A stretch of DNA of 64,000 bases from positions 111,893 to 175,892 of the forward strand of contig CAWBIB010000005.1 in the NCBI GenBank assembly GCA_963788785.1, read 5' to 3'. The position numbers were made by a program, and so were the translations under genes. The notes beneath the pieces were generated by a model. That model worked only from the letters and a program-made list of their open reading frames with translations, was not told the DNA's origin and made no database searches. Source of the stretch: an uncultured Acidobacteriota bacterium (GTDB lineage Bacteria; Acidobacteriota; Terriglobia; Acidiferrales; UBA7541). Shown piece by piece: positions 1 through 64,000 of this stretch (positions within the stretch are counted from its first letter, which is position 1; each line of letters begins with the position of its first letter).

Positions 1-463
1 GCACTTCGCTGCTCATGGCGACTACCGACTCGAAGACTTCGGCGTTTTGTTCAAAGGGTAGGCCAGGCTCAGGCATCGTTAGCGAGAAAGCTCGGGGCGC
101 CATTTCCTTGTCCAAATTGTCCGCAGACTTTTCTGTAGAACTTCCAGAGCGCGCGGGCTTCTTAACCGCGGCGGCATCCTCGGCGCGGGCGGCTTCCAGC
201 GAACCCTCCGGCACTTCACAGCCGAGACGCACCGCGGATTCGAGCGCTTTTACTTTCCAATCGGCGCGACGGAAACGTCCGGCGGCGGCGATGTACCATT
301 TTCCGGAATCGGCGGCGAGGCCCGCTGTTTCAAAATGGCGCGCGAGCTCGAAGGCCACCATGGCGTCTTGCGTCTTCTCGTAAAGATTGGTTAGCTGCGC
401 GGCGGGATCTTTGCTGGTACGCGCGCGGCGAATGCGGGCAGTAATCTGTTTCCAGTCAGCCAT
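1..463 (-). CDS. Conserved hypothetical protein, N-terminal part (runs off the window edge)
   Basis: My own translation from ATG at 463: MADWKQITARIRRARTSKDPAAQLTNLYEKTQDAMVAFELARHFE..., open to position 1; helical N-terminus. Absent from the ORF track because it has no stop in the window. Confidence 0.7.
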   Translation of the reverse strand, partial: MADWKQITARIRRARTSKDPAAQLTNLYEKTQDAMVAFELARHFETAGLAADSGKWYIAAAGRFRRADWKVKALESAVRLGCEVPEGSLEAARAEDAAAVKKPARSGSSTEKSADNLDKEMAPRAFSLTMPEPGLPFEQNAEVFESVVAMSSEV

Positions 464-636
464 ACGATGCGGGCATTGTAGCAGCGGAAGCGAGTAACGG
501 CCAGTAAAGTCCTGCTTGGAAGGCTTGAGCGGGCTCGGGAGAAAAACCAAGTGGGTACTCTTTGTCGATTGACTGCGCGGAACTTGGTGAGTATGCTCCT
601 GTTAGGTATCTGGTGTCAGCTTTTGGGGGTTTCCGT

Positions 637-1335
637 ATGGGACGAGTTCGCGCATTCCTGGCTTCAATAGTGTCTGTTGCGATGCTGATCACGCCGCTGG
701 TTTCCTCGGCCGCGCCGACGCCGCCTTCACAGTTGGGGATTGTGGTGTTTGCGGACCGCGCGAAGGTGGGAGTAGCTTCCGCTTCCGTGGGCAGCACGGT
801 GTTTGGCGGGGACAAGCTGAGCACTGAAGCGTCCGGCAGCGTGCAGATTCGCGCGGGAGCCGCGCGGTTTTTACTGGCGAGTTCGAGCGGGGCGGTGTTG
901 TCCAGCGATGACGCGAGTCCAGCGGCGACTTTGATTTCGGGCACGGCTACGTTTTCGACCGCAAATTCCAAGGCTTTTACGCTGCGTTATGCGAATGCGA
1001 GTGTTCGCGCTAATACCGACGAGCCAACCATCGGACAGGTAACGGTCGTGGGCCCAAGAGAATTGATCGTAAAGAGCACGCGCGGGTCGCTGATGTTCAG
1101 CGTGGCCGGCGAGAGCAAGATGATTCCGGAAGGCTCGGCATATCGCGTGATTCTGGATCCAACGCCTGCGGAAGCGGCAGCAGCGGCACCTCCGGCGGGC
1201 GGAGGAGCGCCGCCATCCAGCGGGCCACCGGTCAGCGCGGGAACCAGCAAGTTTGTATGGTACGCGATTGCGGTGGTGACCGCGGCTACGGTTATTGCGG
1301 TGATTAAGGCGTACGAGAGCCCGGATCGCCCCTGA
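637..1335 (+). CDS. Exported/membrane-anchored protein with FecR-like beta domain
   Basis: ATG at 637 after a GGGGG RBS-like run; signal peptide (LASIVSVAMLITPLVSSA); FecR-like segment VGSTVFGGDKLSTEASGSVQIRAG; C-terminal hydrophobic helix. Confidence 0.6.
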   Translation: MGRVRAFLASIVSVAMLITPLVSSAAPTPPSQLGIVVFADRAKVGVASASVGSTVFGGDKLSTEASGSVQIRAGAARFLLASSSGAVLSSDDASPAATLISGTATFSTANSKAFTLRYANASVRANTDEPTIGQVTVVGPRELIVKSTRGSLMFSVAGESKMIPEGSAYRVILDPTPAEAAAAAPPAGGGAPPSSGPPVSAGTSKFVWYAIAVVTAATVIAVIKAYESPDRP

Positions 1336-1366
1336 TTTTTTAGTCAGACGACGACTGAACATTTTC

Positions 1367-1400
1367 CTGCCCGCAGAAGTTTGCGGGCAGTTTTTTTTTT
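1367..1400 (+). terminator. Rho-independent terminator
   Basis: CTGCCCGCA-loop-TGCGGGCAG followed by T10. Confidence 0.85.
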
Positions 1401-1456
1401 GCGATTGCATTTAGTTTGAGAGGCGACGGACGGCACAACACATCGTCAACCGCTGG

Positions 1457-1834
1457 CTAAAGCGCGGCTATGACTTCGATTTCGACGGACGCATCTTTCG
1501 GCAGACGGGCGACCTGCACGGTGGAACGGGCCGGTGGCACGGTGGTAAAAAAGCGAGCGTAAACTTCGTTCATCGCGGCGAAATCGTTCATGTCCTTCAG
1601 GAAGACCGTAGTTTTGACCACGTGTTGCAGCTTGGCACCGGCCGCTTCCACAATGCCTTTTACGTTTTCGAGGACGCGCTCGGTTTGTGCAGCGATATCG
1701 CCGGCGATTAATTCATTGGTCTTCGGATCGATGGGAATCTGGCCGGAGAGGAACAGAAATCCGTTGGCCCGCACTGCCTGCGAATAGGGTCCGATGGGTT
1801 TTGGTCCACGATCAGTTAGGACGATGTCTCTCAT
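1457..1834 (-). CDS. ridA: RidA/YjgF/UK114 family enamine/imine deaminase
   Basis: [30 protein letters not shown] motifs. Confidence 0.93.
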
Positions 1835-3606
1835 GGCAAGTCTCCTTTAGAGCGAAACAGTTGCGAAGAATCTGCCGCAGTAACTGCCTGCGAGTGTGGC
1901 TCAGGGGCGTCGGCAGCGCTGGATTTCTGATAACGGGCGCGAAAATCCGCAGGAACACCGGGGCGTTTCATCCAATGGCGAACGAACTCCGCGACGTTCT
2001 GGTGGACTTCCTCTTCGAATGCCGCGATGAGATCGTCGAGGTCGAAACCGCGGGATGCGCGGGCGTATAGCATGTGGGAAATTGCGTCGTGGAAAACTTT
2101 CGAACCGTAGCGATCCTGTAGGGCGTAAAAAAAGAGCAGGCTTTTGGCGCGCAAGACTTGGGCGCTTTCCGGCGGCTTGGCTCGCGGCATCGCAAATAGC
2201 GCAGAGGTTGGCGGAACGTCCGGGGAATAGGGCGCGGGCACAATTTCCGGAATCTCGCGAAGGGCCCGGCGGACCATCTCGCCGCGAACCTGTGGACCAT
2301 CAATTTCCTCGCGGCTGCGGGCCGCCGCGAAAATCGGCAGAAGCGCCAGGGGTTCGGTCTGTTCGTAAAATCCAGGGTTGCGGCCGTAGCCGAGCCAACT
2401 CGCGGCGAGGGGCGGAGCGGCAGCGGCGACAAGTTGCGGCACACCTTTGGTGGGATCGACCATTACGGTGTCTGACGAAATTAGCTCGGAGGAGGGGTCA
2501 TCCTCGGCGCTGCCATCCAGCAACTTGGCGATGCCCGAGCCGTATTGTGAGAAACAGCCAGCGGCCACGGGACACTCGACGATCCAGAACGCGGAAACGC
2601 GACTCGGCGGAGCGCCAAAAATTGAATTGTAAACGTCCACCGTGCGCGCCAGTTGCGGGCTGGCTTCTTTTAATACTCCCTGCTGCGAGCCCGGCGGAGA
2701 TTGTGAAGCGCGGCTCCATAAAATAATTTTCTGGTGAGAATCGCGAATTTCGGTGGCGGTGTAGCGGCCGGCAACGACGAATGGGTAGCGGTCGTCAACG
2801 GTTTGCCGCACACGGTAGGTCTGGGCTCCGCTGCTGCCGGCTCGCTGAGTTTTTTTGCCCGCGCCGCTGCTGTGTACGATAAATGCCTCGGGAACGGTGA
2901 TCACCAGATCCCACTTTTTGGGTGGCACGCCGCCGAAACCGAACAGTCCGCGAGGCTGCGGCAACTCGGGACTCCAGCCCGCGGCCGGAAGGTAGAACGC
3001 ATCGGCCGCGAAACTTAAGGCATTGCCGCCAGCTTCGGGCTGCAGGATATCGTAAGAAATATGCAGCGAGTGGCTATCGGAAATGCTCCACGGCTTTGAG
3101 AGCCGAAGAAGAGAGTTGCGTGGATAATCTGGCTCAGGACTGATAGCAATGTCGGCGCCATCCCATTGTGTGGAGATAGGACCGAGATGGACGCGGCGCC
3201 CCTTGGGGAGGATTACTTCGAGATCGCGGAGCGGACGAATGCCGGTGTTGCGCAGCTGATACTCAGCGTCGATGTGGATCGCTTGCTGCGCGGGTTCGAA
3301 CTGCACGCTAATTTCCTGTTTTTCTACCAGGTATCCTGGGCCCATGGGCGCGGCACAGGAAGAAGCCCATAGCGCGCAGAACACCAAGAATAGGGCCGGC
3401 AACAGCGCTGGTCCAAACGCTGGCAACAACGCCGACAGCATTTCGGCCGGAAGAGCATCGGGATGGAGGCGCAGCCGCAAAACGTCCTGATTGTATCGGG
3501 GAAAGGCGGAGAGCAACAGCCAGATATGTGGCAACTTTCGCTCTAGAAATGCGCGAGAGGGGGACGAATCAATTAAAGGCAGAATGACGGATTTCAGGGC
3601 GAGCAA
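1831..3606 (-). CDS. M1 aminopeptidase-like exported protein, apparently lacking the Zn-binding motif
   Basis: M1-type N-terminal beta domain and C-terminal [12 protein letters not shown]...DLDDL..AFEE..FVRHW; HEXXH position reads PPLAASWLG. True start probably downstream (e.g. 3441). Stop overlaps the ridA start. Confidence 0.6.
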
Positions 3607-3617
3607 AGAAACTGATT

Positions 3618-4235
3618 TTAATGGCGCTTGGCGCGGGTTCGAACGAAGTCTGTGTTGGCATGATTTCTTTTGGCCTCGCGAGCGGCAACTTCCTTTTCGG
3701 CTTGCTCGTCGGTCATGCCCTCATTGATGCGCTCCAGAACCTGCTTTTCAGACAGTCCGGTATTTATCAAGCGGCTGATTTCCGCGCTGGAAAGCGTAGG
3801 CAGTCCCTGCAGGTGGCGGGAAACCAGCAATTGCACCGTAGGCTGAGAGAGCCCGATCAATTTCAGGGTGATCGCTTCGGTGCTGATAGTGTCCAACTGG
3901 TCCGATTGCGCCATGTTTAGAACGTCTTGTTCCGAATAACCCGCGCCGATCAAATTGCCGGCGGAATCGCCGCTGCTGAAGGAATGTTGATGCGAGTGAG
4001 CGTCTTTGACCAGGGCGAGCGAAGTATCGTCAGTCAAGCCAATGCTTTTCAGCTTGGCAATCTGCGGAATTTCCGTTTCCGTGATATTCAATTTTTTTAG
4101 ATCATCAATCGTCGTCAGGGAAAAGCCCGCCTGCGTGAGCGGAACGTAGCTGATCTTGGGTTTCTGCTCACATCCCGTGGCCAGAAAAGCAAACAAGAGC
4201 AGGCAAGTGGCGGGGCTGAGTGCTGGGCGACGCAT
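3618..4235 (-). CDS. Hypothetical lipoprotein
   Basis: Signal peptide with lipobox LATGC; helical mature region. Confidence 0.7.
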   Translation of the reverse strand: MRRPALSPATCLLLFAFLATGCEQKPKISYVPLTQAGFSLTTIDDLKKLNITETEIPQIAKLKSIGLTDDTSLALVKDAHSHQHSFSSGDSAGNLIGAGYSEQDVLNMAQSDQLDTISTEAITLKLIGLSQPTVQLLVSRHLQGLPTLSSAEISRLINTGLSEKQVLERINEGMTDEQAEKEVAAREAKRNHANTDFVRTRAKRH

Positions 4236-4384
4236 ACCTCATTCTAAGGTTGGTATCGGAAATCGAACGAAGGGGCGGCGGCGGCTGTGTTTTGGGCGAC
4301 ACCAGACCAAAGGACAGGTGCCTTAGAGCGTAACCTTGGGGAGCAGAATAACTGAGAATTATCGGAGAGTTTCAGGGGCGGGCA

Positions 4385-6627
4385 TCAATGCGGAGCGGAA
4401 CCTTCGCCAGCCTGATACACGCGTTCGACGCCATAAACGCCAGAAATGCGCCGAATGTTGACGAAGATGGTCTCAAGTTGGCGCTTGTCGGCGATTTCCA
4501 GGCTGGCTTCGATGCGGGCGTTAAGCTTGTCTGGGCGGCTTTCAAGATTGCGGATATTGGAGCCGGCAGCCGCTGATCACCGCGGTGATTTCGGCCAGCA
4601 GGCCGGCGCGATCTTTGGCACGGATAGAGAGCTGAACCGGGAAAGTAGAGGCGCTGTCGCCGCCCCATTCAACGGCGATGCGGCGTTCCGCCTGGTACAG
4701 CAAGTTTTGCACGTTGGGACAGCTCTTGGTGTGCACGGCGACGCCGCGTCCGCGCGTGATGTAGCCGATGATTTCGTCGCCAGGAATGGGATTACAACAC
4801 TTGGCGCGATAGACGAGCAAATCGTCCTGACCTTTCACGACCAGCGGGGCTTCGCCGAAGCCAAGCATGCGCTTGACGGTTTTAACCAGCGTGGGCTTGG
4901 CGTCGGCAGTTTTCGGCAACGTCGCTCTTTCGCAACCTCGCCAAACACGCGCGATAAGAATCTGGCCGCGCGGAATATTTTCCGAATCCTACCGCAGCGT
5001 ACAAATCTTCGATTTTGGAGATGCCCAGGTCGGCGGCAACCTTGAGCATGTCGGCTTCCGGAATTTTTTTCAGGCCGCGTCCGAAATGGCGAGAATCGTT
5101 TTCCAGAAGCTTGCGGCCCATCTCAGTGGCTTCTTCGCGCTCCTGCACATTGATCCAGTGGCGGATTTTACTTTTGGCGTGCGAGGATTTGACGAAGCTG
5201 AGCCAGTCGCGACTGGGGCGGTGGCCTTTCTGCGTGAGAATTTCGACCACATCGCCGTTGGTGACTTCATGACGCAACGGAACCATCTGTCCGTTGACCT
5301 TGGCGCCCACGCACTGATGACCCACTTCCGTGTGCACCGCATACGCAAAGTCTACAGGGGTAGCCCCACGCGGCAGTTCCATTACTCGGCCTTTGGGCGT
5401 GAAGGCATAAACTTCGAGCGGCGCAAGATCCACTTTTAGGGTGGTGAGAAATTCTCCGGGCTCTTCCAGTTCCTGCGACCACTCAATTAGCTGCCGCATC
5501 CAGGCGATGCGCTGGTCGTCATCGTCGCCGGCAGGTTTGCCGCCTTTGTATTTCCAGTGAGCGGCGACGCCTTCTTCCGCCAGCCGGTGCATCTCTTGCG
5601 TGCGGATCTGCATTTCAAACGCCTGGCCGCCCTGCAGCACGGTCGTGTGCAGCGACTGGTACAGATTGGGGCGCGGCATGGCGATGTAATCTTTGAAACG
5701 CCCGGGAACCGGGTGCCAGATGTGATGCACAACGCCGAGAGCCGCGTAGCAGTTGCGCTCGTTGTCGGTAATCACCCGCACCGCCAGCAAGTCATACACC
5801 TGCTCAAGACCGCGCTCCTGGCGAACAATTTTTCGCTGCAGAGAATACAAGCTTTTGACGCGGGCTTCGAGTTCGGCGGGAATTCCGCTTTCCACCAGCT
5901 TGGCTTGAATCGTGTTTTGCACTTCTTCGAGGAAGCGCTGGTGCACCGGGGCTTTATCGGTAACTTGCTTCTGCAAGGCGAAAAACGCTTCAGGTTCCAG
6001 ATACCGAAAAGAGAGATCTTCCAGTTCGCCGCGGACGATGCCCATTCCCAGGCGGTGCGCAATGGGCGCATAGATGTCCAGGGTTTCGCGGGAGATGCGC
6101 TGCTGCTTGTGCGGCTCGAGATAATCGAGGGTGCGCATGTTGTGCAGGCGGTCGGCCAATTTCACCAGCACCACGCGAACGTCGTTCACCATGGCCAGCA
6201 ACATTTTGCGGACGTTTTCCGCCTGGCGCGCTTCGGGGGCGACCATATTGAGGCGCCCGATTTTCGTAACTCCCGCCACCAAATGGGCGACCTCGGCGCC
6301 GAAGCGTTCTTCAATGCGCGAGAGCGGAAACTCGGTATCTTCGACAACGTCGTGGAGCAATGCGGCGGTCAGCGTAGTGGCGTCCAGGCGCATGTCCGCC
6401 AGGATATGAGCGACTTCTAGGAGATGCGTTAGATAGGGTTCGCCGGAACTGCGCACCTGGTCGCGGTGCCGCTCGGCAGCGATTTCATAAGCGCGGCGCA
6501 CCACCCAGGGATCTTCCGAGGGGCGGTTTTTACGGAGCTTTTCGAGGAGTTCTTCGAGGCGGGCATCAAGCTGCCGCTCGTCGCGGTCGCGATGAAAGTT
6601 CAGCGGGAGGTTGCCGGAAGACGGCAT
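4385..6627 (-). CDS. relA: Bifunctional (p)ppGpp synthetase/hydrolase RelA/SpoT, split by at least 2 frameshifts (probably sequence errors)
   Basis: HD domain (HDVVEDT), synthetase (RVKSLYS, EMQIRT), TGS, zinc finger (AKCCNPIPGD) and ACT; net +1 shifts near 4920-4970 and near 4570; rejoined C-terminus reads ISAAGSNIRNLESR...VERVYQAGEGSAPH-stop(4385). Confidence 0.9.
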
Positions 6628-6715
6628 GGGGTAGTTTACCGCTTATATTTGCTGGGGAAAAGAGGGCCCGCACGGGCGAACGTCCATCGCGCAATACAAG
6701 GCTTGTTGTAGCAAT

Positions 6716-6746
6716 AAAAAAGGCGCCCTGTGGGGCGCCCTTTTTT
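6716..6746. terminator. Bidirectional-type intrinsic terminator after the TPR gene
   Basis: A6-GGCGCCC-loop-GGGCGCC-C-T6. Confidence 0.75.
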
Positions 6747-6772
6747 ATAGTTCCCGATTCAATGAGAAGTGA

Positions 6773-7738
6773 TTAACCGCCAGCTGGCACCGGAGTATCG
6801 GCGCGCTTCTGCTTGATCTCTTTGACCTTGTCGATCAAATCGTCGGCTTGTTTGACCAGTGCGGCACGCTCTTCGTTGCTGGAGACTGTGTCGGCCTTGC
6901 GGCGATACAGGAGGTTTAGATACGCCATCGCGTCGTCATAGTCCGGACGAATCTGAATCGCTTTCTGCAGGTCGGCAATGCCCTCGTCGATCAACGCGCC
7001 TTCTTTGGCCAGATAATCAGCGCGAAGAGCTTCCGGCAACGGGTCGGTATCTTTGACCTGTTTGTTGATGTGGTCTTTGTTGTAGTCCGCGCGCATGGTC
7101 AGGTTGTTGCGAAAGGCCAGGGTCCAATCAATGACCCCGATCCAGTAGTAAGGCTCGGGATCGTTGGGCTGCAAAGCGATGTGCTTCTGGTGATACGTCT
7201 TGGATTCCTCAAACTTGGCGGGATCAAACGGGGTGCCGGCCATCTGAAAAAGAATCGAACCAATGCCGTCGATGGCGCTGAGATTATTGGGATCCTGCTG
7301 GAGCACTTCCTTGAACACCGCGATGGCCTGGTTGCCGAACTGCATATTTTCCTGCGACGGGGCGCCAGGAATATATTGCGTGGCGTAGGCAGTGGCCAGA
7401 TACAGCCGCGCGTTCATCAGCGTGGGATCCAGATCCTTGGCTTGCTTGAAATCTTCGATGGCGACGTCGTATTGCCCGTTCTTGAAGGACTGCACGCCTT
7501 TGTTCAAAAGGTCGCGCGCGCGAAGCTTGGCGCAGCCCGAAACGCCCGCCACCAGAATGAGCAATGCTGCCAGAGCAGCGGCCCGGCGAAGGGACCGCGT
7601 AGGACGGACGAGCACTGAATCCGCTCCTGCTACCGATGCTTGAGTCATCGAAAGAACCATCCCTGATGTACGCGACCAAAAGCGGTCAACGCGAGAATTC
7701 ACAACAGCCCTGCGAAGGGCAACCCCGGAAATTTCCAA
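6773..7738 (-). CDS. TPR-repeat lipoprotein
   Basis: Lipobox VSGC after a hydrophobic stretch; TPR patterns (YDVAIEDFKQAKDLDP, IADLQKAIQIRPDYDDAMAYL). True start probably 7660 or 7648. Confidence 0.8.
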   Translation of the reverse strand: MEISGVALRRAVVNSRVDRFWSRTSGMVLSMTQASVAGADSVLVRPTRSLRRAAALAALLILVAGVSGCAKLRARDLLNKGVQSFKNGQYDVAIEDFKQAKDLDPTLMNARLYLATAYATQYIPGAPSQENMQFGNQAIAVFKEVLQQDPNNLSAIDGIGSILFQMAGTPFDPAKFEESKTYHQKHIALQPNDPEPYYWIGVIDWTLAFRNNLTMRADYNKDHINKQVKDTDPLPEALRADYLAKEGALIDEGIADLQKAIQIRPDYDDAMAYLNLLYRRKADTVSSNEERAALVKQADDLIDKVKEIKQKRADTPVPAGG

Positions 7739-8182
7739 TTACTGCCCAGCTTCGAGTTTCGCGGTGATCAAGCCAACTTTGTCGATGCCCGCGCCGCGCA
7801 TAATGTCGATAGCGCGCGCAACGTCCTTGAACATTACATCGTTATCGCCTTTGACGAAAGCAACTTTCTCGGCGCGCTCTTTGAAAATCTGTTCCATGCG
7901 CGTGCCGAGCGCTTCCCAGCTGACGTCTTCGTTATTAATCTTCAGCTTGGGATTGTCTGACTTGGGATCGGCGATCACCTGGACCACCACCGTCTTGTTA
8001 TCGATTTCCTGCTGTTGCTGCTGGTTGGGATTCGGCTGGGGCACCAGGGCATCCATGCCCTTGGGGGTCAGCGGCGTGATGACCATGAAGATGATCAACA
8101 GCACCAGCAAAATATCGATCAGCGGGACGATGTTCATCTCCGCCATTGCACCGCCGGTATTTTCTCCTACGGACATTCCCAT
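7739..8182 (-). CDS. exbD: ExbD/TolR family biopolymer transporter subunit (copy 1)
   Basis: NIVPLIDILLVLLIIFMV TM with conserved Asp; KGDNDV.F..V...IDI...AGI..VGL. Confidence 0.92.
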   Translation of the reverse strand: MGMSVGENTGGAMAEMNIVPLIDILLVLLIIFMVITPLTPKGMDALVPQPNPNQQQQQEIDNKTVVVQVIADPKSDNPKLKINNEDVSWEALGTRMEQIFKERAEKVAFVKGDNDVMFKDVARAIDIMRGAGIDKVGLITAKLEAGQ

Positions 8183-8220
8183 GGCAATTCTCCTGGCGTT
8201 ACTAAAAACGTTTTAAGACT

Positions 8221-8661
8221 CTACTGCCCGGCTTCCAGCTTGGCGGTAATCAATCCCACCTTTTCGATACCGGCACCACGCATGATGTCCACGGCGCGCG
8301 CAACGTCCATGAACATTACATCGTTATCGCCTTTGACGAAAGCAACTTTCTCGGCGCGTTCTTTGAAAATCTGATCCATTCGCGAACCCAAAGCGTCCCA
8401 GGTTACGTTCTCGTTGTTGATCTTCAGCGCGGCTTGATCCGATTGGGAATCACCCAACACCTGCACCACGATGGTGTTTACCACCGGCTCTACGCGTCGC
8501 GGGTCGTTGTTCGGTTGAGGCACTAACGCCTCCAACCCTTTCGGCGTCAACGGGGTGATGACCATGAAGATAATCAAGAGCACCAGCAAGATATCGATGA
8601 GCGGAACCACGTTCATTTCCGCCATCGCGCCAGTTTGCTTATCTCCAACGGACATTCCCAT
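8221..8661 (-). CDS. exbD: ExbD/TolR family subunit (copy 2, close paralog of copy 1)
   Basis: NVVPLIDILLVLLIIFMV; ATG 8661 with GAGGAG RBS. Confidence 0.92.
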   Translation of the reverse strand: MGMSVGDKQTGAMAEMNVVPLIDILLVLLIIFMVITPLTPKGLEALVPQPNNDPRRVEPVVNTIVVQVLGDSQSDQAALKINNENVTWDALGSRMDQIFKERAEKVAFVKGDNDVMFMDVARAVDIMRGAGIEKVGLITAKLEAGQ

Positions 8662-8784
8662 GGCATTTCTCCTCGTCGAAGCACGCCGATGTTTCGGGAA
8701 TTGCGCCGCGCCGGGTGGGTGCCGGCGCGGCCTACAGCTTACAGGAACGAATGACAGCAACTACGAAACGTGAAACGCGCCAGC

Positions 8785-9237
8785 TCAATCCGCAGGTGGC
8801 GGAGGAGGAGGCGCTTCATTGGCCGAGTGGGTCTTGTCGGTAAGCAACCCGAGTTGATCCACACCGGCCGACCGGATTTCGTCAACCGCGCCGACCACGT
8901 CGCCGTATTTTGCGCGAGCATCGCTCTTCACAAATACAGTCTTGTCGAGGCGGTTGGAAATGCGGTCTTTGATTTGGTTGGTCAGGTCAGCCTTTTCCGT
9001 GGCCGTGGTGCCCAGGAAAATCTTCCCATCACGCGTGATGGCCACGATGATGGCATCGTCTTTATCCGCATTCTGCATATCGTGCGTGTTGTTGACGCTC
9101 GCCAGGTCCACCTGCTTGCCCTTTTGCAACATGGGCGTGACGACCATGAAGATGATCAACAAGACCAGCATGATATCCGCCATCGGAATTACGTTTGGCG
9201 TGGACATCTGACTGCCGACTTTTGGTTTATAGCCCAT
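8785..9237 (-). CDS. exbD: ExbD/TolR family subunit (copy 3, divergent)
   Basis: NVIPMADIMLVLLIIFMVVTP; KSDARAKYGDVV.AVD.IRSAGV..LGL. Confidence 0.92.
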   Translation of the reverse strand: MGYKPKVGSQMSTPNVIPMADIMLVLLIIFMVVTPMLQKGKQVDLASVNNTHDMQNADKDDAIIVAITRDGKIFLGTTATEKADLTNQIKDRISNRLDKTVFVKSDARAKYGDVVGAVDEIRSAGVDQLGLLTDKTHSANEAPPPPPPAD

Positions 9238-9246
9238 GAGGGGTCC

Positions 9247-9975
9247 TTACTTCTTGGTCGCGCCGCGACGGAGAATGAAGTAGTTGATGAGCTCCATCGA
9301 AGAGTTGTCCATCTCGACGTCGAAGGCTTCGACCTTGTTCGTGAAATAGTTATAGGCCCAAACGGCAGGCACGGCCACGAGCAAGCCGAGCGCGGTGGTT
9401 ACCAAGGCTTCCGCGATACCGCCGGCGACCGCGGAAAGACCGGTTGCGTGGCTGGTTTCGATACCTTTAAATGCGTTCAAGATTCCGACCACCGTGCCGA
9501 ACAGTCCGACGAACGGCGCGGTGGAACCAATCGTGGCCAGTGCCGAAAGTCCGCGCTTCATTTCCGCGTGAACGATGGCGACCGAGCGCTCGAGACCGCG
9601 CTTGGCGGCTTCGATCACGTCAGCGTCTGAAACTTGCTGCGAGGCGGACTGAAATTCCGAAAGGCCGGTCGCCACAACTTTGGCGATATGGCTCTTCTTG
9701 TTGCGCTCGGCGATGGCAATCGCTTCATCCAGCTTGCCTTCTTTGAGCGCGCCGGCGACTTGCTGCACAAACACGCGAGACTGTTTGCGCGCCGCGCTGT
9801 ACATCAATGCGCGGTCAATCATTACGCCGAAGGAATAAATCGAGAGAATGAACAGAATCACGACTACGGTGCGAGGCAGGGCGCTCATCGAACCCCACAT
9901 CGTGCGTAGGTCCCAGTTGGAACCGTTGGCCTGCTGGAACAGCATGGCCGCGTATACGTACAGTGTTGCTACCAT
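9247..9975 (-). CDS. exbB: MotA/TolQ/ExbB proton channel subunit
   Basis: LATIGSTAPFVGLFGTVVGI..AF, GIAEALVTTALGL.VAVPA. Confidence 0.93.
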   Translation of the reverse strand: MVATLYVYAAMLFQQANGSNWDLRTMWGSMSALPRTVVVILFILSIYSFGVMIDRALMYSAARKQSRVFVQQVAGALKEGKLDEAIAIAERNKKSHIAKVVATGLSEFQSASQQVSDADVIEAAKRGLERSVAIVHAEMKRGLSALATIGSTAPFVGLFGTVVGILNAFKGIETSHATGLSAVAGGIAEALVTTALGLLVAVPAVWAYNYFTNKVEAFDVEMDNSSMELINYFILRRGATKK

Positions 9976-10061
9976 TCGTTTGCTCCTTAGAATTGTCTAG
10001 CGAATCTGTTACTCAATACCGGACCAGCGCGCCTGCCCCACGACTGGAGCGCTGAACCGCC

Positions 10062-10793
10062 TTACTGACTCAGAGAGAAAACCACGTCAATGGTGGTGTC
10101 GACTTCCACCGGCACACCATTCAAAAGGGTTGGCTGATAGCGCCACTGTTTCACGGCGTCCAGCGCCGACTGGACCAGCAGCGGATGCCCGGATTCCAGG
10201 CTGAGCGACTGAATCGAGCCGTCTTTGCCGATGATGGCGTGCAGGCGAACCGTGCCGGAAATGCGGGTCTGCCGCGCCAGCGGAGGATAATTAGGCTTCA
10301 CCTGGTTGATGAGCTTGGCGGCTTGCACCTGGCCGCCCTGGTGAATGCGCGATTGCGTAACCTTCGGCGGCGGTGGCGCGGCGCCGATGCCGCCCATCAC
10401 TCCACCCAAAACACCACCGAGGCTGCCGCCGGCCACACCGCCCGGCACGCCCACTCCACCGACCGCACCCATGTCCGGGTCAGCGTCTTCCTTAATAATT
10501 TTGACGTCCTTCGGGATAACTTTTGGCGCCACCAGTTTGCCGGCATCCATCAAGTGGACCTGCGGCTTGACGTGCACAATAGCCGCGACGGGCGGCGGCG
10601 GGGGAGGCGGGGGAGGCGGCGGCGCGACCAGCAGCGTAGCCATCATCGTCTTCGGCAGCGCCTCCGTGTAAATCAGAGGGATAAGGATCAAGATCGACAG
10701 GAAGCCCACCTGAAAAATCATGGACAGCACCACCGTCCAGGGCTTGTTGGTCTTGACCGCCTTCGAAGTCGAAACCACCATATCTTCAAACAT
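10062..10793 (-). CDS. tonB: TonB family energy transducer
   Basis: N-terminal TM, poly-Pro linker, TonB-C domain (YPPLARQTRISGTVRLHAIIGKDG...AVKQWRYQP). Confidence 0.9.
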   Translation of the reverse strand: MFEDMVVSTSKAVKTNKPWTVVLSMIFQVGFLSILILIPLIYTEALPKTMMATLLVAPPPPPPPPPPPVAAIVHVKPQVHLMDAGKLVAPKVIPKDVKIIKEDADPDMGAVGGVGVPGGVAGGSLGGVLGGVMGGIGAAPPPPKVTQSRIHQGGQVQAAKLINQVKPNYPPLARQTRISGTVRLHAIIGKDGSIQSLSLESGHPLLVQSALDAVKQWRYQPTLLNGVPVEVDTTIDVVFSLSQ

Positions 10794-10799
10794 GAGTTG

Positions 10800-12074
10800 T
10801 TACCTCCCGCCTGCAGGAGCCAGACGCCCTGAGGCGCCCTCGCTTCCGCGGGCTTTGCTGCCGGCTGCGGGTCCGGCGCTTGCTGCTTGCCCCTGGCCGC
10901 GCCAATTGACCCAGGCGACCACGAGCGGAGCAGCGATACCAAAACTGGAGTACGTTCCTATCACAATTCCCACCACTAGAGCAAAGGAGAAAGCACGAAG
11001 TACCTGCCCGCCCATGAGAAATAGTACAAGCACGGTGAGAAATGTGAGTCCGCTGGTGAGAATGGTTCGCGAGAGCGTCTGATTAATGGACTTATTGACG
11101 ACGTCAGCGAACGATTCCCGACGCAGCAAACGGTTGTTTTCGCGGATGCGGTCGAAAATCACGATGGTATCGTTCATCGAGTAGCCGACCAGCGTTAATA
11201 AAGCCGCGATTACCGTTAAAGAAATTTCAAAGTGAAAGAGCGAGAACAGCCCCAGAGTAATCAGCACGTCGTGAAAAACCGCGATAACCGCCGCCGCGCC
11301 GTAAACCCACTCGAAACGAAAGGCAATATATAACAGCATGCCTCCCAAAGCATAGAGGGTGACCCAAATCGCCTGGGAGCGCAGCTCCGCGCCAACTTTG
11401 GCGCCGACAATTTCTACGTTGCGAATCGTGAAAGGTCCTAGCGCATAGCCTTGGGTCAATGCGGATACGACTGCGGGCGTCGTGCCGTCCACCTGCGAAA
11501 GGTCGCTCATATTGGTGAGCACGCCGTTGGCGCTCTTATCGCGATACTGCAAAATCCTTTTCGCCAATTGCGTGTAACGGTCTCCGGCATTGCTGGAGAG
11601 CGCCAGAGGATCGCGTTCAGTCAGAAAAGTGGTCAGCGAAGTCGGCGTCGCCGCGTTGAAATCCGGCCGGGTCGAGGTGCTCTGGCCATAAATGGCGTTG
11701 AGCGCATTCAGAACCTGGGTTTTGCTGGCGTCCAGCGCCTGATCCGTTTCGCCTTTGCGTTCCAGTCCGATGACCACTTCGTTGGCTTTCGCGCCAGGCA
11801 GGGCGTTGTCGCTAATGGCCTGAATTTCGCTGCCGGTCAAACCTTGCGCGGTCAGCGCGTTGCGCAGCTGGTCCACGTTCGGAGGTTGCGCGAAGCGCAC
11901 ATCCACGTTGGTTCCACCCCGAAAATCAATGCCGTAAGGAAGACCGCCGTGCGCTGGGCCGCCCTTCATAAACACTGAGGCCCAGCCGATCACCAGGAGC
12001 AGTGCGCTGAGGGCGAAGAAGTACTTGGCTTTGCCCATCCAGTCGATATTTGGCTGTTTGAATAGCTCAATCAT
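10800..12074 (-). CDS. secF: Protein translocase subunit SecF with enlarged periplasmic domain
   Basis: GIDFRGG, VGAELR, FHDVLIT, GYSMNDTIVIFDRIRE, SINQTLSRTILTS. Confidence 0.95.
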   Translation of the reverse strand: MIELFKQPNIDWMGKAKYFFALSALLLVIGWASVFMKGGPAHGGLPYGIDFRGGTNVDVRFAQPPNVDQLRNALTAQGLTGSEIQAISDNALPGAKANEVVIGLERKGETDQALDASKTQVLNALNAIYGQSTSTRPDFNAATPTSLTTFLTERDPLALSSNAGDRYTQLAKRILQYRDKSANGVLTNMSDLSQVDGTTPAVVSALTQGYALGPFTIRNVEIVGAKVGAELRSQAIWVTLYALGGMLLYIAFRFEWVYGAAAVIAVFHDVLITLGLFSLFHFEISLTVIAALLTLVGYSMNDTIVIFDRIRENNRLLRRESFADVVNKSINQTLSRTILTSGLTFLTVLVLFLMGGQVLRAFSFALVVGIVIGTYSSFGIAAPLVVAWVNWRGQGQAASAGPAAGSKARGSEGASGRLAPAGGR

Positions 12075-12250
12075 GCCGCTTTTGCTTCCCTTCCTTAGAC
12101 TCCGAGGGATTCGGCTTTGTTCCCGACGCGTTCTTCTCTATGGATAGAATAGAGGGTGCGCATCTTTTAACCTACAGAACGCCCGTTTGTAATCGAGTGA
12201 ACCGTGTATCCCATGAGTCCTAGTACGCGTTTAAGTGCCTTTGAAGCCTA

Positions 12251-13882
12251 CTAAATGCTTAATTCTGCCTGGCGGTCCATCTTGGCCAGGTGGTATTGGA
12301 AAATTGTCTTGGAAACGTAGATAGCCGTGAACACGTTGGCGATCAAACCGATCGTCAAGGTGATGGCAAACCCGCGGATCGGTCCAGTTCCAAAAAGGAA
12401 CAGAAAGAACGCCGATACCACGGTCGTGACGTGGGTGTCGATAATCGTTAGAAAGGCCTTGTCGAAGCCCGCCTGAACGGCCGAAGCGGCCGACTTGCCA
12501 TTACGCAATTCTTCGCGGATGCGCTCGAAAACCAGCACGTTGGAGTCGACGCCCATACCAATCGTCAGAATCACGCCGGCGATACCCGGCAGAGTGAGCA
12601 CCGCGCCAAACATGGCCAACGCGGCCAGCAAAATAAGCAGGTTCAGGATCAACGCCACCACGGCGTTGGCGCCCGAGAGCCGGTAGTAGAACAGCATGAA
12701 GATCATCACTACGAGTAAGCTCAACACCGAAGCTTGCACGCCATGGCGGATGGAATCGGCGCCCAGCGAAGGACCCACAGTGCGCTCTTCCAGATACTTG
12801 ATCGACGCCGGCAGAGCTCCGGACCGCAAAACCAAAGCCAAGTCGTGCGCGGAATCTTGACTGAAATTTCCAGTGATCTGGCCGTTGTCGTCGATGCGGC
12901 CCTTGATTACCGGAGCCGAATAGACGGTTTTTTCCAGCACGATGGCCATCTGCTGACCGATGTGCGACTCCGTGAAAGGACCGAAGGTGCGCGCCGCGTC
13001 GCCTGAAAGCGTGAACCCAACCTCGTACATCCCCGGATTGGCGGTGCTGCGGTTTTCAGTGGCGCTGCGTAAATCGCGTCCCGTAATGATCGACGTGCGG
13101 CTGAGCAGGTACCAGCTCTCGGTGGGAGTCGCTCCAGAGCCGGTGGTTGTCGGCGCGCGGCCTGGTACCAGTTCTGTTCCGGCTGGCAAAACTCCTCCAT
13201 GCCGCTGCAGCGCTTCGGCCTGCGAGGTGTATACTGCGGGATCCATGACCAATTTCAATTGCAATTGCCCGGTCTGCTGAATCACGTCTTTCGCGCGCGT
13301 GGGATCGCCTTCCCCAGGAAGCTGCACGAGAATTTCATTGTCGTTACGGCCATGCAGCTGAATCGTCGGCTCGGTCAAACCCAACGCGTTAATACGACGC
13401 TCGATGGTTTCGAGAGACTGCGTCATCGTCGTGGACTGGATTTGCGCGATCGCGCTGGGCCGCATGGTTAGCGTGAAACCGTTCTGCTCGCCGGCGGTCG
13501 AACTCAGATCCCACAACCCGGCGTACTGCGTGCTGATCAAATCGCGGAACGCACCGAGCTGGTTGGCATCTACGTTGCGAATGATGATGTGGGTGTCGTC
13601 GCTGCGGCGCACTTCGTCGTAGGTAATATTTTTGGCCCGCAGCGCGGTCGTCAAGCGGTCCACCGCTTGGTCCGTCTCCTGCGCGATGGCTTCTTGCACC
13701 TGCACTTGCAGAATCAAGTGCGTGCCGCCCTGTAAGTCCAGGCCCAGCTTGATCTGGTGCGCGAAATTATCTTTGATTGTCGCTACGGACGTGGGAAACG
13801 TCGGGTAGCCCACCAGAAAATAAACGCAGAACAAAATTACCGCCAGGATGAACAGCGCTTTCCACTTCAGGTTAGGAGTCAT
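12251..13882 (-). CDS. secD: Protein translocase subunit SecD
   Basis: LGLDLQGG, IERRINALG, VGPSLG, GMGVDSNVLVFERIREE, IRGFAITL. Confidence 0.96.
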   Translation of the reverse strand: MTPNLKWKALFILAVILFCVYFLVGYPTFPTSVATIKDNFAHQIKLGLDLQGGTHLILQVQVQEAIAQETDQAVDRLTTALRAKNITYDEVRRSDDTHIIIRNVDANQLGAFRDLISTQYAGLWDLSSTAGEQNGFTLTMRPSAIAQIQSTTMTQSLETIERRINALGLTEPTIQLHGRNDNEILVQLPGEGDPTRAKDVIQQTGQLQLKLVMDPAVYTSQAEALQRHGGVLPAGTELVPGRAPTTTGSGATPTESWYLLSRTSIITGRDLRSATENRSTANPGMYEVGFTLSGDAARTFGPFTESHIGQQMAIVLEKTVYSAPVIKGRIDDNGQITGNFSQDSAHDLALVLRSGALPASIKYLEERTVGPSLGADSIRHGVQASVLSLLVVMIFMLFYYRLSGANAVVALILNLLILLAALAMFGAVLTLPGIAGVILTIGMGVDSNVLVFERIREELRNGKSAASAVQAGFDKAFLTIIDTHVTTVVSAFFLFLFGTGPIRGFAITLTIGLIANVFTAIYVSKTIFQYHLAKMDRQAELSI

Positions 13883-13912
13883 GGTCAGAATTTATAGGGC
13901 CGCGAAGTGGGC

Positions 13913-14230
13913 TTATTTTGCATCTTCCGATGCCTCCACCTGGGCGATAGCTGCTCGCGATACGCGAATTTTTACTTGCGGCTCTGAGGAAATCTTCAAA
14001 ATCACCGAATCCCCATCGATGCCGCTGATGGAGCCGTAAATTCCACCGGTGGTCAGAATCTTGTCGCCGGTTTTGAGCGCCGCCAGCATTTCCTGGGTCT
14101 TTTTGCGCTGCTTCTGCTGCGGCATGATCACCATCAAATACATGATGCCGAACATCAAGCCCAGCGGAATCAGGAACCCGCCAAAACCCCCTGCTGCGCC
14201 GCCAAGTTGTAAGAATGTTGCCAATGTCAT
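13913..14230 (-). CDS. yajC: Preprotein translocase subunit YajC
   Basis: PQQKQRKK..MLAALK.GDKILTTGGIYG. Confidence 0.94.
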   Translation of the reverse strand: MTLATFLQLGGAAGGFGGFLIPLGLMFGIMYLMVIMPQQKQRKKTQEMLAALKTGDKILTTGGIYGSISGIDGDSVILKISSEPQVKIRVSRAAIAQVEASEDAK

Positions 14231-14398
14231 GAAGCTTTTTCGCCCAACCCTTCTTGCCCCGAATCTTGATTCGCAGCTTTAGAAACCCTGTTGGCGACAA
14301 AAACCGCCAGTGGCGAGAGTTTCCTCGCTCCCGAATTTCACCGTGTTCTCTGCCTTGGTGCCCCGCGGACTGCCGAATCGCGCGACTATTTCAGTGCA

Positions 14399-15556
14399 TT
14401 ATGCTGGCCCAGCAGTATAACGCGCGCGCATCTCCGATGAGAAATTCGCTAGGTTCCCAAACTCGATAGCCTCGCGGATTTGCCGCATTATGTCAAGGTA
14501 AAAGTGGACATTGTGGTGGGTCGCCAGAATCGCCGCAGTCATCTCTCCGGCCGCGAAAAGATGCCGTAAATAGGCCCGCGTGTAGCGCCGGCAGACGGAA
14601 CAACTGCAATTCGCATCGATGGGATTCTGATCTTCGGCGTAACGTTTGCCCTTGATCAGCACGCGGCCTTCGCTAGTATATAAGCAAGCATGCCGCGCGG
14701 CGCGTGTTGGCAGCACGCAATCCATCATGTCGATGCCTAGCGCCACGTAATCGGCAAGTTGCTCCGGACGGCCTACACCCATCAAATAACGCGGCCGTTC
14801 GCGCGGCAGTAGCGCCGTAACTTCGCCGGCCATCTCGCAAGTAACCTCATGCGGCTCGCCAACTGCCAGTCCACCCACGGCGTAACCGGGGAAATCCAGT
14901 TCCAAAAGTTGCCGCGCACTTTCGCGCCGCAAATCAGCGAAGGTAGCGCCTTGCACAATTCCAAATTGCCATTGTTCGCCGGCGACATTCGCCGGATTGG
15001 TAGCAGGATCGTTGCGCGCGGCATTTTCCAGAAAATATTTTCGCGCCCGGTTGGCCCACGCGGTGGTCCGCTTCAACGCCGATTCGGCTTTATCGCGCGG
15101 CGCGGGAGTCTCGATACACTCATCGAGCACCATCGCGATGTCCGACCCCAGCGCCAGCTGAATTTCGGACGCCCGCTCCGGCGTCAATAAATGTTCCGAC
15201 CCATCCAGATGGGATCGGAAGCGCACACCCTCATCGGTAATCTTCCGCAAATCAGAAAGACTGAAGACTTGATACCCGCCCGAGTCGGTAAGAATCGCGC
15301 CATTCCACGACATGAATTTATGCAGCCCACCCATACGGCGGACCAGTTCATGCCCTGGGCGCAAAAATAAATGGTAGGTATTGCCAAGAATAATGCTGGC
15401 GCCCAGCGTCTCCAAATCTTCCTGGCGCAGCGCTTTAACGCTAGCCTGGGTTCCGACCGGCATAAACACCGGCGTTTCAATCACCCCGTGTGGGGTAATT
15501 AAACGTCCGCGGCGCGCACCAGTAGCGTTGGTATGGAGAACTTCGAAAGAAAACAC
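14399..15556 (-). CDS. tgt: tRNA-guanine transglycosylase
   Basis: TPVFMPVGTQ, NTYHL, LTDSGGYQVFS, DCVLPTR, Zn site CSCSVC. Confidence 0.97.
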   Translation of the reverse strand: MFSFEVLHTNATGARRGRLITPHGVIETPVFMPVGTQASVKALRQEDLETLGASIILGNTYHLFLRPGHELVRRMGGLHKFMSWNGAILTDSGGYQVFSLSDLRKITDEGVRFRSHLDGSEHLLTPERASEIQLALGSDIAMVLDECIETPAPRDKAESALKRTTAWANRARKYFLENAARNDPATNPANVAGEQWQFGIVQGATFADLRRESARQLLELDFPGYAVGGLAVGEPHEVTCEMAGEVTALLPRERPRYLMGVGRPEQLADYVALGIDMMDCVLPTRAARHACLYTSEGRVLIKGKRYAEDQNPIDANCSCSVCRRYTRAYLRHLFAAGEMTAAILATHHNVHFYLDIMRQIREAIEFGNLANFSSEMRARYTAGPA

Positions 15557-15581
15557 GATGCTATCAGCGTATCACGAGCCA

Positions 15582-16346
15582 TCAAGTGAAAATCCACGCC
15601 ACCGTAGTGAACACCACGATCAAAAGCGCGTAAAGCCCGCCGGCAATCGCCAGAGATTTCCCCAATGGAAGCTTTTTCGGGTCAGCCATCGAAAATCCAA
15701 TCGCAATTAGTACTAGCGACCAGATACTGAAAACATCCAGCGGCCCTAGTAGCGCAAGCTGCCACGTGGGCGCATCCGAGCCCAGAAATGCGCCTGGATT
15801 GGACGCCAGGAAATTCTCCGGATCAATAGCCCGCGGGTCTTTCAACAGCGTCACCGGAATAGCCAGCAACTCTCGCAAACCATCCGGCAAATGACCAAAG
15901 GCACTGATCGCGAAAGCCACCGCGAAATTCAGCCGGGCCCCTGCAAACAACTTGTACGCGCCTAGATAAATTCCTGCCGTGATGGTAATTAGAAGCGGCC
16001 AGCCGATCACCCCGCGAACGTAGCGAATAATTTTCGAGCGTCCCGCCGCCTGCGCGTAGGCCGCCTCTTTCTGCTCATCTTTCAACTGCTCCATCTGGGA
16101 CGCCGCAAACTTGTTCTTCGAGATTTGCTCCTTGGAGAATTCCATCCAGTCCACTCGCCGCACCATCACCGCGCTTAGTCCCAGCCAGATGAGGAAAAGA
16201 ACCAGCAGCGGCGCGAGCCAGCTCGGACGCCGCACAATATCCGCAAACGTATTCTTCGGATCGAAAAAGACTCCGGTAATCCGCGCGAATGCCCCCAGTC
16301 GCGGTTGCCCTCCAGAATCAGACAACGCTATAGAAGGTGTACTCAT
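15582..16346 (-). CDS. Yip1-domain membrane protein
   Basis: ATG 16346 after GGAGGAG; GVFFDPK.TF..I..RPSWL motif; multiple TMs. Confidence 0.75.
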   Translation of the reverse strand: MSTPSIALSDSGGQPRLGAFARITGVFFDPKNTFADIVRRPSWLAPLLVLFLIWLGLSAVMVRRVDWMEFSKEQISKNKFAASQMEQLKDEQKEAAYAQAAGRSKIIRYVRGVIGWPLLITITAGIYLGAYKLFAGARLNFAVAFAISAFGHLPDGLRELLAIPVTLLKDPRAIDPENFLASNPGAFLGSDAPTWQLALLGPLDVFSIWSLVLIAIGFSMADPKKLPLGKSLAIAGGLYALLIVVFTTVAWIFT

Positions 16347-16568
16347 AGACTCGCTCCTCCACTCGCTCCAAGTAGCACAGGCATTCCTGCCTGTGCGCAG
16401 ACGCAAACCGCGCCGCAGAATTTACCCGGCGCAGTCACCCGCCATCTGGCGTCCTGCCCGTGACTACGCAACGGGCGCGGCAAATATATCGAACCTCAGC
16501 AGCAATTTTACAAGATTTTTAAGAGAGGAAAGACCGCATTCCGGCGGGCACCCCGCCGCCACCGCCGC

Positions 16569-17381
16569 CTAAACCCGCGGCAACTCCGGGACCGCCGCCA
16601 ACAACTCTTGCGTATAAGGATGCTGTGGCGCGCGCAACACCTGCTCCGCCTCGCCCAATTCCACAAATTTTCCCGCGCGCATCACTGCAATCCGCGTCGC
16701 CACCTGCGCTACTACCGGCAAACTGTGCGAAATCAACAAGTACGTCAACCCAAACTCCGCCTGCAATTCCTGGAGCAACACCAGCATCTGCGCCGCAACC
16801 GACACATCCAGCGCCGAAACCGGCTCGTCGGCCACAATCAACTTCGGCCGCAAAATCAGCGCTCGCGCGATCCCAATCCGTTGCCGCTGCCCCCCGGAAA
16901 ATTCGTGTGGATACCGCGCGGCAAACTCTTCGTTCAAGCCAACGCGCCGCAACATCGCCGCCGTCCGCTCGCGCCGCTCACCTCCAGAAAGCGCCGGCTC
17001 GTGTATCGCCAGCGGCTCCGCCACAATCTCCCCAACGCGCATCCGCGGATTCAGCGAAGCGTACGGATCCTGAAACACCATCTGCACCTGCCGCCGCGCC
17101 CCGCGCAACTCCGCACCGCTCAACGCCGTAAAATCGCGCCCCACAAAAATAATCTTCCCGCCATCCGGCTCAATCAATCGCAACAACATCCGCGCCAGCG
17201 TGGTCTTCCCGCACCCGCTCTCCCCCACAATCGCAAAAGTCTCTCCCGCTACGATGTCAAAGCTAACGCCATCCACCGCCCTAAACGACGCGCCCTCTCC
17301 CCCCGCCGCAAACGCACCCCCGCCGCGCTTGTACGTCTTGCGCAGCTCTGTCACACTCATCAATGTTTCTTTAGTCGCCAT
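16569..17381 (-). CDS. Oligopeptide/dipeptide ABC transporter ATP-binding protein (OppF/DppF type)
   Basis: [37 protein letters not shown]. Start moved to 17381 because the ORF-track start lies in a REP element. Confidence 0.9.
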
Positions 17382-17409
17382 CGCTCCCAACAATTTCGCC
17401 AGCGTCTTT

Positions 17410-17436
17410 GTAGCGGCCGCCTTCTGAGGCGGGCGC
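17410..17436 (+). repeat. REP-like palindrome, GTAG class A
   Basis: GTAG-CGG-CCGCCT-TCTG-AGGCGG; near-identical copies at 21571 and 22306. Confidence 0.75.
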
Positions 17437-17461
17437 ATTTTTCAACAATGAGGAACGCCAG

Positions 17462-18463
17462 TCACTTCGCCAAAATTTCTGCGACCCCACCCACCAATAC
17501 ACATCTCGCAGAATGCCCAACGTCACCCGCCACAGCCCGCAAATCCGGCACCCGCACCACGCACACCTCCCTTCTCCACGAACACCGCGGCGCAAACGCA
17601 CACCCCGCGGGCAACTCCGTCAACTGCGGCACAGTCCCCGGAATCGGCTCCAGCTTCCCACGTTCCAGCGTCGGCGAAGCCGCCAACAATCCCTTCGTAT
17701 AAGGATGCGCCGGCCCCGCGAGCACTTCGCCCACCGGCCCCGACTCCACGATCCGTCCGGCATACATCACCGCCACGCGATCCGCCACCTGCGCCACCAC
17801 TCCCAGATCATGCGTAATAAAAAGCATCCCCAGCCGCATCTCGCGCCGCAATTGATCCAGCAGACCCAGCACCTGCTTCTGCACCGTAACGTCCAGCGCC
17901 GTAGTAGGCTCATCCGCAATCAAGAGCCGCGGCCCCGCCGCCAGCGCCATCGCAATCATCACCCGTTGCCGCAATCCCCCAGAAAGCTGGTGCGGAAATT
18001 GCTTGGCGCGCACCTCCGGCTCCGGCACAGACGCCCGCCGCAACGCCGCAACTGTTCTCTTCTCAATTTCCGCCCCGCTCAGTGCCGGGCCATGCGCGCG
18101 AATCGCCTCCGCCACCTGCGCGCCCACCGACATCACCGGATTCAGCGAGGTCATCGGCTCCTGAAACACCATCGCAATTTCTCCGCCGCGCACCGCTCGC
18201 CACTCGCTCTCGCGCAGACCAACCAAATTTTTCGCCGAACTCTTTTCGCCAGATAAAATTGCCTCGCCAGAAACTCGCGCCCCCACCGGCAATAATCCCA
18301 TCAACGCCAAGGACAACATCGTCTTTCCGCTGCCAGACTCTCCCACCAGCCCGAGCGTCTCCCCAGCCGCAATCCGCAGCGAAACCTCATTCACCGGACG
18401 GACCCACCCCCGCGGAGTCGGCAACTCCACCGTTAGTCCACGCACCTCCAGCAAATCCGTCAT
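17462..18463 (-). CDS. Oligopeptide/dipeptide ABC transporter ATP-binding protein (OppD/DppD type)
   Basis: GESGSGKT, FPHQLSGGLRQRV, DEPTTALDVT, C-terminal GCAFAPRC. Confidence 0.92.
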   Translation of the reverse strand: MTDLLEVRGLTVELPTPRGWVRPVNEVSLRIAAGETLGLVGESGSGKTMLSLALMGLLPVGARVSGEAILSGEKSSAKNLVGLRESEWRAVRGGEIAMVFQEPMTSLNPVMSVGAQVAEAIRAHGPALSGAEIEKRTVAALRRASVPEPEVRAKQFPHQLSGGLRQRVMIAMALAAGPRLLIADEPTTALDVTVQKQVLGLLDQLRREMRLGMLFITHDLGVVAQVADRVAVMYAGRIVESGPVGEVLAGPAHPYTKGLLAASPTLERGKLEPIPGTVPQLTELPAGCAFAPRCSWRREVCVVRVPDLRAVAGDVGHSARCVLVGGVAEILAK

Positions 18464-18539
18464 GACCAAATCATACGCAGAAACCCAACAGCGCGGAAAA
18501 ATCGTAAACATTTTTTTGCGTGACCGTTATAGTAACGAT

Positions 18540-19403
18540 GTGTCGAAAATATTTTGCCCGCGATGCGGAAAGCAAGCGTTCTATGACGATTTTACAAAGA
18601 GTTCGAAGCCCTGTTGCCTGTCATGCGGCTGGAATTTGGAACTGGCGAAAGAACGCAGTCGTTCTCTACTAAAAGGGCTGTCAGTTGGTCTGGCGATGTT
18701 CGGCATATTTCTCGGCTGTATGGCATTCTTTTCGAAGGATTTCTCCATCCTCATCCCATTTTTGTTTATGGCCGGCCTCCTCAGCGCCGTCGCGATTCCT
18801 AGTTGGAAACGTTTGCGAAAGCTAGAAGCGGCCGCCAGTTCAATGCCGTTCGTCGATAATTCGCAACTACCGATCTCAGCCATCACGCCAGAAACGAAGA
18901 AAGCAGGTTCGTTGAACGCCGACCAATTGCGGGCGCTTCCCAAACCGCGGCGCGTGCGTTTTAAGACTCTGCCGAAAGTATTGTCGATTGCTTTTCCTAT
19001 CTTTATCGCGCTAGCCCTTTACTTCGGTTTCGCCTATGTTCGAGACGGCCTGCTCGCCTACACCTCAATCTCCGGTCTGTGGGTGCCCCTGTTTATCGCT
19101 GCGATTTGGTCCGCTATTGCGGTCCAGTCTCTGCGTCGCGCTAGGCGCGATTTGAAACTTCTCGCGGAAGGCGATTTGGCGGTGGCCACCGTCACCGCGC
19201 AGTGGATGACCGGAGGTAAAGGATCACGGAGCAGAATCAGTTTTCAGTTCAGAGATGCGTCAGGACGATTGATCCTTGGCGAGGCCGATGACAGTTCGCG
19301 CGCGCTCTTCGAAGAAATGGAAATCATAGTGTTCTACGAACCCTTCAATCCAGAGAACTGCGTTCCCCAAAAACTAGCGGCGTGCGAACTCGCAGAAACC
19401 TAG
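18540..19403 (+). CDS. Membrane protein with N-terminal Zn-ribbon and C-terminal DUF3592-like domain
   Basis: CPRC...CLSC; four hydrophobic segments; C-terminal ISFQFRDASG...IVFYEPFNP; likely GTG start at 18540. Confidence 0.6.
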   Translation: MSKIFCPRCGKQAFYDDFTKSSKPCCLSCGWNLELAKERSRSLLKGLSVGLAMFGIFLGCMAFFSKDFSILIPFLFMAGLLSAVAIPSWKRLRKLEAAASSMPFVDNSQLPISAITPETKKAGSLNADQLRALPKPRRVRFKTLPKVLSIAFPIFIALALYFGFAYVRDGLLAYTSISGLWVPLFIAAIWSAIAVQSLRRARRDLKLLAEGDLAVATVTAQWMTGGKGSRSRISFQFRDASGRLILGEADDSSRALFEEMEIIVFYEPFNPENCVPQKLAACELAET

Positions 19404-20011
19404 CGATCGGCTAAAGGAATCACAAATTTCAGCGCAGTGTGCGTGGCGGAAAAGCCAACCACCTTCACATCTTTAAGGCCAGCCTTACGCCCAGCCGAAA
19501 TCACGCCCACTTCCGTAATGTCTTTTCGACCCTTGGGATAAACCATCCATAACCCAACAGCGCCTTTCATCTTTTTCGCGTGTTTCGCAACTAGACTCAA
19601 ATCCTTTTCGGATTCCGCCAAAACAAATATCCACTCCGCGTCGCCATCAATCGCTCCGGAATTTACAACACACTTCAGATCGCGCAACTCCCGCAAAAAT
19701 CCCGGCTCAAATTCCCCGATCACCGATACCCCCGCCCCCGTCTTCACTCCCAATTTCTCCATCCGCGACTTCGGATGCAAAATCTTCTCTCGCCACTTCG
19801 CGGCAACTTTCTCTCCCACCTCAAACGCCACCAACTCACCGCCAGCCTTCACGACCAAGTCGCCCTTCACCACTTCTACCGACTTCATTTCCGCAAACGG
19901 AATTTTTAGTCGTGTGGACCCGCGAAAAATAATCTCCGCGGCCTCGAGCAACACTTTCCCCTCCGTTCGATTCCTCCCCACCCGCATCGCACACTGAACT
20001 TCATTCCCCAC
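19400..20011 (-). CDS. DUF3052-like hypothetical protein
   Basis: EKLGVK, LWMVYPKG, GLKDVKVVGFS.THTALKF pattern. Confidence 0.6.
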   Translation of the reverse strand: MGNEVQCAMRVGRNRTEGKVLLEAAEIIFRGSTRLKIPFAEMKSVEVVKGDLVVKAGGELVAFEVGEKVAAKWREKILHPKSRMEKLGVKTGAGVSVIGEFEPGFLRELRDLKCVVNSGAIDGDAEWIFVLAESEKDLSLVAKHAKKMKGAVGLWMVYPKGRKDITEVGVISAGRKAGLKDVKVVGFSATHTALKFVIPLADR

Positions 20012-20138
20012 GATTCACCGCCCGCTCAAATTCGTCGCAGTTCGCCGCAACCTCACGCGAACGCGACGTTTCAATTCCGCAACGCCCCACACGCGCCACC
20101 ATAATCCACCACCGCCGCGATAGTAAACTAGTCTATTC

Positions 20139-21520
20139 ATGGCCACGACCACCGCCAGCTCGCCAGCTCCGCCGCGCGTGACGCTGCCTAGTCCGCCCGC
20201 CCCTCCAGCCACGGCCAGGCCCGTTGACTGGAAACTCATTTGGGCGCAACGCGGCTTCCGCTATTTCTTTTTCGCCATGCTGATCTCGCTGTTCGGCAGC
20301 GGCATGAACTTTGCCGGCGTCAGCTGGTACATCCTCGCCGCCACCCATTCCACCGTAAAAGTCAGCCTGCAGGTAATCGTGGTGACGCTCCCCGGCCTGG
20401 TAATTCCCTTCGTAGGCGGAGTCCTGATCGACCGCTTCGACCGCCGCTACCTGGGCGTGCTGCTCGACGCTGCCCGCGGCATCGTGGTGCTGAGCCACCG
20501 CCTACATCGCCTGGACGCGGCCACCTCCAGCTCTGGCACCTCTACGCCATGACCCTGATCACCGGCACCGGCTCCGCCATGTATTGGGCCAACGTAAACT
20601 CCCTGGTCCAAGAAGTAATCCCGCCCAGCCAATTCACCGGTGCCAACGCCGCCGTTTTAGTCGGAGTACAAAGCGGCATGCTGATCGCCGGCTCGGTAGT
20701 CGGCTTCATCTACGATCGCGCCGGCATCTGGGGCATCCTGGCCATCGACGGCCTCACCTACTTCGTCTCCGCCTATTGCCTCTACAAAGTTCGCAGCGGC
20801 TACGTCTCCCCGCGCACCCACGGGAAAACCAATCGCGTCTACAGCCAGGCCACCGAAGCCACCGCCGAGGCCCTCGAAAGCGGCGCCAATCCCGAGGTCG
20901 CCGAGGCCGGCCTCTCACTCGCGATGTACAAAGATTTCAAAGAAGGCATCAACTATCTGAAGCGCGAACCCATCGTCCGCGCCCTCGGCATCACTCACGC
21001 CATCATGATGGCCGGAGTCGTCAGCGCCAACGTAATCCTGGTCGCTCTGGTAAATGACGTCTTACACGCTGGCGCCAAAGGCCTGGGTTTTGTGGAAGCC
21101 GGATGGGCCGCAGGCGCTGTAACCGGTGGCCTGATCGCCAGCCAACTCTCGCAAAAAGTTCGCATGCCCGTCTACGTCGCGGCGCTTGCAATTCTAGCGG
21201 TCGGACACATGGCCACCCCTTACGTTGCCTTCCTGATCGGCGCCGCCACCCTACAATTCCTGTTCGGCCTCTGCCGCAGCCTGGGAGGGGTCGTCGCTCA
21301 ATCCGGCCTGATGTCCATCGTGCCCCAACACTTCATGGGCCGCACCCAGTCTGCAATGGCCATCCTCACCACAATAATCCAGCTCATCATGAGCGTGGGC
21401 CTGGGCGTAATCGCCGAACGCATCAACCTAACCGCCGGCTACGCGCTCTTGGCATTACTCTACGTAGCCGCGACAATCTTCGCCTCCCGCGCCCGCCAAC
21501 TCCTCCACCCGCCGTTGTAG
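20139..21520 (+). CDS. MFS transporter (frameshifted near 20493 and 20515)
   Basis: G..IDRFDRR motif A and about 12 TMs across two ORFs; removing one A at each of 20493 and 20515 gives continuous GIVVLATAYIAWRGHLQLWHLYAM. Confidence 0.85.
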
Positions 21521-21690
21521 CGGCGGGTCTTCAGACCCGTTCTTCTGCCCGTTTTGTTGAGTTTGACTTCGTAGCGGCAGCCTTCTGAGGCGGTCGCCTT
21601 TGAATTTGTTTTCTGAATCTGTGTTTTGACTTTCTTTCCTCAGGCTCCCTTTCTCCGCGTCCTCTGCGCCTCTGCGTCCTCTGCGTTAAT
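21517..21690 (+). repeat. Cluster of REP-like palindromes plus CTCTGCG heptamer repeats
   Basis: GTAG-CGG-CGGGTCT-TC-AGACCCG at 21517 (its TAG is the MFS stop), class A copy at 21571, and tandem (C/T)CTCTGCG repeats near 21651-21685. Confidence 0.75.
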
Positions 21691-21788
21691 CTTCTATCTT
21701 CGTCCGTAAAACTCTGGTCCCCCGCGAATCCCCTTGAACCCACGCCCGCACCGTTCTCTAATAATCCCTTCGCTCACGAGGCCACCGA

Positions 21789-22289
21789 ATGGAAATCACC
21801 ACCATCCACCCCTTCCTCCGCTACTTCCACAACGTCCGCGAACGCACCCTCCGCGTAGCCCGCCTGATCCCTCCAGACCAAATCAACTGGACCTACGCCG
21901 AAGGAAAATTCACATTCGGCGACCTGCTCCGCCACCTGGCCGTAGCCGAACGCTTCATGTGGGCCGAAAACGTCCAAGGCCTCCCCAGCCGCTTCACTTC
22001 CCAAGGCCCGGAACTTGCTGCCACCCTCCCGGAAATTTTCGCCTTCATGGAGCGCCTGCACAGCGAATCCATGGCCATCTTCGGCAAGCTCACCGACGAC
22101 CAGCTAAAACAGAAATGCCCCACCCCCGGTGACGGCCAAATCACCACCGCCAAATGGCTCCGCGCCATGGTCGAACACGAAGTCCACCACCGCGGCCAAA
22201 TCTACATCTACCTCGGAATCCTCGGCATCCCCACCCCACCCATCTTCGGCCTAACCTCCGAACAAGTCCGCGCGACCAGCCAGCCTTGA
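21789..22289 (+). CDS. DinB family protein
   Basis: FTFGDLLRHLA, MVEHEVHHRGQI.IYL..LG metal-site pattern. Confidence 0.88.
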   Translation: MEITTIHPFLRYFHNVRERTLRVARLIPPDQINWTYAEGKFTFGDLLRHLAVAERFMWAENVQGLPSRFTSQGPELAATLPEIFAFMERLHSESMAIFGKLTDDQLKQKCPTPGDGQITTAKWLRAMVEHEVHHRGQIYIYLGILGIPTPPIFGLTSEQVRATSQP

Positions 22290-22305
22290 TCTCGTCTTTG
22301 ACTTT

Positions 22306-22374
22306 GTAGCGGCCGCCTTCTGAGGCGGTCGCCTGTGACTTTTTAGGGGCGTCCGCCGCGGCGGACTGCGCCAC
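22306..22374 (+). repeat. REP-like palindromes (class A plus TTAG variant)
   Basis: GTAGCGGCCGCCTTCTGAGGCGGTCGCC, then TTAGGGGCG-TCCGCCGCGGCGGA-CTGCGCC. Confidence 0.7.
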
Positions 22375-22596
22375 AGCTTGCCCGGACGGATACTTTCGCC
22401 CGGCTATATTTAACTCCTTTAAAAAAACAACCGATTCGTTTGAGTACCCAGGCCAGATCGCAGAGCGTTTGGTGTTTCCCGGGAACGCCAATCTCCCGAT
22501 TGGCGATGTAGTCCACATCGCGCAATCCTTACCGAGGGACGCAAATCAAAAACGAAATCTACCCCAACTCGCGAACCCGCGCTAAAATCCCCACCC

Positions 22597-23505
22597 ATGG
22601 CACCACCAACCTCCCTCGCTGACCTAAACCGCCTTCACGCCATCCCCGGAATCGCTCAAATCCTCGAAAACGAATCCGGCCCCCACGTCCGCATAACCCC
22701 AAAATCCTGCGCCGTCACCATGCACCTCCACGGCGCCCAAATCACTTCCTGGAAACCCGCCAACTCCCAGGAAGTAATTTTTCTGAGCAGCAAAGCCCGC
22801 TTCTCCGAAGGCCAAGCCATCCGCGGCGGCATTCCCATCTGCTTCCCCTGGTTTCGCGCCAAATCCGACGATCCCAAAGCCCCGGCTCACGGCTTCGTTC
22901 GCACCAAAAACTGGGACCTCGATTCAATAAAAGCCGAAAACGACAACGTCGCCGTAACCATGACCACCGAATCCGACGACAGCACAAAAAAATACTGGCC
23001 CGCAGATTTCCAATTGAAACTCCGGGCCACCTTCGGCGCCGCTCTTAAGCTGGAACTAACCACCACCAACACCGGTACCACGCCGCTCAGCTACGAGGAA
23101 GCTATCCATACCTACTACGCGATAGGAGATATCCACCAAGCCCGGATTAAAGGTTTGGATAACGCGACCTACCTCGACAACACCGACGCCAACAAAGAAA
23201 AAACACAAAGCGGTGACGTAACCATCTCCGCCGCGACCGACAGCGCCTACATCAACAACGAAAACTCTCTGGAACTCATCGATCCCGTCCTGAATCGCCG
23301 CATCCACTTCCAAAAACAAAACTCCCACACCACCGTAGTCTGGAATCCCTGGGAAGCCGCCGCCAACAAAATGTCCGACATGGGCGAGGGTGAATGGAAG
23401 CAAATGTTATGCGCTGAAGGCGCCAACATTTTAGGAAACGCCGTCAGCTTAAACCCCGGCGCACACCACACCACCACAGTCACAATGACCGTCTCGTCTC
23501 TGTGA
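22597..23505 (+). CDS. D-hexose-6-phosphate mutarotase (aldose 1-epimerase family)
   Basis: HGAQITSW, AIRGGIPICFPWF, HGFVRT, HTYY, VVWNPW, MLCAE. Confidence 0.9.
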   Translation: MAPPTSLADLNRLHAIPGIAQILENESGPHVRITPKSCAVTMHLHGAQITSWKPANSQEVIFLSSKARFSEGQAIRGGIPICFPWFRAKSDDPKAPAHGFVRTKNWDLDSIKAENDNVAVTMTTESDDSTKKYWPADFQLKLRATFGAALKLELTTTNTGTTPLSYEEAIHTYYAIGDIHQARIKGLDNATYLDNTDANKEKTQSGDVTISAATDSAYINNENSLELIDPVLNRRIHFQKQNSHTTVVWNPWEAAANKMSDMGEGEWKQMLCAEGANILGNAVSLNPGAHHTTTVTMTVSSL

Positions 23506-23530
23506 ACATAGCGCTTCTCTAAATTGTCTC

Positions 23531-23640
23531 GGGGGTCGGAGCTTCAGCTCCGACATGATCGCTGCGCCTACCAACCGGCTTTAGCCGCTGAGGAACCGCC
23601 TTCCTGTTTTTTCTGCAAGAGGCCGGGACTTCAGCCCCTG
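23531..23640 (+). repeat. Second REP-like cluster (CTTCAG/CTTTAG-centred hairpins)
   Basis: GTCGGAGC-TTCA-GCTCCGAC, CGGCTTTAGCCG-CTGAGG, GGGACTTCAGCCCC. Confidence 0.6.
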
Positions 23641-23707
23641 CTAAAGTCCGCGCAATAAATCACCTCGGCGAAACCCACACGGTCCAGACTTCATCTTTCA
23701 TGACGAC

Positions 23708-24139
23708 TTACGTCGAATTCACCCACAGGGGATCTTGAATTACTTCGCATCCAGCTACTTCTTTATCTTCCAGAACCGAGATTTCCGGATTTTTGGGATC
23801 GTATCGAACCGTAACGGAACACCCGTCCAAGCGCTTTTGTAACTGATCCGCCGACAGCATATCTTCGGCCAGAACCACGAAAAATCCGTAGTGTGAGCGA
23901 GTGTCTACCGTATAGGCATATCCGAACCTGCTCTGAACCGAACCCGATCGAATATACCCTCCGGAACCAGGCTGCAAAGTTTCTCCACGCTGAACAATCC
24001 CCGGAATGGCCGGCCAGCTGTGGCTACGGAGAGTTCGAATGTAGGAACGAATCGCCAGGAATCCAACACGCAGTCCAATGCCTCCGCCAAAAAGCGCCAA
24101 CGCCCACTCAAAAATGTTTTGCGCCTGCGACATCAGCAT
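23708..24139 (-). CDS. DUF3592-like membrane protein
   Basis: N-terminal TM, then SHSWPAIPG.V, YAYTV, V.VRYDPKNP..SVL. Confidence 0.7.
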   Translation of the reverse strand: MLMSQAQNIFEWALALFGGGIGLRVGFLAIRSYIRTLRSHSWPAIPGIVQRGETLQPGSGGYIRSGSVQSRFGYAYTVDTRSHYGFFVVLAEDMLSADQLQKRLDGCSVTVRYDPKNPEISVLEDKEVAGCEVIQDPLWVNST

Positions 24140-24143
24140 TCTC

Positions 24144-26165
24144 TTACCGAACTTCTTCAGGGCGATTCACTTCCTCACTCTTCTTCTCCACCACTCCCGC
24201 CGCGCCAGCCTTCCCCAGCAAATCCACCGCCTCTTGATACAACTTCGCCCGCAATAAATGCCGCTCACTCGCACTCGTAATATACCGCACCGAAATCTCC
24301 ACCCCGCCCACCACCGGCTTCACATTAATCGCCGGAGCCGCAGTCATCTCCGTAACATTCCGGTCCCCCGCCGCCTGCTTCCATTCAGACTCCGCCTGCC
24401 GTGCGCTGGCCGCCGTACTCTCGGTAACTCGCTTCTGAATCGCCGCCACGATCGGATACGGATCCATCCCCATCGGCAGCACCACCTGCAACTCATCCCA
24501 CAACCACTGCCCCGAAGTTGAAAAATTGAAGTAATGATTTTCAATCGCGAAACTATTCGTGAACGTCACCCGCCGCCCGGTCGGATGTCCCGAATCCGTC
24601 CAGTTCCCGGTCTCCAGCAATACGGTGTGAAACATTCCCAGCTCCACCACTTCCCCGGTAACCCCGTTAATCTCCACCCAATCCCCCAGCCGGATCCCGT
24701 TCTTCCCCATCAAAACAAACCAGCCCAAAAATCCCACAATAAAATCTTTCAGCGCCACGGTGAGACCAGCGCCGGCCAATCCCAAAAACGTTCCCAGCTG
24801 CGACGGCGGCCCAAAAATTACCAGCAACACAAAGAGCACCGCCAGCACTTGCAATGACACTCGCGTAACCGTTCGCAGCGTTTGCACCTGCCGCCGGTCC
24901 AAAGAAGTCTTTCCCAGCAATTTTTCCAGCCACCCGTCAAAAACCAGTCCAATCAAAAGAATCGCCAGAATGATCGCCACGCCCACCAGCATGCGGTGTT
25001 CCGTCGCCCGTTTCTTCGCTGCGATCAACGCGCCCCACTTGGCGTAGACCTCGGCCAAATCTTTTTGGTCGTCGATCCGTTTATCAAAAGTAGAAAGCGC
25101 CTGCTGATCCACCGCCCGCCGTTTCGTAGTCTTTAGCAGCGACACCGTTTCATCGTGATTGTGGGTCGCGTGCTGCCCCGCGGAAGTTGCCGCAGCACTG
25201 CCGGCAGCAGTAGTTGGCTTTCCGGCGTTCGACGTTTTTGCCGGAGCCGCATTCTGTGTCGCCGATTTTGCCTGTCCGGTTGGAGGTACCGATGGAGCTA
25301 CGGTACCCGGCGCAGCGGCATTGGCCGGTGCCGAAGGCGTTGCTTGAACTGTTCCCGTAGCGACAGTTCCATTTACATCCGTCCCGCCATTTTTCTCCGC
25401 GTTAAGCTGCGCATCCAGCGCGTTGTGTTTATTCGAGAGCCTTGCCACCACTGCTTCCGCATCTTCCTTCGCCTGCTGTAGCTGCCGCTCTTTTTCTCGC
25501 AGCGCCCGCCACTGTTCCGCGCGATGGATCAGCCCCAACTGTTCCGGAGCCGTCTGCACCGCCGCCAATGCCTTCTCGGTGTTGTGCGCGGTCGCCTCAT
25601 GCTGATCGACCATCTGCTGAATCCGTTCCTGCGGATTGCCGCCCGCCCTGATCAGATCCTGCTTGGCATCATCCACCTCATCTTCATCGAGCTCTTGTTG
25701 AGACTTGGCCAGCTCCAGCTCGTCATCCAGCGCATCTTTCTGCGCATTGCTGGCCTTGGCGTCCGCGACGGTAAGCGCCGCAACGCGCGCCTTATCCGCG
25801 TCCAGCGCCTTCTCCGAGTTCTGCAGCCGGGTCTGAACTTCCTTCGCTTCCGCGGACAGTGCCGGTGGATGCTCCGCCGCATCGCGCAACGCCTGCGCAA
25901 ACGCTATGTCCACCGCATGGTCCGAAATCCGCAGCGCTTCCGCAGCAAAAGCCTGCTCGTCCGCCGCCGTAACCAGCCCCGCCAAACGCTGCGCGGTAAA
26001 CAGCGGCGTCTGATCCACAGCATTCTTGGCCTGCGCATCCCCCGGAGTAGTCGTGACCACGACTACTCCAAGATACGTCGGCCCGCCCGTACGCAACAAC
26101 CCATAACCCGCCGCGCCCAAAAGCAAAATCAACACCACCGCCGCAATCTTTTCCGAAGTCTTCAT
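24144..26165 (-). CDS. MscS-family mechanosensitive channel with large N-terminal extension
   Basis: GLAGAGLTVALKD, IRLGDWVEINGVTGEV, VTFTNS; N-terminal helical region and Ala/Pro/Thr linker. Confidence 0.88.
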   Translation of the reverse strand: MKTSEKIAAVVLILLLGAAGYGLLRTGGPTYLGVVVVTTTPGDAQAKNAVDQTPLFTAQRLAGLVTAADEQAFAAEALRISDHAVDIAFAQALRDAAEHPPALSAEAKEVQTRLQNSEKALDADKARVAALTVADAKASNAQKDALDDELELAKSQQELDEDEVDDAKQDLIRAGGNPQERIQQMVDQHEATAHNTEKALAAVQTAPEQLGLIHRAEQWRALREKERQLQQAKEDAEAVVARLSNKHNALDAQLNAEKNGGTDVNGTVATGTVQATPSAPANAAAPGTVAPSVPPTGQAKSATQNAAPAKTSNAGKPTTAAGSAAATSAGQHATHNHDETVSLLKTTKRRAVDQQALSTFDKRIDDQKDLAEVYAKWGALIAAKKRATEHRMLVGVAIILAILLIGLVFDGWLEKLLGKTSLDRRQVQTLRTVTRVSLQVLAVLFVLLVIFGPPSQLGTFLGLAGAGLTVALKDFIVGFLGWFVLMGKNGIRLGDWVEINGVTGEVVELGMFHTVLLETGNWTDSGHPTGRRVTFTNSFAIENHYFNFSTSGQWLWDELQVVLPMGMDPYPIVAAIQKRVTESTAASARQAESEWKQAAGDRNVTEMTAAPAINVKPVVGGVEISVRYITSASERHLLRAKLYQEAVDLLGKAGAAGVVEKKSEEVNRPEEVR

Positions 26166-26260
26166 AAAGTAAGTCCGGCCCCAATTCTACCTCGTCCCAG
26201 TGCGCAGAACGCCCCTTCTTATAACCACAATTTTCTCCAACGCAGATCCCGACGCAACGC

Positions 26261-26346
26261 GCACTTGTAGCCGCACTTGTAGCGGCGGGTCTTCAGACCC
26301 GTTCTTTTGCCGTCGCTTCTGTAGGGGCACGGCATGCCGTGCCCCT
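26261..26346 (+). repeat. REP-like pair (GTAG classes B and C)
   Basis: Near-tandem GCACTTGTAGC duplication, GTAGCGGCGGGTCTTCAGACCCG (same as 21517) and GTAGGGGCACGGCATGCCGTGCCCC at 26321. Confidence 0.75.
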
Positions 26347-26504
26347 CTTGGTTTCCCAAACACCCGATCCCACCATCGCCCACACACAACCAAACGCCTT
26401 CCCAGCCCATTCCCGCCTCGAATTCCCCGCTCAAACAATTCCCAAAATGGTCCGCAATACCGCACACACAAAAAGCTTAGTATCTCCAGTACCTCAGAAT
26501 TGAC

Positions 26505-26532
26505 TTGACCCTCATATAATAAATGTTATTCT
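26505..26532 (+). promoter_or_regulatory. Candidate sigma70 promoter upstream of hicAB or of an sRNA
   Basis: TTGACC-16 nt-TATTCT within an AT-rich patch. Confidence 0.45.
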
Positions 26533-26824
26533 AATCCCATTCAGAACCGCGCCCGCGGTAGAAACCAAACATTCCAAAGCATCTCGTGATCTTTCGGGAC
26601 TACTCGGCAACGGCGTTTGGCGCCGGCGCATAGTATCTAGTCTGCCAACAAAACGCACCCGTAACTCCCGCAGAATGAACACTTACGAATCGTTATCAAA
26701 ACAAAAGACTTTAACCAGTTTAGAATCACAACGATTCACCATTCCCCGGGGGTAGCTGCGATAACCAACTGCGCGAATATCGTCAGGACCGACCTCAGGA
26801 TGGTCAGCTTGTGAGGGTCTGCCT

Positions 26825-27013
26825 GTGAAAGTCCGGGACGTGCTGCGACCGATAAAAGAGGATGGCTGGATTCACGTCCGAACCAAGGGAAGTCATCGGC
26901 AGTTCAAACATTCTGTTAAACTGGGCTTGATCACGGTCGCCGGACACCCCAGCGAAGAAGTGGCGCCGGGAACACTTAAGAGCATTCTGAAACAGGCAGG
27001 GCTAGCCCGATGA
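26825..27013 (+). CDS. hicA: HicA family toxin (type II TA)
   Basis: GW..VRTKGSHRQFKH...ITVAGH..E.APGTLKSILKQAGL. Confidence 0.92.
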   Translation: MKVRDVLRPIKEDGWIHVRTKGSHRQFKHSVKLGLITVAGHPSEEVAPGTLKSILKQAGLAR

Positions 27014-27225
27014 AAAAATACCTTATTCTCATCGAACCGACCTCGACCGGCTTTTCCGCGTATTCGCCGGACCTTCCGGGATGCATCGCCACCGGCCCCA
27101 CCCGCGAAGAAGTTGAGCGCAACATGCAGGAAGCCATCGCCTTCCACCTTGAGGGCCTGCGCGAAGAGGGCCAACCGATACCTGAACCACAAACGTTCTC
27201 GGCCTACGTCGAACTGCCTGCTTAA
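27010..27225 (+). CDS. hicB: HicB family antitoxin (short form)
   Basis: FSAYSPDLPGCIATG.T.EE...NMQEAI..HLEGL...G.PIP; ATGA overlap with hicA. Confidence 0.92.
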   Translation: MKKYLILIEPTSTGFSAYSPDLPGCIATGPTREEVERNMQEAIAFHLEGLREEGQPIPEPQTFSAYVELPA

Positions 27226-27256
27226 TTGAACCCGAAAATGAATCCGTCGGAAAAAT

Positions 27257-27290
27257 AAAAAACGCCCCGATTGCTCGGGGCGTTTTTTTT
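27257..27290. terminator. Bidirectional terminator between convergent hicB and rpoD
   Basis: A6-CGCCCCGA-TTGC-TCGGGGCG-T8. Confidence 0.88.
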
Positions 27291-27325
27291 GCTGAATATT
27301 TACGGCGCGAGTCGTGCCGGTCTTT

Positions 27326-29069
27326 CTAGAGGTAATCCCGCGATGGGCCTTCTAGGAAAGCGCGCAGCTTGCGCGAACGCGAAGGATGCCGCAGCTTGCG
27401 CAGCGCCTTCGCTTCAATCTGCCGGATGCGTTCGCGGGTCACCGCGAAGGACTGGCCCACCTCTTCGAGCGTGTGCTCGCTGCCATCGTCCAGCCCGAAC
27501 CGCATCTTGATTACCTTTTCTTCGCGCGGCGTCAGGGTCTTCAGCACCGAAGAGGTCTGCTCTTTCAAATTCAGGTTGATGACCGCATCGGACGGCGAAA
27601 CCACGGCCTTATCCTCGATGAAGTCTCCCAAATGCGAATCTTCTTCTTCGCCGATCGGGGTCTCGAGAGAAATCGGCTCTTGCGCGATTTTCAGAATCTT
27701 GCGCACCTTGGACACCGGAATGTCCATGCGCTTGGCGATTTCTTCGCTGGTCGGCTCACGTCCCAGTTCCTGCACCAGCTGGCGACTGGTGCGCACCAGC
27801 TTGTTGATCGTTTCGATCATGTGCACCGGAATACGGATGGTCCGGGCCTGGTCGGCGATCGCGCGGGTGATGGCCTGGCGAATCCACCACGTCGCATAGG
27901 TGGAGAACTTATAGCCGCGGCGCCATTCAAACTTGTCGACCGCTTTCATCAAACCGATGTTGCCTTCCTGAATCAAATCCAGGAATTGCAGACCGCGGTT
28001 GGTATATTTTTTCGCAATGGAAACCACCAAGCGCAAGTTGGCTTCGATCAATTCCTTCTTGGCTTGTTCGGCTTCCGCTTCGCCGCGATGAATGAACGTC
28101 AGCGTGCGCTTCAGTTCCGTCAAGCCTACTTCGCTGGCGTCTTCGATGTCTTTCAGTTCGGTGCGCCGCGTGCGCAATTCCTTGCGCGCTTCTGCCGCTA
28201 CATCGCCTTTGGCCACGTCGGCGCGGCGTTCCAGCCGTCCCGCTTCGCGTTCCAGCGATTGCAGACGCTCGACGGTGCCGCGCATCTTGTCGATCAACCG
28301 CTTCTTTTCAAACAGGTTGAAATCGATGTCGCGGATCGCTACCGAAATTTCCACGCGGGTGCGCGCCACATCCCACTTGGCGCGAATGTACTGGCGCTTC
28401 TTGGCTTTGGGAGTTTTATCCAGCTTGGACGCTTGTTTCAGCGCCGTATCGTAAAGCTTGGCGATCTTCTCGATGTACTTCAGCGTCTGCTTGGTCTTGT
28501 TGGCGATTTTCTCTTCGGTCAGCTCTTCGTCGTCGAAGATGACGATTTCTTTGATGGACCGCGCGCCCTTGCGCAAGTCTTCCCCAACTGCAATCAATTC
28601 CTTGATCACGATTGGCGATCGGGTGATCGACTTCATCACCACCAGTTGCCCGCGCTCGATGCGCTTGGCGATGGTTACTTCCCCCTCGCGCGTCAGCAAG
28701 GGCACGGTGCCCATCTCGCGCAAGTACATGCGCACCGGGTCGTTGGTTTTTTCGAGCGAACCCGGAGTCAGATCCAGTTCGCTGCTGCCTTCGTCCGAAT
28801 GCACATCGTCTTTGCGAGTCTTCGTCGCGCTCGCCCGGTTCGGTGGAAACTTCCACCGCGCGCGCCGCTTTGGCGGACGCCTGGTCTTCGTAAATCTCAA
28901 TGCCGTTGCGTTCAAACGTCGTCAGCAAGTCATCAATTTCTTCTGAAGAATGCACTTCCGCAGGAAGCGAATCGTTGACCTCATCGTAGAGCAGGTATCC
29001 ACGCTCTTTGCCCACGACAATGAGCTGTTTTACCGCTTCATATTTTTCTTCTAAACCCACTGCAGCCAC
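27326..29069 (-). CDS. rpoD: Primary sigma factor RpoD (one +1 frameshift near 28817, probably a sequence error)
   Basis: Region 1.1 ([20 protein letters not shown]) in one frame; regions 1.2-4 ([57 protein letters not shown]) in the next. Confidence 0.95.
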
Positions 29070-29375
29070 GAAGTCCTCCCAATCTCAACCCAACAAATCC
29101 CAAGAAAATCAAAGCTAAGAACACGTAAAACAATAAACTTAAGATCTTCAAACCAATAAGACTCTTGCCGCGCGAGGCCTGAACAGGCTCTCGCACGCGC
29201 TCGCCAAATGCTCACCGCTCCGTTCAGCTTTGATTCGTGAAAAACATGCCCTGCGCCCGCCAGCCGCACGTTTCGGCGCGCTACCCGCTAGTCGCGCCCG
29301 AGACCGGAAACATGCAGTTAAACACTTCTATATAGATGCTTTACGGTACAAAAACGATACTCGCGAAACCCTATT

Positions 29376-29405
29376 ACGCTACACGTTTAAGTCCCATTTA
29401 GTCAA
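29376..29405 (-). promoter_or_regulatory. Candidate rpoD promoter
   Basis: TTGACT-18 nt-TAGCGT on the minus strand, about 300 nt upstream of rpoD. Confidence 0.3.
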
Positions 29406-29768
29406 CGTTTTAATTCGTGGAAATCTGTGGAATTCTCCGCCGCCAGTTGGCCATCTCGCCGCAAACGAACGCCAGCACCCAAAACTGCCCTCGCTGACCT
29501 CTCTTTGCCAACCGCTCACGCCGCCCGCCAGCCGCTTGGCCAAGGATTCAAGTACCGTTTCGTCCCGCAAAAATTCGTCGAATCTGTCTCTATCCCCGGC
29601 ACTTGGCAGGCAGATTCGCTCAGAATTCGTCCGCCCGTCACGCCGATGTGCGATGCCGCGGTTTACACCTTTGACTCTCGCTGGTACTGCACATATCATC
29701 TCCAGTTACGAAGGTTCAATCTCGAGGGTTTCGTCTCCGTTCCCACCTCCGATGCCCTTCTGCCCAGC

Positions 29769-32753
29769 ATGATTGGTCAAACCATTTCGCGCTACCGCAT
29801 CGTCGACAAACTCGGCGGCGGCGGCATGGGCGTAGTCTTCAAGGCCGAAGACACCGAACTCGGCCGCTTCGTAGCCATTAAATTTCTGCCCGACGAGATG
29901 GCACAGGATCCTGCCTCGCTGGAACGCTTCCGGCGCGAAGCGCGCGCGGCCTCGGCGCTCAATCATCCCAACATTTGCACCATCTACGAGATCGGCGAAC
30001 ACGAAGGTAAACGCTTCATCGCCATGGAACACCTCGATGGCGTGACACTGAAATATTTGATCGCCGCCGGCACGTTGGATGTCGAACGCATCGTGGAAAT
30101 TTCGATCGATCTCGCCGACGCTCTCGATGCCGCGCACGCCGAAGGTATCCTGCATCGCGACATCAAGCCCGCGAACATTTTCATCACCAAGCGCGGCCAC
30201 GCCAAAATTCTCGATTTCGGCTTGGCCAAGATGATCAAGCCCACGGCCGCTATGGGTTCTTCGGCTCCGTCCGACGCAACCATGACGATGGGCGTGGACA
30301 CCGACCATCTCACCAGCCCGGGAACCGCCGTCGGCACTGTGGCCTACATGTCGCCAGAGCAGGTGCGCGGCAAAGAGCTCGATACCCGCAGCGATATTTT
30401 TTCGTTCGGCGTGGTCCTCTATGAGATGGCCACCGGCGTACTTCCGTTCCGCGGAGACACCACCGGAGTAATTTTTGCGGAAATTCTAAACAAAGCTCCC
30501 CAATCGCCGTTTCGCTATAACCCGGAATTGCCGGACGCTCTAGGCAACATCATCAGCCGCGCGCTCGAAAAGGACCGCGACCTGCGCTACCAGCACGCTT
30601 CGGAATTGCGTTCGGAATTGAAGCGCATGCAACGCAGTTCCTCCGGCCAGACTTCCACGTTCACTGACCTGCCGGAAGGACCGGAACCTCCCGATCCTCG
30701 GCTGTCGACTAAGACCGCAGTGCGGCGTTCTTCTTCGAAAGTCCAACGCGCGGCAAGTTCTTCCGCAAAAACAGTAGCCCAGGTGGAGGAGATCGAAGAA
30801 GAACCAGCCGTTGAAGAACGGCCCAAGTTCCCGTGGAAAATTCTGGGCGCGGCATTAGCCGCCCTCACGCTGGTGATCGGTGTGGGAATCTGGTTTTTCT
30901 TTAAACCGTCCACTCCCAAAGGCTCGAAGACTCGCGAGACGGTAGTTATTGCGGACTTTTCTAACTCGACGCAGGACACCGTTTTCGACGACACCCTGAA
31001 GCAGGCTCTGACCATTCAATTGGGCCAGTCGCCATTCCTCAACGTGCTTTCCGATTCCAAGGTGACGGCCACCTTGAAAATGATGAACAAGCCGGCGACC
31101 GAGATGCTGACCCAAGATGTGGCTCGCGAGGTATGCGTTCGCAGCGACGGTAACGCGGTGCTGGCGGGTTCGATCGTTAGCGTAGGAAACCGCTACCTGA
31201 TCGGTCTTAAGGCCGTCGACTGCCAAACCGGAGATGTGCTGGCCACCGCGAATGCTGAAGCGGAAAACCGCGATCGGGTCTTGAAAGCGCTGAGCACGGC
31301 AGGTAATGACCTCCGTCAGAAATTGGGCGAATCGTTGGATTCGGTGGAGAAGTTCAACAAGCCGTTGGATCAGGCGACGACCTCCTCTTTGGAAGCGCTA
31401 AAGGCCTTCAGTGATGGCCGGCGTACTTCGCGGGAAAAGGGCGAATCCGCCGCGCTACCGCTATACAAACGAGCCTTGGACCTGGACCCCAACTTTGCGC
31501 AGGCTTACGCTTCGATGGGTTCGGTCTATCGCAACTTAGGTCAGACCAGCCTGGCAACCTCTAACTTCAAGAAGGCCTACGAGTTGCGGGACCGCGTGAG
31601 TGAACGAGAACGGCTCGATTTCGAGACCCGCTACTACAGCTACGTCACCGGAGAAATTGAGAAGGCCGACCACAGCTATTCACAATGGATGCTGGACTTT
31701 CCCGGCGACTATATTCCGCACGGCAACCTCGGCGTGAACTACATCGCCTTGGGCCAGTATGAAAAAGCTGTGGAAGAAATGCGTGCGGCGATCAAGATCC
31801 GTCCGAACAATGCTCCGGCGTACGCCAATCTAATCGGGGCGTATTGCTCGCTGTACCGGTTGGAGGATGCCAAGTCCGCTTGGGAGCAATCCCAGAGCCT
31901 GAAACTGGATGGGGCCGTGCTTCGCTTGGCACGCTATACCCTGGCGTTTCTGCAACATGACAATACCGCGATGAAGGAACAGATCGACTGGGGCGCCGGG
32001 AAGCCAGGTGTCGAAGACATGCTCCTTTCGGCGCAATCAGACACCGAGGCATACGGTGGGCACCTGGCTGCGGCTAATGAACTCTCGCGGCGTGCCCTGG
32101 ACTCTGCCAAACGCGCCGACGCCGCGGAAACTGGCGCCGGTTGGCTAGCCAATGAAGCCTTACGCGACGCTGAATTCGGCGATCTGGCAGAAGCGCGAAA
32201 GGCCGCAACGGACGCCCTGGCAATCACCGATGGCCACGACGTTGAGATCATGACGGCGCTCGCACTGGCCCGCGCCGGGGACGCGGCCAAGGCCCAGCAG
32301 CTGGCGGATAAGCTGGACCGCGAGTCCCCACTGGACACCATGCTCCAGGGATACTGGCTGCCGACCATCCGGGGAGCTATCTCCCTCAATAAAGGCGACG
32401 CCAAGAAGGCCGTGGAATTCCTGCAAGCCGCGTCTCCTTATGAGCTTGGGCAGCCGCTGCAGTTCCAGATGGCCACTATGTATCCTATTTATGTCAGGGG
32501 GTTGGCCTTCTTAAAGGAGAACCTGGCGTCGCAGGCCGCGGTGGAGTTTCAGAAGATCGTTGACCACCCGGGTCTGACGGTGAACTTTCCTTTGGGTGCC
32601 CTGGCACGGTTGGAGCTGGGTCGGGCCCGGGCGATGAGCGGCGATAAAGGGGCCGCGAAACAGGCCTATGACAAGTTCTTTGACTTGTGGAAGGATGCCG
32701 ACCCCGGGGTGCCGATACTGAAAGAGGCCAAGGCGGAATACGCGAAGCTGTGA
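29769..32753 (+). CDS. Hanks-type Ser/Thr protein kinase with TM, periplasmic alpha/beta domain and TPR repeats
   Basis: [34 protein letters not shown] intact; TM near [10 protein letters not shown]; TPR-rich C-terminus; start set at MIGQTISRY. Confidence 0.92.
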
Positions 32754-32894
32754 AGGCGCGCGTTGGGAACTCTGCAGCGATCCCCAATTATTGCGGAAAT
32801 CGCGGGACGAAGGTCCAATGTCGTACTCATTATCGGGTCGCGACACCGAGTACTATTACTTTAAAAATGTAACCCTTGGTACCCCCTTTTCCCG

Positions 32895-32922
32895 TTGACA
32901 CCCATCGGGGCTCGTATACCCT
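32895..32922 (+). promoter_or_regulatory. Candidate sigma70 promoter of the PEP-CTERM gene
   Basis: TTGACA-16 nt-TACCCT. Confidence 0.35.
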
Positions 32923-32962
32923 ATTGGCAGTAAGAAATCCGTGGAGAAAGAAACAACAAATT

Positions 32963-33529
32963 ATGAAATTCCTTCGACCAGCCCTGATCGTAGCTCTCCT
33001 GAGCGTTGTCTCAGCGGGCGCTGCGCTAGCCGATGATATTCACGTGATTTTCGATCCCGGAGGACCAGGGACCACGAACTTCATTCAGAATCCAGGCGAG
33101 ACTTACAATGTTGCGTGGGAGAGCTGCACCTCCAACGGGATTCCGCAGGGATTCGCGGGGGATACTGCCTGCATCGCCTTCACTAACGAGACCGGTGCAC
33201 CCATTTCGTATTTGAACTTTACATTCACGGTGAACCAGGCTCTCGTCGGCCAAACGATTATGTGCGACAACCTCCCGGGCGATCCGCACTTGTCCGCGAA
33301 CGACTGCAATCCGAACTCGGACCCATTCGTGCTGGGGCAAGTCGTAAGCGTCAACTTTTTTGGCGGATCTCCGATTGCGGACAACTCTGCGTTTTTCATC
33401 GCGGAGAATGGCGTAGCACTAGCGGACGTGCCGGATTTTGGGGTTACCGCTCCTGAACCAACGTCGCTTTCGCTGCTGGCAGCCGGCATGGGGTTGATTG
33501 GGCTGTGCATGGTCTTCGCGAAGCGCTAA
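32963..33529 (+). CDS. PEP-CTERM sorting-domain protein
   Basis: Signal peptide MKFLRPAL...ALA; C-terminal APEPTSLSLLAAGMGLIGLCMVFAKR. Confidence 0.85.
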   Translation: MKFLRPALIVALLSVVSAGAALADDIHVIFDPGGPGTTNFIQNPGETYNVAWESCTSNGIPQGFAGDTACIAFTNETGAPISYLNFTFTVNQALVGQTIMCDNLPGDPHLSANDCNPNSDPFVLGQVVSVNFFGGSPIADNSAFFIAENGVALADVPDFGVTAPEPTSLSLLAAGMGLIGLCMVFAKR

Positions 33530-33557
33530 ACAGCTTCCGCGAAAACTGAATTTTTCC

Positions 33558-33588
33558 AAGCTCGCCACCTTCGGGTGGCGAGCTTTTT
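33558..33588. terminator. Terminator between convergent PEP-CTERM gene and dnaG
   Basis: AAGCTCGCCACC-TTCG-GGTGGCGAGCTT-TTT. Confidence 0.88.
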
Positions 33589-33616
33589 ATTGGGGAAGCC
33601 AATAAATTTGAATTCG

Positions 33617-35380
33617 CTAGTGGGCGGCCAGCTTGCGCATCAGTTCCTGCTTGCGCTCCAGCAGGGCGCGGAGATTTGCGCCGGATGGCTGGGATTCGAT
33701 GTCGCGCTGGACTTGGGCTACGGCGCGTTCGGTTTGTTTGCGCTGCAATTCCGAAAGGCAGCTTTCCGCTTCTTCCCAGGTTGCCGATTCCTCTTCTTCG
33801 AAAAGGACTTCAAATAGCAGGCTGCGGTCGCGATCGTCCAGCGCTCCGGCCACTTCTTTGGTATCGATGGGCACTTCCGCAAGGTTGCCCGCAATCAAAG
33901 CGGCGATGATTCGTTCGGCTTCCATTCCTTCGTAGAGGCGTTCTTGCTGCAGGCGGCGCGCCAGCTCTACTTTGAAATCCTCGGAATCGGCGAGCATGCG
34001 GATCAGCCGGCGCTCTACCGGTTTGGTGACGCGGCCGAGCAGTTCCGGATGGGCTTTCACTTGGCTGTGCCGTTCGGTGGCAGCTTTGCTCAGGGCTGCG
34101 CGCAAGACGGGTTCATCGAGACGCAATTGCTGGGCGATGCGGGTGGCCCATTCGGAACGGAGCAGGCGATTTGGAATTTTTTGTACGTAAGGAAGCAGAA
34201 AATTTACGGCGCGAAGTTTTCCTTCGCCGGTGGTGAGATCCATCTGGCGCGCGCGGGCGATTAAATAATCGACGTAGGGCGGCGACTCTTTGAGCACTTT
34301 GCGGTAGGCTTCGGCGCCTTTTTCGCGGATGAATAAATCCGGGTCGGCTTTCTTGTCGCCCACCGGGGGCAGCGCGAGAACGCGAACTTCGAAATCCTGT
34401 TCGAGTAATAGCGCTACGGAACGCTCGGTCGCGGCTTGCCCGGCGCTGTCTGGATCGTAATTTACGATTACGCGTTTGGTGAAGCGCGCCAACAATTTTA
34501 TTTGGGGCTCGGCGAGGCTGGTGCCGCAACTGGCGACTACGTTGCTGATTCCCGCGCGGGCTACGGCGATAGCGTCCATATACCCTTCGACCAAAATCGC
34601 AAAGTCCTGGCGGCGCAACGCGTCTTTGGCGCGATCCAGGTGATAGAGGACATTGCTTTTTGAATAGATCGGCGTCTCTGGCGAGTTTAGATATTTGGGC
34701 TGATCGTCGCCGAGGGCGCGGCAGCCGAAGGCCACGATTTTTCCGCCTTCATTAGCGATCGGGAAAGTGATGCGGCGGCGGAAGCGGTCGAAAAAACGGC
34801 CGCTTTGGTCGCGAGAGATTAATCCGGAAGCGACCAGGAGTTTTTCGTCTTTATATTTCGGTCTCAGCAGGCGCACCAGTGCATCGCCGCCGCTCGGCGC
34901 GTAGCCAATCCCAAATTGTTCGATGACTTGCGGCGTCAGGCCGCGGTCTTCGAGATACGCCCGCGCGACGCGGCCTTCTGGAGTACCTTCCAGTTGCTTG
35001 GTGAAATAAGCCTGGGCGGCGCGATGCATTTCCAGAATTAAGGTGCGCTGCTGATTCTCGCGGCGTTCTTCGGGAGAGCGGTCGCGTGGAGCGGGAACGG
35101 CGATGCCACACTTTTCCGCGACGATACGGATGGCTTCGGGAAAGGCGCACTTTTCCATCTCCATTACAAATTTGAAGACGTCGCCGCCGACCTGGCAGCC
35201 AAAACAGTGATAAATCTGTTTGGTGGGATGGACCGCAAAGGACGGAGATTTTTCCGCGTGAAAGGGACAGAGTCCGGTGAAGTTCTGGCCGCTTTTTTTC
35301 AGGCGCACGTATTCGCCGACCACGCGAACGATGTCCGCCTGCTGCTTTACGCGATCCGCGAATGATCCGGCTTCAGCCAT
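33617..35380 (-). CDS. dnaG: DNA primase
   Basis: CPFHAEKSPSF..CFGC zinc finger, PKYLNSPET, TOPRIM VEGYMD, YDPDSAG. Confidence 0.97.
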   Translation of the reverse strand: MAEAGSFADRVKQQADIVRVVGEYVRLKKSGQNFTGLCPFHAEKSPSFAVHPTKQIYHCFGCQVGGDVFKFVMEMEKCAFPEAIRIVAEKCGIAVPAPRDRSPEERRENQQRTLILEMHRAAQAYFTKQLEGTPEGRVARAYLEDRGLTPQVIEQFGIGYAPSGGDALVRLLRPKYKDEKLLVASGLISRDQSGRFFDRFRRRITFPIANEGGKIVAFGCRALGDDQPKYLNSPETPIYSKSNVLYHLDRAKDALRRQDFAILVEGYMDAIAVARAGISNVVASCGTSLAEPQIKLLARFTKRVIVNYDPDSAGQAATERSVALLLEQDFEVRVLALPPVGDKKADPDLFIREKGAEAYRKVLKESPPYVDYLIARARQMDLTTGEGKLRAVNFLLPYVQKIPNRLLRSEWATRIAQQLRLDEPVLRAALSKAATERHSQVKAHPELLGRVTKPVERRLIRMLADSEDFKVELARRLQQERLYEGMEAERIIAALIAGNLAEVPIDTKEVAGALDDRDRSLLFEVLFEEEESATWEEAESCLSELQRKQTERAVAQVQRDIESQPSGANLRALLERKQELMRKLAAH

Positions 35381-35397
35381 GGTTTAGAACAGAGACA

Positions 35398-35622
35398 CTA
35401 GCTAGTAATTGCAAGCCACCAAAGTTTTTTCCAGACCGATTGCCAAAGCTGCTCATTCCAATCTGTCTTTTCAAGCTGCTTCAGGAAATCCAAAAAGCAG
35501 GCATATAGCGACTGCGCAAATTGATCGCGATTGACACAGCTCCCCCATGAAAATTCCTGGTAATAGTCTCCCGACATTTTGATGAAACATGGAGTCTCTC
35601 CGATCTGACTCAAAATGAGCAT
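35398..35622 (-). CDS. Small AT-rich hypothetical ORF (possible gene fragment)
   Basis: 74 aa, Trp/aromatic rich, fills the mutS2-dnaG gap in the same orientation. Confidence 0.35.
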   Translation of the reverse strand: MLILSQIGETPCFIKMSGDYYQEFSWGSCVNRDQFAQSLYACFLDFLKQLEKTDWNEQLWQSVWKKLWWLAITS

Positions 35623-35644
35623 GGCGTTGCTTCAGCCGGAATCT

Positions 35645-38059
35645 CTATCGGCGTAAGTCGACAATGGTGATGGCGCGGCCGCCGTGTTCTTCCGATTCAA
35701 ACGAGGAACTTTCGACCAGGGGATGTCCGCGTAAGAATTCCGCTATGCCTTTGCGCAGGGCGCCGGTGCCGTGACCGTGAATTATGCGCACGCGAGTCTG
35801 GTTGGCGAGCGCGGCTTCATCCAAATATTTGTCGAGGCGCTCGGTGGCTTCTTCGACGCGCATGCCGATCACGTTTAGTTCGCCAGTGGCGGGGACGTCG
35901 TCGGACGACTTCTTGACACTGACATTTTGCAACCTGTTGGGGACCACGCCGGGCCCTTGGCCAGGAGCGCCAGCTTCTATACTAACAATTTCGTCGACTC
36001 CGATTTTCATGCGCAGCGGGCCAGCCTCAATTTCCGCGGTGGAACCTTCGACGCGGCGCAACACCACGGGCTTGCTGAAGCCGCGCACATTTATGCGCAC
36101 GCCGGGCAAGAGGCGATCTGCAGCTATGGCTTGTGGATTGGCTGGAGCGCCGCCAAGATCGGCCTGCGATTCGGAAATCGTTTGCACCACGGCGGCGTTC
36201 AGTTCGTCGCGGGCGTCGCTGCGCACTTCCTGCACTCTGCGGCGGGTGCTTTTTTCGAGCGAAGCGCGGAGTTCCCGCTCTTTCACGGCTTCGACCACGC
36301 GGGCGACGTTTTCGTCGAAGCGTTTTTGCATCTCCGCGAACTTGGTTTCAAAATCTTTGATGCGGCGCTGTTGACGCTCGGTCCATTCGGCGCGGAGTTT
36401 GGTGCGCTCTTCTTCCAGTTCGCGGCGCTCCTGGGCCATTTGATGCTGCATGCGATCGAGTTCGTCGCGGCTGCGGTGTAAGTAGGCGATTAGATCGGCG
36501 GCTTCGCGCGATTCGGGAGCCAGCAACGAGCGGGCGCGTTCGATCACGGAAGTAGCAATTCCCAGACGTTGCGCGATAGCGATGCCGCTGGAGCCGCCGG
36601 GGACCCCGACCATCAGACGATAGGTGGGGCGGAGATTTACGTCATCGAACTCGACAGCAGCGTTGACCACTCCCGGAGTTGTGGAGGCGTAGGCTTTGAG
36701 GCGGTCGTGATGCGTGGTGGCCAGCACGATACAATTTTTTTCGCGGAAATCATCGAGCAGCGCGACCGCTAACGCCGCGCCTTCTTCTGGAGCGGTGCCC
36801 GTGCCCATTTCATCGACTAGCGCCAACGAGTGCTCCGTAGCTGTGGCGAGAATCGATTTGAGATTGAGCATGTGCGACGAGAAAGTGGACAGGTCGGCAG
36901 CGATGGATTGTTCGTCGCCGATATCGACCAACACGTGATCAAAGAGCGGTAGCACGGCACGGTCCGCCGCGATGGGAATGGCAGTCTGCGCGGAAAGTGC
37001 GGCCAGGCCGGTGGTTTTGAGCGCTACGGTTTTGCCGCCGGTGTTGGGGCCGCTGATTACCAGGACGCGCTCCTGGCCGCCGAGGGCAAGAGTCATGGGG
37101 ATGATTTCGCGATTTTCGCGGCGGAGCTTATCTTCCAGGACCGGGTGGCGAGCGCGCTCCAGGCGCAATTCGGCGACGGCGGAAAATTCCGGGATGCAAG
37201 CATCAAAATCGCGCGCAAAACGGGCGCGGGCGAAAATTCCGTCCAGATGCGCGATAGTTCCCGCGGCGATTTGCAACGGCTCGCGAACCCGCTGCAGGCG
37301 TCCGGTCAGGTCTCGCAAGATGCGCAGAATTTCTACGGCTTCATCTTCAGCCAGCTGCACCAGTTGATTATTGGTTTCGAGAGTCTCCAGCGGCTCGAGA
37401 AATACGGTTTGTCCGGTGGCGCTGGCGCCATGCACCACTCCGGGAACGCTGCGGCGATTTTCGGCGCGCACGGGAATCACAAAGCGATCGTTGCGGAGGG
37501 TGACATAGTCTTCGCCAGCTTCAGCGTTGCGCGAACGCAGAATCTGCTTCAATGTTTTTTGGATGGAGTCGCGCGTCTGGGTGATGCTGATGCGGATGCG
37601 CCGAAGAGTTGCGGAAGCATCGTCGCTAATTTCTCCGCCGGGTAAGATGCAACGCCGAATCGCGGCGAGCAGTTCGCGAAAATCGCTCACGGCCCCGGCG
37701 TTCGCCGCCAGCAGCGGAAATTTGTCGGCTTCTTCGCGGAATTGCAGGCGGAGCCAGGCAGCGGTTTCGAGCAGCGTGGCAGCGTCCAGCAACTCTCTGG
37801 CCTCCAGAACAATTCCCAGGCCTTCGAGTTTATGGAGCCACTCTTCAGGATCGGCCAGAGCGCCGAAGCCCAAATCGCGAGCTGCGCGCAGCCATTCGCG
37901 GGCCTCGCGAATCAATGCGAACTCCGCCTCCAGTGCGGCGCGATCCTGGGTAAACAGCAGGGCGTCAACAGCGCGGCGTCCGGGAACACTCGTGGTGCGC
38001 AACCGCAGCAACTCGCGGAGCTTGTCGAATTCGAGTACATCTTCTGCAGTGCGCGACAT
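35645..38059 (-). CDS. mutS2: MutS2 family ATPase/endonuclease
   Basis: GPNTGGKT, STFSSHM, DEMGTGTAP.EG, TTHH, C-terminal Smr IIHGHGTGALR. Confidence 0.96.
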   Translation of the reverse strand: MSRTAEDVLEFDKLRELLRLRTTSVPGRRAVDALLFTQDRAALEAEFALIREAREWLRAARDLGFGALADPEEWLHKLEGLGIVLEARELLDAATLLETAAWLRLQFREEADKFPLLAANAGAVSDFRELLAAIRRCILPGGEISDDASATLRRIRISITQTRDSIQKTLKQILRSRNAEAGEDYVTLRNDRFVIPVRAENRRSVPGVVHGASATGQTVFLEPLETLETNNQLVQLAEDEAVEILRILRDLTGRLQRVREPLQIAAGTIAHLDGIFARARFARDFDACIPEFSAVAELRLERARHPVLEDKLRRENREIIPMTLALGGQERVLVISGPNTGGKTVALKTTGLAALSAQTAIPIAADRAVLPLFDHVLVDIGDEQSIAADLSTFSSHMLNLKSILATATEHSLALVDEMGTGTAPEEGAALAVALLDDFREKNCIVLATTHHDRLKAYASTTPGVVNAAVEFDDVNLRPTYRLMVGVPGGSSGIAIAQRLGIATSVIERARSLLAPESREAADLIAYLHRSRDELDRMQHQMAQERRELEEERTKLRAEWTERQQRRIKDFETKFAEMQKRFDENVARVVEAVKERELRASLEKSTRRRVQEVRSDARDELNAAVVQTISESQADLGGAPANPQAIAADRLLPGVRINVRGFSKPVVLRRVEGSTAEIEAGPLRMKIGVDEIVSIEAGAPGQGPGVVPNRLQNVSVKKSSDDVPATGELNVIGMRVEEATERLDKYLDEAALANQTRVRIIHGHGTGALRKGIAEFLRGHPLVESSSFESEEHGGRAITIVDLRR

Positions 38060-38091
38060 TTTTTAGGCCGCTTACAACTTTCCTTAAACTT

Positions 38092-39750
38092 TCAATGCTG
38101 CACGGGATGTTTTGCCGATTTGGCAGCCGGCGCGGCGGCTGCCCATTCTTCGACCATGGCCACGCACAGCCCGTCCAGTACGTCGGTGGCTTCGTGATTT
38201 TTTCCGGCCTGATTATTTCCGAGAAAGGAAAAAATCAGCCGGCGGCCACTGGCAGTTTCAGCGTATCCGGAGCGCGTGCGTACGTGTTCCAGCGAACCGG
38301 ACTTGGCATGAATTCTTCCGGTCGCTGCGGTATTTTTCATGCGGTCTTCTAGCGTGCCATCGACGCCAGCGATCGGCAGCGATGCATAGTAGGCATCGAA
38401 CCACGGTTGTTTTTGTGCGTAGCGCAACACGGCCACGAGCGCGCGGGGGGTAACCAGGTCGTGGCGGGATAAACCGGAGCCATCGGTTTGGAGTACGTCA
38501 CCATCGATAATTCCGGCCTGGGCGTAAAAACTTGCCGGAAATTTTGCCATATCTTCCGGAGTGGCCCAGAGCCCGTTCTGGCGCGCTGCGGTACGCAAAT
38601 ACATTTCGGTGTGCAGATTCTGACTAATCTTGTTGACCAGTTTCACGGAGTCGCCGAGGCGAACGGACTGATGTTCAGCGAGAATCGTGGACGGCCCAGG
38701 GAAGTCGACACTTTCGTGCGTGGCGCGGGCTACGCCGCCAACAGCTACACCGCGCTGTTCCAAGAGATTTTTCAACTGGGCTGCAGCATGCATTGCGGGT
38801 TCCTCAACGGCCAACACCAGAGTTCGCGGCGCATGATGCGCCGGAAGAGTTCCGGACACCAAGACGAAGTGCGAGCCTGGTTCGCGATTCAAGCGCAGAT
38901 CCGCTTTAGCATCGGCGGCCGAAGTAGTTATGCGATTCTCGATCACAAAATCGGGAGTCGCAGGCCAAACATTCGCTTGCACTGCTTCGCCGGCATTCGA
39001 ACCCGGCGTTAGAGTGAGCTTCACAGTGTTGTCGTTGGTGACGATGGCGGAGATGGCCGCGCCAAATTCCCAAACCATGTCGTCAATTTCCCAACCGCTG
39101 GGATAGCGGTCCGGGGGAAAATAGCTGTCGTCGCCGACGATATCGCCGGAGATTGCTTTCACTCCATGCGCGACGATGGCATCGGCCATTTCTGCCAACA
39201 CGCGATCCGGTGGCCCATCGAATTCTTCTTTCCCGTTGAAAGGGAATTTGCGGTTCGAAAGATTCGGGTCGCCACGTCCCACGAGGACCACGTCGCCGGA
39301 TAACATGCCGTCGGAAGAGATGACGCCGCGGGTCTCCACGGTGGTACGAAACCGGTACTCGGGACCCAAAGTCGTCAAGGCCAGCGCGCTCGTCAACAAC
39401 TTCATATTGGATGCCGGAACAAAATATTTGTCGGCATTGCGCTGATAGAGGATGTCTCCGCTTTTAGCGTCGACTACCAGCGCTCCCCATTCGCCCTGCC
39501 CCGCCAAACCACTATCGAGCAAGCGATCCGCGCGTTCCGCGAAGCGTTTTTCGGCAACGGTTACGTTTTCCGACTGCTTCGCCGCCTCGTTTCTTTCTCG
39601 GGAATGTGGCGTTCCAGAAACGCTACGCGTTTCGCTCTGTGCAAGCGTGGAGTCTGGCGAAAAGCCGCCGAAGATCAATACCGCCGCTAGACTGGCGCAT
39701 ACTGCGTTTACCCGATTCACGAGGCTGGCGCTCCTGGCTAAACTTTCCAC
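38092..39750 (-). CDS. dacB: D-alanyl-D-alanine carboxypeptidase/endopeptidase (PBP4)
   Basis: PASNMKL (SxxK), SQN, AKSG, DGSGLSR. Confidence 0.93.
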   Translation of the reverse strand: MESLARSASLVNRVNAVCASLAAVLIFGGFSPDSTLAQSETRSVSGTPHSRERNEAAKQSENVTVAEKRFAERADRLLDSGLAGQGEWGALVVDAKSGDILYQRNADKYFVPASNMKLLTSALALTTLGPEYRFRTTVETRGVISSDGMLSGDVVLVGRGDPNLSNRKFPFNGKEEFDGPPDRVLAEMADAIVAHGVKAISGDIVGDDSYFPPDRYPSGWEIDDMVWEFGAAISAIVTNDNTVKLTLTPGSNAGEAVQANVWPATPDFVIENRITTSAADAKADLRLNREPGSHFVLVSGTLPAHHAPRTLVLAVEEPAMHAAAQLKNLLEQRGVAVGGVARATHESVDFPGPSTILAEHQSVRLGDSVKLVNKISQNLHTEMYLRTAARQNGLWATPEDMAKFPASFYAQAGIIDGDVLQTDGSGLSRHDLVTPRALVAVLRYAQKQPWFDAYYASLPIAGVDGTLEDRMKNTAATGRIHAKSGSLEHVRTRSGYAETASGRRLIFSFLGNNQAGKNHEATDVLDGLCVAMVEEWAAAAPAAKSAKHPVQH

Positions 39751-39931
39751 TGTGAAAGTATAGTCGAAGAGCGAACCACGGTTCGATCTCGCCTGATAGT
39801 TTTCGCGGCGCTTCAGCTCACAAGAAGCAGGCGTTCGCGGACAGACAGCTCACAAAACAACGCAGTGAAAACGTGTCACGCGTATTTCGGCGCACGTTAG
39901 GCCCAAATTTTCAAACAGGAGATTATCGATC

Positions 39932-40654
39932 ATGAAGAATTTTTATGCGTTGGGAGCGGCACTCTTGATGGTGGCACTTCCGCTAACCACTTCCGCGCGG
40001 GACGATGAAAAAGAAGCGGATCGTATTCAGAACTCCGGAACGGTAGTGAAAGAGATTATGGATATTCCGGACGACATTCCGCAGGATTTGATCGACAAAG
40101 CGGAATGCATCGTGGTGTACCCCTCGGTGATGAAGGCCGCATTTATCGTTGGCGGCAGCTACGGCCGCGGCGTGATGACTTGCCGTACTGGCGAGCACTT
40201 CACCGGCCCTTGGAGCGCTCCTACGATGATGGCTCTGGAAGGCGGCAGTGTGGGCTTCCAAATCGGCGGCGAAGCTACTGATTTCGTGCTGTTGGTAATG
40301 AACCCGCGCGGCGCGCACTCCTTGCTGCAAAGCAAAGTGAAGCTCGGTGGCGATGCCTCCGTGGCTGCTGGTCCCAAGGGCCGCAGCGCTTCCGCGGAAT
40401 CGGACGTTACCATGCGCGCGGAAGTGCTCAGCTATTCGCGGGCGCGCGGAGTTTTCGCCGGCGTGTCGCTGGAAGGTTCTTCGGTTCGCCCCGATGACGA
40501 TGCCAATGCGCGCGTTTACGGACAAAAGGTCAGCGCACAAGATATCGTCTTCAAGGGAGCCGTCTCCGTGCCCGCACCGGCGCAACCGATGATCAGCTAC
40601 CTCGATCACCGCAGCCCCAAGAACCTCTCTGATCCGGCCTCGTTACACGAGTAG
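39932..40654 (+). CDS. Lipid-binding SYLF/Ysc84 domain protein
   Basis: GGSYGRG, GGSVGFQIGG, SYSRARGVFAGVSLEG. Confidence 0.9.
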   Translation: MKNFYALGAALLMVALPLTTSARDDEKEADRIQNSGTVVKEIMDIPDDIPQDLIDKAECIVVYPSVMKAAFIVGGSYGRGVMTCRTGEHFTGPWSAPTMMALEGGSVGFQIGGEATDFVLLVMNPRGAHSLLQSKVKLGGDASVAAGPKGRSASAESDVTMRAEVLSYSRARGVFAGVSLEGSSVRPDDDANARVYGQKVSAQDIVFKGAVSVPAPAQPMISYLDHRSPKNLSDPASLHE

Positions 40655-40677
40655 CTCTAAATTCGTGATAAGTCTCG

Positions 40678-40717
40678 AAAAGACACCCCGAGGGATTCCC
40701 TTGGGGTGTTTTGTTTT
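40678..40717 (+). terminator. Intrinsic terminator
   Basis: ACACCCCGAGGG-ATT-CCCTTGGGGTGT followed by a T-rich tail. Confidence 0.75.
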
Positions 40718-40763
40718 GTGGGGATGAATCAGTTGGAACTCGGATCTTGCGCCGGTAGCAAAT

Positions 40764-40795
40764 ATGACCTATAGTCATTAATGAGCATAGGTCAT
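40764..40795. promoter_or_regulatory. TetR operator (32-bp near-perfect palindrome)
   Basis: ATGACCTATAGTCATTAATGAGCATAGGTCAT; 28 of 32 positions self-complementary; immediately upstream of tetR. Confidence 0.75.
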
Positions 40796-40800
40796 CTGAC

Positions 40801-41505
40801 TTGCCCATCTCAGCCAACTCGACCTCCAAGGGCACTAACGACCTTCAGCCGCTTCCAGAGCTGCATGAGGGACGGCGCGCGCGGCGCAGTGCGGAGACGC
40901 GTGAGTCCCTGTTTCGGGCAGCGCTGGATCTCTTTGCGGCCAAAGGCTTCGCGGAAACCACTGTGGAGGACATCACGGAAGCCGCGGACGTGGGAAAGGG
41001 CACTTTCTTCAATTACTTCCCAAGCAAAGATCATTTGCTGCTGGCATTCAGCGAAATGCAAATCGCCAAGCTGCAAACGGCCGTCGACGCGGTGGGGCAT
41101 TCCAGCGAACCGATGGTGGCGTATTTGCGGGCATTCGGGGTGAACATGACTTCCGAGCCGGCGCGCAACCCTTCAATCGTTCGGGCACTCCTGCAGGCCA
41201 ATCTATCCTCAACTGCGGTGCGGGAGATCATGCGCGAGAATCACGCGCGAAGCCATGTACTGCTGACCAAATTAATACAGACCGGTCAGGACCGGAGGGA
41301 AATTCGCACGGACTTGCCGGCTGCGGATATTGCGCAGGTTTTTCGGCAGACGGTCTTCGGAACGTTGCTGCTGTGGTCGGTGTACGGCGACAGCTCGCTG
41401 CCGGAGCGCATTCATAAGGCATTTGATCTGCTGTGGGACGGTATCGCCCCGCGCCAGCGCGGGGATACACAGGACGCAGCATCAGAGTTCAACGGAGGAG
41501 TTTGA
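40801..41505 (+). CDS. TetR/AcrR family regulator
   Basis: AALDLFAAKGFAETTVEDITEAADVGKGTFFNYFPSKD. Confidence 0.93.
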   Translation: MPISANSTSKGTNDLQPLPELHEGRRARRSAETRESLFRAALDLFAAKGFAETTVEDITEAADVGKGTFFNYFPSKDHLLLAFSEMQIAKLQTAVDAVGHSSEPMVAYLRAFGVNMTSEPARNPSIVRALLQANLSSTAVREIMRENHARSHVLLTKLIQTGQDRREIRTDLPAADIAQVFRQTVFGTLLLWSVYGDSSLPERIHKAFDLLWDGIAPRQRGDTQDAASEFNGGV

Positions 41506-41509
41506 AAGC

Positions 41510-42607
41510 GTGAAACGGAATCGAATCATTTTAATATTGGCGGTGATTGCGATCGTGATTGCCGCGATTGTTTCGTACGACCGCTTGCACAAAGACGATT
41601 CTTTGCAAGGCTCGGGAACCATCGAAGCGCGAAATATTCGCGTGGGCTCCAAGGTGGGCGGGCGGATCGATCAGGTGCTGGTGCGTGAGGGCGACCGCGT
41701 GCATGCCGGCCAAGTGCTAGTAACCTTTGACGATAAGGAAATGGCCGCGGAGCTGGAACAATCGAAAGCCACAGCCGACAAAATGGCGCATGGATATCGC
41801 CCCGAAGAAATTTCTGAAGCGCGGGCGGCTGTGGCGTCGGCGAAAGCTGAATACGAACAACGCAAGAATGGTTACCGGCAGCAGGATATTGACGCGGCGC
41901 AGGCCGACTTGGATCGCGCCAAGGCGGAGGAGGTTCGCGCGCACGCGGATTTCAATCGTTATCAATCGTTGTCGGAGAAGGATTTAGTTTCCAAGCAGCA
42001 GCGGGACACTGCGGAAGCCACCTGGCGGGTAGCGCTGGCGGTAGAGCAAAACGCGCAACACAAGCTTGATGAATTGAAGAGCGGCTACCGCACCGAAGAA
42101 ATTGACTCGGCAAAAGCAAAATATGAACAAGCGCAAGCAACGCTAGACAAGTTGGAGCACGGCAACCGGCGCGAAGACGTGGATCTGGCCAAGGCGGCGT
42201 ATTCCTACGACCAAGCGCGCTTTCGTGAGCGGGAAGTTGTGGCGCCGACGGAGGCCACTGTGGAAGTCCTCGATGTGCGTCCCGGCGATTTGATCGCGCC
42301 GAATACTCCGGTGGCTACGCTGCTGGAGAACGATCAGATCTACGTGCGCATCTACATCCCCGAGACGCAAATCTGGCGCGTGAAAGTGGGCCAGAAAGCG
42401 GAAGTGCGGCTGGACACGGAGCAAAAAGATCCGATTGAAGGCGTAGTCGAGCAGATTAATCAGCAGGCGGAGTTTCTACCGCGCAATGTACAGACCCGAG
42501 ATGAACGCGTGCACCAAGTGATTGGCATCAAGGTTCGCATAAACGACACTTCCGGCCACGTGCTGGCGGGCATGGCGGCGGACGTCAAATTGAAGTCCGG
42601 CAGCTGA
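41510..42607 (+). CDS. HlyD-family periplasmic adaptor (YbhG-like)
   Basis: GTG at 41510; N-terminal TM; [14 protein letters not shown] lipoyl motif; coiled coil; EFLPRNVQT. Confidence 0.9.
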
Positions 42608-42614
42608 GCCGCGA

Positions 42615-43598
42615 ATGCCCGAATCCAAAAACAACTCCGCAGACGCTGCTATTTCCGCCGAGCATCTGGTGCGGCGGTTTGGCGCATTCACGGCCGTGAA
42701 TGACATCAGCTTTCGGGTGGAAAAAGGCGAGATCTTCGGATTTCTGGGACCCAACGGAAGCGGGAAAACTACCATTATCAAAATGCTAACGGGATTGCTG
42801 CCGCTGAGCGACGGCGATGCATGGGTAGAAGGCCTGAATGTTCGCGCGGACGCGGAAGGGGTACGCGAGCGGATCGGCTACATGTCCCAGAAATTTAGTT
42901 TGTATGACGATCTGACGGTTCTGGAGAATTTGAGTTTTTATGGCCGGATATACGGACTTTCTGCCGAGCGCATGAAGCGGCGCACTGATGACATTGTGCA
43001 ACTCAACGGACTGGCGCCCTATTTGAATCGCCTGGCCGCGCAGCTTTCGGGAGGATGGAAGCAGAGGCTGGCTCTAGGTTGCGCGATGCTGCACGAACCA
43101 AAACTACTTTTCCTTGACGAGCCCACTGCGGGAATCGATCCGGTAGCGCGTCGGCAACTCTGGGACTTGCTGTTTGAGCTTTCCGGGCAAGGCATCACAT
43201 TTTTTGTGACCACGCATTACATGGACGAAGCGGAGCGCTGCAGTCACGTAGCCTACATTTATTACGGCAAGCTAATCGCGGATGGCACGCCGGCGGAACT
43301 CAAAGAGCTTCCGGATGTCCAGCCCGCGGGCACGGACCGCATCGAAATTACCACTCCTCAAGTGACGCGCGCGTTGCGCCTGGCGCGGCACATTCCGGGA
43401 ATTCGCAGCGCCACCATTTTTGGAGAATCGATTCACGCGCTGGTGGAGCATCGCTTCAGCCTCGATGATCTGCGCGGACAGTTGCAGGCCGACGGCATCA
43501 CCGTTACGGACATTCGGCCGCTGACCGCCAGCCTGGAAGACGTTTTCGTAGAACTGACTTACAAACATCAGGCGTTACTGGAAGGTGACCGTGGCTAA
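42615..43598 (+). CDS. ABC exporter ATP-binding protein
   Basis: [27 protein letters not shown]. Confidence 0.93.
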
Positions 43599-44715
43599 TC
43601 CCTTTCGCGGGTTTCGCGCGGTGTTTTACAAGGAAGTGCTGCACGTGCGGCGCGATCCCGGGACGCTGTTTTTTTCTCTGGTGATTCCGCTGTTACAAAT
43701 GTTCGTGCTGGGATTCGGCATCGATACCAACGTGCGGCAGGTACACACGGTGGTGTACAACGCGGATGGCCGCCAGGAAAGTCGCGAGCTGCTGGACCGT
43801 CTAAAAAATTCCGACACGTTTCACGTGATTCGCTACGTGGACAACGACAAGGATCTGAACGATACGATCATTAGCGGAAGAGCTCGCGTGGGGATCAAGA
43901 TTCCCGTGGATTATTCGGACCGGCTGATTCACAAAATGTCCGCGCAAGTTTTGGTGTTGATAGACGGTTCGGATTCTTCAGTGGCCGGACAAGCGATCAA
44001 CGTGACCACTGCGATCGGCCTCGATGAATCTTTGCGCCGTGCAGTTACCGACCGCAGCGCGGCGCTGGCCGTGGATATGCGGCCCAAGCTGCTTTTCAAT
44101 CCGGATTCGCGCTCGCCCAATTTCTTTTTGCCGGGACTTACGGCGATTTTGTTGCTGAACGTGACGACGTTCCTGACCGCCTTCGCCATCGTCCGCGAAA
44201 AAGAGCGCGGCACCCTGGAACAATTATTCGTAACCCCGGTGCGCCCCTTCGGCTTGTTGCTGGGAAAGTTACTTCCTTATTTTGGTATCGGATTCTTTGA
44301 GCTGTGCAACATTTTATTTTTTATGCGCTTCGTTTTCCGGGTGCCGATGCATGGCAACGTGTTTCTGCTGGCGTTTTTGTCGCTGCCCTATATTTTCGTA
44401 TCGTTGTCTCTGGGCATGCTGATTTCCAGCAAGGCGAATACACAGGGGCAGGCGATGCAACTGGCCTTCCTGACCATTCTGCCGAGCATTTTCTTTTCGG
44501 GGTATATCTTCCCGCGCGAGACGATGCCGTTGGGGTTCTACCTGATTAGCTATCTGGTACCGGCCAGCTATTTCATCAACATTACCCGAGGCATCATCTT
44601 GCGGGGCGCCGGCCTGCAACATCTGTGGATCGACGGGCTGGCGCTGTTCACCATGGGCACAATTCTTTTGATCATCGCCGCGCGGCGCTTCTCCAACAAA
44701 ATCATCATGACGTGA
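43585..44715 (+). CDS. ABC-2 type permease (YbhR/S-like)
   Basis: [34 protein letters not shown]. Confidence 0.92.
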
Positions 44716-44716
44716 G

Positions 44717-46036
44717 CTAGCCGTTCGCAGCTGCACCAGCGAATTGCAAGGGGCTCGCTTCGCCCGCACTCCACGCCAGGGACATCTGCGCTTTGGCTAC
44801 CGGCGCCATCATTTCCCCGTAGGGCCGGTCTGGATACCCGAATTTTTTACGGATAGCCGCGAGTCTCCGCCGAACACCATTGCGGTATTGCTCCGGAACC
44901 TGGCCGTGGCGCACGAACCATTCTTCATACTGCTTCGCGAGACGCGGAAATTTCTCGCGAAGCGCTGGCATGAACTGCTTCGCAGAGGTCGGCTGCAGAA
45001 ACAAAATCCCCGACGAGAACCATGCGGCTCCCGCATTCTTGGCGGACTCGGCCAGCGACTCCAGCTCGCCTTCCCCATCGGTAATTCCTGGCAACAGCGG
45101 CGAGGCCAGTACCCCGGCCGGAATCCCCGCATCGCGCAATTGCCGCACGGCTGCGATGCGCAAGTCCGGACGCGGTGCGCGGGGTTCGAGCCAGCGCGCC
45201 AGCCGCGGTCGCAAGGTGGTGATGGTCATATTTACGTATAGCGCCGAACTCGCCGCAATTTTCTGCAGAAGATCGATATCGCGCACCACTTGATTGGATT
45301 TGGTGGTGATAGAAACGCTGAGCCCTTCCCTTTTCACCAGTTCCTCCAAACAAGAGCGCGTCACGCCATACTCGCGTTCCGCCGGCTGGTAAGGATCCGT
45401 GGCCGTGCCGATGGCGATGTGCTCCGGGTGATCCAGATTGGGACGCTCGCCGGATCTGCAATATTTTTCGGTAACGTCGCGGGCCAGCAGCGCGGCGGCA
45501 TCTTGCTTCACGAAGATCTTCTTTTCAAAATCGAGGCCATCCAGGTCCATGAATTCGTGGGTGTAGCGCGCGTAACAGTAGCGGCAGGCAAATTCGCATC
45601 CGCGATAGGGGTTTACGGTCCACTCAAACGGCACGCGCTTCGAATTGCAGCGATTCAAGATGGAACGCACCGGCAACAGGAAGTATTCCGGGCGTTCCTC
45701 AGACTTCCGCCGGGTTTCCACAGCCGGAGAAATAGAAGCGAGGCGGGCAATGCCAACCAGTGGCGCAGCAGCGGCTCGGGGCTTGGGCAGGCCGCTGAAA
45801 CCAGGGCCGACCGCCACTCCGGCATCGCCAGCCTGCGGCAGGGGGCAACCTACCGCGGCACGATGCGGACCGCTGCTGGGGTTCGCGAGCGGGGCATGCT
45901 CGCCAACCATTGGGTTTGGGCTTGCTTCAGGGTCAATGGGAAAGAGGGTTGCTGCGGGTTGTGGAACGAGTCTTAGAACGGGGCGCCGCCGGATACCAAA
46001 GCCCGGCGACGGAATGGAGTGCACTGGAAAAAGCAT
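44717..46036 (-). CDS. Radical SAM protein, SplB-like/Rv2578c DNA-repair-associated family
   Basis: NPYRGCEFACRYCYAR (CxxxCxxC), IGTATDPYQPAE; start set at 46036 (GAGGTG RBS) because the upstream ORF part overlaps the promoter. Confidence 0.88.
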   Translation of the reverse strand: MLFPVHSIPSPGFGIRRRPVLRLVPQPAATLFPIDPEASPNPMVGEHAPLANPSSGPHRAAVGCPLPQAGDAGVAVGPGFSGLPKPRAAAAPLVGIARLASISPAVETRRKSEERPEYFLLPVRSILNRCNSKRVPFEWTVNPYRGCEFACRYCYARYTHEFMDLDGLDFEKKIFVKQDAAALLARDVTEKYCRSGERPNLDHPEHIAIGTATDPYQPAEREYGVTRSCLEELVKREGLSVSITTKSNQVVRDIDLLQKIAASSALYVNMTITTLRPRLARWLEPRAPRPDLRIAAVRQLRDAGIPAGVLASPLLPGITDGEGELESLAESAKNAGAAWFSSGILFLQPTSAKQFMPALREKFPRLAKQYEEWFVRHGQVPEQYRNGVRRRLAAIRKKFGYPDRPYGEMMAPVAKAQMSLAWSAGEASPLQFAGAAANG

Positions 46037-46057
46037 AGCCCACCTCGAGACGGGGAG

Positions 46058-46105
46058 AGTATTTCGCTTTTTGTTCGCCATGTCAAGTAGTTTCGTATTT
46101 TATTC
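46058..46105 (-). promoter_or_regulatory. sigma70 promoter with two candidate LexA (SOS) boxes
   Basis: TTGACA(46086-81)-17 nt-AATACT(46063-58); TTTC-N7-GTTC at 46062-76 and TTTC-N7-ATTC at 46091-105. Confidence 0.7.
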
Positions 46106-46177
46106 GCCCTGCACGCAGAAATGGGTGCGGAACATTCGGCTGGAAACTTCCCTTCTTCTCTTCAGAGGAAAACAACT

Positions 46178-46753
46178 TTGAGGTTCCGTCAAATCGCGGT
46201 ACTGACCCTTACCACCATCTCGTTCTGCCTTTGCAGCCCGCGCTTGGTCAGCGCGCAGTCACCCGCCACTGTATCCAACGAGGTCATTTATAAGGCGCTG
46301 ACCGGCCACTGGACGGGTTACCTCGAATACCGGGACTACAGCAACGACAAGCGCATGAAGCTGCCCACGGGTCTTCATGCAGCTCCCACGGGCGACGCGC
46401 AGGCTATTGAACTGAGATACGTTTACGAGGACGGACCCGGAAAAATCGTTAGAGAGACGGAAACGATTCACATCGATCTGGATACTCACCAATACACCGT
46501 GCAAGATAACGACGGCAAAAAAACCGTATATCAAATCGCGCAGCTTGAAGGATTTGGAAGCGTCGCCGAAGGATCCCTGCTACTCAGCGGTCCGGGGATC
46601 GAGAATGATAAACCGGTGGAAGTGCGAACCACGATTCATTGCACGGAAAGCTCACTGACCATCCTGCGCGAAACACGGCTTCCGGGCGGAGAGTTCAAAT
46701 TCCGCCATCAGTACACGTTCACGAGAGCCGCCCCGACGACTACGCCGCAGTAG
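46178..46753 (+). CDS. Exported beta-barrel-like hypothetical protein
   Basis: TTG start with GAGGA RBS; signal peptide ending VSA-Q; GHWTG followed by alternating beta-strand pattern. Confidence 0.65.
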   Translation: MRFRQIAVLTLTTISFCLCSPRLVSAQSPATVSNEVIYKALTGHWTGYLEYRDYSNDKRMKLPTGLHAAPTGDAQAIELRYVYEDGPGKIVRETETIHIDLDTHQYTVQDNDGKKTVYQIAQLEGFGSVAEGSLLLSGPGIENDKPVEVRTTIHCTESSLTILRETRLPGGEFKFRHQYTFTRAAPTTTPQ

Positions 46754-46817
46754 CGCAAAATCGGGCATTTGCCTCCTTCCGCGCGGCGAGCTATTCTCGA
46801 AAGTCGAGGGGCCACCG

Positions 46818-48185
46818 TTGCGCATCGCAAGATTAAGGAAGCATTTTGTGTTTGCCGTCGCGCTGACTGGTACGAGCGTAGCGATATTCGGGCAAACCCC
46901 GCCCCCGGCCAAGAAGCCTGCGGCCAGCACTCCATCGTCGCCTGCCATTCCCAACGCGCCGCAATCGACGCACTACCCCATCTTGCTGCTAGCTTCGGGC
47001 GAATCTCCATCATGGAGCGTGCGCATCGGCCCGAAGGGTCCCGAACTTTTGCAACGTGCGGGCTACCCGGCGATCGTCTTGGATCCCGCAGAAATTTCGC
47101 GCCAAGGAACGTCCGACACTTGGGTGTACCGCGCGAAAGACACGGCCGCGAATGCTGAGCTTTCCGTGCAGTTGACGCGCGAGCCCTGCACCGATCCCGG
47201 TTCGACGACCAAGTACACTTTTCGCGCGGTGGTTTCGCACTCGCTGATTGGAAAACTAGAAGGCTGCGCGCGCATTGCCGCCGAACTTTTCCCCAGAGTG
47301 CCGGGTCAAACCGCGCAGGCCGACGACGACAACGACGACGCGGACAAAAAGAAGTCACCCGTAATTCCGCCGATTACCAATGCCAAGCTGCCGGTGGCGG
47401 TCGCTTATCTAAATCCCGCGGGAAAAATCGTCGTGAGCCGCGGCGCGGTGAAGAAAATCGTCCCGGCGATCGGTTCGCAATTCGCTTTATCTCACGACGG
47501 CAAGAAATTGCTTTATTTCCGTGAGGATGCAAAGGGGACGCCAACCGGAACGATCGTGCTTTATGAATTTGAGAGCGCACGCTCGCGGGATTTGATGCAC
47601 GGAACGGTAAGCCAGCCGTTTTGGTCGCTGGACGATTCGCGAATCGCCTACGTAAATGGCGCACAAGTTTGGACGATGAGTCCTGATGCTCCGGATAAAG
47701 CAGCTTCGTTCTCCACTCAAAACGTCGTCTCACTACAGGGCTGGGCGGACCCACACACCGTGCTGGCGTCCGATGCCCAGAACGCCTACTGGCTCAGCGA
47801 AGATAAGCCGGCACAAACCGTGGCGCTGCGGGAAATTTATGGCGACGCGTTCTCCGCCAAACCGACAGATACGTTGCGTCTGAATCCAACCAACAACGAC
47901 CTCTTGCTGGTTTCCGCAGCTTACGCGTCTCCACCGCCGGGTGCGCCGGCGGATGCCAGTGGTTTCGCTTACGGAACGTTCCTTTACGAAATGCGTTCCA
48001 AGCGCCGCTCTACGCTCAGTCCGCCGGATCAACACGCGCGCAACGGTGAGTGGTCTCGCGATGGGTTGCAGATTTTCTACACACGGCGAATTTCAGCGGC
48101 CGCCTCAGCGATCTTCCGGATTTTTTGGGATGGCAGCGGAATGCGAAAGTATTTGGACGGTTCGAGTTTAGTAGTGGGCCAGTAG
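46818..48185 (+). CDS. Exported protein: COG3650-like domain plus TolB/PD40-like beta-propeller
   Basis: GESPSWSVRI...LTREPC.D...Y.F.A...LEGCA; repeats LSHDGKKLLY, WSLDDSRIAY, WSRDGLQIFY. Confidence 0.65.
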   Translation: MRIARLRKHFVFAVALTGTSVAIFGQTPPPAKKPAASTPSSPAIPNAPQSTHYPILLLASGESPSWSVRIGPKGPELLQRAGYPAIVLDPAEISRQGTSDTWVYRAKDTAANAELSVQLTREPCTDPGSTTKYTFRAVVSHSLIGKLEGCARIAAELFPRVPGQTAQADDDNDDADKKKSPVIPPITNAKLPVAVAYLNPAGKIVVSRGAVKKIVPAIGSQFALSHDGKKLLYFREDAKGTPTGTIVLYEFESARSRDLMHGTVSQPFWSLDDSRIAYVNGAQVWTMSPDAPDKAASFSTQNVVSLQGWADPHTVLASDAQNAYWLSEDKPAQTVALREIYGDAFSAKPTDTLRLNPTNNDLLLVSAAYASPPPGAPADASGFAYGTFLYEMRSKRRSTLSPPDQHARNGEWSRDGLQIFYTRRISAAASAIFRIFWDGSGMRKYLDGSSLVVGQ

Positions 48186-48207
48186 CGTCTTCATCGGGGG
48201 AATTAGT

Positions 48208-49089
48208 ATGTTTCGCATCCTGGGTCAGATATATCTTTCCGAGAAATCAGTCTTGGCATCGCGGCTTATCGTGGCTAGCTCTCTGTTCTGTTTGGCGCTG
48301 CCACTGCACGCGCAAGAAGGACCGCAGACACCGCCTGCACAAGCTCCGGCAACGACTCCTGCAAGCTCAACGCAAAACCCGGTCACCAATCCTCAGCCTG
48401 TGCCCTCGCCCGATGCCGCCGCGAAGGCTACTGTACGGCGTTTCATCTACAGTTGCGAGGGCGGGGTGAAGTTGATCGTGGGCTACGGCAAATCAGCCGC
48501 GCGGGTTACGTACAACGGTCACGTTTACCTCATGAAGCAGGTGATGTCTGCTGACGGTGGTCGGTATTCAGACGGCAAGCTGGTTTGGTGGAGCAAAGGA
48601 AATGGCGGGTTTCTGGCTGAGGCTGACGACGGCAACAGCCCTACGGGCGGCAAGCAGCTGGCAAAGAATTGTAACGGCGTACCTGCGCCGGCCGGCGATG
48701 CCGCCTCTGGCGGTTCGACTACAAGCGCGGCCGACTCCTCCGGAGTGGTTACCGGCACGGTCAGCTATCCGCTTCGTATCGCCATGCCGCCAACCGCTTT
48801 AGCGGTGATCCAGCTGCAAGATATTTCCCGCGCCGATGCCAGCGCCACGATGATCGCCGAACAAAAAATCACTTTCGGCGATCGCCAAGTTCCCCTGCCC
48901 TTCGAGTTGAAATTTGATCCCGGCAAGATCGATCCGAAACACAGCTACGCGGTTCGTGCCACGATCGTGGTTGATGGCGCGGCCCGCTTCCGCACGGATA
49001 CGGGCTACCCGGTCATCACCCACGGTCATCCGTCAAAAGTCGATCTGGTACTAAAGCAAGCTGTTGATAATCCTCCGACTCAACCGTAA
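48208..49089 (+). CDS. MliC-like lysozyme inhibitor domain fused to a YbaY-like domain
   Basis: YSCEGG...VMSADGGRYSDGKLVWWSKGN (MliC-like); VTGTVSY..RIAMPP.A...QLQDISRADA...QVPLPFEL.FD...I (YbaY-like). Confidence 0.8.
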   Translation: MFRILGQIYLSEKSVLASRLIVASSLFCLALPLHAQEGPQTPPAQAPATTPASSTQNPVTNPQPVPSPDAAAKATVRRFIYSCEGGVKLIVGYGKSAARVTYNGHVYLMKQVMSADGGRYSDGKLVWWSKGNGGFLAEADDGNSPTGGKQLAKNCNGVPAPAGDAASGGSTTSAADSSGVVTGTVSYPLRIAMPPTALAVIQLQDISRADASATMIAEQKITFGDRQVPLPFELKFDPGKIDPKHSYAVRATIVVDGAARFRTDTGYPVITHGHPSKVDLVLKQAVDNPPTQP

Positions 49090-49184
49090 GTCCAACCTTT
49101 CTACCGCCATCTAAGGGTAGCCATTTCGTCGCACCTGTACCTTGGGACGGGGCTTCACGCAATCCCGGGCGCTATACTCGCGCA

Positions 49185-49808
49185 ATGGGAACGTCTGTCC
49201 CGGTCCAGCCGCAACAAGTCGGCATCCTCGTCCTCGATGCCGATGCCTCCAGCGCCGCAGCGCTTCGCGTAATTTTGGATTCAGAAGGCTGGCGCGTGCG
49301 CATCGTGCCCGATGCGCAGTTGATGCTCAGCGAACTGAAAACCGGCGAATGGTCTATGGTAATCGCCAGCGCCGCGTTGACTCCGCCAAACAGCGCGGCT
49401 TTCGTTACTCTTCGCGAACTATCCGGCGTTTCCGCGGATGAAGGCGGCCGTATGCGGGTGCTTTTTCTGATCCCGGAAATGACCGGCAGCCAGTACGTTG
49501 GTCCGCTCGAAGCGGCGCGCCTGCCTTACGTGGTACGCCCGTACCACTTGCACGATTTTCTCGAAAAAATCAGCGACCTGCTGGTGGAAGTGCGCGCGAT
49601 TGCCGCGCCTATCCGCCAGGTGCGCTACGAATTTGGCGACCTGCGCAAAAAGAAAAAAGCCGAAGGCCGCTCGAACTCCATGTTTGCTTCCCGCGACTCT
49701 TTTTCGTATACCGACGAAGAGCTAGCCGAGTACGAAAAGTCCGAAGGCGAAGCCTCCAAAAACCGCCGCCCCAAGCGCCTGGACAATCTGGGCAGCTCCG
49801 GCCGTTAG
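49185..49808 (+). CDS. Atypical receiver (pseudo-response-regulator) domain protein
   Basis: REC-like pattern ILVLDAD...RVILDSEGWRV; expected phospho-Asp strand reads SMVIAS and the KP motif reads RP; charged C-terminal tail. Confidence 0.6.
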   Translation: MGTSVPVQPQQVGILVLDADASSAAALRVILDSEGWRVRIVPDAQLMLSELKTGEWSMVIASAALTPPNSAAFVTLRELSGVSADEGGRMRVLFLIPEMTGSQYVGPLEAARLPYVVRPYHLHDFLEKISDLLVEVRAIAAPIRQVRYEFGDLRKKKKAEGRSNSMFASRDSFSYTDEELAEYEKSEGEASKNRRPKRLDNLGSSGR

Positions 49809-49964
49809 ATAAGTACCAGTTTCCCTCACCTCGCTTTCACGCGAGACCCGCCGTTTCATTCCCTCGTTACATCATTACTTCTTTCCTTCATTTTTCCCTG
49901 CAAGAATTCCCGTCCGCCGCGTTCTACCTCCGAAGGTCAGTTCCACTCTGCCAAGGAGGTTTTT

Positions 49965-51101
49965 ATGGATCGCTCGATATTCCCCGCCCTGCTCAGTATC
50001 TTGCTGGGTGCCAGTACTGCTGGCGCATTAGGTTATGCCTGCTCGCCGGGCGCCTCGCCCAACCCGCCAGCCCGTCCGGAAAGCGACTGGCGCATTCTCG
50101 AGCCGGTCACCTATGAAAATATCTCCATCTTCCCAGTGGTTAGCTCTTCCGGGTATGACACCAGCAATTTCCTCACCCTCGACGAAGGCCTAGCCTCCGG
50201 CGAAGTGGTAATTCGCGAACAGGGCTCGGACGCGATGGTTCGCTACCGCGATGATAGCGCTCGCGTTATCCCGGAGTACCGCAGCGGCCCGGCGGTCAAT
50301 CAATTGGTTCTCGTCAACCGCAGCAAACGTCCGCTCCTGTTGCTTGCCGGTGAGCTGGTCAGCGGCGGCAAACAGGACCGTATCATCGGCAAGGATCGCC
50401 TGGTGCCGGTGGGCGGGCCGCCATTGCCCCTGGACGTTTTTTGCGTGGAGCATGGCCGCTGGTCCTCCGGCTCCCAATTCGTGGCGGCCAAAACCATCGT
50501 GCACCCCAGCGTCCGCGAAAAAGCGGCGGTTGACCAGGAGCAAACCCAGGTATGGAGTGCCGTTCGCGGGGGCTCAACTGCCGCGGTACCGGAGACCGCG
50601 TCACGCCAAGCGCGTTTGAGTCTAGGGGTCCTGGCTGGGGCGATTGGAACGTCGGCGCCGACCGAGTCTTATGACAAGGTCTACAACAGCAAATCGACCG
50701 GTGTCTCGATTGACGATTTCGTCGATCAGCTCGCGCAACGCTTCGCCAAACAAACCGCGCACCTCAAAGGCGAACGAGTGGTTGGCGTGATCGTCTCTTA
50801 CGGAGGCGAAGCAGCCTGGAGCGACATCTTCGCATCCGCTGACCTTTTCGATCATTACTGGAGCAAATTGTTGCGCAGCTACGCGGTAGAAGCCCTGGCT
50901 CGCCCGACACTTCGAGAAGTCGCCTCGCGGGACGACGCCAGCACCTTCCTCCGCCGCTTGAATGGCCGCGAACGCCAGGAAACCGATCCGAATGTTTACA
51001 TTTGGCGCGAAATCACCGAAGGCCGCCTGACACAAATCGAGCTGGACGCACTCGCGCCGAAACAATTCACGTTGCATCGCCTGCTTCTCCGCCGCACGTA
51101 A
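49965..51101 (+). CDS. Exported ARPP-1/DUF6569-like protein
   Basis: FLTLDEGLASGEV.IRE, VNQL.L.N.SKRPLLLLAGELVSGGKQDR, VFCVEHGRW, Q..VW; N-terminal signal sequence. Confidence 0.65.
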   Translation: MDRSIFPALLSILLGASTAGALGYACSPGASPNPPARPESDWRILEPVTYENISIFPVVSSSGYDTSNFLTLDEGLASGEVVIREQGSDAMVRYRDDSARVIPEYRSGPAVNQLVLVNRSKRPLLLLAGELVSGGKQDRIIGKDRLVPVGGPPLPLDVFCVEHGRWSSGSQFVAAKTIVHPSVREKAAVDQEQTQVWSAVRGGSTAAVPETASRQARLSLGVLAGAIGTSAPTESYDKVYNSKSTGVSIDDFVDQLAQRFAKQTAHLKGERVVGVIVSYGGEAAWSDIFASADLFDHYWSKLLRSYAVEALARPTLREVASRDDASTFLRRLNGRERQETDPNVYIWREITEGRLTQIELDALAPKQFTLHRLLLRRT

Positions 51102-51122
51102 ACCTCGCAATGCTCCGTCTTT

Positions 51123-51147
51123 GTAGGGGCGCAGCATGCTGCGCCCC
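51123..51147 (+). repeat. REP-like palindrome, GTAG class C
   Basis: GTAGGGGCGCAGCATGCTGCGCCCC, same architecture as 26321. Confidence 0.75.
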
Positions 51148-51208
51148 ATCTCGGCTTGATTGGGGACACACATTCACAACCTTGGCTTCGCCTTTTGACA
51201 GGTATTCA

Positions 51209-51694
51209 CTAATCTCGCACCACGCGCACAACGCTGACGTCTTTCGTCAATTGAAGCATCTCCGCGGCCGTCAAACCCGTAACCGGATGCCGCACCTCCG
51301 GCGCAATCTCCGCCAGCGGCACCAAAACAAATCTCCGCTCCGCCATTCGCGGATGCGGCACCTGCAACCCCGCCAGATTGATCACCGCGTCGCCATAAAA
51401 CAAAATATCCAGATCAATAAGCCGCGGCCCTTTCGCAAACGCCTTGGCGCTTCCCATTTCCGTCTCAATGCCCCGCAAGCGTCGCAACAGTTCCACGGCC
51501 TCGACGCCCGTCTCGCCCTCAACCACGCAGTTCAAAAACCAATCTTGCTCTAAATAATCCACCGGCTCAGTCTCGTAAATTTTCGATGTTCGCCGCACTC
51601 GCACACCCGCGCCATCGAGCGCAGCAATCGCCACGCGCAAATTCTCCGACCGATTCCCAATATTAGATCCCAGCGAAAGGTAAACAACCGTCAT
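51209..51694 (-). CDS. folK: 2-amino-4-hydroxy-6-hydroxymethyldihydropteridine diphosphokinase
   Basis: YLSLGSNIG, FLNCV, GPRLIDLDIL, VPHPRM.ERRFVL.PL. Confidence 0.96.
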   Translation of the reverse strand: MTVVYLSLGSNIGNRSENLRVAIAALDGAGVRVRRTSKIYETEPVDYLEQDWFLNCVVEGETGVEAVELLRRLRGIETEMGSAKAFAKGPRLIDLDILFYGDAVINLAGLQVPHPRMAERRFVLVPLAEIAPEVRHPVTGLTAAEMLQLTKDVSVVRVVRD

Positions 51695-51719
51695 GAATTT
51701 GTAGTCTGTTCGGGCCGTT

Positions 51720-51757
51720 TCGTTACTTCTTTACTTCATTACTTCGCTTTTCTTTTC
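51720..51757 (+). repeat. Degenerate TTACTTC short tandem repeat
   Basis: CGTTACTTCTTTACTTCATTACTTCGC between ruvB and folK. Confidence 0.55.
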
Positions 51758-52789
51758 TCAAAATAATCTGGTCTGTCGCTTCGGCAACTCTTTCCCAAAA
51801 TACTCATAAGCCCGCGCCGTAGCTACTCTTCCCCTGGGCGTCCGGTCAATCAACCCAATCTGCATCAAATACGGCTCATACATTTCTTCGATCGCATCTT
51901 CTTCTTCGCTAAGCGCCGCCGCCAGGGTACCCACGCCCACCGGTCCACCCGCGTACTTGTCGATCAGCGCCAGCATCAAATTGCGGTCCACTTCATCCAG
52001 TCCGCTCTCGTCCACACCCAACATGGCGAGCGATTCCTGCGCCACGGCCCGCGTAATTCGCCCCGCCGCCCGCACTTCCGCAAAATCGCGCGCCCGCCGC
52101 AGCAACCGATTGGCAATCCGCGGCGTCCCTCGACACCTCTTCGCAATCTCTTCCGCGCCGCCTTCGTCCATGGCTATATTCAAAATTTTCGCCGAACGGT
52201 GAATAATGATCAGCAAATCTTCCGGCTCATAAAATTCCAGCCGGTGCACAATTCCAAAACGCGAACGCAGCGGCGCGGTAATCAATCCCGCCCGGGTGGT
52301 CGCTCCAATCAAAGTAAAGCGACTTAACGGGAAAGGATGAATCCGCGCTCCCGGCCCTTGCCCGATAATCAAGTCCACTCGGAAATCTTCCATCGCCGGA
52401 TACAGCACTTCTTCCACCGCCGGCTGCAGCCGATGAATCTCATCCAGGAAAAAAACTTCCTTACTCTCCAGCGAAGTCAATATCGCGGTCAAATCTCCCT
52501 TGCGCTCCAGCAAGGGCCCCGCGCTGGTCTTAATCGTCACATTCAATTCATTGGCAATAATCTGGGCTAACGTGGTTTTTCCCAGTCCCGGCGGGCCATA
52601 AAGCAACACGTGATCCAGCGCGTCCCCGCGGCTACGCGCCGCTTCAATTGCAATCGCGATATTTTCCTTGACGCGCTTCTGCCCGATATATTCATCAAGC
52701 CGCTTCGGACGCACATTCGCGTCCATCCGCAAATCTTCATCGACCGCCGCGCCCGAAACGATCCGCTGCCCCAGCCGGTCTTCCATCAT
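51758..52789 (-). CDS. ruvB: Holliday junction DNA helicase RuvB
   Basis: LRP..LDEYIGQ-like start, [43 protein letters not shown]. Confidence 0.97.
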
Positions 52790-52889
52790 TCGAAAACAAC
52801 CCTCATCCGCATTTTCCTCAAATCCCTGAGCAACTCAACCAGCATCCCGCATGTATTTGACCCGTCACAAATATTGAAGCCGGTTTTTT

Positions 52890-52945
52890 TCGTTACCTCG
52901 TTACTTCATTACTTCCTTGCTTCTTTCCTTCCTTACTTCGTCCTC
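52890..52945 (+). repeat. Degenerate TTACTTC short tandem repeat
   Basis: CGTTACCTCGTTACTTCATTACTTCCTTGCTTCTTTCCTTCCTTACTTCG between ruvA and ruvB. Confidence 0.55.
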
Positions 52946-53553
52946 TTCGGCACACTCAACGCATTCAGCGCGGCTCGCAACAATTTCTCAAAATTCACCG
53001 TTCCCGCAGCCCGCGCGCCAGACGCCACCGCCTCTTCCGAAGCCCGCGCGTCATAACCCAAATTCACCAGCGCCGAAATCACATCCGCATTTATATCCGT
53101 GGCGCCGCCGGAGGAAGCCACCGCCGGCTTCATCAGCACTTCCGCGCTGATCGCATCCAGCCGATCTTTTAACTCCACCACCATGCGCTCCGCAGTCTTG
53201 CGTCCCACACCGGGAATCTTCGTCAATCGTCCCAAATCGCTTCCGCGAATCGCCGGCACCAGCTCTTCCACGCTCATCCCCGACAATATCTTCAAAGCCA
53301 GCGAAGGCCCCACGCCGGACGCCGAAAGCAGCATCTCAAAAAGTTGTTTCTCGCGCGCCGAAATAAATCCGTACAGCGCCAACGCATCTTCGCGCACATG
53401 CGTATGGATCAACAGCGTCACTTCGGCATGCAATTCCCCCAGTGCCGCATACGTCGACAGCGACACCGCCACCACATATCCCACGCCGCCCACATCCACC
53501 AGCACCGAGTTCGGCCGCTTCTCCGCCAGCTTCCCGCGCAATTGCCCAATCAT
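52933..53553 (-). CDS. ruvA: Holliday junction branch migration protein RuvA
   Basis: MIGQLRG, VGGVGY, VREDALALYGF, SGVGP..AL.IL, IPGVG.KTAER. Confidence 0.96.
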   Translation of the reverse strand: MIGQLRGKLAEKRPNSVLVDVGGVGYVVAVSLSTYAALGELHAEVTLLIHTHVREDALALYGFISAREKQLFEMLLSASGVGPSLALKILSGMSVEELVPAIRGSDLGRLTKIPGVGRKTAERMVVELKDRLDAISAEVLMKPAVASSGGATDINADVISALVNLGYDARASEEAVASGARAAGTVNFEKLLRAALNALSVPKRTK

Positions 53554-53677
53554 CGCTCGTCAGTATTGCCGCCTTACTTTCGCCTGTCAACGCATCCCGG
53601 GGGCAGCGGATATGGCCGCGAAAAAGAAACGGGCACACCCGCAGTGCGCAATATCGTCCCCGGCATATAATGCTCGC

Positions 53678-54130
53678 ATGCGGCAGAGTAATCTTGTCGT
53701 AGTCCAGTCATTTGGAACGCGGGCTGAAGCGGACATCGCCCTGGGTATCCTCGAATCCTCAGATATTGAGGCTATGATCCAGGCTGATACCGCCGGTGGA
53801 ATGCGTCAGCACTTGGCTTGGAGCGGCGTCGGATTTCGGGTCCTCGTGTGTGAGGAAGACGTGGCGCTGGCGAGAGACGCTCTTACTCCCCCGCCCGACA
53901 CGGAATACGTACTGGTTCAAACATTCACAACCCAGGATGAAGCAGACTGCGCGCAGGGCGCGCTTTTGTCCGCAGAGATTGCCGCAAGAGTTCAAGACGA
54001 TAGCGCCAGCGGCTGGCGTCCTGACATGCCCTGGACTGGCACGGGGTTTCGCGTGCTAGTACCTGAGGTAGACCTGGTGACAGCGCGCCGCGTGCTTGAC
54101 CGACCCGACGAAACGCACACCAAGGCCTAA
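53678..54130 (+). CDS. Tandem DUF2007-like domain protein
   Basis: Two repeats of V..F.T..EAD.A.G.L.S..I.A....D.A.G........G.GFRVLV.E.D...AR..L. Confidence 0.75.
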   Translation: MRQSNLVVVQSFGTRAEADIALGILESSDIEAMIQADTAGGMRQHLAWSGVGFRVLVCEEDVALARDALTPPPDTEYVLVQTFTTQDEADCAQGALLSAEIAARVQDDSASGWRPDMPWTGTGFRVLVPEVDLVTARRVLDRPDETHTKA

Positions 54131-54259
54131 TTAGCCGCATCATCGAACGGGTGGTTTTTTATGATCGGAAAATCCGCATGTCCGGTAAGCGCCTTAGTCA
54201 GGCACGAGAGAGCTACGGGTGATAACGCCCGCTCCAACTGCCAATCCGGGGAAACGTTC

Positions 54260-55096
54260 TCATTGGAACAGAATGGTGTCGCCAAGCTTGAACTCCGTGG
54301 GGACCTCGAATAAAGCTGGCGATAATGGCCCTTTATAGGACTCCGTTACCTGAAAAGCGTTGCTCAGAGTCACGTTCACGCTACTGCTTCCCGTGCCCGT
54401 GATTGTCGTGTTCTTGGAATCTTGCTTCCCTCTGACGAAGAGCCCTGTTTCCCGCTCTCCGATTTGCACGTTTTCTATTTTGTCCGTGGGCCACCGATGG
54501 ACACCCTTATAAAACCAACCGAAATCGTGGACCTTTGGTCCCGCAGGTGGACTAGGATCACACGAAATCCTCGGGTCATAATCGATATACCAACCGTCTT
54601 CAACGGAAATTGATCGTTCCCCTTTTGTATCGCCAAGTGGCGTCGTTTTAGTTGTCGTGATAACGTGCCTCGCCCTTTGTCCGAATATTTCTTCGCGCTC
54701 CCCCGTGTCCACGGTTGTTGTTTCAACTCGATATGCTGGTAGTTTTGACGTGTCCCAATCAGGTTCGGCCTCGCGTGTGATCGGCTTCGGCGGATACTCC
54801 TTTGCAGAGTAATCCCGGGTATTTGTATCCAAGCCAAAACTGCGCGCTAAGTCGCACCGCTGAATCACAACGTTTGCAGATGGGTCCGCTACTGCGAAGG
54901 ACCCATCTGGGCTCCGACGCTGAGCGGTGTTGTGGAACTCGGTGCGCCGCCTATCTCCCATCGTGTAGGTGATTACCTCGCCGCCTGCGAAAGTCCCCGA
55001 TGCGTAATGCCAGACAAGCTTAGTGCCGACGTTTTGTTGGGTGCTTTGTCACCGACCCGCAACAAAGATAAAAAACCAGAGAAGAAGGTGAGCCAT
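54260..55096 (-). pseudogene. Exported hypothetical protein interrupted by an in-frame TGA just after the signal peptide
   Basis: ATG 55096 (GGAGAG RBS): MAHLLLWFFIFVAGR*QSTQQNVGTKLVWHY...YTMGDRRRTEF, in frame with the 54260-54961 ORF; stop at 55049-51. Confidence 0.55.
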
Positions 55097-55560
55097 CGGG
55101 GTCTCTCCGAGACTAGGCAAGCGATTCTGTAAGCTGGGCTGACTTTAACTATCCTGAGACTAAAAGCAAGTCCGATATGCTTCAACAACTTGGAGGCTTG
55201 AGACAACCGAATGGTTTACCAGGGCCAATGCAATTGATATTGAATGCATAGCCGTACCCCATACACCTGGACACAAAATCCTTTCGCGTGCGGGGATTAC
55301 GGAAAACGAGTAAAGCGACGGGCTCGACTCTCCGGGCTGGTCCCTTTTCGCGGCCATATCCGCATGCCCGTCAAACGGATCCCCGAAAGAAATGGTTTGT
55401 AGCCGTATTTTGTTCAACCCCCCGGTCATTCAGTGGCGCGAATGCCCCGGTTCGTACAATTCCCGATATGGCACACTTTTTATAACTATATTAAAGAACG
55501 ACGTGTTTTACTTGATAACTGTCTATTCACATTCGCGCGAAATAATTGTAGTATTTTGCA

Positions 55561-56631
55561 GTGGAGCGTCCGCCCAGCCTGCGCGCCGTCATCCTACTGA
55601 TCCTTGTTGTGTCCCTGCCGGGATGCGCAGGATCGGCGGATATGTCTGCGCCGTCGCAGGCGCCTCCGCCTCCGCCGGCCCACGGCACCTTCACCCAAAT
55701 TTCCGACAATTTCACCCGCCCTGACGGCGCCCTCGGTCCCAACTGGTCTGCTCCTATCCTCACCGCGGGTGAAGGCCCCGACGGACCCGGCGGGCTGCTC
55801 ATCAACAGCAATGGCTATGGCCCAGTGAATGCCGGCGGCAGCGACGCTGCCTCTTTGTGGGCTGGGGGCGAAACCTTTGGCAATGACCAGTGGGCGCAAG
55901 CCATGGTGAATACGGTTGCGCCCTACCGCGCCGTTCTCGCGATCAACGGCGCCTCGCACTCCGGCAACGACACCACTTACACCTTCACGCTGACCAGTGG
56001 CTCCCTCACCGACATCATCGCCGGCGGCGAACTCTACGTCATAGTTTCGAATATGGCCCATGCCGGGAATAACGGCCGATTTACCACCAGCAATTTCGGC
56101 CCGAACTCTTTCACGATCGCCAACGCCTCCGGCGAGACCGCCACCGAATCAGGCACCGGAGTTTGCCCCAGCGATTCCGGTGCAGGCGTGATGGTTCGCG
56201 GAAGCGGCACCACGCCGACCACTCTCAACGGATACTTTTTCCATGTCGGCACGAATTCCTACAAAGGCGGTGGACGTGTCGCCTATTACGAATTGTGGAA
56301 AATTGCAGACGGCAAATTCACCGATTTGGGCAACGCCCATGACAACGGCATCGCCCGCGACCTCCCGCAGCCTCACGACACCATCGCGCTAACCGCCGTG
56401 GGAACCACCGTCACCGCGTATTACAACAACGCCATTCTTTATCAGGTCGTAGACACCACGTTGACCTCCGGCGTGCCCGGAGTCACCTCATGGAGCATCA
56501 GCGGACTGGACGAATACCAGTGGGCAGAATGGAGAACCATCAAGCCTCCCGGCAACAACGGAACAACTCTCAACAATTTTTCTGCGGGAGACAGTCCTTT
56601 TACCAATACGCAGCTTGCCCCCGTACACTGA
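55561..56631 (+). CDS. Beta-rich lipoprotein (lectin/LamG-like fold suspected)
   Basis: Lipobox LPGC, Pro linker, DNFTRPDGALGPNW motif, Gly/Thr/Asn-rich beta strands. Confidence 0.6.
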   Translation: MERPPSLRAVILLILVVSLPGCAGSADMSAPSQAPPPPPAHGTFTQISDNFTRPDGALGPNWSAPILTAGEGPDGPGGLLINSNGYGPVNAGGSDAASLWAGGETFGNDQWAQAMVNTVAPYRAVLAINGASHSGNDTTYTFTLTSGSLTDIIAGGELYVIVSNMAHAGNNGRFTTSNFGPNSFTIANASGETATESGTGVCPSDSGAGVMVRGSGTTPTTLNGYFFHVGTNSYKGGGRVAYYELWKIADGKFTDLGNAHDNGIARDLPQPHDTIALTAVGTTVTAYYNNAILYQVVDTTLTSGVPGVTSWSISGLDEYQWAEWRTIKPPGNNGTTLNNFSAGDSPFTNTQLAPVH

Positions 56632-56680
56632 CGGGAGAAGAATGCCGTTGAGCCCTTAGCTTTCCCGGAGTTTCCGCCGT

Positions 56681-57394
56681 CTACTGGCAGGATCCATCAT
56701 CGACAAACTGATTCGTCGTCGCCATCGACGCTAGCGAATGCGCGCACGTCATGATTTTCTGGTCGATAGGATCGTTGGCCAGCGCGTCTCTTCCGAAATA
56801 ACTCATCGATACGGTCTTCTGCACATATTTATCGCTCAACTGGCTCATATTATTGAACTCGTTGGTCAGGAACGGCATCACGTTCCGGTCGGAGTCGGTG
56901 CTTACCGCCAGTCCAGCCAAGCGCAACGATTGTTGCGCTTGCGCCTTGAGCGCATTCAGCCAATCGGCTCGCAGCGGGTACCCGCCCTGGATTGCGTTCT
57001 TCAGCGCCGCGTGCCACTCCCGCACCTGCGACATCGCTTCAATTCCCGCAGCCACAAAACCCTTGGAAAAGCCTTGCGGGGGAGGCGGAGCGGCCTGAGC
57101 TGCGGGCTGCTGTGTCGTTGCTCCAGACACCGGCATGTTCATCACGATTTGATTTCCGTTGAAGCTCAGCGCCGCGCCAGTCATCCGCGCCAGCCCTTCG
57201 ACCTCCACATAATTGTGACCGTTCACCTGCGTCACACTCGCCGACCCCGGCAGTCCCGCAATCGCCAGCGAGTTGGTCTGCTGCGCAGCCGCCGCAATCG
57301 CCAATACCAATGCCAACAGCGTCGTGCCCGCTATCCACCTGGTCCTTACGAACCTGCTCTTTGCCAAACCAGCTGCCGCCAAATAATTGCGCAT
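56681..57394 (-). CDS. Exported hypothetical protein with stalk-like N-terminal domain
   Basis: Signal peptide ending AAAA-Q; VNGHNYVEVEGLARMTGAALSF resembles copper-amine-oxidase N-terminal/stalk domains. Confidence 0.6.
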   Translation of the reverse strand: MRNYLAAAGLAKSRFVRTRWIAGTTLLALVLAIAAAAQQTNSLAIAGLPGSASVTQVNGHNYVEVEGLARMTGAALSFNGNQIVMNMPVSGATTQQPAAQAAPPPPQGFSKGFVAAGIEAMSQVREWHAALKNAIQGGYPLRADWLNALKAQAQQSLRLAGLAVSTDSDRNVMPFLTNEFNNMSQLSDKYVQKTVSMSYFGRDALANDPIDQKIMTCAHSLASMATTNQFVDDGSCQ

Positions 57395-57433
57395 GCTCAA
57401 CTCCGTAAAATTCCAAAAATAATCCGACACGTC

Positions 57434-58066
57434 TTACTGACAGCTGGCCGGCTTAGGCGGATGCTCCAACCGCTCTTTCTTCTTATCCTCAATCTCTTTT
57501 GCCGACGGCGGAAAGCTTTCGAACCCCTTGGTAAAATCCTCGTCCGCCGACTTCCAGGCCTTGTCCGTATTAATGATCCGCTCGATCACATAAATCCGCC
57601 ACACCAGATCTTTTTTCTTCGGATCGATCAAATCCACCAGCAGCGTGCCTTGCCGCTTGGTCGTCACGCTAATCGTGTCGTACCAAAATCCCCAGTACGA
57701 CCCAATAAACGGCTGATAGATGCCCATCGTTACGTAGGACGATACGTCCGCGTCCTTCGAACTGGTCGCCCAGTAGCGCACCACCAGATCCGGATTCTGG
57801 TTGGGGTTCACTTCCTTCAATCCTTTTGCCGTCATTTCCCGCGTCACCGCGCGGTGCACCCGATCGCTGATCAAATCCGGATTCAATTGCATCATCACCA
57901 ACTGGTTCGTTCCGCCCAGATACGCGAAAGTCCTATACTGCTCAAAATTCAGCTCCGGATTAAAATCCACCTGTACCTTTGCAGCCGCCGGCATCGCCCA
58001 CAGCACCACCACCGCCGCGATCCACAAAATCTTCGCGCCCAACTTCGCCCCAGTTCCCGTAATCAT
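57434..58066 (-). CDS. DUF4136 domain exported protein
   Basis: VDFNP..NFEQYRTFA, REMTAKG, PDLVVRY, GTLLVDLID.KKKDLVWR. Confidence 0.8.
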   Translation of the reverse strand: MITGTGAKLGAKILWIAAVVVLWAMPAAAKVQVDFNPELNFEQYRTFAYLGGTNQLVMMQLNPDLISDRVHRAVTREMTAKGLKEVNPNQNPDLVVRYWATSSKDADVSSYVTMGIYQPFIGSYWGFWYDTISVTTKRQGTLLVDLIDPKKKDLVWRIYVIERIINTDKAWKSADEDFTKGFESFPPSAKEIEDKKKERLEHPPKPASCQ

Positions 58067-58202
58067 CCACCGCCTCCAATTTTCCCGCTCACAAATCAAA
58101 ACTCGGTTGCTGCCCCAGAGCGCATAAGTCATCGTTGGTGTCCGCGCCGCACCGACAGTATCACGCGTGCCTGTCATGTTGAAACAACCCATCGATTCCG
58201 CT

Positions 58203-59156
58203 TCAATCCGTGAGCTTGCTCTGTCTTTTTTTGCCTCGCGGCCGTTCTATCGGAAACGCCCAAAGGTCCAGTATTGCGGCTATCTCAGCCATGCATTTCG
58301 TTGTCAGCAACTGATAGTGGATCTTTCGTCGGCTTGTCACCACCCGCATCGCCAACGAATCACAGAACACCACATCTACTCCGCGAACCTCAGGGCGCCG
58401 CTTGGACCGCACCAGAACTTCACGAAAGGTGTGCCGTCGTTCAATCGCGCCAGCAAAAACACTGCGTGCAGTCTTCAACACGCTTTCGCTGACCGATACG
58501 ACGGCGATTGTTGAAGCTTCTTTCAGCCCCTTAATGAGCTTTACATGTTCGTCCGCTGTCGAAAACATCAGCCGAATAGGCGGCCAGTCACTCGACGCCA
58601 CCGGCGCTAGCAGCGGGAATGCGTACTCGGGAACCAGTACCTGAGCGCCTCCGGTTAACCCAGGATTTTTCGAAAATTCCTGCGGCGTGCATCCCTCCAC
58701 GCGTTTCTTGAGCGCTAGATAAATTTCCGCTTGAATAATCTTGCGAAGCCCCGATTCCTCCTCGACCACCAGAAAGTGGTCGGGTGGCTGCAACGCCAAA
58801 CGTTGCGCCACTCGCTTCCGCAGCGTCGCCAAGGAATAGCCCATCTCTCTAGCGCGCTCGGTACTGCGATCGATCAGTTCATCCAGGCTGTCGTTTGTCT
58901 CCCGCCCCCGCAAATACACCGCCGGTGCAACACACAATCGACTCCCCTTCCGGCGTCTTAACCATTCTCGCTGCACCAGATCGTGGTAAGCCTTGCTTAC
59001 CGTATTGTGGTGAATCGCCAGACGCCGCGCTAGCGCCCGCACGCTCGGCAGCTGTTCCGCCGGACGCAATTTTCCCGTGGTAATCAGGAATACGATCTGC
59101 TCCGCCAGCTGCTCGTGCACCGGAACGTCACTGTCTTTGCTGAGCGAAATGTTCAT
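58203..59156 (-). CDS. GntR family transcriptional regulator
   Basis: PV.EQL..QI...I..G.L.P.EQLPSVRALA..L.I..NTV.KAY..L wHTH. Confidence 0.9.
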   Translation of the reverse strand: MNISLSKDSDVPVHEQLAEQIVFLITTGKLRPAEQLPSVRALARRLAIHHNTVSKAYHDLVQREWLRRRKGSRLCVAPAVYLRGRETNDSLDELIDRSTERAREMGYSLATLRKRVAQRLALQPPDHFLVVEEESGLRKIIQAEIYLALKKRVEGCTPQEFSKNPGLTGGAQVLVPEYAFPLLAPVASSDWPPIRLMFSTADEHVKLIKGLKEASTIAVVSVSESVLKTARSVFAGAIERRHTFREVLVRSKRRPEVRGVDVVFCDSLAMRVVTSRRKIHYQLLTTKCMAEIAAILDLWAFPIERPRGKKRQSKLTD

Positions 59157-59362
59157 GCGCGTGGTCGAATTCTATCCTGACCCTGCCGTGATTGCAGGCC
59201 GCCTCTCCCAATTCGTGCCAGGCGCAACTCACCACTCCCACCGCCATGTGACAGTCGTAGAAAGTGTCATGCGCCTCGCTCTAACGCACCAGCTCCGCCG
59301 CTACTATCGCCTCATCGAACGGTTGGTCACGAATCAATCAGGACCACCGACAGGAGGCACAA

Positions 59363-60082
59363 ATGCTTCAGATGGCCATAATCGGCGCACTCACCATCGC
59401 GTTTTTTACCTTTGAAAGAGTAGTTCCCGGCAGAACTTTGCCAGAGGCTCCCGGATGGTACCTCCGCGCACTTTTTCTAAACGCCTGCCAGCTCGGCATT
59501 GTTCTATTGGCCGGTGTGGCCTGGAATCGCTGGTTGCAGGGCCACTCCCTCTTTCATGTTTCCCATGTAGCTTCCCCTTTGTTGCAAGGCTTCATCGGCT
59601 GGTTCATCGGCACCTTCGTCTTCTACTGGTGGCATCGCGCCCGCCACGACGTCAATTTTCTCTGGAACGTCTTCCACCAGGTGCACCACAGCCCCGCCCG
59701 CATCGAGTTGCTCACGGCTTTCTACAAGCATCCTGTCGAAATTGCCGCGGACTCGGTACTCATGAGCGCACTCATGTTCTCCGTGCTGGGCGCGTCGCTG
59801 GCCGGCGCCGCCTGGTTCAACGTCTTCGCCGTCTTCGGCGAATATTTCTACCACAGCAACATCCGTACTCCCCGCTGGTTCGGCTATTTCCTTCAACGCC
59901 CCGAACACCACTCCATTCACCACGAACTCGACGTCCATAAATTCAACTTTGGCGACATCACCTGGTGGGACCGCCTCTTTGGAACCTTCCGCGAAGCCGA
60001 CGATTTCGCCCCCCGCTGCGGCTTCCCCGCCGACCACGAGCGCAAACTCGGCTCCATGCTGTTATTTAAGGATGTCTACTGA
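59363..60082 (+). CDS. Sterol desaturase/fatty acid hydroxylase family protein
   Basis: His boxes HRARH, HQVHH, YHSN, HHSIHH. Confidence 0.9.
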   Translation: MLQMAIIGALTIAFFTFERVVPGRTLPEAPGWYLRALFLNACQLGIVLLAGVAWNRWLQGHSLFHVSHVASPLLQGFIGWFIGTFVFYWWHRARHDVNFLWNVFHQVHHSPARIELLTAFYKHPVEIAADSVLMSALMFSVLGASLAGAAWFNVFAVFGEYFYHSNIRTPRWFGYFLQRPEHHSIHHELDVHKFNFGDITWWDRLFGTFREADDFAPRCGFPADHERKLGSMLLFKDVY

Positions 60083-60187
60083 ATCGAAGCGTAACAAACG
60101 GTGAAGTACGATGAATGATTCTGCCAAGAAACACACGCATGACCGACAGCCGAAGGCGCCCCGGCTCGCTCAAGCCAGCGCTAACCC

Positions 60188-61030
60188 TCACCTACCCAGC
60201 CGCTTGCACATCGCCGTCAACCCCAATAGCGCCGACAGCGCGACGGACAGTAGCGCCAAATTCGATGGCTCAGGAACCGACGGGGGCGGGTTCGTGCCAC
60301 CACCACCCGAGGTCCCACCCGGGCTGAACTCCACCGTGAAATCGCTGGCGTAAGCGAACGAAGGATCGATCTCTACCTGTGGATCAGCGGCGGCGAACCA
60401 GGTCCCGGTGCCATCGCCCGAAGCGCCAATGGCATTGACTTCGACGTCGTATATCGCGCCAGGCGACGCATTGTAATTTATGCTGCCTGAGTTCGATCCG
60501 GGTGAACCACAAGGCCCGTTCGACGTGGAGCAAGCGTTAAGGGCGCCCCCGGGTGTTTCAAACGAAGCAGAGGCATCAGCTGTGCCAGAAGCGCTGGTGG
60601 TAACGGATCCAGAGAAGATCAGCGGCACCTGGCTTATAGCCACTGGTGTGTTCCCCGTCTGCACCGCTTGCACGTAATAAATCACCGTGGCCTCCGCACT
60701 CGAAAGTGCCGTGTTCTCTCCCCCAACCGTCGACCCATTTGCAGAGACCGACGCATCACCCAGACCGTAGGCGGCCGTCGCGGTGCTGATTTGGGTGCCC
60801 CCTAAGATCACAGTAGTTGTGGAGGTACCAGTAATCGATCCGGCAGTAGTGAGTGAGATAGCCCCTGCCGCTTCGACGCTGAAACTGGCCGCCGGAAGTT
60901 CATCCGCGTAGGAGGCGGATGGCAGCGCCAATGCGGCGGCAACAGCCAATAAGATCAACAAATCCCGGCTCCGTGATGCACGCATCCTCGGGATTCGACT
61001 TGCGCTTCGTGCCTTGTCTTCAATTAACAT
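60188..61030 (-). CDS. PEP-CTERM sorting-domain protein
   Basis: Signal peptide ending SYA; Ser/Thr/Gly-rich body; C-terminal VPEPSNLALLSVALSALLGLTAMCKRLGR. Confidence 0.82.
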   Translation of the reverse strand: MLIEDKARSASRIPRMRASRSRDLLILLAVAAALALPSASYADELPAASFSVEAAGAISLTTAGSITGTSTTTVILGGTQISTATAAYGLGDASVSANGSTVGGENTALSSAEATVIYYVQAVQTGNTPVAISQVPLIFSGSVTTSASGTADASASFETPGGALNACSTSNGPCGSPGSNSGSINYNASPGAIYDVEVNAIGASGDGTGTWFAAADPQVEIDPSFAYASDFTVEFSPGGTSGGGGTNPPPSVPEPSNLALLSVALSALLGLTAMCKRLGR

Positions 61031-61689
61031 TTTTTGTTCTCCAGCGAACAGGTATCGCGCGGCGGGGTCGCGGCCTCGCGTCTCAGCGCTGATATCTGAC
61101 AGAGTCCTGGGCTTCGGTCAATGGACGAAAGATGGAAAATAGATGTAAAAAACATGAGTGTCTAACCATCTGATAAAAGACAACTTGACGCCGAATCGCT
61201 TCGCGGCATCGCCCCCTATTGAGTCCACAGCTGGAGCGATCAAGCCATCACTGGGCTGGTGAGCCGCGTAGGCGAGCGGATCCACATCGCCGCAAGGTGG
61301 CGATTGACACGGTCGTGGCCGTCCCCAGCGATGCCGAGCGAGTCCCTCTTTCGCGGTGGACGACTAGCACCAGTACATTAGTACTTGGAGAGTGTTAATG
61401 GCGACATAGAAGCGCGCACGGGGTGACGAGGAGTTTGTGCGCACGGTCACCAATCAGTGCCCGAGGCGCGGCACGTTGTCCGGGCTTGATTGTTCTTCAA
61501 CCCACCGGCATTTTGAACACCAATACCCGTTCTGGAAAAACAAACGGGACGTTCGCGGTAATTTTCGGGGTCAGTCCGGACGTAACGCACGGGCACAATC
61601 TGGAAGGTCAGCCGTATCTGGCAGACGCTATACTAAGTTCTAAATAAATAATTAAGTAACCATTGGCTGCCGAAGCACTTATGACCCGG

Positions 61690-62130
61690 CTAGGCCGTCG
61701 CACCCTTCGCCATCTGACGTAGAAAATCCGGCATATTGAAGTGCGCTCGCGCCTCTTCCAGCAAGGCATCCGCGCCTATCCGCCACTCTTCGAATCCCTT
61801 GATGCAAACGTGCTGCCCGGTCCCGCCCGGCCCGGAATTGACGCCCGTCAGCGTCCAATGAAATTCGGCCCCGTCTCCCACCACGAAAACGTCTTCCGCG
61901 GTTATCTGCAGATCGGGGAACGCGCTCATAAATTGCTGTACCGCCACTTCCACCGCGCTTCGCCCCACGGACGGAGCGGCGCCATTCGCGCAGCGCGACC
62001 CGCGAGGAGAGTAGTAAGCCGCAACACTCGCCGCATTCTGACTGGACCACGCGGCGGCATACCTCTCCGCGAATTCTCGTAACGAATTCAGGTCAACTCC
62101 ATTAACGCGCGCATCATTCAAAGTTTCCAT
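61690..62130 (-). CDS. SnoaL-like/ester cyclase (NTF2-fold) protein
   Basis: FAERYAAAWSSQNAASVA.YY, FMSAFPDL, FHWTLTG.N.GP.G TG..V.I.G.E.W; start uncertain (62130 chosen). Confidence 0.8.
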   Translation of the reverse strand: METLNDARVNGVDLNSLREFAERYAAAWSSQNAASVAAYYSPRGSRCANGAAPSVGRSAVEVAVQQFMSAFPDLQITAEDVFVVGDGAEFHWTLTGVNSGPGGTGQHVCIKGFEEWRIGADALLEEARAHFNMPDFLRQMAKGATA

Positions 62131-62276
62131 AAGGTCCAAGCTCCGTAAATATTCTACCTGACTTGCGGCACCAGAACAGCCGAGCGAGTCCGCCTTTCGC
62201 GGATTTCGCAGCTGCGTTCGGGTATGATCCATGGGACTCGTTCGATAACCGCCTTGGAAACGTGAGAAATACATTC

Positions 62277-63111
62277 ATGGAAAAATGCTCTCAAAGGGAG
62301 CAGCACCCAGTTCATCGCCGCTGGTCCCGTTCACTACTCTTCTCTTTTGTCATTAGTACCTCGCTGTTTGGATTAGCCTGGGGCTGCGGCACAAGCAAAC
62401 CAATCGCCGCCGTCAGCAATGAACCCGGATCAACTTCTCCGGCAAATGTCGGAGAAGCTTGCTCACGCGCAAAAATTCAGCTTCAAAGTGGATCGCAAAC
62501 TGGACGCGGCGTTGGTCGAGGGCCGCAACGTTCCCGAAAACGCGCAGATAGAAATCTCCGTCTCTCGACCCGGCAAGTTTCTGGCGAAGTCGCAGAGCCA
62601 GGACAACGTTCGCCAGCTGGTTTTTGACGGCCAGAATCTTACGGTCTACGACGAGACGATGAAACTGTACTCCACCGTGCCGGTACCCGGCACGATCGAT
62701 GAAGCGATAGCCAGGATCGACGAAAAGTATGGATTCACACCACCGTTGGCCGAGTTCATTCTAAGCGATCCTTATGGCGCGCTGAGTCCCCGAATCAAGA
62801 GCCGCGCGTACAAAGGCAAAGAGACCGTCAGTGGCGTGGAGTGTTATCACCTGAGCCTGAGCGGCGAGGTGGCTGATTCCGAACTCTGGATCGGCGTCGC
62901 TGATCTGCTGCCGCGCAAATTGGTGGCAACGTTCAGAGATCGCGAGGGCGGTCCGGAACTTGAGGCTGACTTTTCCGATTGGAATCTGAGCGCCACGCCC
63001 GCCGATAACTTCTTCACCTTTGTGGCGCCGCCAGACGCTGCGAGCGTCGAGATGGTGACCGAGACTCAAATGCAAGAAACCGCCGCAAAATTGGCTTCGC
63101 AGCAGAAATGA
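62277..63111 (+). CDS. DUF2092-like periplasmic protein (LolA-like fold), +1 frameshift after the signal peptide
   Basis: Signal-like SLLFSFVISTSLFGLAW in one frame; removing one G from GGGG at 62380-83 gives ...LAWAAAQANQSPPSAMNPDQLLRQM, then RPGK, LVFDG..LTVYD, ELWI....LPRK. Confidence 0.72.
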
Positions 63112-63155
63112 CCCGCAGTCTTCAACAAAGAATCGGGCGAGAGGAACCCAACGAT

Positions 63156-63551
63156 ATGAAACGAACAACTAGCCGATACTACGGCGCGATAAATGTCCGT
63201 GAACGAGGCCAAGCCCTGGTGAGGGCAGCTATTCTAGGCACCGTGTTGTTGACCAGTGTTTCCGTCACACGGGCGCAAGTGTACGGGGTTGCCAGGAAAA
63301 CCACGGTCGTGAGCGGCCCGAACGGAACCGTGGCGGCCAGCAAGACCACGGTAGTCGCCGGCGGAGGCACCGCCACTAAAACCACGGTGGTCGCTACGGG
63401 AGGCGGCTTGCCACATGGCTACGTCGCCGTTATGCCCGCCGGTTATCGTGCGGTAACTGTTTCGGGCGTCCGCTATTACACCGTAGGCGGCGTTTACTAC
63501 CGCCCGCAAATGTACCAGGGCCACACGGTCTACGTGGCAGTTCGACTTTAG
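63156..63551 (+). CDS. Small exported protein, DUF6515-like
   Basis: Signal, repeated KTTVV, then LPHGY.AV...YY.VGGVYYRP...G.TVYV.V. Confidence 0.55.
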   Translation: MKRTTSRYYGAINVRERGQALVRAAILGTVLLTSVSVTRAQVYGVARKTTVVSGPNGTVAASKTTVVAGGGTATKTTVVATGGGLPHGYVAVMPAGYRAVTVSGVRYYTVGGVYYRPQMYQGHTVYVAVRL

Positions 63552-63612
63552 TTTAGCGTTTGTGAGCCACCCGTGATGCTCAAGCGGAGCCTGAATTGCG
63601 GAGAGCTGTCCC

Positions 63613-64000
63613 ATGAGTGTTGCCATTACCGTCGACCGCACGAGTAGTGGAAAAGAACACTTTGAAGTGCTGGATGGCTTGAGAGGATCCGCGGCCTTTC
63701 TAATCGTGATCTTCCACGCATTCAACTACCCGTTTGACTTTAATCCTCCGCTTCACTTAATGCACCACGCCTATTTGGCAGTCGATTTTTTCTTCGGGCT
63801 ATCCGGCTTTGTGGTCGCGTATGCATACGATGATCGCTGGACTCGGATGACCACGCTCCAATTTTTCCGCATCCGTCTTATCCGGCTTCACCCTCTGGTG
63901 CTGCTCGCAGCCACTCTGGGCCTGCTGGGTTACCTCTTCGATCCCTTCAGCAAGGCGATGAATCATACTGCCGCTCCAATGCTGCTGCTTGCCTATATCA
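63613..64000 (+). CDS. Acyltransferase-3 family (OafA-like) membrane acyltransferase, truncated by the window end
   Basis: My translation: MSVAITVDRTSSGKEHFEVLDGLRGSAA..IVIFH...YLAVDFFFGLSGFVVAYAYD..RIRLIRLHP. Confidence 0.9.
   Translation, partial: MSVAITVDRTSSGKEHFEVLDGLRGSAAFLIVIFHAFNYPFDFNPPLHLMHHAYLAVDFFFGLSGFVVAYAYDDRWTRMTTLQFFRIRLIRLHPLVLLAATLGLLGYLFDPFSKAMNHTAAPMLLLAYI

Follow-up and report, generated by a model that had tools for sequence, protein, structure and literature searches.

A tonB-exbB-exbD-TPR gene run as the probable sole Ton motor of a soil acidobacterium

The run tonB-exbB-exbD1-exbD2-exbD3-TPR lies in a stretch of 64,000 nucleotides (C5:111893-175892, hereafter the window) from the 5.1-Mb genome, 94% complete, of a soil acidobacterium. 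We consider it probable that the run is the single, constitutively placed Ton system of this genome, energising at least 15 scattered receptors in ordinary nutrient uptake. The assignment as sole Ton motor follows from a complete Tol-Pal system elsewhere, the number of receptors and the failure to find another ExbB-ExbD pair in the genome; these same findings leave unsupported the proposal of an earlier note on this DNA that the run serves an uncharacterised envelope function other than uptake. Acidobacteria, which count with the most abundant bacteria of soils, depend to a large extent on TonB-dependent import; one conserved operon energising all of that import would be a single genetic target for acidobacterial nutrient uptake.

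Organisation of the locus

All six genes of the run are on the minus strand (Table 1). The Pfam match of each bears out what had been read from the sequence: tonB, exbB, three exbD genes and the gene of a TPR lipoprotein in one run, with the transmembrane Asp kept in all three ExbD proteins (PMADIML and PLIDILL). No further open reading frame was found between secF and relA. The secD and secF genes stand directly upstream of tonB, the ATG of which lies 6 nt past the secF stop codon, and they are probably co-transcribed with the Ton run. At the other end, terminator-like sites, which are consensus matches only, are present at 6681-6666 on the minus strand (with a T-rich tail) and at 6722-6739 (with seven G-C pairs); these hairpins 3' of the TPR gene are likely to be the end of the transcript. 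Most relatives likewise have the relA/spoT homologue behind the TPR gene. The likely start of exbD2 is the ATG at 8661, and that of the TPR protein is at 7648 or 7660.

Table 1. Features of the run and its flanks (window coordinates)
Feature	Position	Strand	Evidence and remarks
tonB	10062..10793	-	PF03544 69.3 bits; TIGR01352 44.9 bits
exbB	9247..9975	-	PF01618 117.6 bits; forms the proton channel of the 5:2 motor
exbD1 (ExbD-A lineage)	8785..9237	-	PF02472 89.2 bits
exbD2 (extra ExbD-B copy)	8221..8661; ORF open to 8760	-	PF02472 71.4 bits
exbD3 (ExbD-B lineage)	7739..8182	-	PF02472 77.8 bits
TPR lipoprotein gene	6773..7648 (ORF 6773-7738)	-	TPR_11 61.8 bits
Two G+C-rich hairpins	6666..6739	-	Between TPR stop and relA start; terminator-like
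secF	10800-12074	-	SecD_SecF_C 213 bits; context, outside the motor
secD	12251-13882	-	Context, outside the motor
relA/spoT homologue	4882..6627	-	HD_4, RelA_SpoT and TGS domains; downstream context

Ton and Tol components of the genome

At least 15 receptors with a Plug domain are encoded in the genome. None of these 15 matches falls within the window, and none of the seven window open reading frames of at least 550 amino acids is a receptor, so the absence of a TonB-dependent receptor there, noticed earlier, is real. The tolB and pal genes, likewise reported as missing from the window, are on contig C9, where a complete tolQ-tolR-tolA-tolB-pal-cpoB cluster occupies approximately 1,328,400-1,334,000 (Pal 140.4 bits, cut-off 125.35; YbgF, i.e. 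CpoB, 96.5 bits, cut-off 90.1; TolB 302 bits). The ExbD family has four members in the genome, the three of the run plus TolR; the MotA/ExbB family has three, namely the exbB of the run, TolQ and an orphan without ExbD. A second ExbB-ExbD pair was not found in this 94% complete genome and could sit in the missing 6%. In 23 of 24 related genomes, however, no MotA/ExbB-family gene was found beyond the exbB of the cluster and, in 21 of them, a weaker TolQ-like match; a third member was found in G301 alone. This speaks against a further pair in the missing part. That the receptor genes are distant from the run is the normal state, since tonB and exbBD are frequently unlinked from receptor genes (PMC12204202).

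Model scores do not separate ExbB from TolQ: the window protein scores 168.7 bits against the tolQ model TIGR02796 (cut-off 221) and 138.5 bits against the exbB model TIGR02797 (cut-off 206.2), and solved TolQ and ExbB chains are equally distant from it (E-values of 1e-29 to 1e-25). The Ton assignment therefore rests on the genome-wide bookkeeping, including the separate Tol-Pal cluster. That ExbB and ExbD match the tolQ and tolR models slightly better than the exbB and exbD models would suit a dedicated heteromeric PMF-driven motor with a TPR adaptor, driving a process other than uptake (gliding of the Agl/Glt type, secretion or envelope remodelling, for example). So would the receptor-free window and a layout in which a single ExbB-like gene is combined with several different ExbD-like genes and the gene of a TPR lipoprotein. 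Were the run not the Ton motor, however, at least 15 receptors would be left without an energiser; a complete Tol-Pal system is present elsewhere; and the transducer is a plain TonB, which lacks a vWA domain and is unlike GltG/J. We consider such a motor very unlikely.

The Myxococcus Agl-Glt machinery (AglR, AglQ, AglS), to which the earlier note had likened the run, does share with it one TolQ/ExbB-like and more than one TolR/ExbD-like subunit, and counts TPR lipoproteins and TonB_C proteins among its partners. The resemblance ends at the plain TonB, at the need of the receptors for the run, and at the partner proteins, for which GltE, Tgl and AgmX similarity does not rise above noise (17-20 bits, cut-offs 40-225). 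The window TPR protein falls far under the gliding-lipoprotein cut-offs (GltE 17.6 and Tgl 19.6 bits, both against 225), and the myxo_SS_tail model of the AgmX/PglI tail gives 17.1 bits against a cut-off of 40. A TPR protein with a tolQ-like protein and a pair of unlike tolR-like proteins is also a published layout of unexplored motors (PMC12204202). As in the run here, these PVC-group clusters combine one channel subunit with a TPR protein and two plug subunits that are unlike each other, but they use a membrane-tethered vWA protein as transducer and have the TPR gene first, whereas here the transducer is TonB and the TPR gene is last (PMC12204202).

Conservation of the gene order

The order tgt-secD-secF-tonB-exbB-exbD-exbD-TPR(-relA) is common to several acidobacterial families and classes. 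In the Acidoferrales the run is intact in 80 of 80 loci as far as the contigs extend, and secD-secF-tonB are found in this order at every informative locus, as they are in 17 of 20 loci of other families. Conserved synteny had been proposed as a check on a dedicated motor; it was found, but as it is equally expected of a housekeeping Ton operon, it does not discriminate and does not favour that reading. All genes of the run are under purifying selection (dN/dS 0.005-0.15), and ExbB is 98-100% identical to its relatives at dS values of 0.4-0.9.

The ExbD paralogues

The three ExbD proteins are not three different subunits, as ExbD2 and ExbD3 are close paralogues: they are 77% identical (78% at the nucleotide level), with the similarity beginning 12 nt upstream of each ATG. 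ExbD1 is only 33-38% identical to either of them. In the tree, ExbD1 belongs to the position-1 group, an ExbD-A lineage that is always the first exbD throughout the phylum, and the ExbD-B lineage is split from it by a branch length of 1.82 (SH-aLRT 100). ExbD3 is 92-93% identical to its orthologues (dN/dS 0.055-0.11), and exbD3 is the conserved second exbD of the core run. ExbD2 clusters solely with copies from loci L003, L006 and L008; exbD2 is under purifying selection (dN/dS 0.08 against the L008 orthologue), and among close relatives it is missing from L005 and split in L003. As judged from these sequences, the A and B paralogues of the core run are both old, and ExbD2 arose by duplication of B at the level of the order. 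The transmembrane Asp is present in 101 of 101 relatives that have that region.

The E. coli complex has the composition TonB1:ExbB5:ExbD2 with an asymmetric ExbD dimer (PMC12215075). Transposing the E. coli structures to the acidobacterial proteins, an ExbB pentamer would surround two ExbD helices, the Asp residues of which would carry the protons, while the TonB transmembrane helix would be placed on the rim of the pentamer. The proline-rich arm and C-terminal domain of TonB would reach the TonB boxes of the receptors and pull their plugs. The machine would have as its clients the at least 15 receptors scattered over the genome and, probably, several further TonB-like proteins whose anchors are similar. 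ExbD-A and ExbD-B may pair as a heterodimer that fills both ExbD positions and in which ExbD2 could also take the place of ExbD3.

The same Ton system might instead keep its ExbD proteins unmixed, with ExbB5-(ExbD-A)2 and ExbB5-(ExbD-B)2 as alternative stators that share the work, be it transport versus trans-envelope signalling or service to different TonB paralogues, and with ExbD2 as a third flavour. The Asp retained in every ExbD copy means that each could work alone, and the 25 open reading frames with a TonB_C domain in the genome could need different stators. In Xanthomonas, exbD1 serves iron uptake, exbD2 is needed solely for TonB-dependent pectate lyase induction and a third exbD is just downstream (PMC3551730); as exbD2 is dispensable for iron uptake there, task sharing fits that case better than an obligate heterodimer. 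Iron uptake of Flavobacterium psychrophilum reportedly proceeds without the second exbD, as cited in PMC3551730. On the other hand, A and B are adjacent and 1:1 in nearly all genomes sampled, deletion of either exbD gives the same phenotype in Myxococcus (PMC6434023), and the solved complex has two non-equivalent ExbD positions (PMC12215075), which would favour specialised partners. We consider unmixed stators less likely than not. The always-paired ExbD-A and ExbD-B are a clean natural case in which to ask whether different subunits can fill the two plug positions of a 5:2 motor.

Tandem exbD genes have precedents. Known clusters are tonB1-exbB1-exbD1-exbD2 plus a third exbD in Xanthomonas campestris (PMC3551730), exbB-exbD-exbD-tonB2 in Riemerella, Flavobacterium psychrophilum and Acinetobacter (PMC4446302) and tonB1-exbB1-exbD1-exbD2 in Myxococcus, where an oar-like phenotype results from loss of either exbD (PMC6434023). 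Their layout, in which one exbB is followed by two or three exbD genes in tandem, is that of the acidobacterial run, and their paralogues are genetically non-redundant. The differences are that these clusters belong to other phyla, that no TPR gene is reported in them, and that further Ton sets are present in those genomes, compared with the probable sole set here.

The TPR lipoprotein

The signal peptide of the TPR protein ends in the lipobox V-S-G-C, of which G-C is invariant in 31 homologues. The mature form of about 265 amino acids has approximately five helix pairs; its AlphaFold2 model is all helical (mean pLDDT 89.6), and the fold matches are to generic TPR proteins, the best being MamA (TM-score 0.88 on the target). 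For its class the protein is unusually conserved, with a column identity of 75% on average and long patches that do not vary. Among more than 8000 homologues scored, the best 120 are each at least 75% identical to it.

We propose that this lipoprotein may be a periplasmic accessory of the Ton machine, akin to Vibrio TtpD2. The Vibrio TonB2 operon, ttpB-ttpC-exbB2-exbD2-tonB2-ttpD, ends in the gene for the TPR protein TtpD2, essential for TonB2-dependent siderophore uptake (PMC6957404), and is thus a precedent for a TPR protein of a Ton operon. The likeness is of position and repeat class only: TtpD2 has 425 amino acids, the Vibrio operon has one ExbD and is iron-regulated, and the run here has no homologues of TtpB or of TtpC, a second MotA/ExbB-like protein. 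A TPR protein is also last in Tol-Pal, as CpoB/YbgF, together with a 5:2 motor and a TonB_C-like transducer, but the run lacks tolB and pal, the true Tol-Pal with CpoB is on C9, and the window TPR protein has no match to the tol_pal_ybgF model TIGR02795 at E ≤ 0.01.

The TPR lipoprotein might also stand outside the Ton machine, as a housekeeping protein of the envelope with no tie to it but the old neighbourhood tgt-secDF-ton-TPR-relA. The unrelated tgt and relA are kept in this neighbourhood across the phylum as well, so that adjacency by itself is weak evidence for the role of the TPR protein. Its fold is generic, with no diagnostic match, and in three of 20 loci a TPR homologue is present without a co-oriented exbD run upstream (no exbD at L121 and L122; three exbD genes downstream on the opposite strand at L123). 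Against this, two exbD genes immediately precede the TPR gene in 25 of 29 loci sampled phylum-wide, and the complete tgt-secDF-tonB-exbB-exbD-exbD-TPR order is found in 17 of 20 longer loci; in these the TPR gene comes after the last exbD and is co-oriented with it, the frames often overlapping or nearly so. The terminator-like hairpins stand behind the TPR gene rather than in front of it, and the high conservation of the protein and the Vibrio precedent also speak for membership. We regard a role outside the machine as unlikely. The lipoprotein could be a Ton accessory of wide occurrence, of a kind so far known only from Vibrio.

One part of the earlier proposal is plausible, namely that the motor has ExbD subunits of different kinds and a dedicated TPR partner, since both old ExbD lineages have stayed together with the TPR gene across the phylum. 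More speculatively, and with less than even chances, the run could encode a five-part Ton device found phylum-wide. In it an obligate ExbD-A/ExbD-B heterodimer would sit in ExbB5, TonB would exchange with many TonB-like paralogues and the TPR lipoprotein would be required for force transmission or client choice; the genes would be co-transcribed with PMF-driven SecDF, and turnover of extra ExbD-B copies would tune the stator to its clients. Precedents for multi-exbD Ton clusters and for a TPR gene ending a Ton operon are published, and the basic picture of the Ton system is unchanged.

Comparison with the E. coli Ton system

The run shares with E. coli Ton the three families and their domain layout, the ExbD transmembrane Asp, the proline-rich spacer and C-terminal domain of TonB, and, probably, the role of sole energiser of many scattered receptors. 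It differs in that tonB, unlinked from exbBD in E. coli, is here in one run with them directly behind secDF, in having two old ExbD paralogues plus a duplicate instead of one ExbD, and in the attached TPR lipoprotein gene.

The window TonB has a single N-terminal transmembrane helix (residues 18-42, approximately), a run of twelve prolines at residues 58-69, a Gly-rich stretch and a TonB_C domain at residues 166-241. The SHLS motif of the TonB transmembrane helix is S-x3-H-x6-L-x3-S, the His of which is reportedly essential in E. coli (PMC12215075). The motif is incomplete in the window protein, which has S-MIF-Q, that is S-x3-Q. Gln in place of a residue that is essential in E. coli counts against a Ton reading; it is a one-residue variant, and the anchor is retained. 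At the matching position, Terriglobia loci have Gln, Glu or Asn, and other classes of acidobacteria have His.

Composition of the cluster

Six tightly spaced genes on the minus strand of the window encode TonB, ExbB, three ExbD proteins and a TPR protein. The earlier note had described one TonB, one ExbB, three Asp-bearing ExbD proteins and a TPR lipoprotein in a single run, which is borne out by the Pfam matches, by the transmembrane (TM) Asp kept in ExbD1, ExbD2 and ExbD3, and by the lipobox of the TPR protein. In TonB, a single N-terminal TM helix is followed by twelve consecutive prolines, a glycine-rich stretch and the C-terminal domain. The open reading frame of ExbD2 extends to 8760, but translation probably starts at the ATG at 8661, in agreement with the start of ExbD3. 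A promoter scan gave six candidates, against 5.3 in shuffled sequence, and no promoter is claimed. The stop codon of the TPR gene is followed by two G+C-rich hairpins, found as consensus matches only, that would fit a transcript ending after this gene.

Features of the Ton cluster and its surroundings (window coordinates)
Feature	Position	Strand	Evidence
Six-gene run	6773-10793	minus
TonB		minus	Pfam TonB_C, 69.3 bits
TonB TM helix	10668-10739	minus	S-x3-Q
ExbB	9247-9975	minus	Pfam MotA_ExbB, 117.6 bits
ExbD1		minus	Pfam ExbD, 89.2 bits
ExbD2		minus	Pfam ExbD, 71.4 bits
ExbD3		minus	Pfam ExbD, 77.8 bits
TPR protein		minus	Pfam TPR_11, 61.8 bits
G+C-rich hairpins	6666-6739		consensus matches
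tgt-to-relA neighbourhood	4882-15556

Probable assignment to the Ton system

As the earlier note had stated, the window contains neither tolB nor pal, and no TonB-dependent receptor: there are no Plug-domain matches inside it and none of its large open reading frames is a receptor. The label "receptor-less" is thus true of the window, but not of the system, and the non-uptake role proposed with it is not upheld, as 15 Plug-domain receptors are encoded elsewhere in the genome, together with 25 TonB_C-domain open reading frames. In this assembly (5.13 Mb, 94% complete), to which all gene counts refer, the ExbD family has four members, three in the window and one on contig C9, and the MotA/ExbB family has three, the window exbB, one on C9 and an orphan on contig C3. 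Both C9 genes belong to a textbook tolQ-tolR-tolA-tolB-pal-cpoB cluster, with TolB at 302 bits, Pal at 140.4 bits (cut-off 125.35) and YbgF at 96.5 bits (cut-off 90.1). These receptors depend on an ExbB-ExbD motor; as this 94%-complete genome has no other pair, the window cluster is the sole candidate for driving them.

It is this genome bookkeeping that decides the predicted function; HMM scores alone could not settle Ton versus Tol and are uninformative as a discriminator in Acidobacteriota. The window ExbB scores 168.7 bits with the tolQ model and 138.5 bits with the exbB model, both below the cut-offs, and solved TolQ and ExbB chains match it equally well.

The orphan, an ExbB/TolQ-like paralogue of 242 amino acids (C3:940280-941008, minus strand; positions 8280-9008 of retrieved locus L002), is 37% identical to the window ExbB. 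No ExbD gene adjoins it on C3; its neighbours are a WecA-like transferase and a DUF1015-like open reading frame. We searched 24 related genomes for MotA/ExbB-family genes with the orphan as query. In 23 of them only the cluster exbB was found, accompanied in 21 by a weaker TolQ-like match; genome G301 was the only one with a third family member. An orthologue of the orphan (67% identity) occurs in just one of the 24. That genome has two exbD genes at its locus, and genomes with three exbD genes do not have the orthologue; because the two do not co-occur in these relatives, the third ExbD was ruled out as a partner of the orphan.

Many of the TonB_C open reading frames have cleavable signal peptides instead of TonB-type anchors. 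Anchors like that of the window TonB (S-x3-Q ... IP) occur in at least two, C3:112865 and C3:486200, so that several transducers may be served by one motor.

ExbD paralogues

The three ExbD proteins of the earlier note are present as genes, but they are of two kinds rather than three. ExbD2 and ExbD3 share 77% of their amino acids and 78% of their nucleotides, with the similarity beginning 12 nucleotides before each ATG, whereas the identity of ExbD1 to each of them is only 33-38%. A tree of 105 ExbD sequences was built by a quick search, with the TolR of this genome as the single outgroup, and contains some long branches. In it, ExbD-B (ExbD2 and ExbD3, at the later positions) is separated from ExbD-A (ExbD1, at the first position) by a branch 1.82 long (SH-aLRT 100); under this rooting ExbD-A is paraphyletic. 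Both lineages are found in all members of the class and in three families elsewhere in the phylum. All extra exbD copies in the tree are B duplicates that arose several times, and the window ExbD2 groups solely with copies from the related loci L003, L006 and L008.

ExbD2 evolves about three times as fast as ExbD3. Its dN/dS is 0.08 against the L008 orthologue and ranges from 0.08 to 0.13, which indicates purifying selection, and a decaying copy was therefore rejected for the window. In the close relative L003 (5949-6400), two open reading frames of 56 and 92 codons take the place of an intact ExbD2 orthologue, which reflects either a frameshift or pseudogene or an assembly error; this split explains the apparent fourth exbD of the locus, which is no additional gene. 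ExbD2 is absent from L005. Given this absence, the split in L003 and the origin of extra copies as B duplicates, the third ExbD is an optional order-level addition to a conserved core of TonB, ExbB, ExbD-A, ExbD-B and the TPR protein.

TPR lipoprotein

The signal peptide of the TPR protein ends in V-S-G-C, whose Gly-Cys is invariant across 31 homologues, and the protein is therefore a lipoprotein. More than 8000 homologues were scored, the best 120 of them at least 75% identical. The AlphaFold2 model is confident and all-helical, with ten helices and a mean pLDDT of 89.6. Foldseek searches with it returned generic TPR proteins only, the best compact match being MamA (target TM-score 0.88), and a sequence profile search of the PDB returned only designed (consensus) TPRs, OGT and similar proteins; neither provided a specific solved relative. 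There was no match to the CpoB/YbgF model, and none above noise to GltE or Tgl. The modelled fold reads as a protein-binding scaffold, nothing more. Long invariant patches (YIPGAPS, DPEPYYWIGVIDW and RPDYDDAMAYLNLLYRRKAD) and the constant position of the gene behind the last exbD point to a single partner that is specific and conserved.

Proposed working

In E. coli the complex is TonB1:ExbB5:ExbD2 and its ExbD dimer is asymmetric (PMC12215075). By homology with this structure, protons passing through ExbB and via the Asp of ExbD would drive a movement that TonB would relay to the plugs of outer-membrane receptors. Beyond the observed parts of the cluster, its uniqueness in the genome and its conservation, we infer a heterodimer in which ExbD-A takes one of the two non-equivalent ExbD positions and ExbD-B the other, with ExbD2 as a substitute for ExbD3 and the TPR lipoprotein as an accessory of the Ton machine. 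Support comes from Myxococcus, where deletion of either exbD of tonB1-exbB1-exbD1-exbD2 gives an oar-like phenotype (PMC6434023), and from Vibrio, where the tonB2 operon ends with the gene for TtpD2, a TPR protein essential for TonB2-dependent uptake (PMC6957404). The paralogues might instead share tasks, as Xanthomonas exbD2 is needed for TonB-dependent signalling but dispensable for iron uptake (PMC3551730), which speaks against an obligate heterodimer; we consider such a division rather unlikely.

In the TonB TM helix the window has S-x3-Q where E. coli has S-x3-H. At the position of this SHLS His, all sampled Terriglobia loci have Gln, Glu or Asn, and other acidobacterial classes have His; the TolA of the genome retains S-x3-H. 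In TM1 of ExbB, the order of the window has Tyr in place of a Trp that the rest of the phylum conserves (the putative equivalent of E. coli Trp38). Strict co-variation of the two residues, which would have hinted at a common interface, was not upheld, because the TonB change falls at class level and the ExbB change only at order level.

Conservation and known systems

The synteny survey called for in the earlier note found a conserved order. All 80 loci from Acidoferrales-type metagenome-assembled genomes (MAGs) retain secD-secF-tonB-exbB-exbD(n)-TPR-relA, up to their contig limits, with three exbD open reading frames in about 58, two in about 20 and apparently four in one. Full-length TPR homologues occur in about 60 of 301 phylum-wide genomes, among them all those listed from the class of the window. 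Two exbD genes lie directly upstream of the homologue in 25 of 29 short loci, and tgt-(short ORF)-secD-secF-tonB-exbB-exbD-exbD-TPR, often followed by relA, was found in 17 of 20 longer loci (L113-L132) from several acidobacterial families. The module and even its neighbourhood are old and stable in Acidobacteriota. Only 6 nucleotides separate the secF stop from the tonB ATG in the window, which suggests co-transcription of SecDF and Ton, two PMF-driven envelope machines. The ExbB protein is 98-100% identical to those of relatives at dS of 0.4-0.9 (dN/dS 0.005-0.018), a constraint far tighter than that on TonB, the ExbD genes or SecF of the same loci.

Tandem exbD genes are known from Ton clusters of Xanthomonas, Riemerella, Flavobacterium, Acinetobacter and Myxococcus (PMC3551730, PMC4446302, PMC6434023); the Xanthomonas cluster has a third copy nearby (PMC3551730). 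Fibrobacter has ExbB-ExbD-ExbD-TonB adjoining TPR genes (PMC6851124), and a TPR gene with a tolQ-like and two unlike tolR-like genes has been noted for vWA-type transducers (PMC12204202). The gene content of the window cluster is therefore of a pattern already known from other phyla. We found no description in the literature of the phylum-wide fixed Ton order behind secDF, of the strict pairing of ExbD-A with ExbD-B in Acidobacteriota, or of the replacement of the TonB His across sampled Terriglobia; these points are modest.

Nine loci of the Acidoferrales type, with the same gene order and 71-75% TPR identity (L020, L027, L036, L041, L054, L060, L062, L064 and L074), come from MAGs titled Dormiibacterota, Verrucomicrobiia, Methylomirabilota, Eisenbacteria, Udaeobacter or Cybelea; these MAGs are probably mislabelled or mixed bins. 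In L122 (G279:C1:3388400-3399800) and L123 (G249:C1:651900-663200), both from larger genomes, the TPR homologue lies within a far longer open frame (about 897 and 676 amino acids, respectively), and no exbD of the same orientation lies upstream; the two may represent fusions or paralogues that have moved. Genome G279 has three TPR homologues.

Follow-up and report, generated by a model that had tools for sequence, protein, structure and literature searches.

A predicted helix-hairpin-helix domain, homologous to the HHH_3 domain of ComEA, inserted in the periplasmic P4 domain of SecF in Acidobacteriota

Introduction

The SecF protein encoded by an uncultured member of the Acidobacteriota, an environmentally dominant soil phylum, carries within its periplasmic P4 domain an additional domain which, by profile comparison, is homologous to the helix-hairpin-helix (HhH) domain HHH_3 of ComEA and Tex proteins. 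ComEA is a periplasmic DNA receptor, and its HHH_3 domain binds DNA; the domain found in SecF probably does not, and may serve as a protein-contact module. Within the general secretion pathway SecDF is, to our knowledge, the sole pulling motor known to be driven by protons, and we know of no solved SecDF structure that departs from the arrangement in which the SecD half bears one mobile head (P1) and the SecF half has P4 as a bare base. SecDF with an HhH insert in SecF is a new, phylum-wide version of this well-known machine. A first-pass annotation of the DNA had supposed the fusion to be undescribed, and a full-text literature search agreed: it turned up no paper in which SecF or SecDF is described with an HhH or ComEA-like domain.

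With insert-less relatives as controls, the additional folded domain at the pseudo-symmetric position would provide a comparative system for studying how the P1 head swings and how substrate is captured and released. What limits or tunes these processes is listed as open in a 2018 review of the working model (PMC5974789). The insert would also illustrate cleanly how a DNA-binding (HhH)2 module can lose the features by which it contacts DNA and take on a new use as a protein module outside the cytoplasm, and it warns annotators that HHH_3 matches inside SecF are not to be equated with competence or with DNA binding.

Identity of SecF and position of the insert

The open reading frame at 10800-12074 of the window (the whole stretch of 64,000 nucleotides that was analysed) is SecF by every test that we ran. 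It passes the curated family cut-offs, with 302 bits for TIGR00966 (cut-off 160), and matches the solved SecDF structures in the PDB with E-values of 1e-64 to 1e-66. Its parts follow the order GG motif (Sec_GG, PF07549, aa 44-64, 29.6 bits), periplasmic domain and six-transmembrane RND-type half, and the SecD_SecF_C domain shows a mean pairwise identity of 93% among relatives. The operon order is yajC-secD-secF (Table 1). The first-pass annotation had described a 424-aa SecF with a periplasmic insert at residues 137-207, and this description was accurate: E. coli SecF has 323 aa (PDB 5mg3_F), and positions 11454-11666 of the window, minus strand, translate exactly to these residues (PDFNAATPTSLTTFLTERDPLALSSNAGDRYTQLAKRILQYRDKSANGVLTNMSDLSQVDGTTPAVVSALT). 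A mis-called start or a fused reading frame was ruled out, since both the N-terminus and the length are common to homologues.

When SecF was aligned with the SecDF of T. thermophilus, residues 7-104 matched 439-529 and residues 216-399 matched 551-734, in colinear order; because only these flanking segments align, 21 Thermus residues stand against 111 in this SecF. The insert-less SecF of a genome of the same class (G230; 320 aa) reads ...ERALTANY-HDS-TFQVLQVDVVGP at the junction, a stretch also given as ...ERALTANYHDSTFQVLQVDVVGP, and the insert therefore comprises aa 131-213, approximately 83 residues. The insertion site lies between α2 and β4 of the periplasmic P4 domain. With the canonical proteins of T. 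thermophilus (3AQP), D. radiodurans (5XAP) and E. coli (5MG3) this SecF has in common the transmembrane domain, the GG motif, the P4 core and the yajC-secD-secF operon. The difference is that P4 in the solved structures is a bare base of ~90 residues, whereas here a further domain, predicted to be folded, occupies the site equivalent to that of the P1 head.

At its other end SecF has a Gly/Ala/Ser/Arg-rich C-terminal tail of 29 residues (GQAASAGPAAGSKARGSEGASGRLAPAGGR; aa 396-424, window 10803-10889, minus strand), which has a pLDDT of ~33, no predicted structure and a mean identity of 0.72 among close relatives.

Table 1. Features of SecF and of its operon, in window coordinates
Feature	Residues	Window position	Strand	Basis and remarks
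secF		10800..12074	minus	424 aa; coordinates include the stop codon; ORF list
N-terminal P4 ferredoxin-like core, β1 α1 β2 β3 α2	44-130	11685..11945	minus	AF2, Foldseek
Inserted degenerate (HhH)2 / HHH_3-like domain (predicted), proposed 'P4 head'	131-213	11436..11684	minus	hhalign, AF2, absence in G230
Expanded loop TERDPLALSSNAGD replacing the first G-h-G hairpin	152-165	11580..11621	minus	hhalign; D-P motif kept
Second hairpin, V-D-G-T-T-P	195-200	11475..11492	minus	Alignments A3 and A4; family consensus V-x-G-V-T-P
P4 β4, back to the core, then TM2	214-222	11409..11435	minus	AF2 strand 215-222; SecF-SecD alignment
SecD_SecF_C transmembrane domain (PF02355)	215-390	10905..11432	minus	Pfam, 213 bits
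secD		12251..13882	minus	543 aa; Pfam SecD_1st, SecDF_P1_head 254-359, SecD_SecF_C 360-530
yajC		13913..14230	minus	105 aa; Pfam YajC, 98.8 bits

Homology of the insert to HHH_3 domains

A resemblance of the insert to the ComEA/HHH_3 pattern had first been seen by eye, and profile methods bear it out. The Pfam model HHH_3 (PF12836) matches with 15.6 bits when the whole SecF is searched and with 19.6 bits when the insert is searched alone (E-values of 0.017-0.001), which is under the 27-bit cut-off; it matches 22 of 23 homologous inserts, with a best E-value of 2e-5, and in the distant SecF relative P0181, which has a tandem insert, one copy exceeds the cut-off with 39.7 bits. A profile of the insert (A1), compared with 1.84 billion representative proteins, retrieved SecF and SecDF proteins together with proteins in which bona fide ComEA-type HHH_3 repeats stand three to six in tandem. 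In these multi-repeat proteins, some of which also have SLBB domains, the repeats score 10-26 bits each via positions 41-88 of A1.

Since circularity was to be avoided, a comparison set (A5) was gathered independently of the insert profile: 11 ComEA-like and 4 Tex-like HHH_3 domains, collected with Pfam from genomes of the same class (Terriglobia). Comparison of the diverse SecF inserts (A4) with this set by hhalign gave a probability of 97.3% and an E-value of 2.2e-11 in an alignment of 64 columns that takes in both HhH motifs, with one insertion of ~15 residues located at the first P-G-I-G hairpin of ComEA. As judged from these profiles, the insert is homologous to the HHH_3 domain of ComEA and Tex. 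The homology to ComEA extends over ~65 residues with the same helix order, both domains are extracytoplasmic, and they share a D/I-x-N-x-A start, a YR(D/E)xxG core and an 'L..V.G' second hairpin. A chance motif or a low-complexity linker is excluded by the conservation of the insert, by the hhalign result and by the pLDDT values given below.

Sequence-profile searches of the PDB with A1 found nothing, and those with A4 returned sub-threshold HhH proteins only (EEPD1, E-value 0.03; ComEA 8dfk/8dss, E-values 0.5-1.3), a result consistent with the assignment and not significant in itself. PsbU and GspK of the type II secretion system (T2SS) are likewise extracytoplasmic HhH-type folds that have been reused, and the Pfam models PsbU and T2SSK cross-match true HHH_3 repeats; they differ from the SecF insert in host protein and in context. 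In Pfam the insert had no direct significant match to the PsbU or GspK families, and 6 of the 23 inserts gave weak matches to T2SSK_1st.

Two tandem copies of the HhH insert are present in the relatives P0181, P0198, P0246 and P0270, where SecF reaches a length of 474-502 aa.

Predicted structure of the insert

We modelled the periplasmic domain (aa 44-228) with AF2 from an alignment of 30 sequences, and obtained a pLDDT of 82.7 and a pTM of 0.74. The model has a β-α-β-β-α-β core, with strands at 54-61, 83-87, 99-105 and 215-222 and helices at 67-76 and 111-129. The insert is its best-predicted part, with a pLDDT of 88-95, and the predicted helices of the insert (144-154, a short one at 160-162, 164-181, 189-194 and 200-209) fit the five-helix (HhH)2 pattern, in line with the fold that had been proposed for it from the sequence. 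The AF2 model of the full-length SecF (pLDDT 59.6, pTM 0.36) is too poor for any statement on geometry; the helices of the insert are visible there too.

A Foldseek search of the PDB with the two-domain model returned the P4 domain of SecDF (2rrn; prob 0.99, E-value 1.3e-2) and PII-like ferredoxin folds, which, together with the topology of the AF2 model, confirms the ferredoxin-like P4 domain of SecF. No HhH structures were returned by this search, in which the ferredoxin core alone was recognised. The HhH fold of the insert is thus a predicted one, and it rests on profile homology and on the predicted helix pattern.

Distribution and conservation

The long SecF noticed in the first-pass annotation proved to be common across the phylum. 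The insert profile had a match in 189 of 301 Acidobacteriota genomes, representing 125 of 188 genera, and the matching reading frames, one per genome, were always of the size of SecF (~390-470 aa) or of a SecDF fusion (~930-990 aa). In the remaining 112 genomes the insert is absent or undetected. In some of these, for instance G048, SecF is nevertheless long and has an HhH-like insert that has diverged, and four genera of Acidobacteriaceae have a canonical SecF of 320-343 aa, cleanly without the insert; in some other families of the class the insert profile had no match. The closest relatives of the SecF studied here come from metagenome-assembled genomes (MAGs) of Candidatus Acidoferrum/Acidiferrum (Acidoferrales, Terriglobia, Acidobacteriota), and the reach of the related-loci search with A1 was limited to close Acidoferrales relatives. 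The best explanation of the distribution is an ancient insertion that is phylum-wide in the Acidobacteriota.

The mean pairwise identity of the insert is 0.67 among close relatives and 0.31 among diverse ones, as against 0.71 and 0.35 for the P4 core. By this measure of sequence identity the insert matches the P4 core in conservation and is under purifying selection. Invariant or nearly invariant positions are D138-x-N140, L147, L151, D155-P156, Y177-R178-D179, G184, L192 and G197. In the expanded loop, P156 is invariant among close relatives and D155, L157, L159, N162, A163, G164 and D165 are nearly so; the D-P motif is retained in most of the diverse relatives, and the length of the loop at the first hairpin varies between 13 and 25 residues.

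These observations bear on the idea that the insert is a near-neutral decoration, an old insertion that stabilises or lengthens P4, has no specific ligand, and is kept because its removal destabilises the fold. The insert is dispensable in some lineages, which fits an accessory or even near-neutral role: an otherwise normal SecF lacks it cleanly in several Acidobacteriaceae genera, it is absent or undetected in over a hundred of the genomes surveyed, its first-hairpin loop varies in length, and it is duplicated in tandem in some lineages. However, a conservation equal to that of the P4 core across the whole phylum, with D-x-N, D-P, Y-R-D and G-V-T-P nearly invariant, exceeds the needs of a spacer, and we regard a near-neutral decoration as rather doubtful.

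DNA-binding features and competence genes

The first-pass annotation had suggested that the insert adds to SecDF a module for nucleic-acid or polyanion binding, or for scaffolding. If the insert bound DNA or another polyanion in the periplasm, it would link the PMF-driven SecDF motor to the handling of nucleic acids. Such a role would agree with the genuine homology to the DNA-binding HHH_3 domain of ComEA found by hhalign, and with the YR(D/E)xxxG core and the D-x-N-x-A start, both kept in the insert. Against it stands the degeneration of both G-h-G hairpins. In place of the first, which in ComEA reads PGIG, the insert has a conserved acidic loop of 14 residues here (TERDPLALSSNAGD) and of 13-25 residues in the family. 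At the second it has D-G-T-T-P, with G-V-T-P as the consensus and G-V/T-T where ComEA has G-I-G, so that the first Gly of G-h-G alone is kept; the degenerate GTT hairpin had been read correctly from the sequence, as the alignment and the AF2 model confirm. Furthermore, the second hairpin of ComEA (RGIG or RGIS) is followed by K/R, whereas the insert is without K/R after its hairpins.

The charge of the insert argues in the same direction. Its net charge is 0 among close relatives and -2.4 among diverse ones, with a pI of 6.7 and 5.5 respectively, compared with +6.3 and a pI of 10.3 for the 11 ComEA HHH_3 domains of the same class. The insert has no basic surface, and it is embedded in SecF, whereas ComEA is a stand-alone anchored protein. 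In addition, the genome encodes its own canonical, strongly basic HHH_3 protein of the ComEA type (86.5 bits; 184-aa reading frame, G000:C9:646947-647126, L085). A connection with competence was not borne out either: all of the 38 compared genomes of the class have comEC and 24 have the insert, so the insert does not track comEC. No covariation of the insert with comEC or comEA was seen; ComEA-type proteins occur without the insert and vice versa.

Since the hairpins are degenerate, no K/R follows them and the charge is zero or negative, we read the insert as a domain that probably does not bind DNA. Of the functions first suggested, nucleic-acid or polyanion binding therefore finds no favour in hairpins, charge, the separate ComEA or the pattern of comEC and comEA, and scaffolding is the part that the evidence supports. 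We consider a DNA- or polyanion-binding insert to be very improbable, and it seems hardly credible that a ComEA-derived domain still grips DNA or a periplasmic polyanion in such a way that the pulling by SecDF would extend from protein to nucleic acid or polymer.

The genome also contains comEC (G000:C4:289151-290065) and further HHH_3 proteins, among them a shorter one (42.8 bits; G000:C1:410794-410967, L086).

A possible P4 head at the site of the P1 head

In the alignment of SecF with its paralogue SecD, SecF 8-92 corresponds to SecD 3-99, and SecF 214-381 to SecD 358-524. The P1 head of SecD, at aa 254-359 by Pfam, lies directly ahead of the SecD position that matches SecF 214. Since the insert ends at 213 and SecF 214 aligns after the P1 head, the insert is located at the junction which in SecD holds the P1 head. 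The two domains thus share a topological insertion point, immediately before the last strand of the base and TM2. Like the P1 head, the insert would form a periplasmic, membrane-distal projection. They differ in fold: the P1 head is an α/β domain with an amphiphilic cavity, whereas the insert is predicted to be a five-helix (HhH)2 domain.

The two halves of SecDF are pseudo-symmetric, with P1 much larger than P4, and the P1 base and P4 form a single eight-stranded sheet or barrel (PMC5974789). [quoted passage not shown] According to the same review, the swing of the P1 head is partly driven by factors still to be found (PMC5974789).

By analogy with SecD, we put forward, as a reading that in our judgement falls a little short of probable, that the insert is a 'P4 head', a protein-contact domain without DNA binding that serves the P1 head or the substrate. 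This P4 head would stand out from P4 at the end far from the membrane, next to the P1 base. It would offer a passive abutment, or second wall, to the upright (I-form) P1 head and to the preprotein segment held there, and in this way could adjust how the substrate is captured and released while protons drive the pulling cycle. We infer both where it lies with respect to the P1 head and that it touches the head or the substrate. A 'two-headed' SecDF motor, in which the P4 and P1 heads would act together during the power stroke, is possible, and we suggest it with slightly greater reserve.

The insert could also be a docking platform: an HhH domain that touches neither the P1 head nor the substrate and recruits a periplasmic partner, for example a SurA/PpiD/Skp-type chaperone, YidC or some other part of the holotranslocon. 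PsbU and GspK use HhH-like folds in protein-protein or structural roles that involve no DNA binding, and the weak T2SSK_1st matches among the inserts and the conserved expanded loop are in keeping with a docking function. So is a metagenomic YidC (P0144) with a whole SecF-type P4+HhH unit, which suggests a role of the module at the periplasmic side of the translocon. However, this YidC comes from one contig on which genes close by seem to be frameshifted, and no conserved neighbour gene is specific to insert-bearing genomes, tonB following secF either way. We therefore consider docking unlikely, and the P4 head is the reading that we prefer.

Neighbouring genes and related observations

Downstream of secF, the start of tonB (10062-10793, minus strand) lies 6 nt past the secF stop. 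It is followed, also on the minus strand, by exbB (9247-9975) and by three tandem exbD paralogues (8785-9237, 8221-8760 and 7739-8182). In 75 of 76 related loci secF has a TonB homologue after it on the same strand, with a median gap of 9 nt between matches, and one follows it too in the insert-less Acidobacteriaceae genome G230. This last observation ruled out that the insert is functionally tied to the tonB operon downstream: because G230 shows the same adjacency, the linkage of secF and tonB is conserved but unrelated to the insert.

In the YidC mentioned above (P0144, L119:4001-5743, 580 aa), the SecF-type P4 ferredoxin domain and the HhH insert are found at aa ~188-345, inside the periplasmic domain of YidC. 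The gene stands in a normal rnpA-yidC-jag-mnmE context on a contig of 306 kb. It is a single case, neighbouring genes show signs of long-read frameshifts, and an assembly artefact is possible; if real, the fusion argues that the module acts at the periplasmic face of the translocon.

Several MAGs labelled Methylomirabilota, Dormiibacterota, Verrucomicrobiia, Limnocylindrales or Betaproteobacteria have secF inserts that are 62-68% identical to the Acidoferrales one (loci L024, L036, L038, L039, L040, L046 and L057). This identity is on a par with that of the matches labelled Acidoferrum, and it seems likely that these records are taxonomically mislabelled.

Follow-up and report, generated by a model that had tools for sequence, protein, structure and literature searches.

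Chirochores are the replication-associated GC skew of bacterial chromosomes, where the leading strand contains more G than C. The mosaic of strand-skew domains described here is similar to chirochores in that the skew is a property of the strand and not of the gene, is strongest at synonymous sites, and exhibits the same C|G polarity as at an origin. However, the mosaic changes sign about every 10 kb while the chirochore sign changes twice per chromosome. The mosaic also bears no relation to the replichores that AGGGAAG marks, exhibits no chromosome-scale component, and has a far larger amplitude (four-fold-site skew to +/-0.7-0.85). In mammalian skew N-domains, the skew jumps sharply upward at replication origins and falls gradually between them. 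The mosaic shares the sharp upward jumps, the gradual or local downward changes, and the bipolar structure around jumps. However, it occurs in a bacterium that has dnaA and a pair of polar replichores, its domains are 100 times shorter, and many are one-sided or box-shaped with plateaus instead of linear declines.

GRINS are duplicated segments of 0.3-1.4 kb with tightly correlated GC and TA skews that are found mostly in Actinobacteria PKS genes, and they have been proposed to be linked to gene conversion (PMC8256042). In both GRINS and the mosaic, intense local one-strand skews of either sign occur in intact genes and peak at third codon positions. Unlike GRINS, the mosaic domains are about 10 kb long and single-copy, extend over core genes and half of the genome, and lack A/T asymmetry at four-fold sites. 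IS200/IS605 elements and REPs undergo strand-specific insertion into single-stranded DNA by Y1 (HUH) transposases (PMC6006769). The genome in this work likewise has GTAG-headed hairpins (REPs) with strongly polar orientation and six Y1-transposase (Y1_Tnp) genes. However, REP orientation follows the local skew domain (92%) and not the replication arm (55-59%), and GTAG is on the C-rich strand, which is opposite to the lagging-strand-template rule if the G-rich strand is the leading strand. No description of this kilobase strand-skew mosaic, or of a process that accounts for it, was found in the literature.

The genome analysed is a metagenome-assembled genome (MAG) of an uncultured soil Acidobacteriota ('Acidoferrales') of 5.1 Mb in 9 contigs. 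The window is the whole stretch of 64,000 nucleotides that was analysed from it, and its features are listed in Table 1. A preliminary description had reported skew domains from six hand-counted lines of 60 nt, and the recount returned the same C and G values for all six. The skew also survives in unbiased windows, with all-site GC skew of -0.248 at 15600-26500 (binomial z -19.7), -0.307 at 51150-53600, and -0.189 at 56600-60300, compared to +0.001 at 27000-50500. The observation is confirmed as real and had been understated: the C-rich blocks of the window are three among approximately 255 strand-composition domains throughout the genome.

Table 1. Features of the window with their positions, strands, and composition.
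Feature	Position	Strand	Details
Recounted 60-nt lines (start, counts)			17221 C26/G8; 22201 C29/G7; 53461 C30/G10; 57961 C27/G11; 27841 C19/G23; 34141 C9/G21
C-type domain	15582..26165		+ strand C-rich, G-poor; 10 genes (4 +, 6 -); four-fold-site GC skew -0.56
GTAG-headed hairpin (REP-like)	16372..16395	+	
OppF-like gene	16569-17438	-	Strand confirmed by NCBIfam
REP	17410..17435	+	TTTGTAGCGGCCGCCTTCTGAGGCGGGCGC
OppD-like gene	17462-18511	-	Strand confirmed by NCBIfam
Skew-free ORF	18462..19403	+	Hole within the C-type domain 15582..26165; GC3 skew -0.06; GC3 0.57; low coding score
MFS gene	20240-21520	+	Strand confirmed by NCBIfam
REP	21517..21539	+	GTAGCGGCGGGTCTTCAGACCCG; family D12
REP	21571..21596	+	GTAGCGGCAGCCTTCTGAGGCGGTCGC; family D5
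REP	22306..22331	+	GTAGCGGCCGCCTTCTGAGGCGGTCGC
REP	26279..26301	+	GTAGCGGCGGGTCTTCAGACCCG; first of tandem pair at domain edge
Sharp upward switch	26300..26800		End of C-rich domain; change-point 26558; skew -0.27 to -0.07
REP	26321..26344	+	GTAGGGGCACGGCATGCCGTGCCCC; second of tandem pair
Weak G-type domain	33617..38059		Over dnaG and mutS2-like gene; four-fold-site skew +0.37
Composite C-type domain	49185..63551		14 genes (6 +, 8 -); four-fold-site skew -0.42; cores 51150-53600 and 56600-60300
Sharp downward switch	50800..51300		Gap of convergent genes (49965-51101 +, folK -); change-point 51058; skew -0.06 to -0.30
REP	51123..51146	+	GTAGGGGCGCAGCATGCTGCGCCCC; commonest family in genome
folK	51209-51694	-	Coding-strand GC3 skew +0.57
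ruvB	51758-52789	-	Coding-strand GC3 skew +0.48
ruvA	52933-53553	-	Coding-strand GC3 skew +0.63
Sharp upward switch	53300..53800		5' end of ruvA; change-point 53558; skew -0.30 to -0.05

The genes of domain 15582..26165 exhibit coding-strand GC3 skew of +0.39 to +0.73 on the - strand and of -0.45 to -0.69 on the + strand, the latter range being that of the + genes at 20240-23505. The - genes that were checked with NCBIfam (oppD/oppF-like, ruvA, ruvB, and folK) exhibit +0.48 to +0.73, and the skew does extend to core genes (ruvAB and folK) as had been proposed. The 1-kb skew returns to -0.015 at the ORF 18462..19403, for which the NCBIfam search gave no match; this ORF is probably young DNA or no genuine gene. 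The identity of dnaG in the weak G-type domain was confirmed, and a MutS_V domain is located at contig C5:148413-148952 within the gene 35645-38059. The upward switch at 26300..26800 coincides with the tandem REP pair and adjoins a hicAB-like insert (~26760-27230), and the REP at 51123 falls in the convergent-gene gap of the downward switch. All eight hairpins of the window (the preliminary description had counted seven) lie between genes on the + strand and within or at the edge of C-rich domains.

A total of 255 strand-skew domains cover 54% of the genome. Their median length is 9.6 kb (interquartile range 5.9-14.2 kb), which agrees with the proposed switching scale of about 3-12 kb and is far below the replichore scale. 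C-rich and G-rich domains are equally frequent, and 213 of the 255 domains contain genes of both strands. The skew was rightly described as a strand effect rather than a gene effect: the + strand GC3 skew of neighbouring genes in opposite orientation is correlated genome-wide (r = +0.66). Only G and C exchange at four-fold sites while A and T remain flat. The fitted rule on one strand (in log units) is that C is favoured by about +0.6 to +0.75, G is disfavoured by about -0.65 to -0.75, and A/T are neutral, and it is valid at both four-fold and two-fold sites. At two-fold sites, NNY loses C (0.71 to 0.43) and NNR gains G (0.33 to 0.68). The suggestion that codons end in C/A or in G/T therefore holds for two-fold sites but not for four-fold sites, which trade G and C only. 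Intergenic DNA and the first two codon positions shift in the same direction but more weakly.

Sharp C|G switch points anchor the mosaic on the large scale, and between 122 and 194 of them were detected at different thresholds. These divide opposite polarities that each extend outward for at least 10 kb and then fade, and the 5' end of the G-rich strand is at the switch. Large upward jumps outnumber large downward jumps, by 49:23 and 21:8 in one analysis and by 27:14 and 8:2 in a second analysis. Upward jumps are flanked by plateaus of -0.2 and +0.28, each about 10 kb long, while downward jumps are local (3-4 kb). Many switch points fall within genes.

The polar heptamer AGGGAAG marks normal replichores in this genome. 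Its + strand to - strand counts are 116:16 over 0-1.2 Mb of contig C9 and 1:50 beyond that, 41:2 on C1, 9:51 on C7, and 6:50 on C4. The replichore-level four-fold skew is merely +0.033 and 0.000. AGGGAAG keeps its replichore orientation inside the domains of wrong sign (24:9 and 28:5), which refutes the REP-mediated inversions that had been offered as an explanation. The sign of a domain is independent of gene direction, replication arm, and inversion.

The same mosaic was found in all eight congeners sampled (~100 kb each), and short samples from additional congeneric assemblies, which are highly fragmented, also contained strong skew blocks. Congener synteny is split into blocks of a few genes, and polarity is not conserved within these blocks. 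The coding-strand skew of orthologues in G000 and its congeners is uncorrelated (r = 0.04, n = 271), and that of ruvB ranges from +0.57 down to -0.71. Two sister genera of the same family exhibit strong uniform GC-only skew of the ordinary replication type (amplitude ~0.1), and in the closed sister-genus genome G128 the skew fits the replichores defined by AGGGAAG and dnaA at all three sampled loci. This strong replichore-wide skew is absent from the genus with the mosaic, and the mosaic is confined to that one genus.

The domains are perhaps footprints that were left over many rounds by site-anchored, directional recombination, repair, or replication restart with repeated exposure of one strand, a reading to which we give about one chance in three. 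A directional DNA transaction would restart at the same sites and proceed outward with the same strand single-stranded each time. Resection from 5' to 3' would leave a 3' tail, and the tail strand would be the strand that turns C-rich. The MutS mismatch hierarchy is such that G.T and G.G are well recognised and C.C scarcely. Heteroduplex correction on the tail strand would thus favour C and disfavour G, and the observed rule at free sites matches this hierarchy. The data show the anatomy of the domains, their independence of genes and replichores, the common orientation of the REPs, and the confinement to one genus, while exposure of a single strand, the geometry of resection, and a bias of mismatch repair are inferred. 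The genome encodes the required MutS1, MutS2, and MutL. REPs would be passengers that collect on the exposed, C-rich strand in the GTAG orientation, because Y1 transposases require single-stranded DNA and a 5' GTAG guide (PMC6006769). The link of intense skews to gene conversion in GRINS is a precedent (PMC8256042). Several findings count against the repair or restart model. Apart from REPs, no sequence was found to recur at the switch points, roughly half of the sharp switches have skew on one side only (from ~0 to strong skew), the plateau shape is not the simple decay that is predicted from variable resection lengths, and intergenic DNA responds more weakly than four-fold sites (slope 0.29).

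Local replication initiation, where forks start from many fixed sites (recombination-dependent, R-loop-primed, or extra origins) and not from oriC alone, is possible with a chance of about one in four. Each C|G switch would be a start, the G-rich strand would be the local leading strand, and variable termination would give gradual downward transitions as in skew N-domains. C lies to the left of the switches and G to the right, as at a bidirectional origin, and upward changes are sharp while downward changes are gradual. A single change of fork origin would explain both the mosaic and the loss of the replichore-wide skew that the sister genera exhibit. REP orientation, which reports fork-associated single-stranded DNA (PMC6006769), also tracks the local skew far better than the replichore. 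However, more than 100 start sites would be needed despite the retained dnaA and the normal polar-motif architecture. To our knowledge, such a number is unprecedented in such a bacterium. By hand calculation, gene-strand bias goes with the AGGGAAG strand (1734/3185, 54.4%) but not with the strand that is G-rich locally (1357/2836, 47.8%). Compared to the sister genera, the local amplitude (0.25-0.35) is two to three times as high, the GTAG-bearing C-rich strand would be the leading-strand template contrary to the IS608 rule, and many domains are one-sided or box-like (e.g. 51.1-53.6 kb).

The preliminary description had proposed that RAYT nicks the DNA at REPs and that the ensuing strand displacement or exposure of single-stranded DNA produces the skew. 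The link that it drew between skew and REPs is strong. The orientation of a REP predicts which sign the surrounding four-fold-site skew has (r = -0.74; none of 1000 circular-shift controls was as extreme), and GTAG is on the C-rich strand for 243 REPs and on the other strand for 20. REPs occur preferentially where the DNA is strongly skewed (mean |skew| 0.376 vs 0.255) and near upward jumps, on which they converge. Domains with REPs are longer (12.6 vs 6.8 kb) and stronger (0.42 vs 0.34) than those without, and the genome has six Y1-transposase genes. However, 136 of the 255 domains are REP-free. In the congeners G008 and G010, a GTAG-hairpin occurs about every 100-120 kb, yet the mosaic is equal or stronger (SD of 1-kb skew 0.137 and 0.164, compared to 0.129 here), and G001, where the PF01797 search gave no match to a Y1-transposase gene, exhibits an SD of 0.134. 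REPs are therefore not the cause of the skew but would be its passengers. The nicking model is largely refuted by the REP-poor congeners, and we regard it as unlikely.

A transcription-linked bias or codon-usage selection, with one class of genes that prefers G-ending codons and another that prefers C-ending codons, is very unlikely. The effect does peak at third codon positions and is weaker in intergenic DNA, small local downward jumps are located at convergent gene pairs, and GTAG is on the sense strand in ~69% of co-oriented REP contexts. However, adjacent genes on opposite strands have anticorrelated coding-strand skews (r = -0.68), gene counts per skew class are the same on both strands, and orthologues change class between species. 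These findings refute such an origin for annotated genes. The correlation between REPs and skew also remains -0.62 to -0.76 in every gene context.

A classical replication skew that was scrambled by many recent inversions, or by imports from congeners with the genes on the other arm, is highly improbable. The small syntenic blocks of the congeners and the strong classical skew of the sister genera are in its favour, but it was rejected by the polar-motif (AGGGAAG) test. Residual replichore-level skew is absent, polarity varies even within conserved syntenic blocks, and it is reasoned that a telegraph-type model cannot yield a gene-level SD of 0.34 together with a mean near 0. An artefact, either a chimeric MAG (the genome is in 9 contigs) or strand-specific sequencing or consensus error, is just as improbable, since the genes are intact and conserved (RuvB is 86-92% identical among congeners) and the changes fall mainly at their synonymous sites, the pattern correlates with REP orientation as an independent feature, and the independently assembled, fragmented congeners exhibit the same mosaic.

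The reading of the domains as the footprint of a directional process is our best guess, held with low confidence, with recombinational repair or replication restart as its preferred form. The repair or restart model alone leaves the absence of the sister-type replichore-wide skew unexplained, whereas a change in where forks start would cover both. The repair or restart model also requires frequent recombination between diverged DNA.

The 1-kb profile of the window exhibits GC skew of -0.2 to -0.35 in three blocks (16-26.5 kb, 51-53.5 kb, and 57-60 kb), and the skew of the remaining DNA is about zero or slightly positive. The coordinates of the features are shown in the table. The six 60-nt lines that had been counted by hand in the preliminary description were matched exactly on recount. 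The genes of the window were predicted using a codon-score caller and the critical ones (OppD/OppF-like ATPases, ruvA, ruvB, folK, rpoD, and dnaG) were verified with NCBIfam; beyond the window, gene calls come from the caller alone. The minus-strand genes in the C-rich blocks have coding-strand GC3 skew of +0.39 to +0.73, and at least 60% of their GC-ending codons end in G. The plus-strand genes in these blocks favour C endings (coding-strand GC3 skew of -0.45 to -0.69). These opposite skews indicate that C-richness is a property of the strand and not of the gene. The box at 51.06-53.56 kb spans folK, ruvB, and ruvA.

The right boundary of the first C-rich domain is a hicAB-like insert, where a hicA/hicB-like pair is preceded by a non-coding stretch. 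Within this stretch lies a single copy of the 12-mer AAGTGTTCATTC, which occurs 64 times between genes in the genome, and a related 14-mer is recurrent in the congener G003. AAGTGTTCATTC was rejected as a general switch marker since its only copy in the window is the one at the 26.5-kb switch. Rfam gave no matches in the window, and no long repeats were found in the window domains except the exbD paralogues and REPs (GTAG-headed hairpin repeats). Short arrays that repeat every 8 nt (TCGTTACTTCATTACTTC... on the plus strand, purine-rich GAAGTAAT-like on the minus strand) sit in the gaps 5' of folK and ruvB and past the gene at 49185-49808. These repeats may belong to leaders or have a link to translation. 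About 2 kb of DNA directly beyond the sharp switch at the start of ruvA has lower GC than the rest of the window.

Coordinates of features, counted from the window start unless a contig (C) of the source genome is named
Feature	Position	Property
Skew region	15600-26500	GC skew -0.248, z = -19.7
Skew region	51150-53600	GC skew -0.307
Skew region	56600-60300	GC skew -0.189
Skew region	27000-50500	GC skew +0.001
Skew switch	26558	at REP pair adjoining hicAB-like insert
Skew switch	53558	5' end of ruvA
Non-coding stretch and hicA/hicB-like pair	26500-27230	pair at about 26760-27230, + strand
Three tandem exbD-like paralogues (repeat families D1, D3, D4)	7740-9195	DNA segments 75-82% identical
8-nt-period arrays	49856-49908, 51712-51756, 52882-52942	
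Low-GC stretch	53600-55560	GC 0.52-0.55, low-scoring ORFs only
AGGGAAG	12085, 26886, 38698, 45325, 46147, 54425	
AGGGAAG	C9, 0-1.2 Mb	+ : - 116:16
AGGGAAG	C9, last 0.4 Mb	+ : - 1:50
AGGGAAG	C1	+ : - 41:2
AGGGAAG	C7	+ : - 9:51
AGGGAAG	C4	+ : - 6:50
Y1_Tnp (PF01797) genes	C7:7225, C7:354014, C6:26519, C9:694712, C4:164289, C1:359671	

The source genome (G000) is a 5.13-Mb MAG in nine contigs, in which the window occupies C5:111893-175892. The SD of 1-kb GC skew over the whole genome is 0.129, where about 0.04 is expected from sampling alone, and 12.8% of the 1-kb windows have absolute GC skew above 0.2. For adjacent genes in opposite orientation, GC3 skew is correlated at r = +0.66 on the plus strand and at r = -0.68 on the coding strand. 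The strand effect without regard to gene direction, as proposed for the window, is thus borne out across the genome. Simple segmentation with a minimum of three genes per domain gave 255 skew domains, 123 of them C-type (plus strand C-rich) and 132 G-type (plus strand G-rich), with a median length of 9.6 kb and a maximum of 30 kb. The domains total 54% of the genome, and 213 of the 255 carry genes on both strands. No chromosome-scale skew trend was found on any contig.

At the four-fold sites of G000, G declines from 0.62 to 0.15 as C climbs from 0.15 to 0.62. A and T are unchanged at 0.10-0.15, and GC skew shows little correlation with AT skew (r = 0.10). Two-fold sites respond too: the C fraction of NNY codons drops from 0.71 to 0.43, and the G fraction of NNR codons climbs from 0.33 to 0.68. 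Over all third positions, AT3 skew goes from +0.09 to -0.24 along with GC3 skew. The reported contrast of C/A and G/T codon endings between the strands therefore holds at two-fold sites and fails at four-fold sites, where A and T are flat. One rule fits all site classes: a preference for C of about 0.6-0.75 log units on one strand, a bias against G of about the same size, and no effect on A and T. Codon positions 1 and 2 shift slightly in the same direction as the four-fold sites, and intergenic DNA also responds (slope 0.29). A pure G<->C transversion bias was rejected since transitions move the two-fold sites to an equal degree. Mitochondria-like deamination of the exposed strand was rejected as the sole cause since four-fold A and T are unchanged and GC content is not lowered.

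The mosaic was found in all eight congeners sampled (about 100 kb each), with SD of 0.077-0.164 and opposite-strand neighbour correlations of +0.33 to +0.77. The ruvB orthologues share 86-92% protein identity, and the coding-strand four-fold skew of ruvB ranges from +0.57 in G000 to -0.71 in the congeners G003 and G008. The skew of orthologues is uncorrelated between species (r = 0.04, n = 271 pairs), and polarity is also lost within conserved syntenic blocks. Transcription-linked skew and codon-usage classes were rejected on this lack of correlation and on the negative coding-strand correlation between opposite-strand neighbours. The genomes G128 (closed) and G044, from two sister genera of the same family, exhibit uniform skew of about +/-0.1 across whole 20-kb samples, and the skew sign of G128 agrees with the replichore at three of three loci, a small sample (chance agreement 1 in 8). 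A GG-rich pattern tried as a stand-in for skew in G128 gave too few matches to be informative, and these were driven by Gly codons. Families elsewhere in the class and phylum are ordinary, with SD of 0.04-0.07 and opposite-strand neighbour correlation of zero or below. Loss of RNase HI, leading to R-loop-primed replication, was rejected since PF00075 is absent from G000 and equally from the sister genera of ordinary skew; at E<=1e-8 it is absent in 19 of 31 near-complete family genomes, including G000, G128, and G044. Loss of dnaA was also rejected: of the 46 family genomes searched, 45 carry the gene, G000 and G128 among them.

Large upward jumps, where skew rises from left to right across a C|G boundary, are two to four times commoner than downward jumps (49:23 and 21:8 in one analysis, 27:14 and 8:2 in a second). 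On average over 122 upward jumps, four-fold skew is about -0.2 over at least 10 kb on the left and +0.28 over about 11 kb on the right, fading after that. Downward jumps extend over only 3-4 kb and occur where paired genes converge. Roughly half of the sharp switches are one-sided, and some switch points lie mid-gene. The sharp edge is, in strand-neutral terms, the 5' end of the G-rich strand. The 122 switch centres share four times more sequence than random controls in all-against-all blastn. A common non-REP sequence was rejected since the shared sequence consists entirely of REPs and REP arrays. No Chi-like oligomer tied to domain polarity was found, and the residual k-mer asymmetries are accounted for by REPs and codon-position effects (for example GCTGGCG and GATTAC).

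G000 has 337 intergenic copies of GTAG[CG]GG[CG][CG][CG] in a few stem families, and 394 GTAG-hairpins are present genome-wide when coding position is disregarded. They conform to the definition of REPs, a GTAG or GTGG head 0-2 nt 5' of a GC-rich hairpin in many intergenic copies. Six PF01797 (Y1_Tnp) matches lie above the cut-off. RAYTs, the Y1 (HUH) transposases of REPs, are usually single-copy per genome, and the several coexisting stem families with six Y1_Tnp genes may represent one RAYT per family. REP orientation is correlated with local four-fold skew (r = -0.74), GTAG being on the C-rich strand. The suspected association with skew sign withstands permutation, as none of 1000 circular shifts of REP positions was as extreme (null SD 0.09). 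The in-domain REPs comprise 243 concordant and 20 discordant copies, the correlation is -0.62 to -0.76 across every gene context, and REPs are convergent on upward jumps. The relation of REP orientation to replication arm is weak (107:73 and 48:58). REPs were sought in G128 to calibrate orientation against replication direction, and essentially none were found (13 background hits). REPs are lacking in 136 of the 255 domains, the eight sampled congeners hold 0-5 GTAG-hairpins per 100 kb, and at least four of these congeners lack a PF01797 gene. Nicking at REPs had been suggested as the driver. The REP-free domains and the mosaic in REP-poor congeners speak against it and argue for REPs as reporters of polarity, not its cause.

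The AGGGAAG family was found by screening the octamers of G000 for long-range polarity. This polarity flips on contig C9 at about 1.2 Mb, and the bias on C5, the contig of the window, is weak (12:23). Separately, contig C3 holds about 1245 overlapping A8 words in a single orientation, which points to a very long poly(A) tract that may be an artefact of assembly at a contig end. In the closed G128, GCAGGGAAG, of which AGGGAAG is the core, lies on the plus strand from 3.17 Mb through 0 to 0.94 Mb and on the minus strand from 0.94 to 3.07 Mb. The chromosome thus exhibits exactly two flips, with the divergence near dnaA (2.95 Mb) and the convergence at about 0.94 Mb, where a dense motif cluster is found. 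Given this two-point flip, AGGGAAG behaves like a KOPS/AIMS-like polar replichore marker in the family.

In G000, AGGGAAG is on the replichore strand at 24:9 in strongly C-rich domains of plus arms and at 28:5 in G-rich domains of minus arms, so its orientation persists in wrong-sign domains against the compositional headwind. The mean four-fold skew per AGGGAAG-defined arm is +0.033 and 0.000. The domains are therefore neither inverted pieces nor arm-following. Inverted segments bearing old replication skew, including the REP-mediated inversions considered earlier, were rejected since AGGGAAG is not inverted with the skew. By hand calculation, 1734 of 3185 genes (54.4%) are on the AGGGAAG strand and 1357 of 2836 (47.8%) are on the locally G-rich strand; gene-strand bias thus follows AGGGAAG and not the local G-rich strand.

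GC skew is a textbook signature of bacterial replication and is routinely used for origin finding and assembly checks. Replichore skew is a strand property independent of gene orientation, as is the skew in G000. However, its sign is constant per arm and switches only at the origin and terminus, whereas G000 has domains of two signs throughout. Sharp upward jumps and gradual downward changes are shared with the origin-anchored sawtooth of mammalian N-domains, in which the jumps mark replication start sites. In GRINS (skewed repeats; PMC8256042), the skewed segment is a repeat undergoing gene conversion within the locus or genome, whereas the domains in G000 include single-copy ruvA, ruvB, and folK. 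GRINS also have strong GC and TA skews that go closely together; in G000, AT3 skew moves with GC3 skew over all third positions, and the two skews show little correlation at four-fold sites. These three systems are the nearest, and each misses at least one defining feature. No account of gene- and replichore-independent kilobase skew domains in bacterial core genomes, or for Acidobacteria, was found by full-text literature search.

Gene or transcription effects, inversions, import from rearranged congeners, REP nicking as driver, and artefact are excluded or unlikely. This leaves a directional process that is tied to fixed sites and affects a single strand for about 10 kb. Recurrent recombinational repair or restart is put forward tentatively as this process. 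Resection in the 5'-3' direction at a break would leave a 3' tail that is the C-rich strand on either side of the break, which would produce the C|G arrangement of the switches. MutS acts on G.T and G.G mismatches and is not known to act on C.C. Heteroduplex correction with this bias would favour C and disfavour G on the tail strand with A and T nearly neutral, which would give the composition rule as seen, and REPs would insert into the tail. MutS and MutL are present in G000. GRINS are a printed precedent where intense skew is linked to gene conversion (PMC8256042).

Local replication starts at many sites also fit and are somewhat less probable than repair or restart. They would account for the genus lacking the replichore-wide skew of its sisters and for the sharp jumps being upward only, but they require more than 100 start sites and fit the gene-strand bias, the amplitude, and the REP strand more poorly than repair or restart. 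The probability left by repair or restart and by local starts belongs to causes not yet conceived. It is unlikely, although worth stating, that the chromosome of the genus is no longer copied mainly by two oriC forks and has more than 100 fixed fork-start sites, 20-40 kb apart. Such forks would arise by recombination-dependent or otherwise primed replication, and the old segregation architecture (dnaA and AGGGAAG polarity) would be kept.

In this whole genus of soil Acidobacteriota, ordinary skew is replaced by a kilobase mosaic that is independent of genes and replication arms, exceeds almost any replication skew in strength, and turns over between species. A single-strand-specific mobile repeat family follows the mosaic, and REP orientation can thus track local single-strand exposure instead of replication arm. 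Whatever its cause, the mosaic is a major, previously undescribed force on synonymous sites, where the four-fold C/G ratio differs about 16-fold between domain types, and it also alters amino-acid composition in abundant soil bacteria. Tools for codon usage, HGT detection, origin finding, and misassembly that assume strand symmetry or a single switch will misread such genomes. If the chromosome is indeed copied from many start sites, the skew mosaic and REP orientations would be a sequence-level map of those sites, and bacterial multi-origin replication would be readable and testable from sequence alone.
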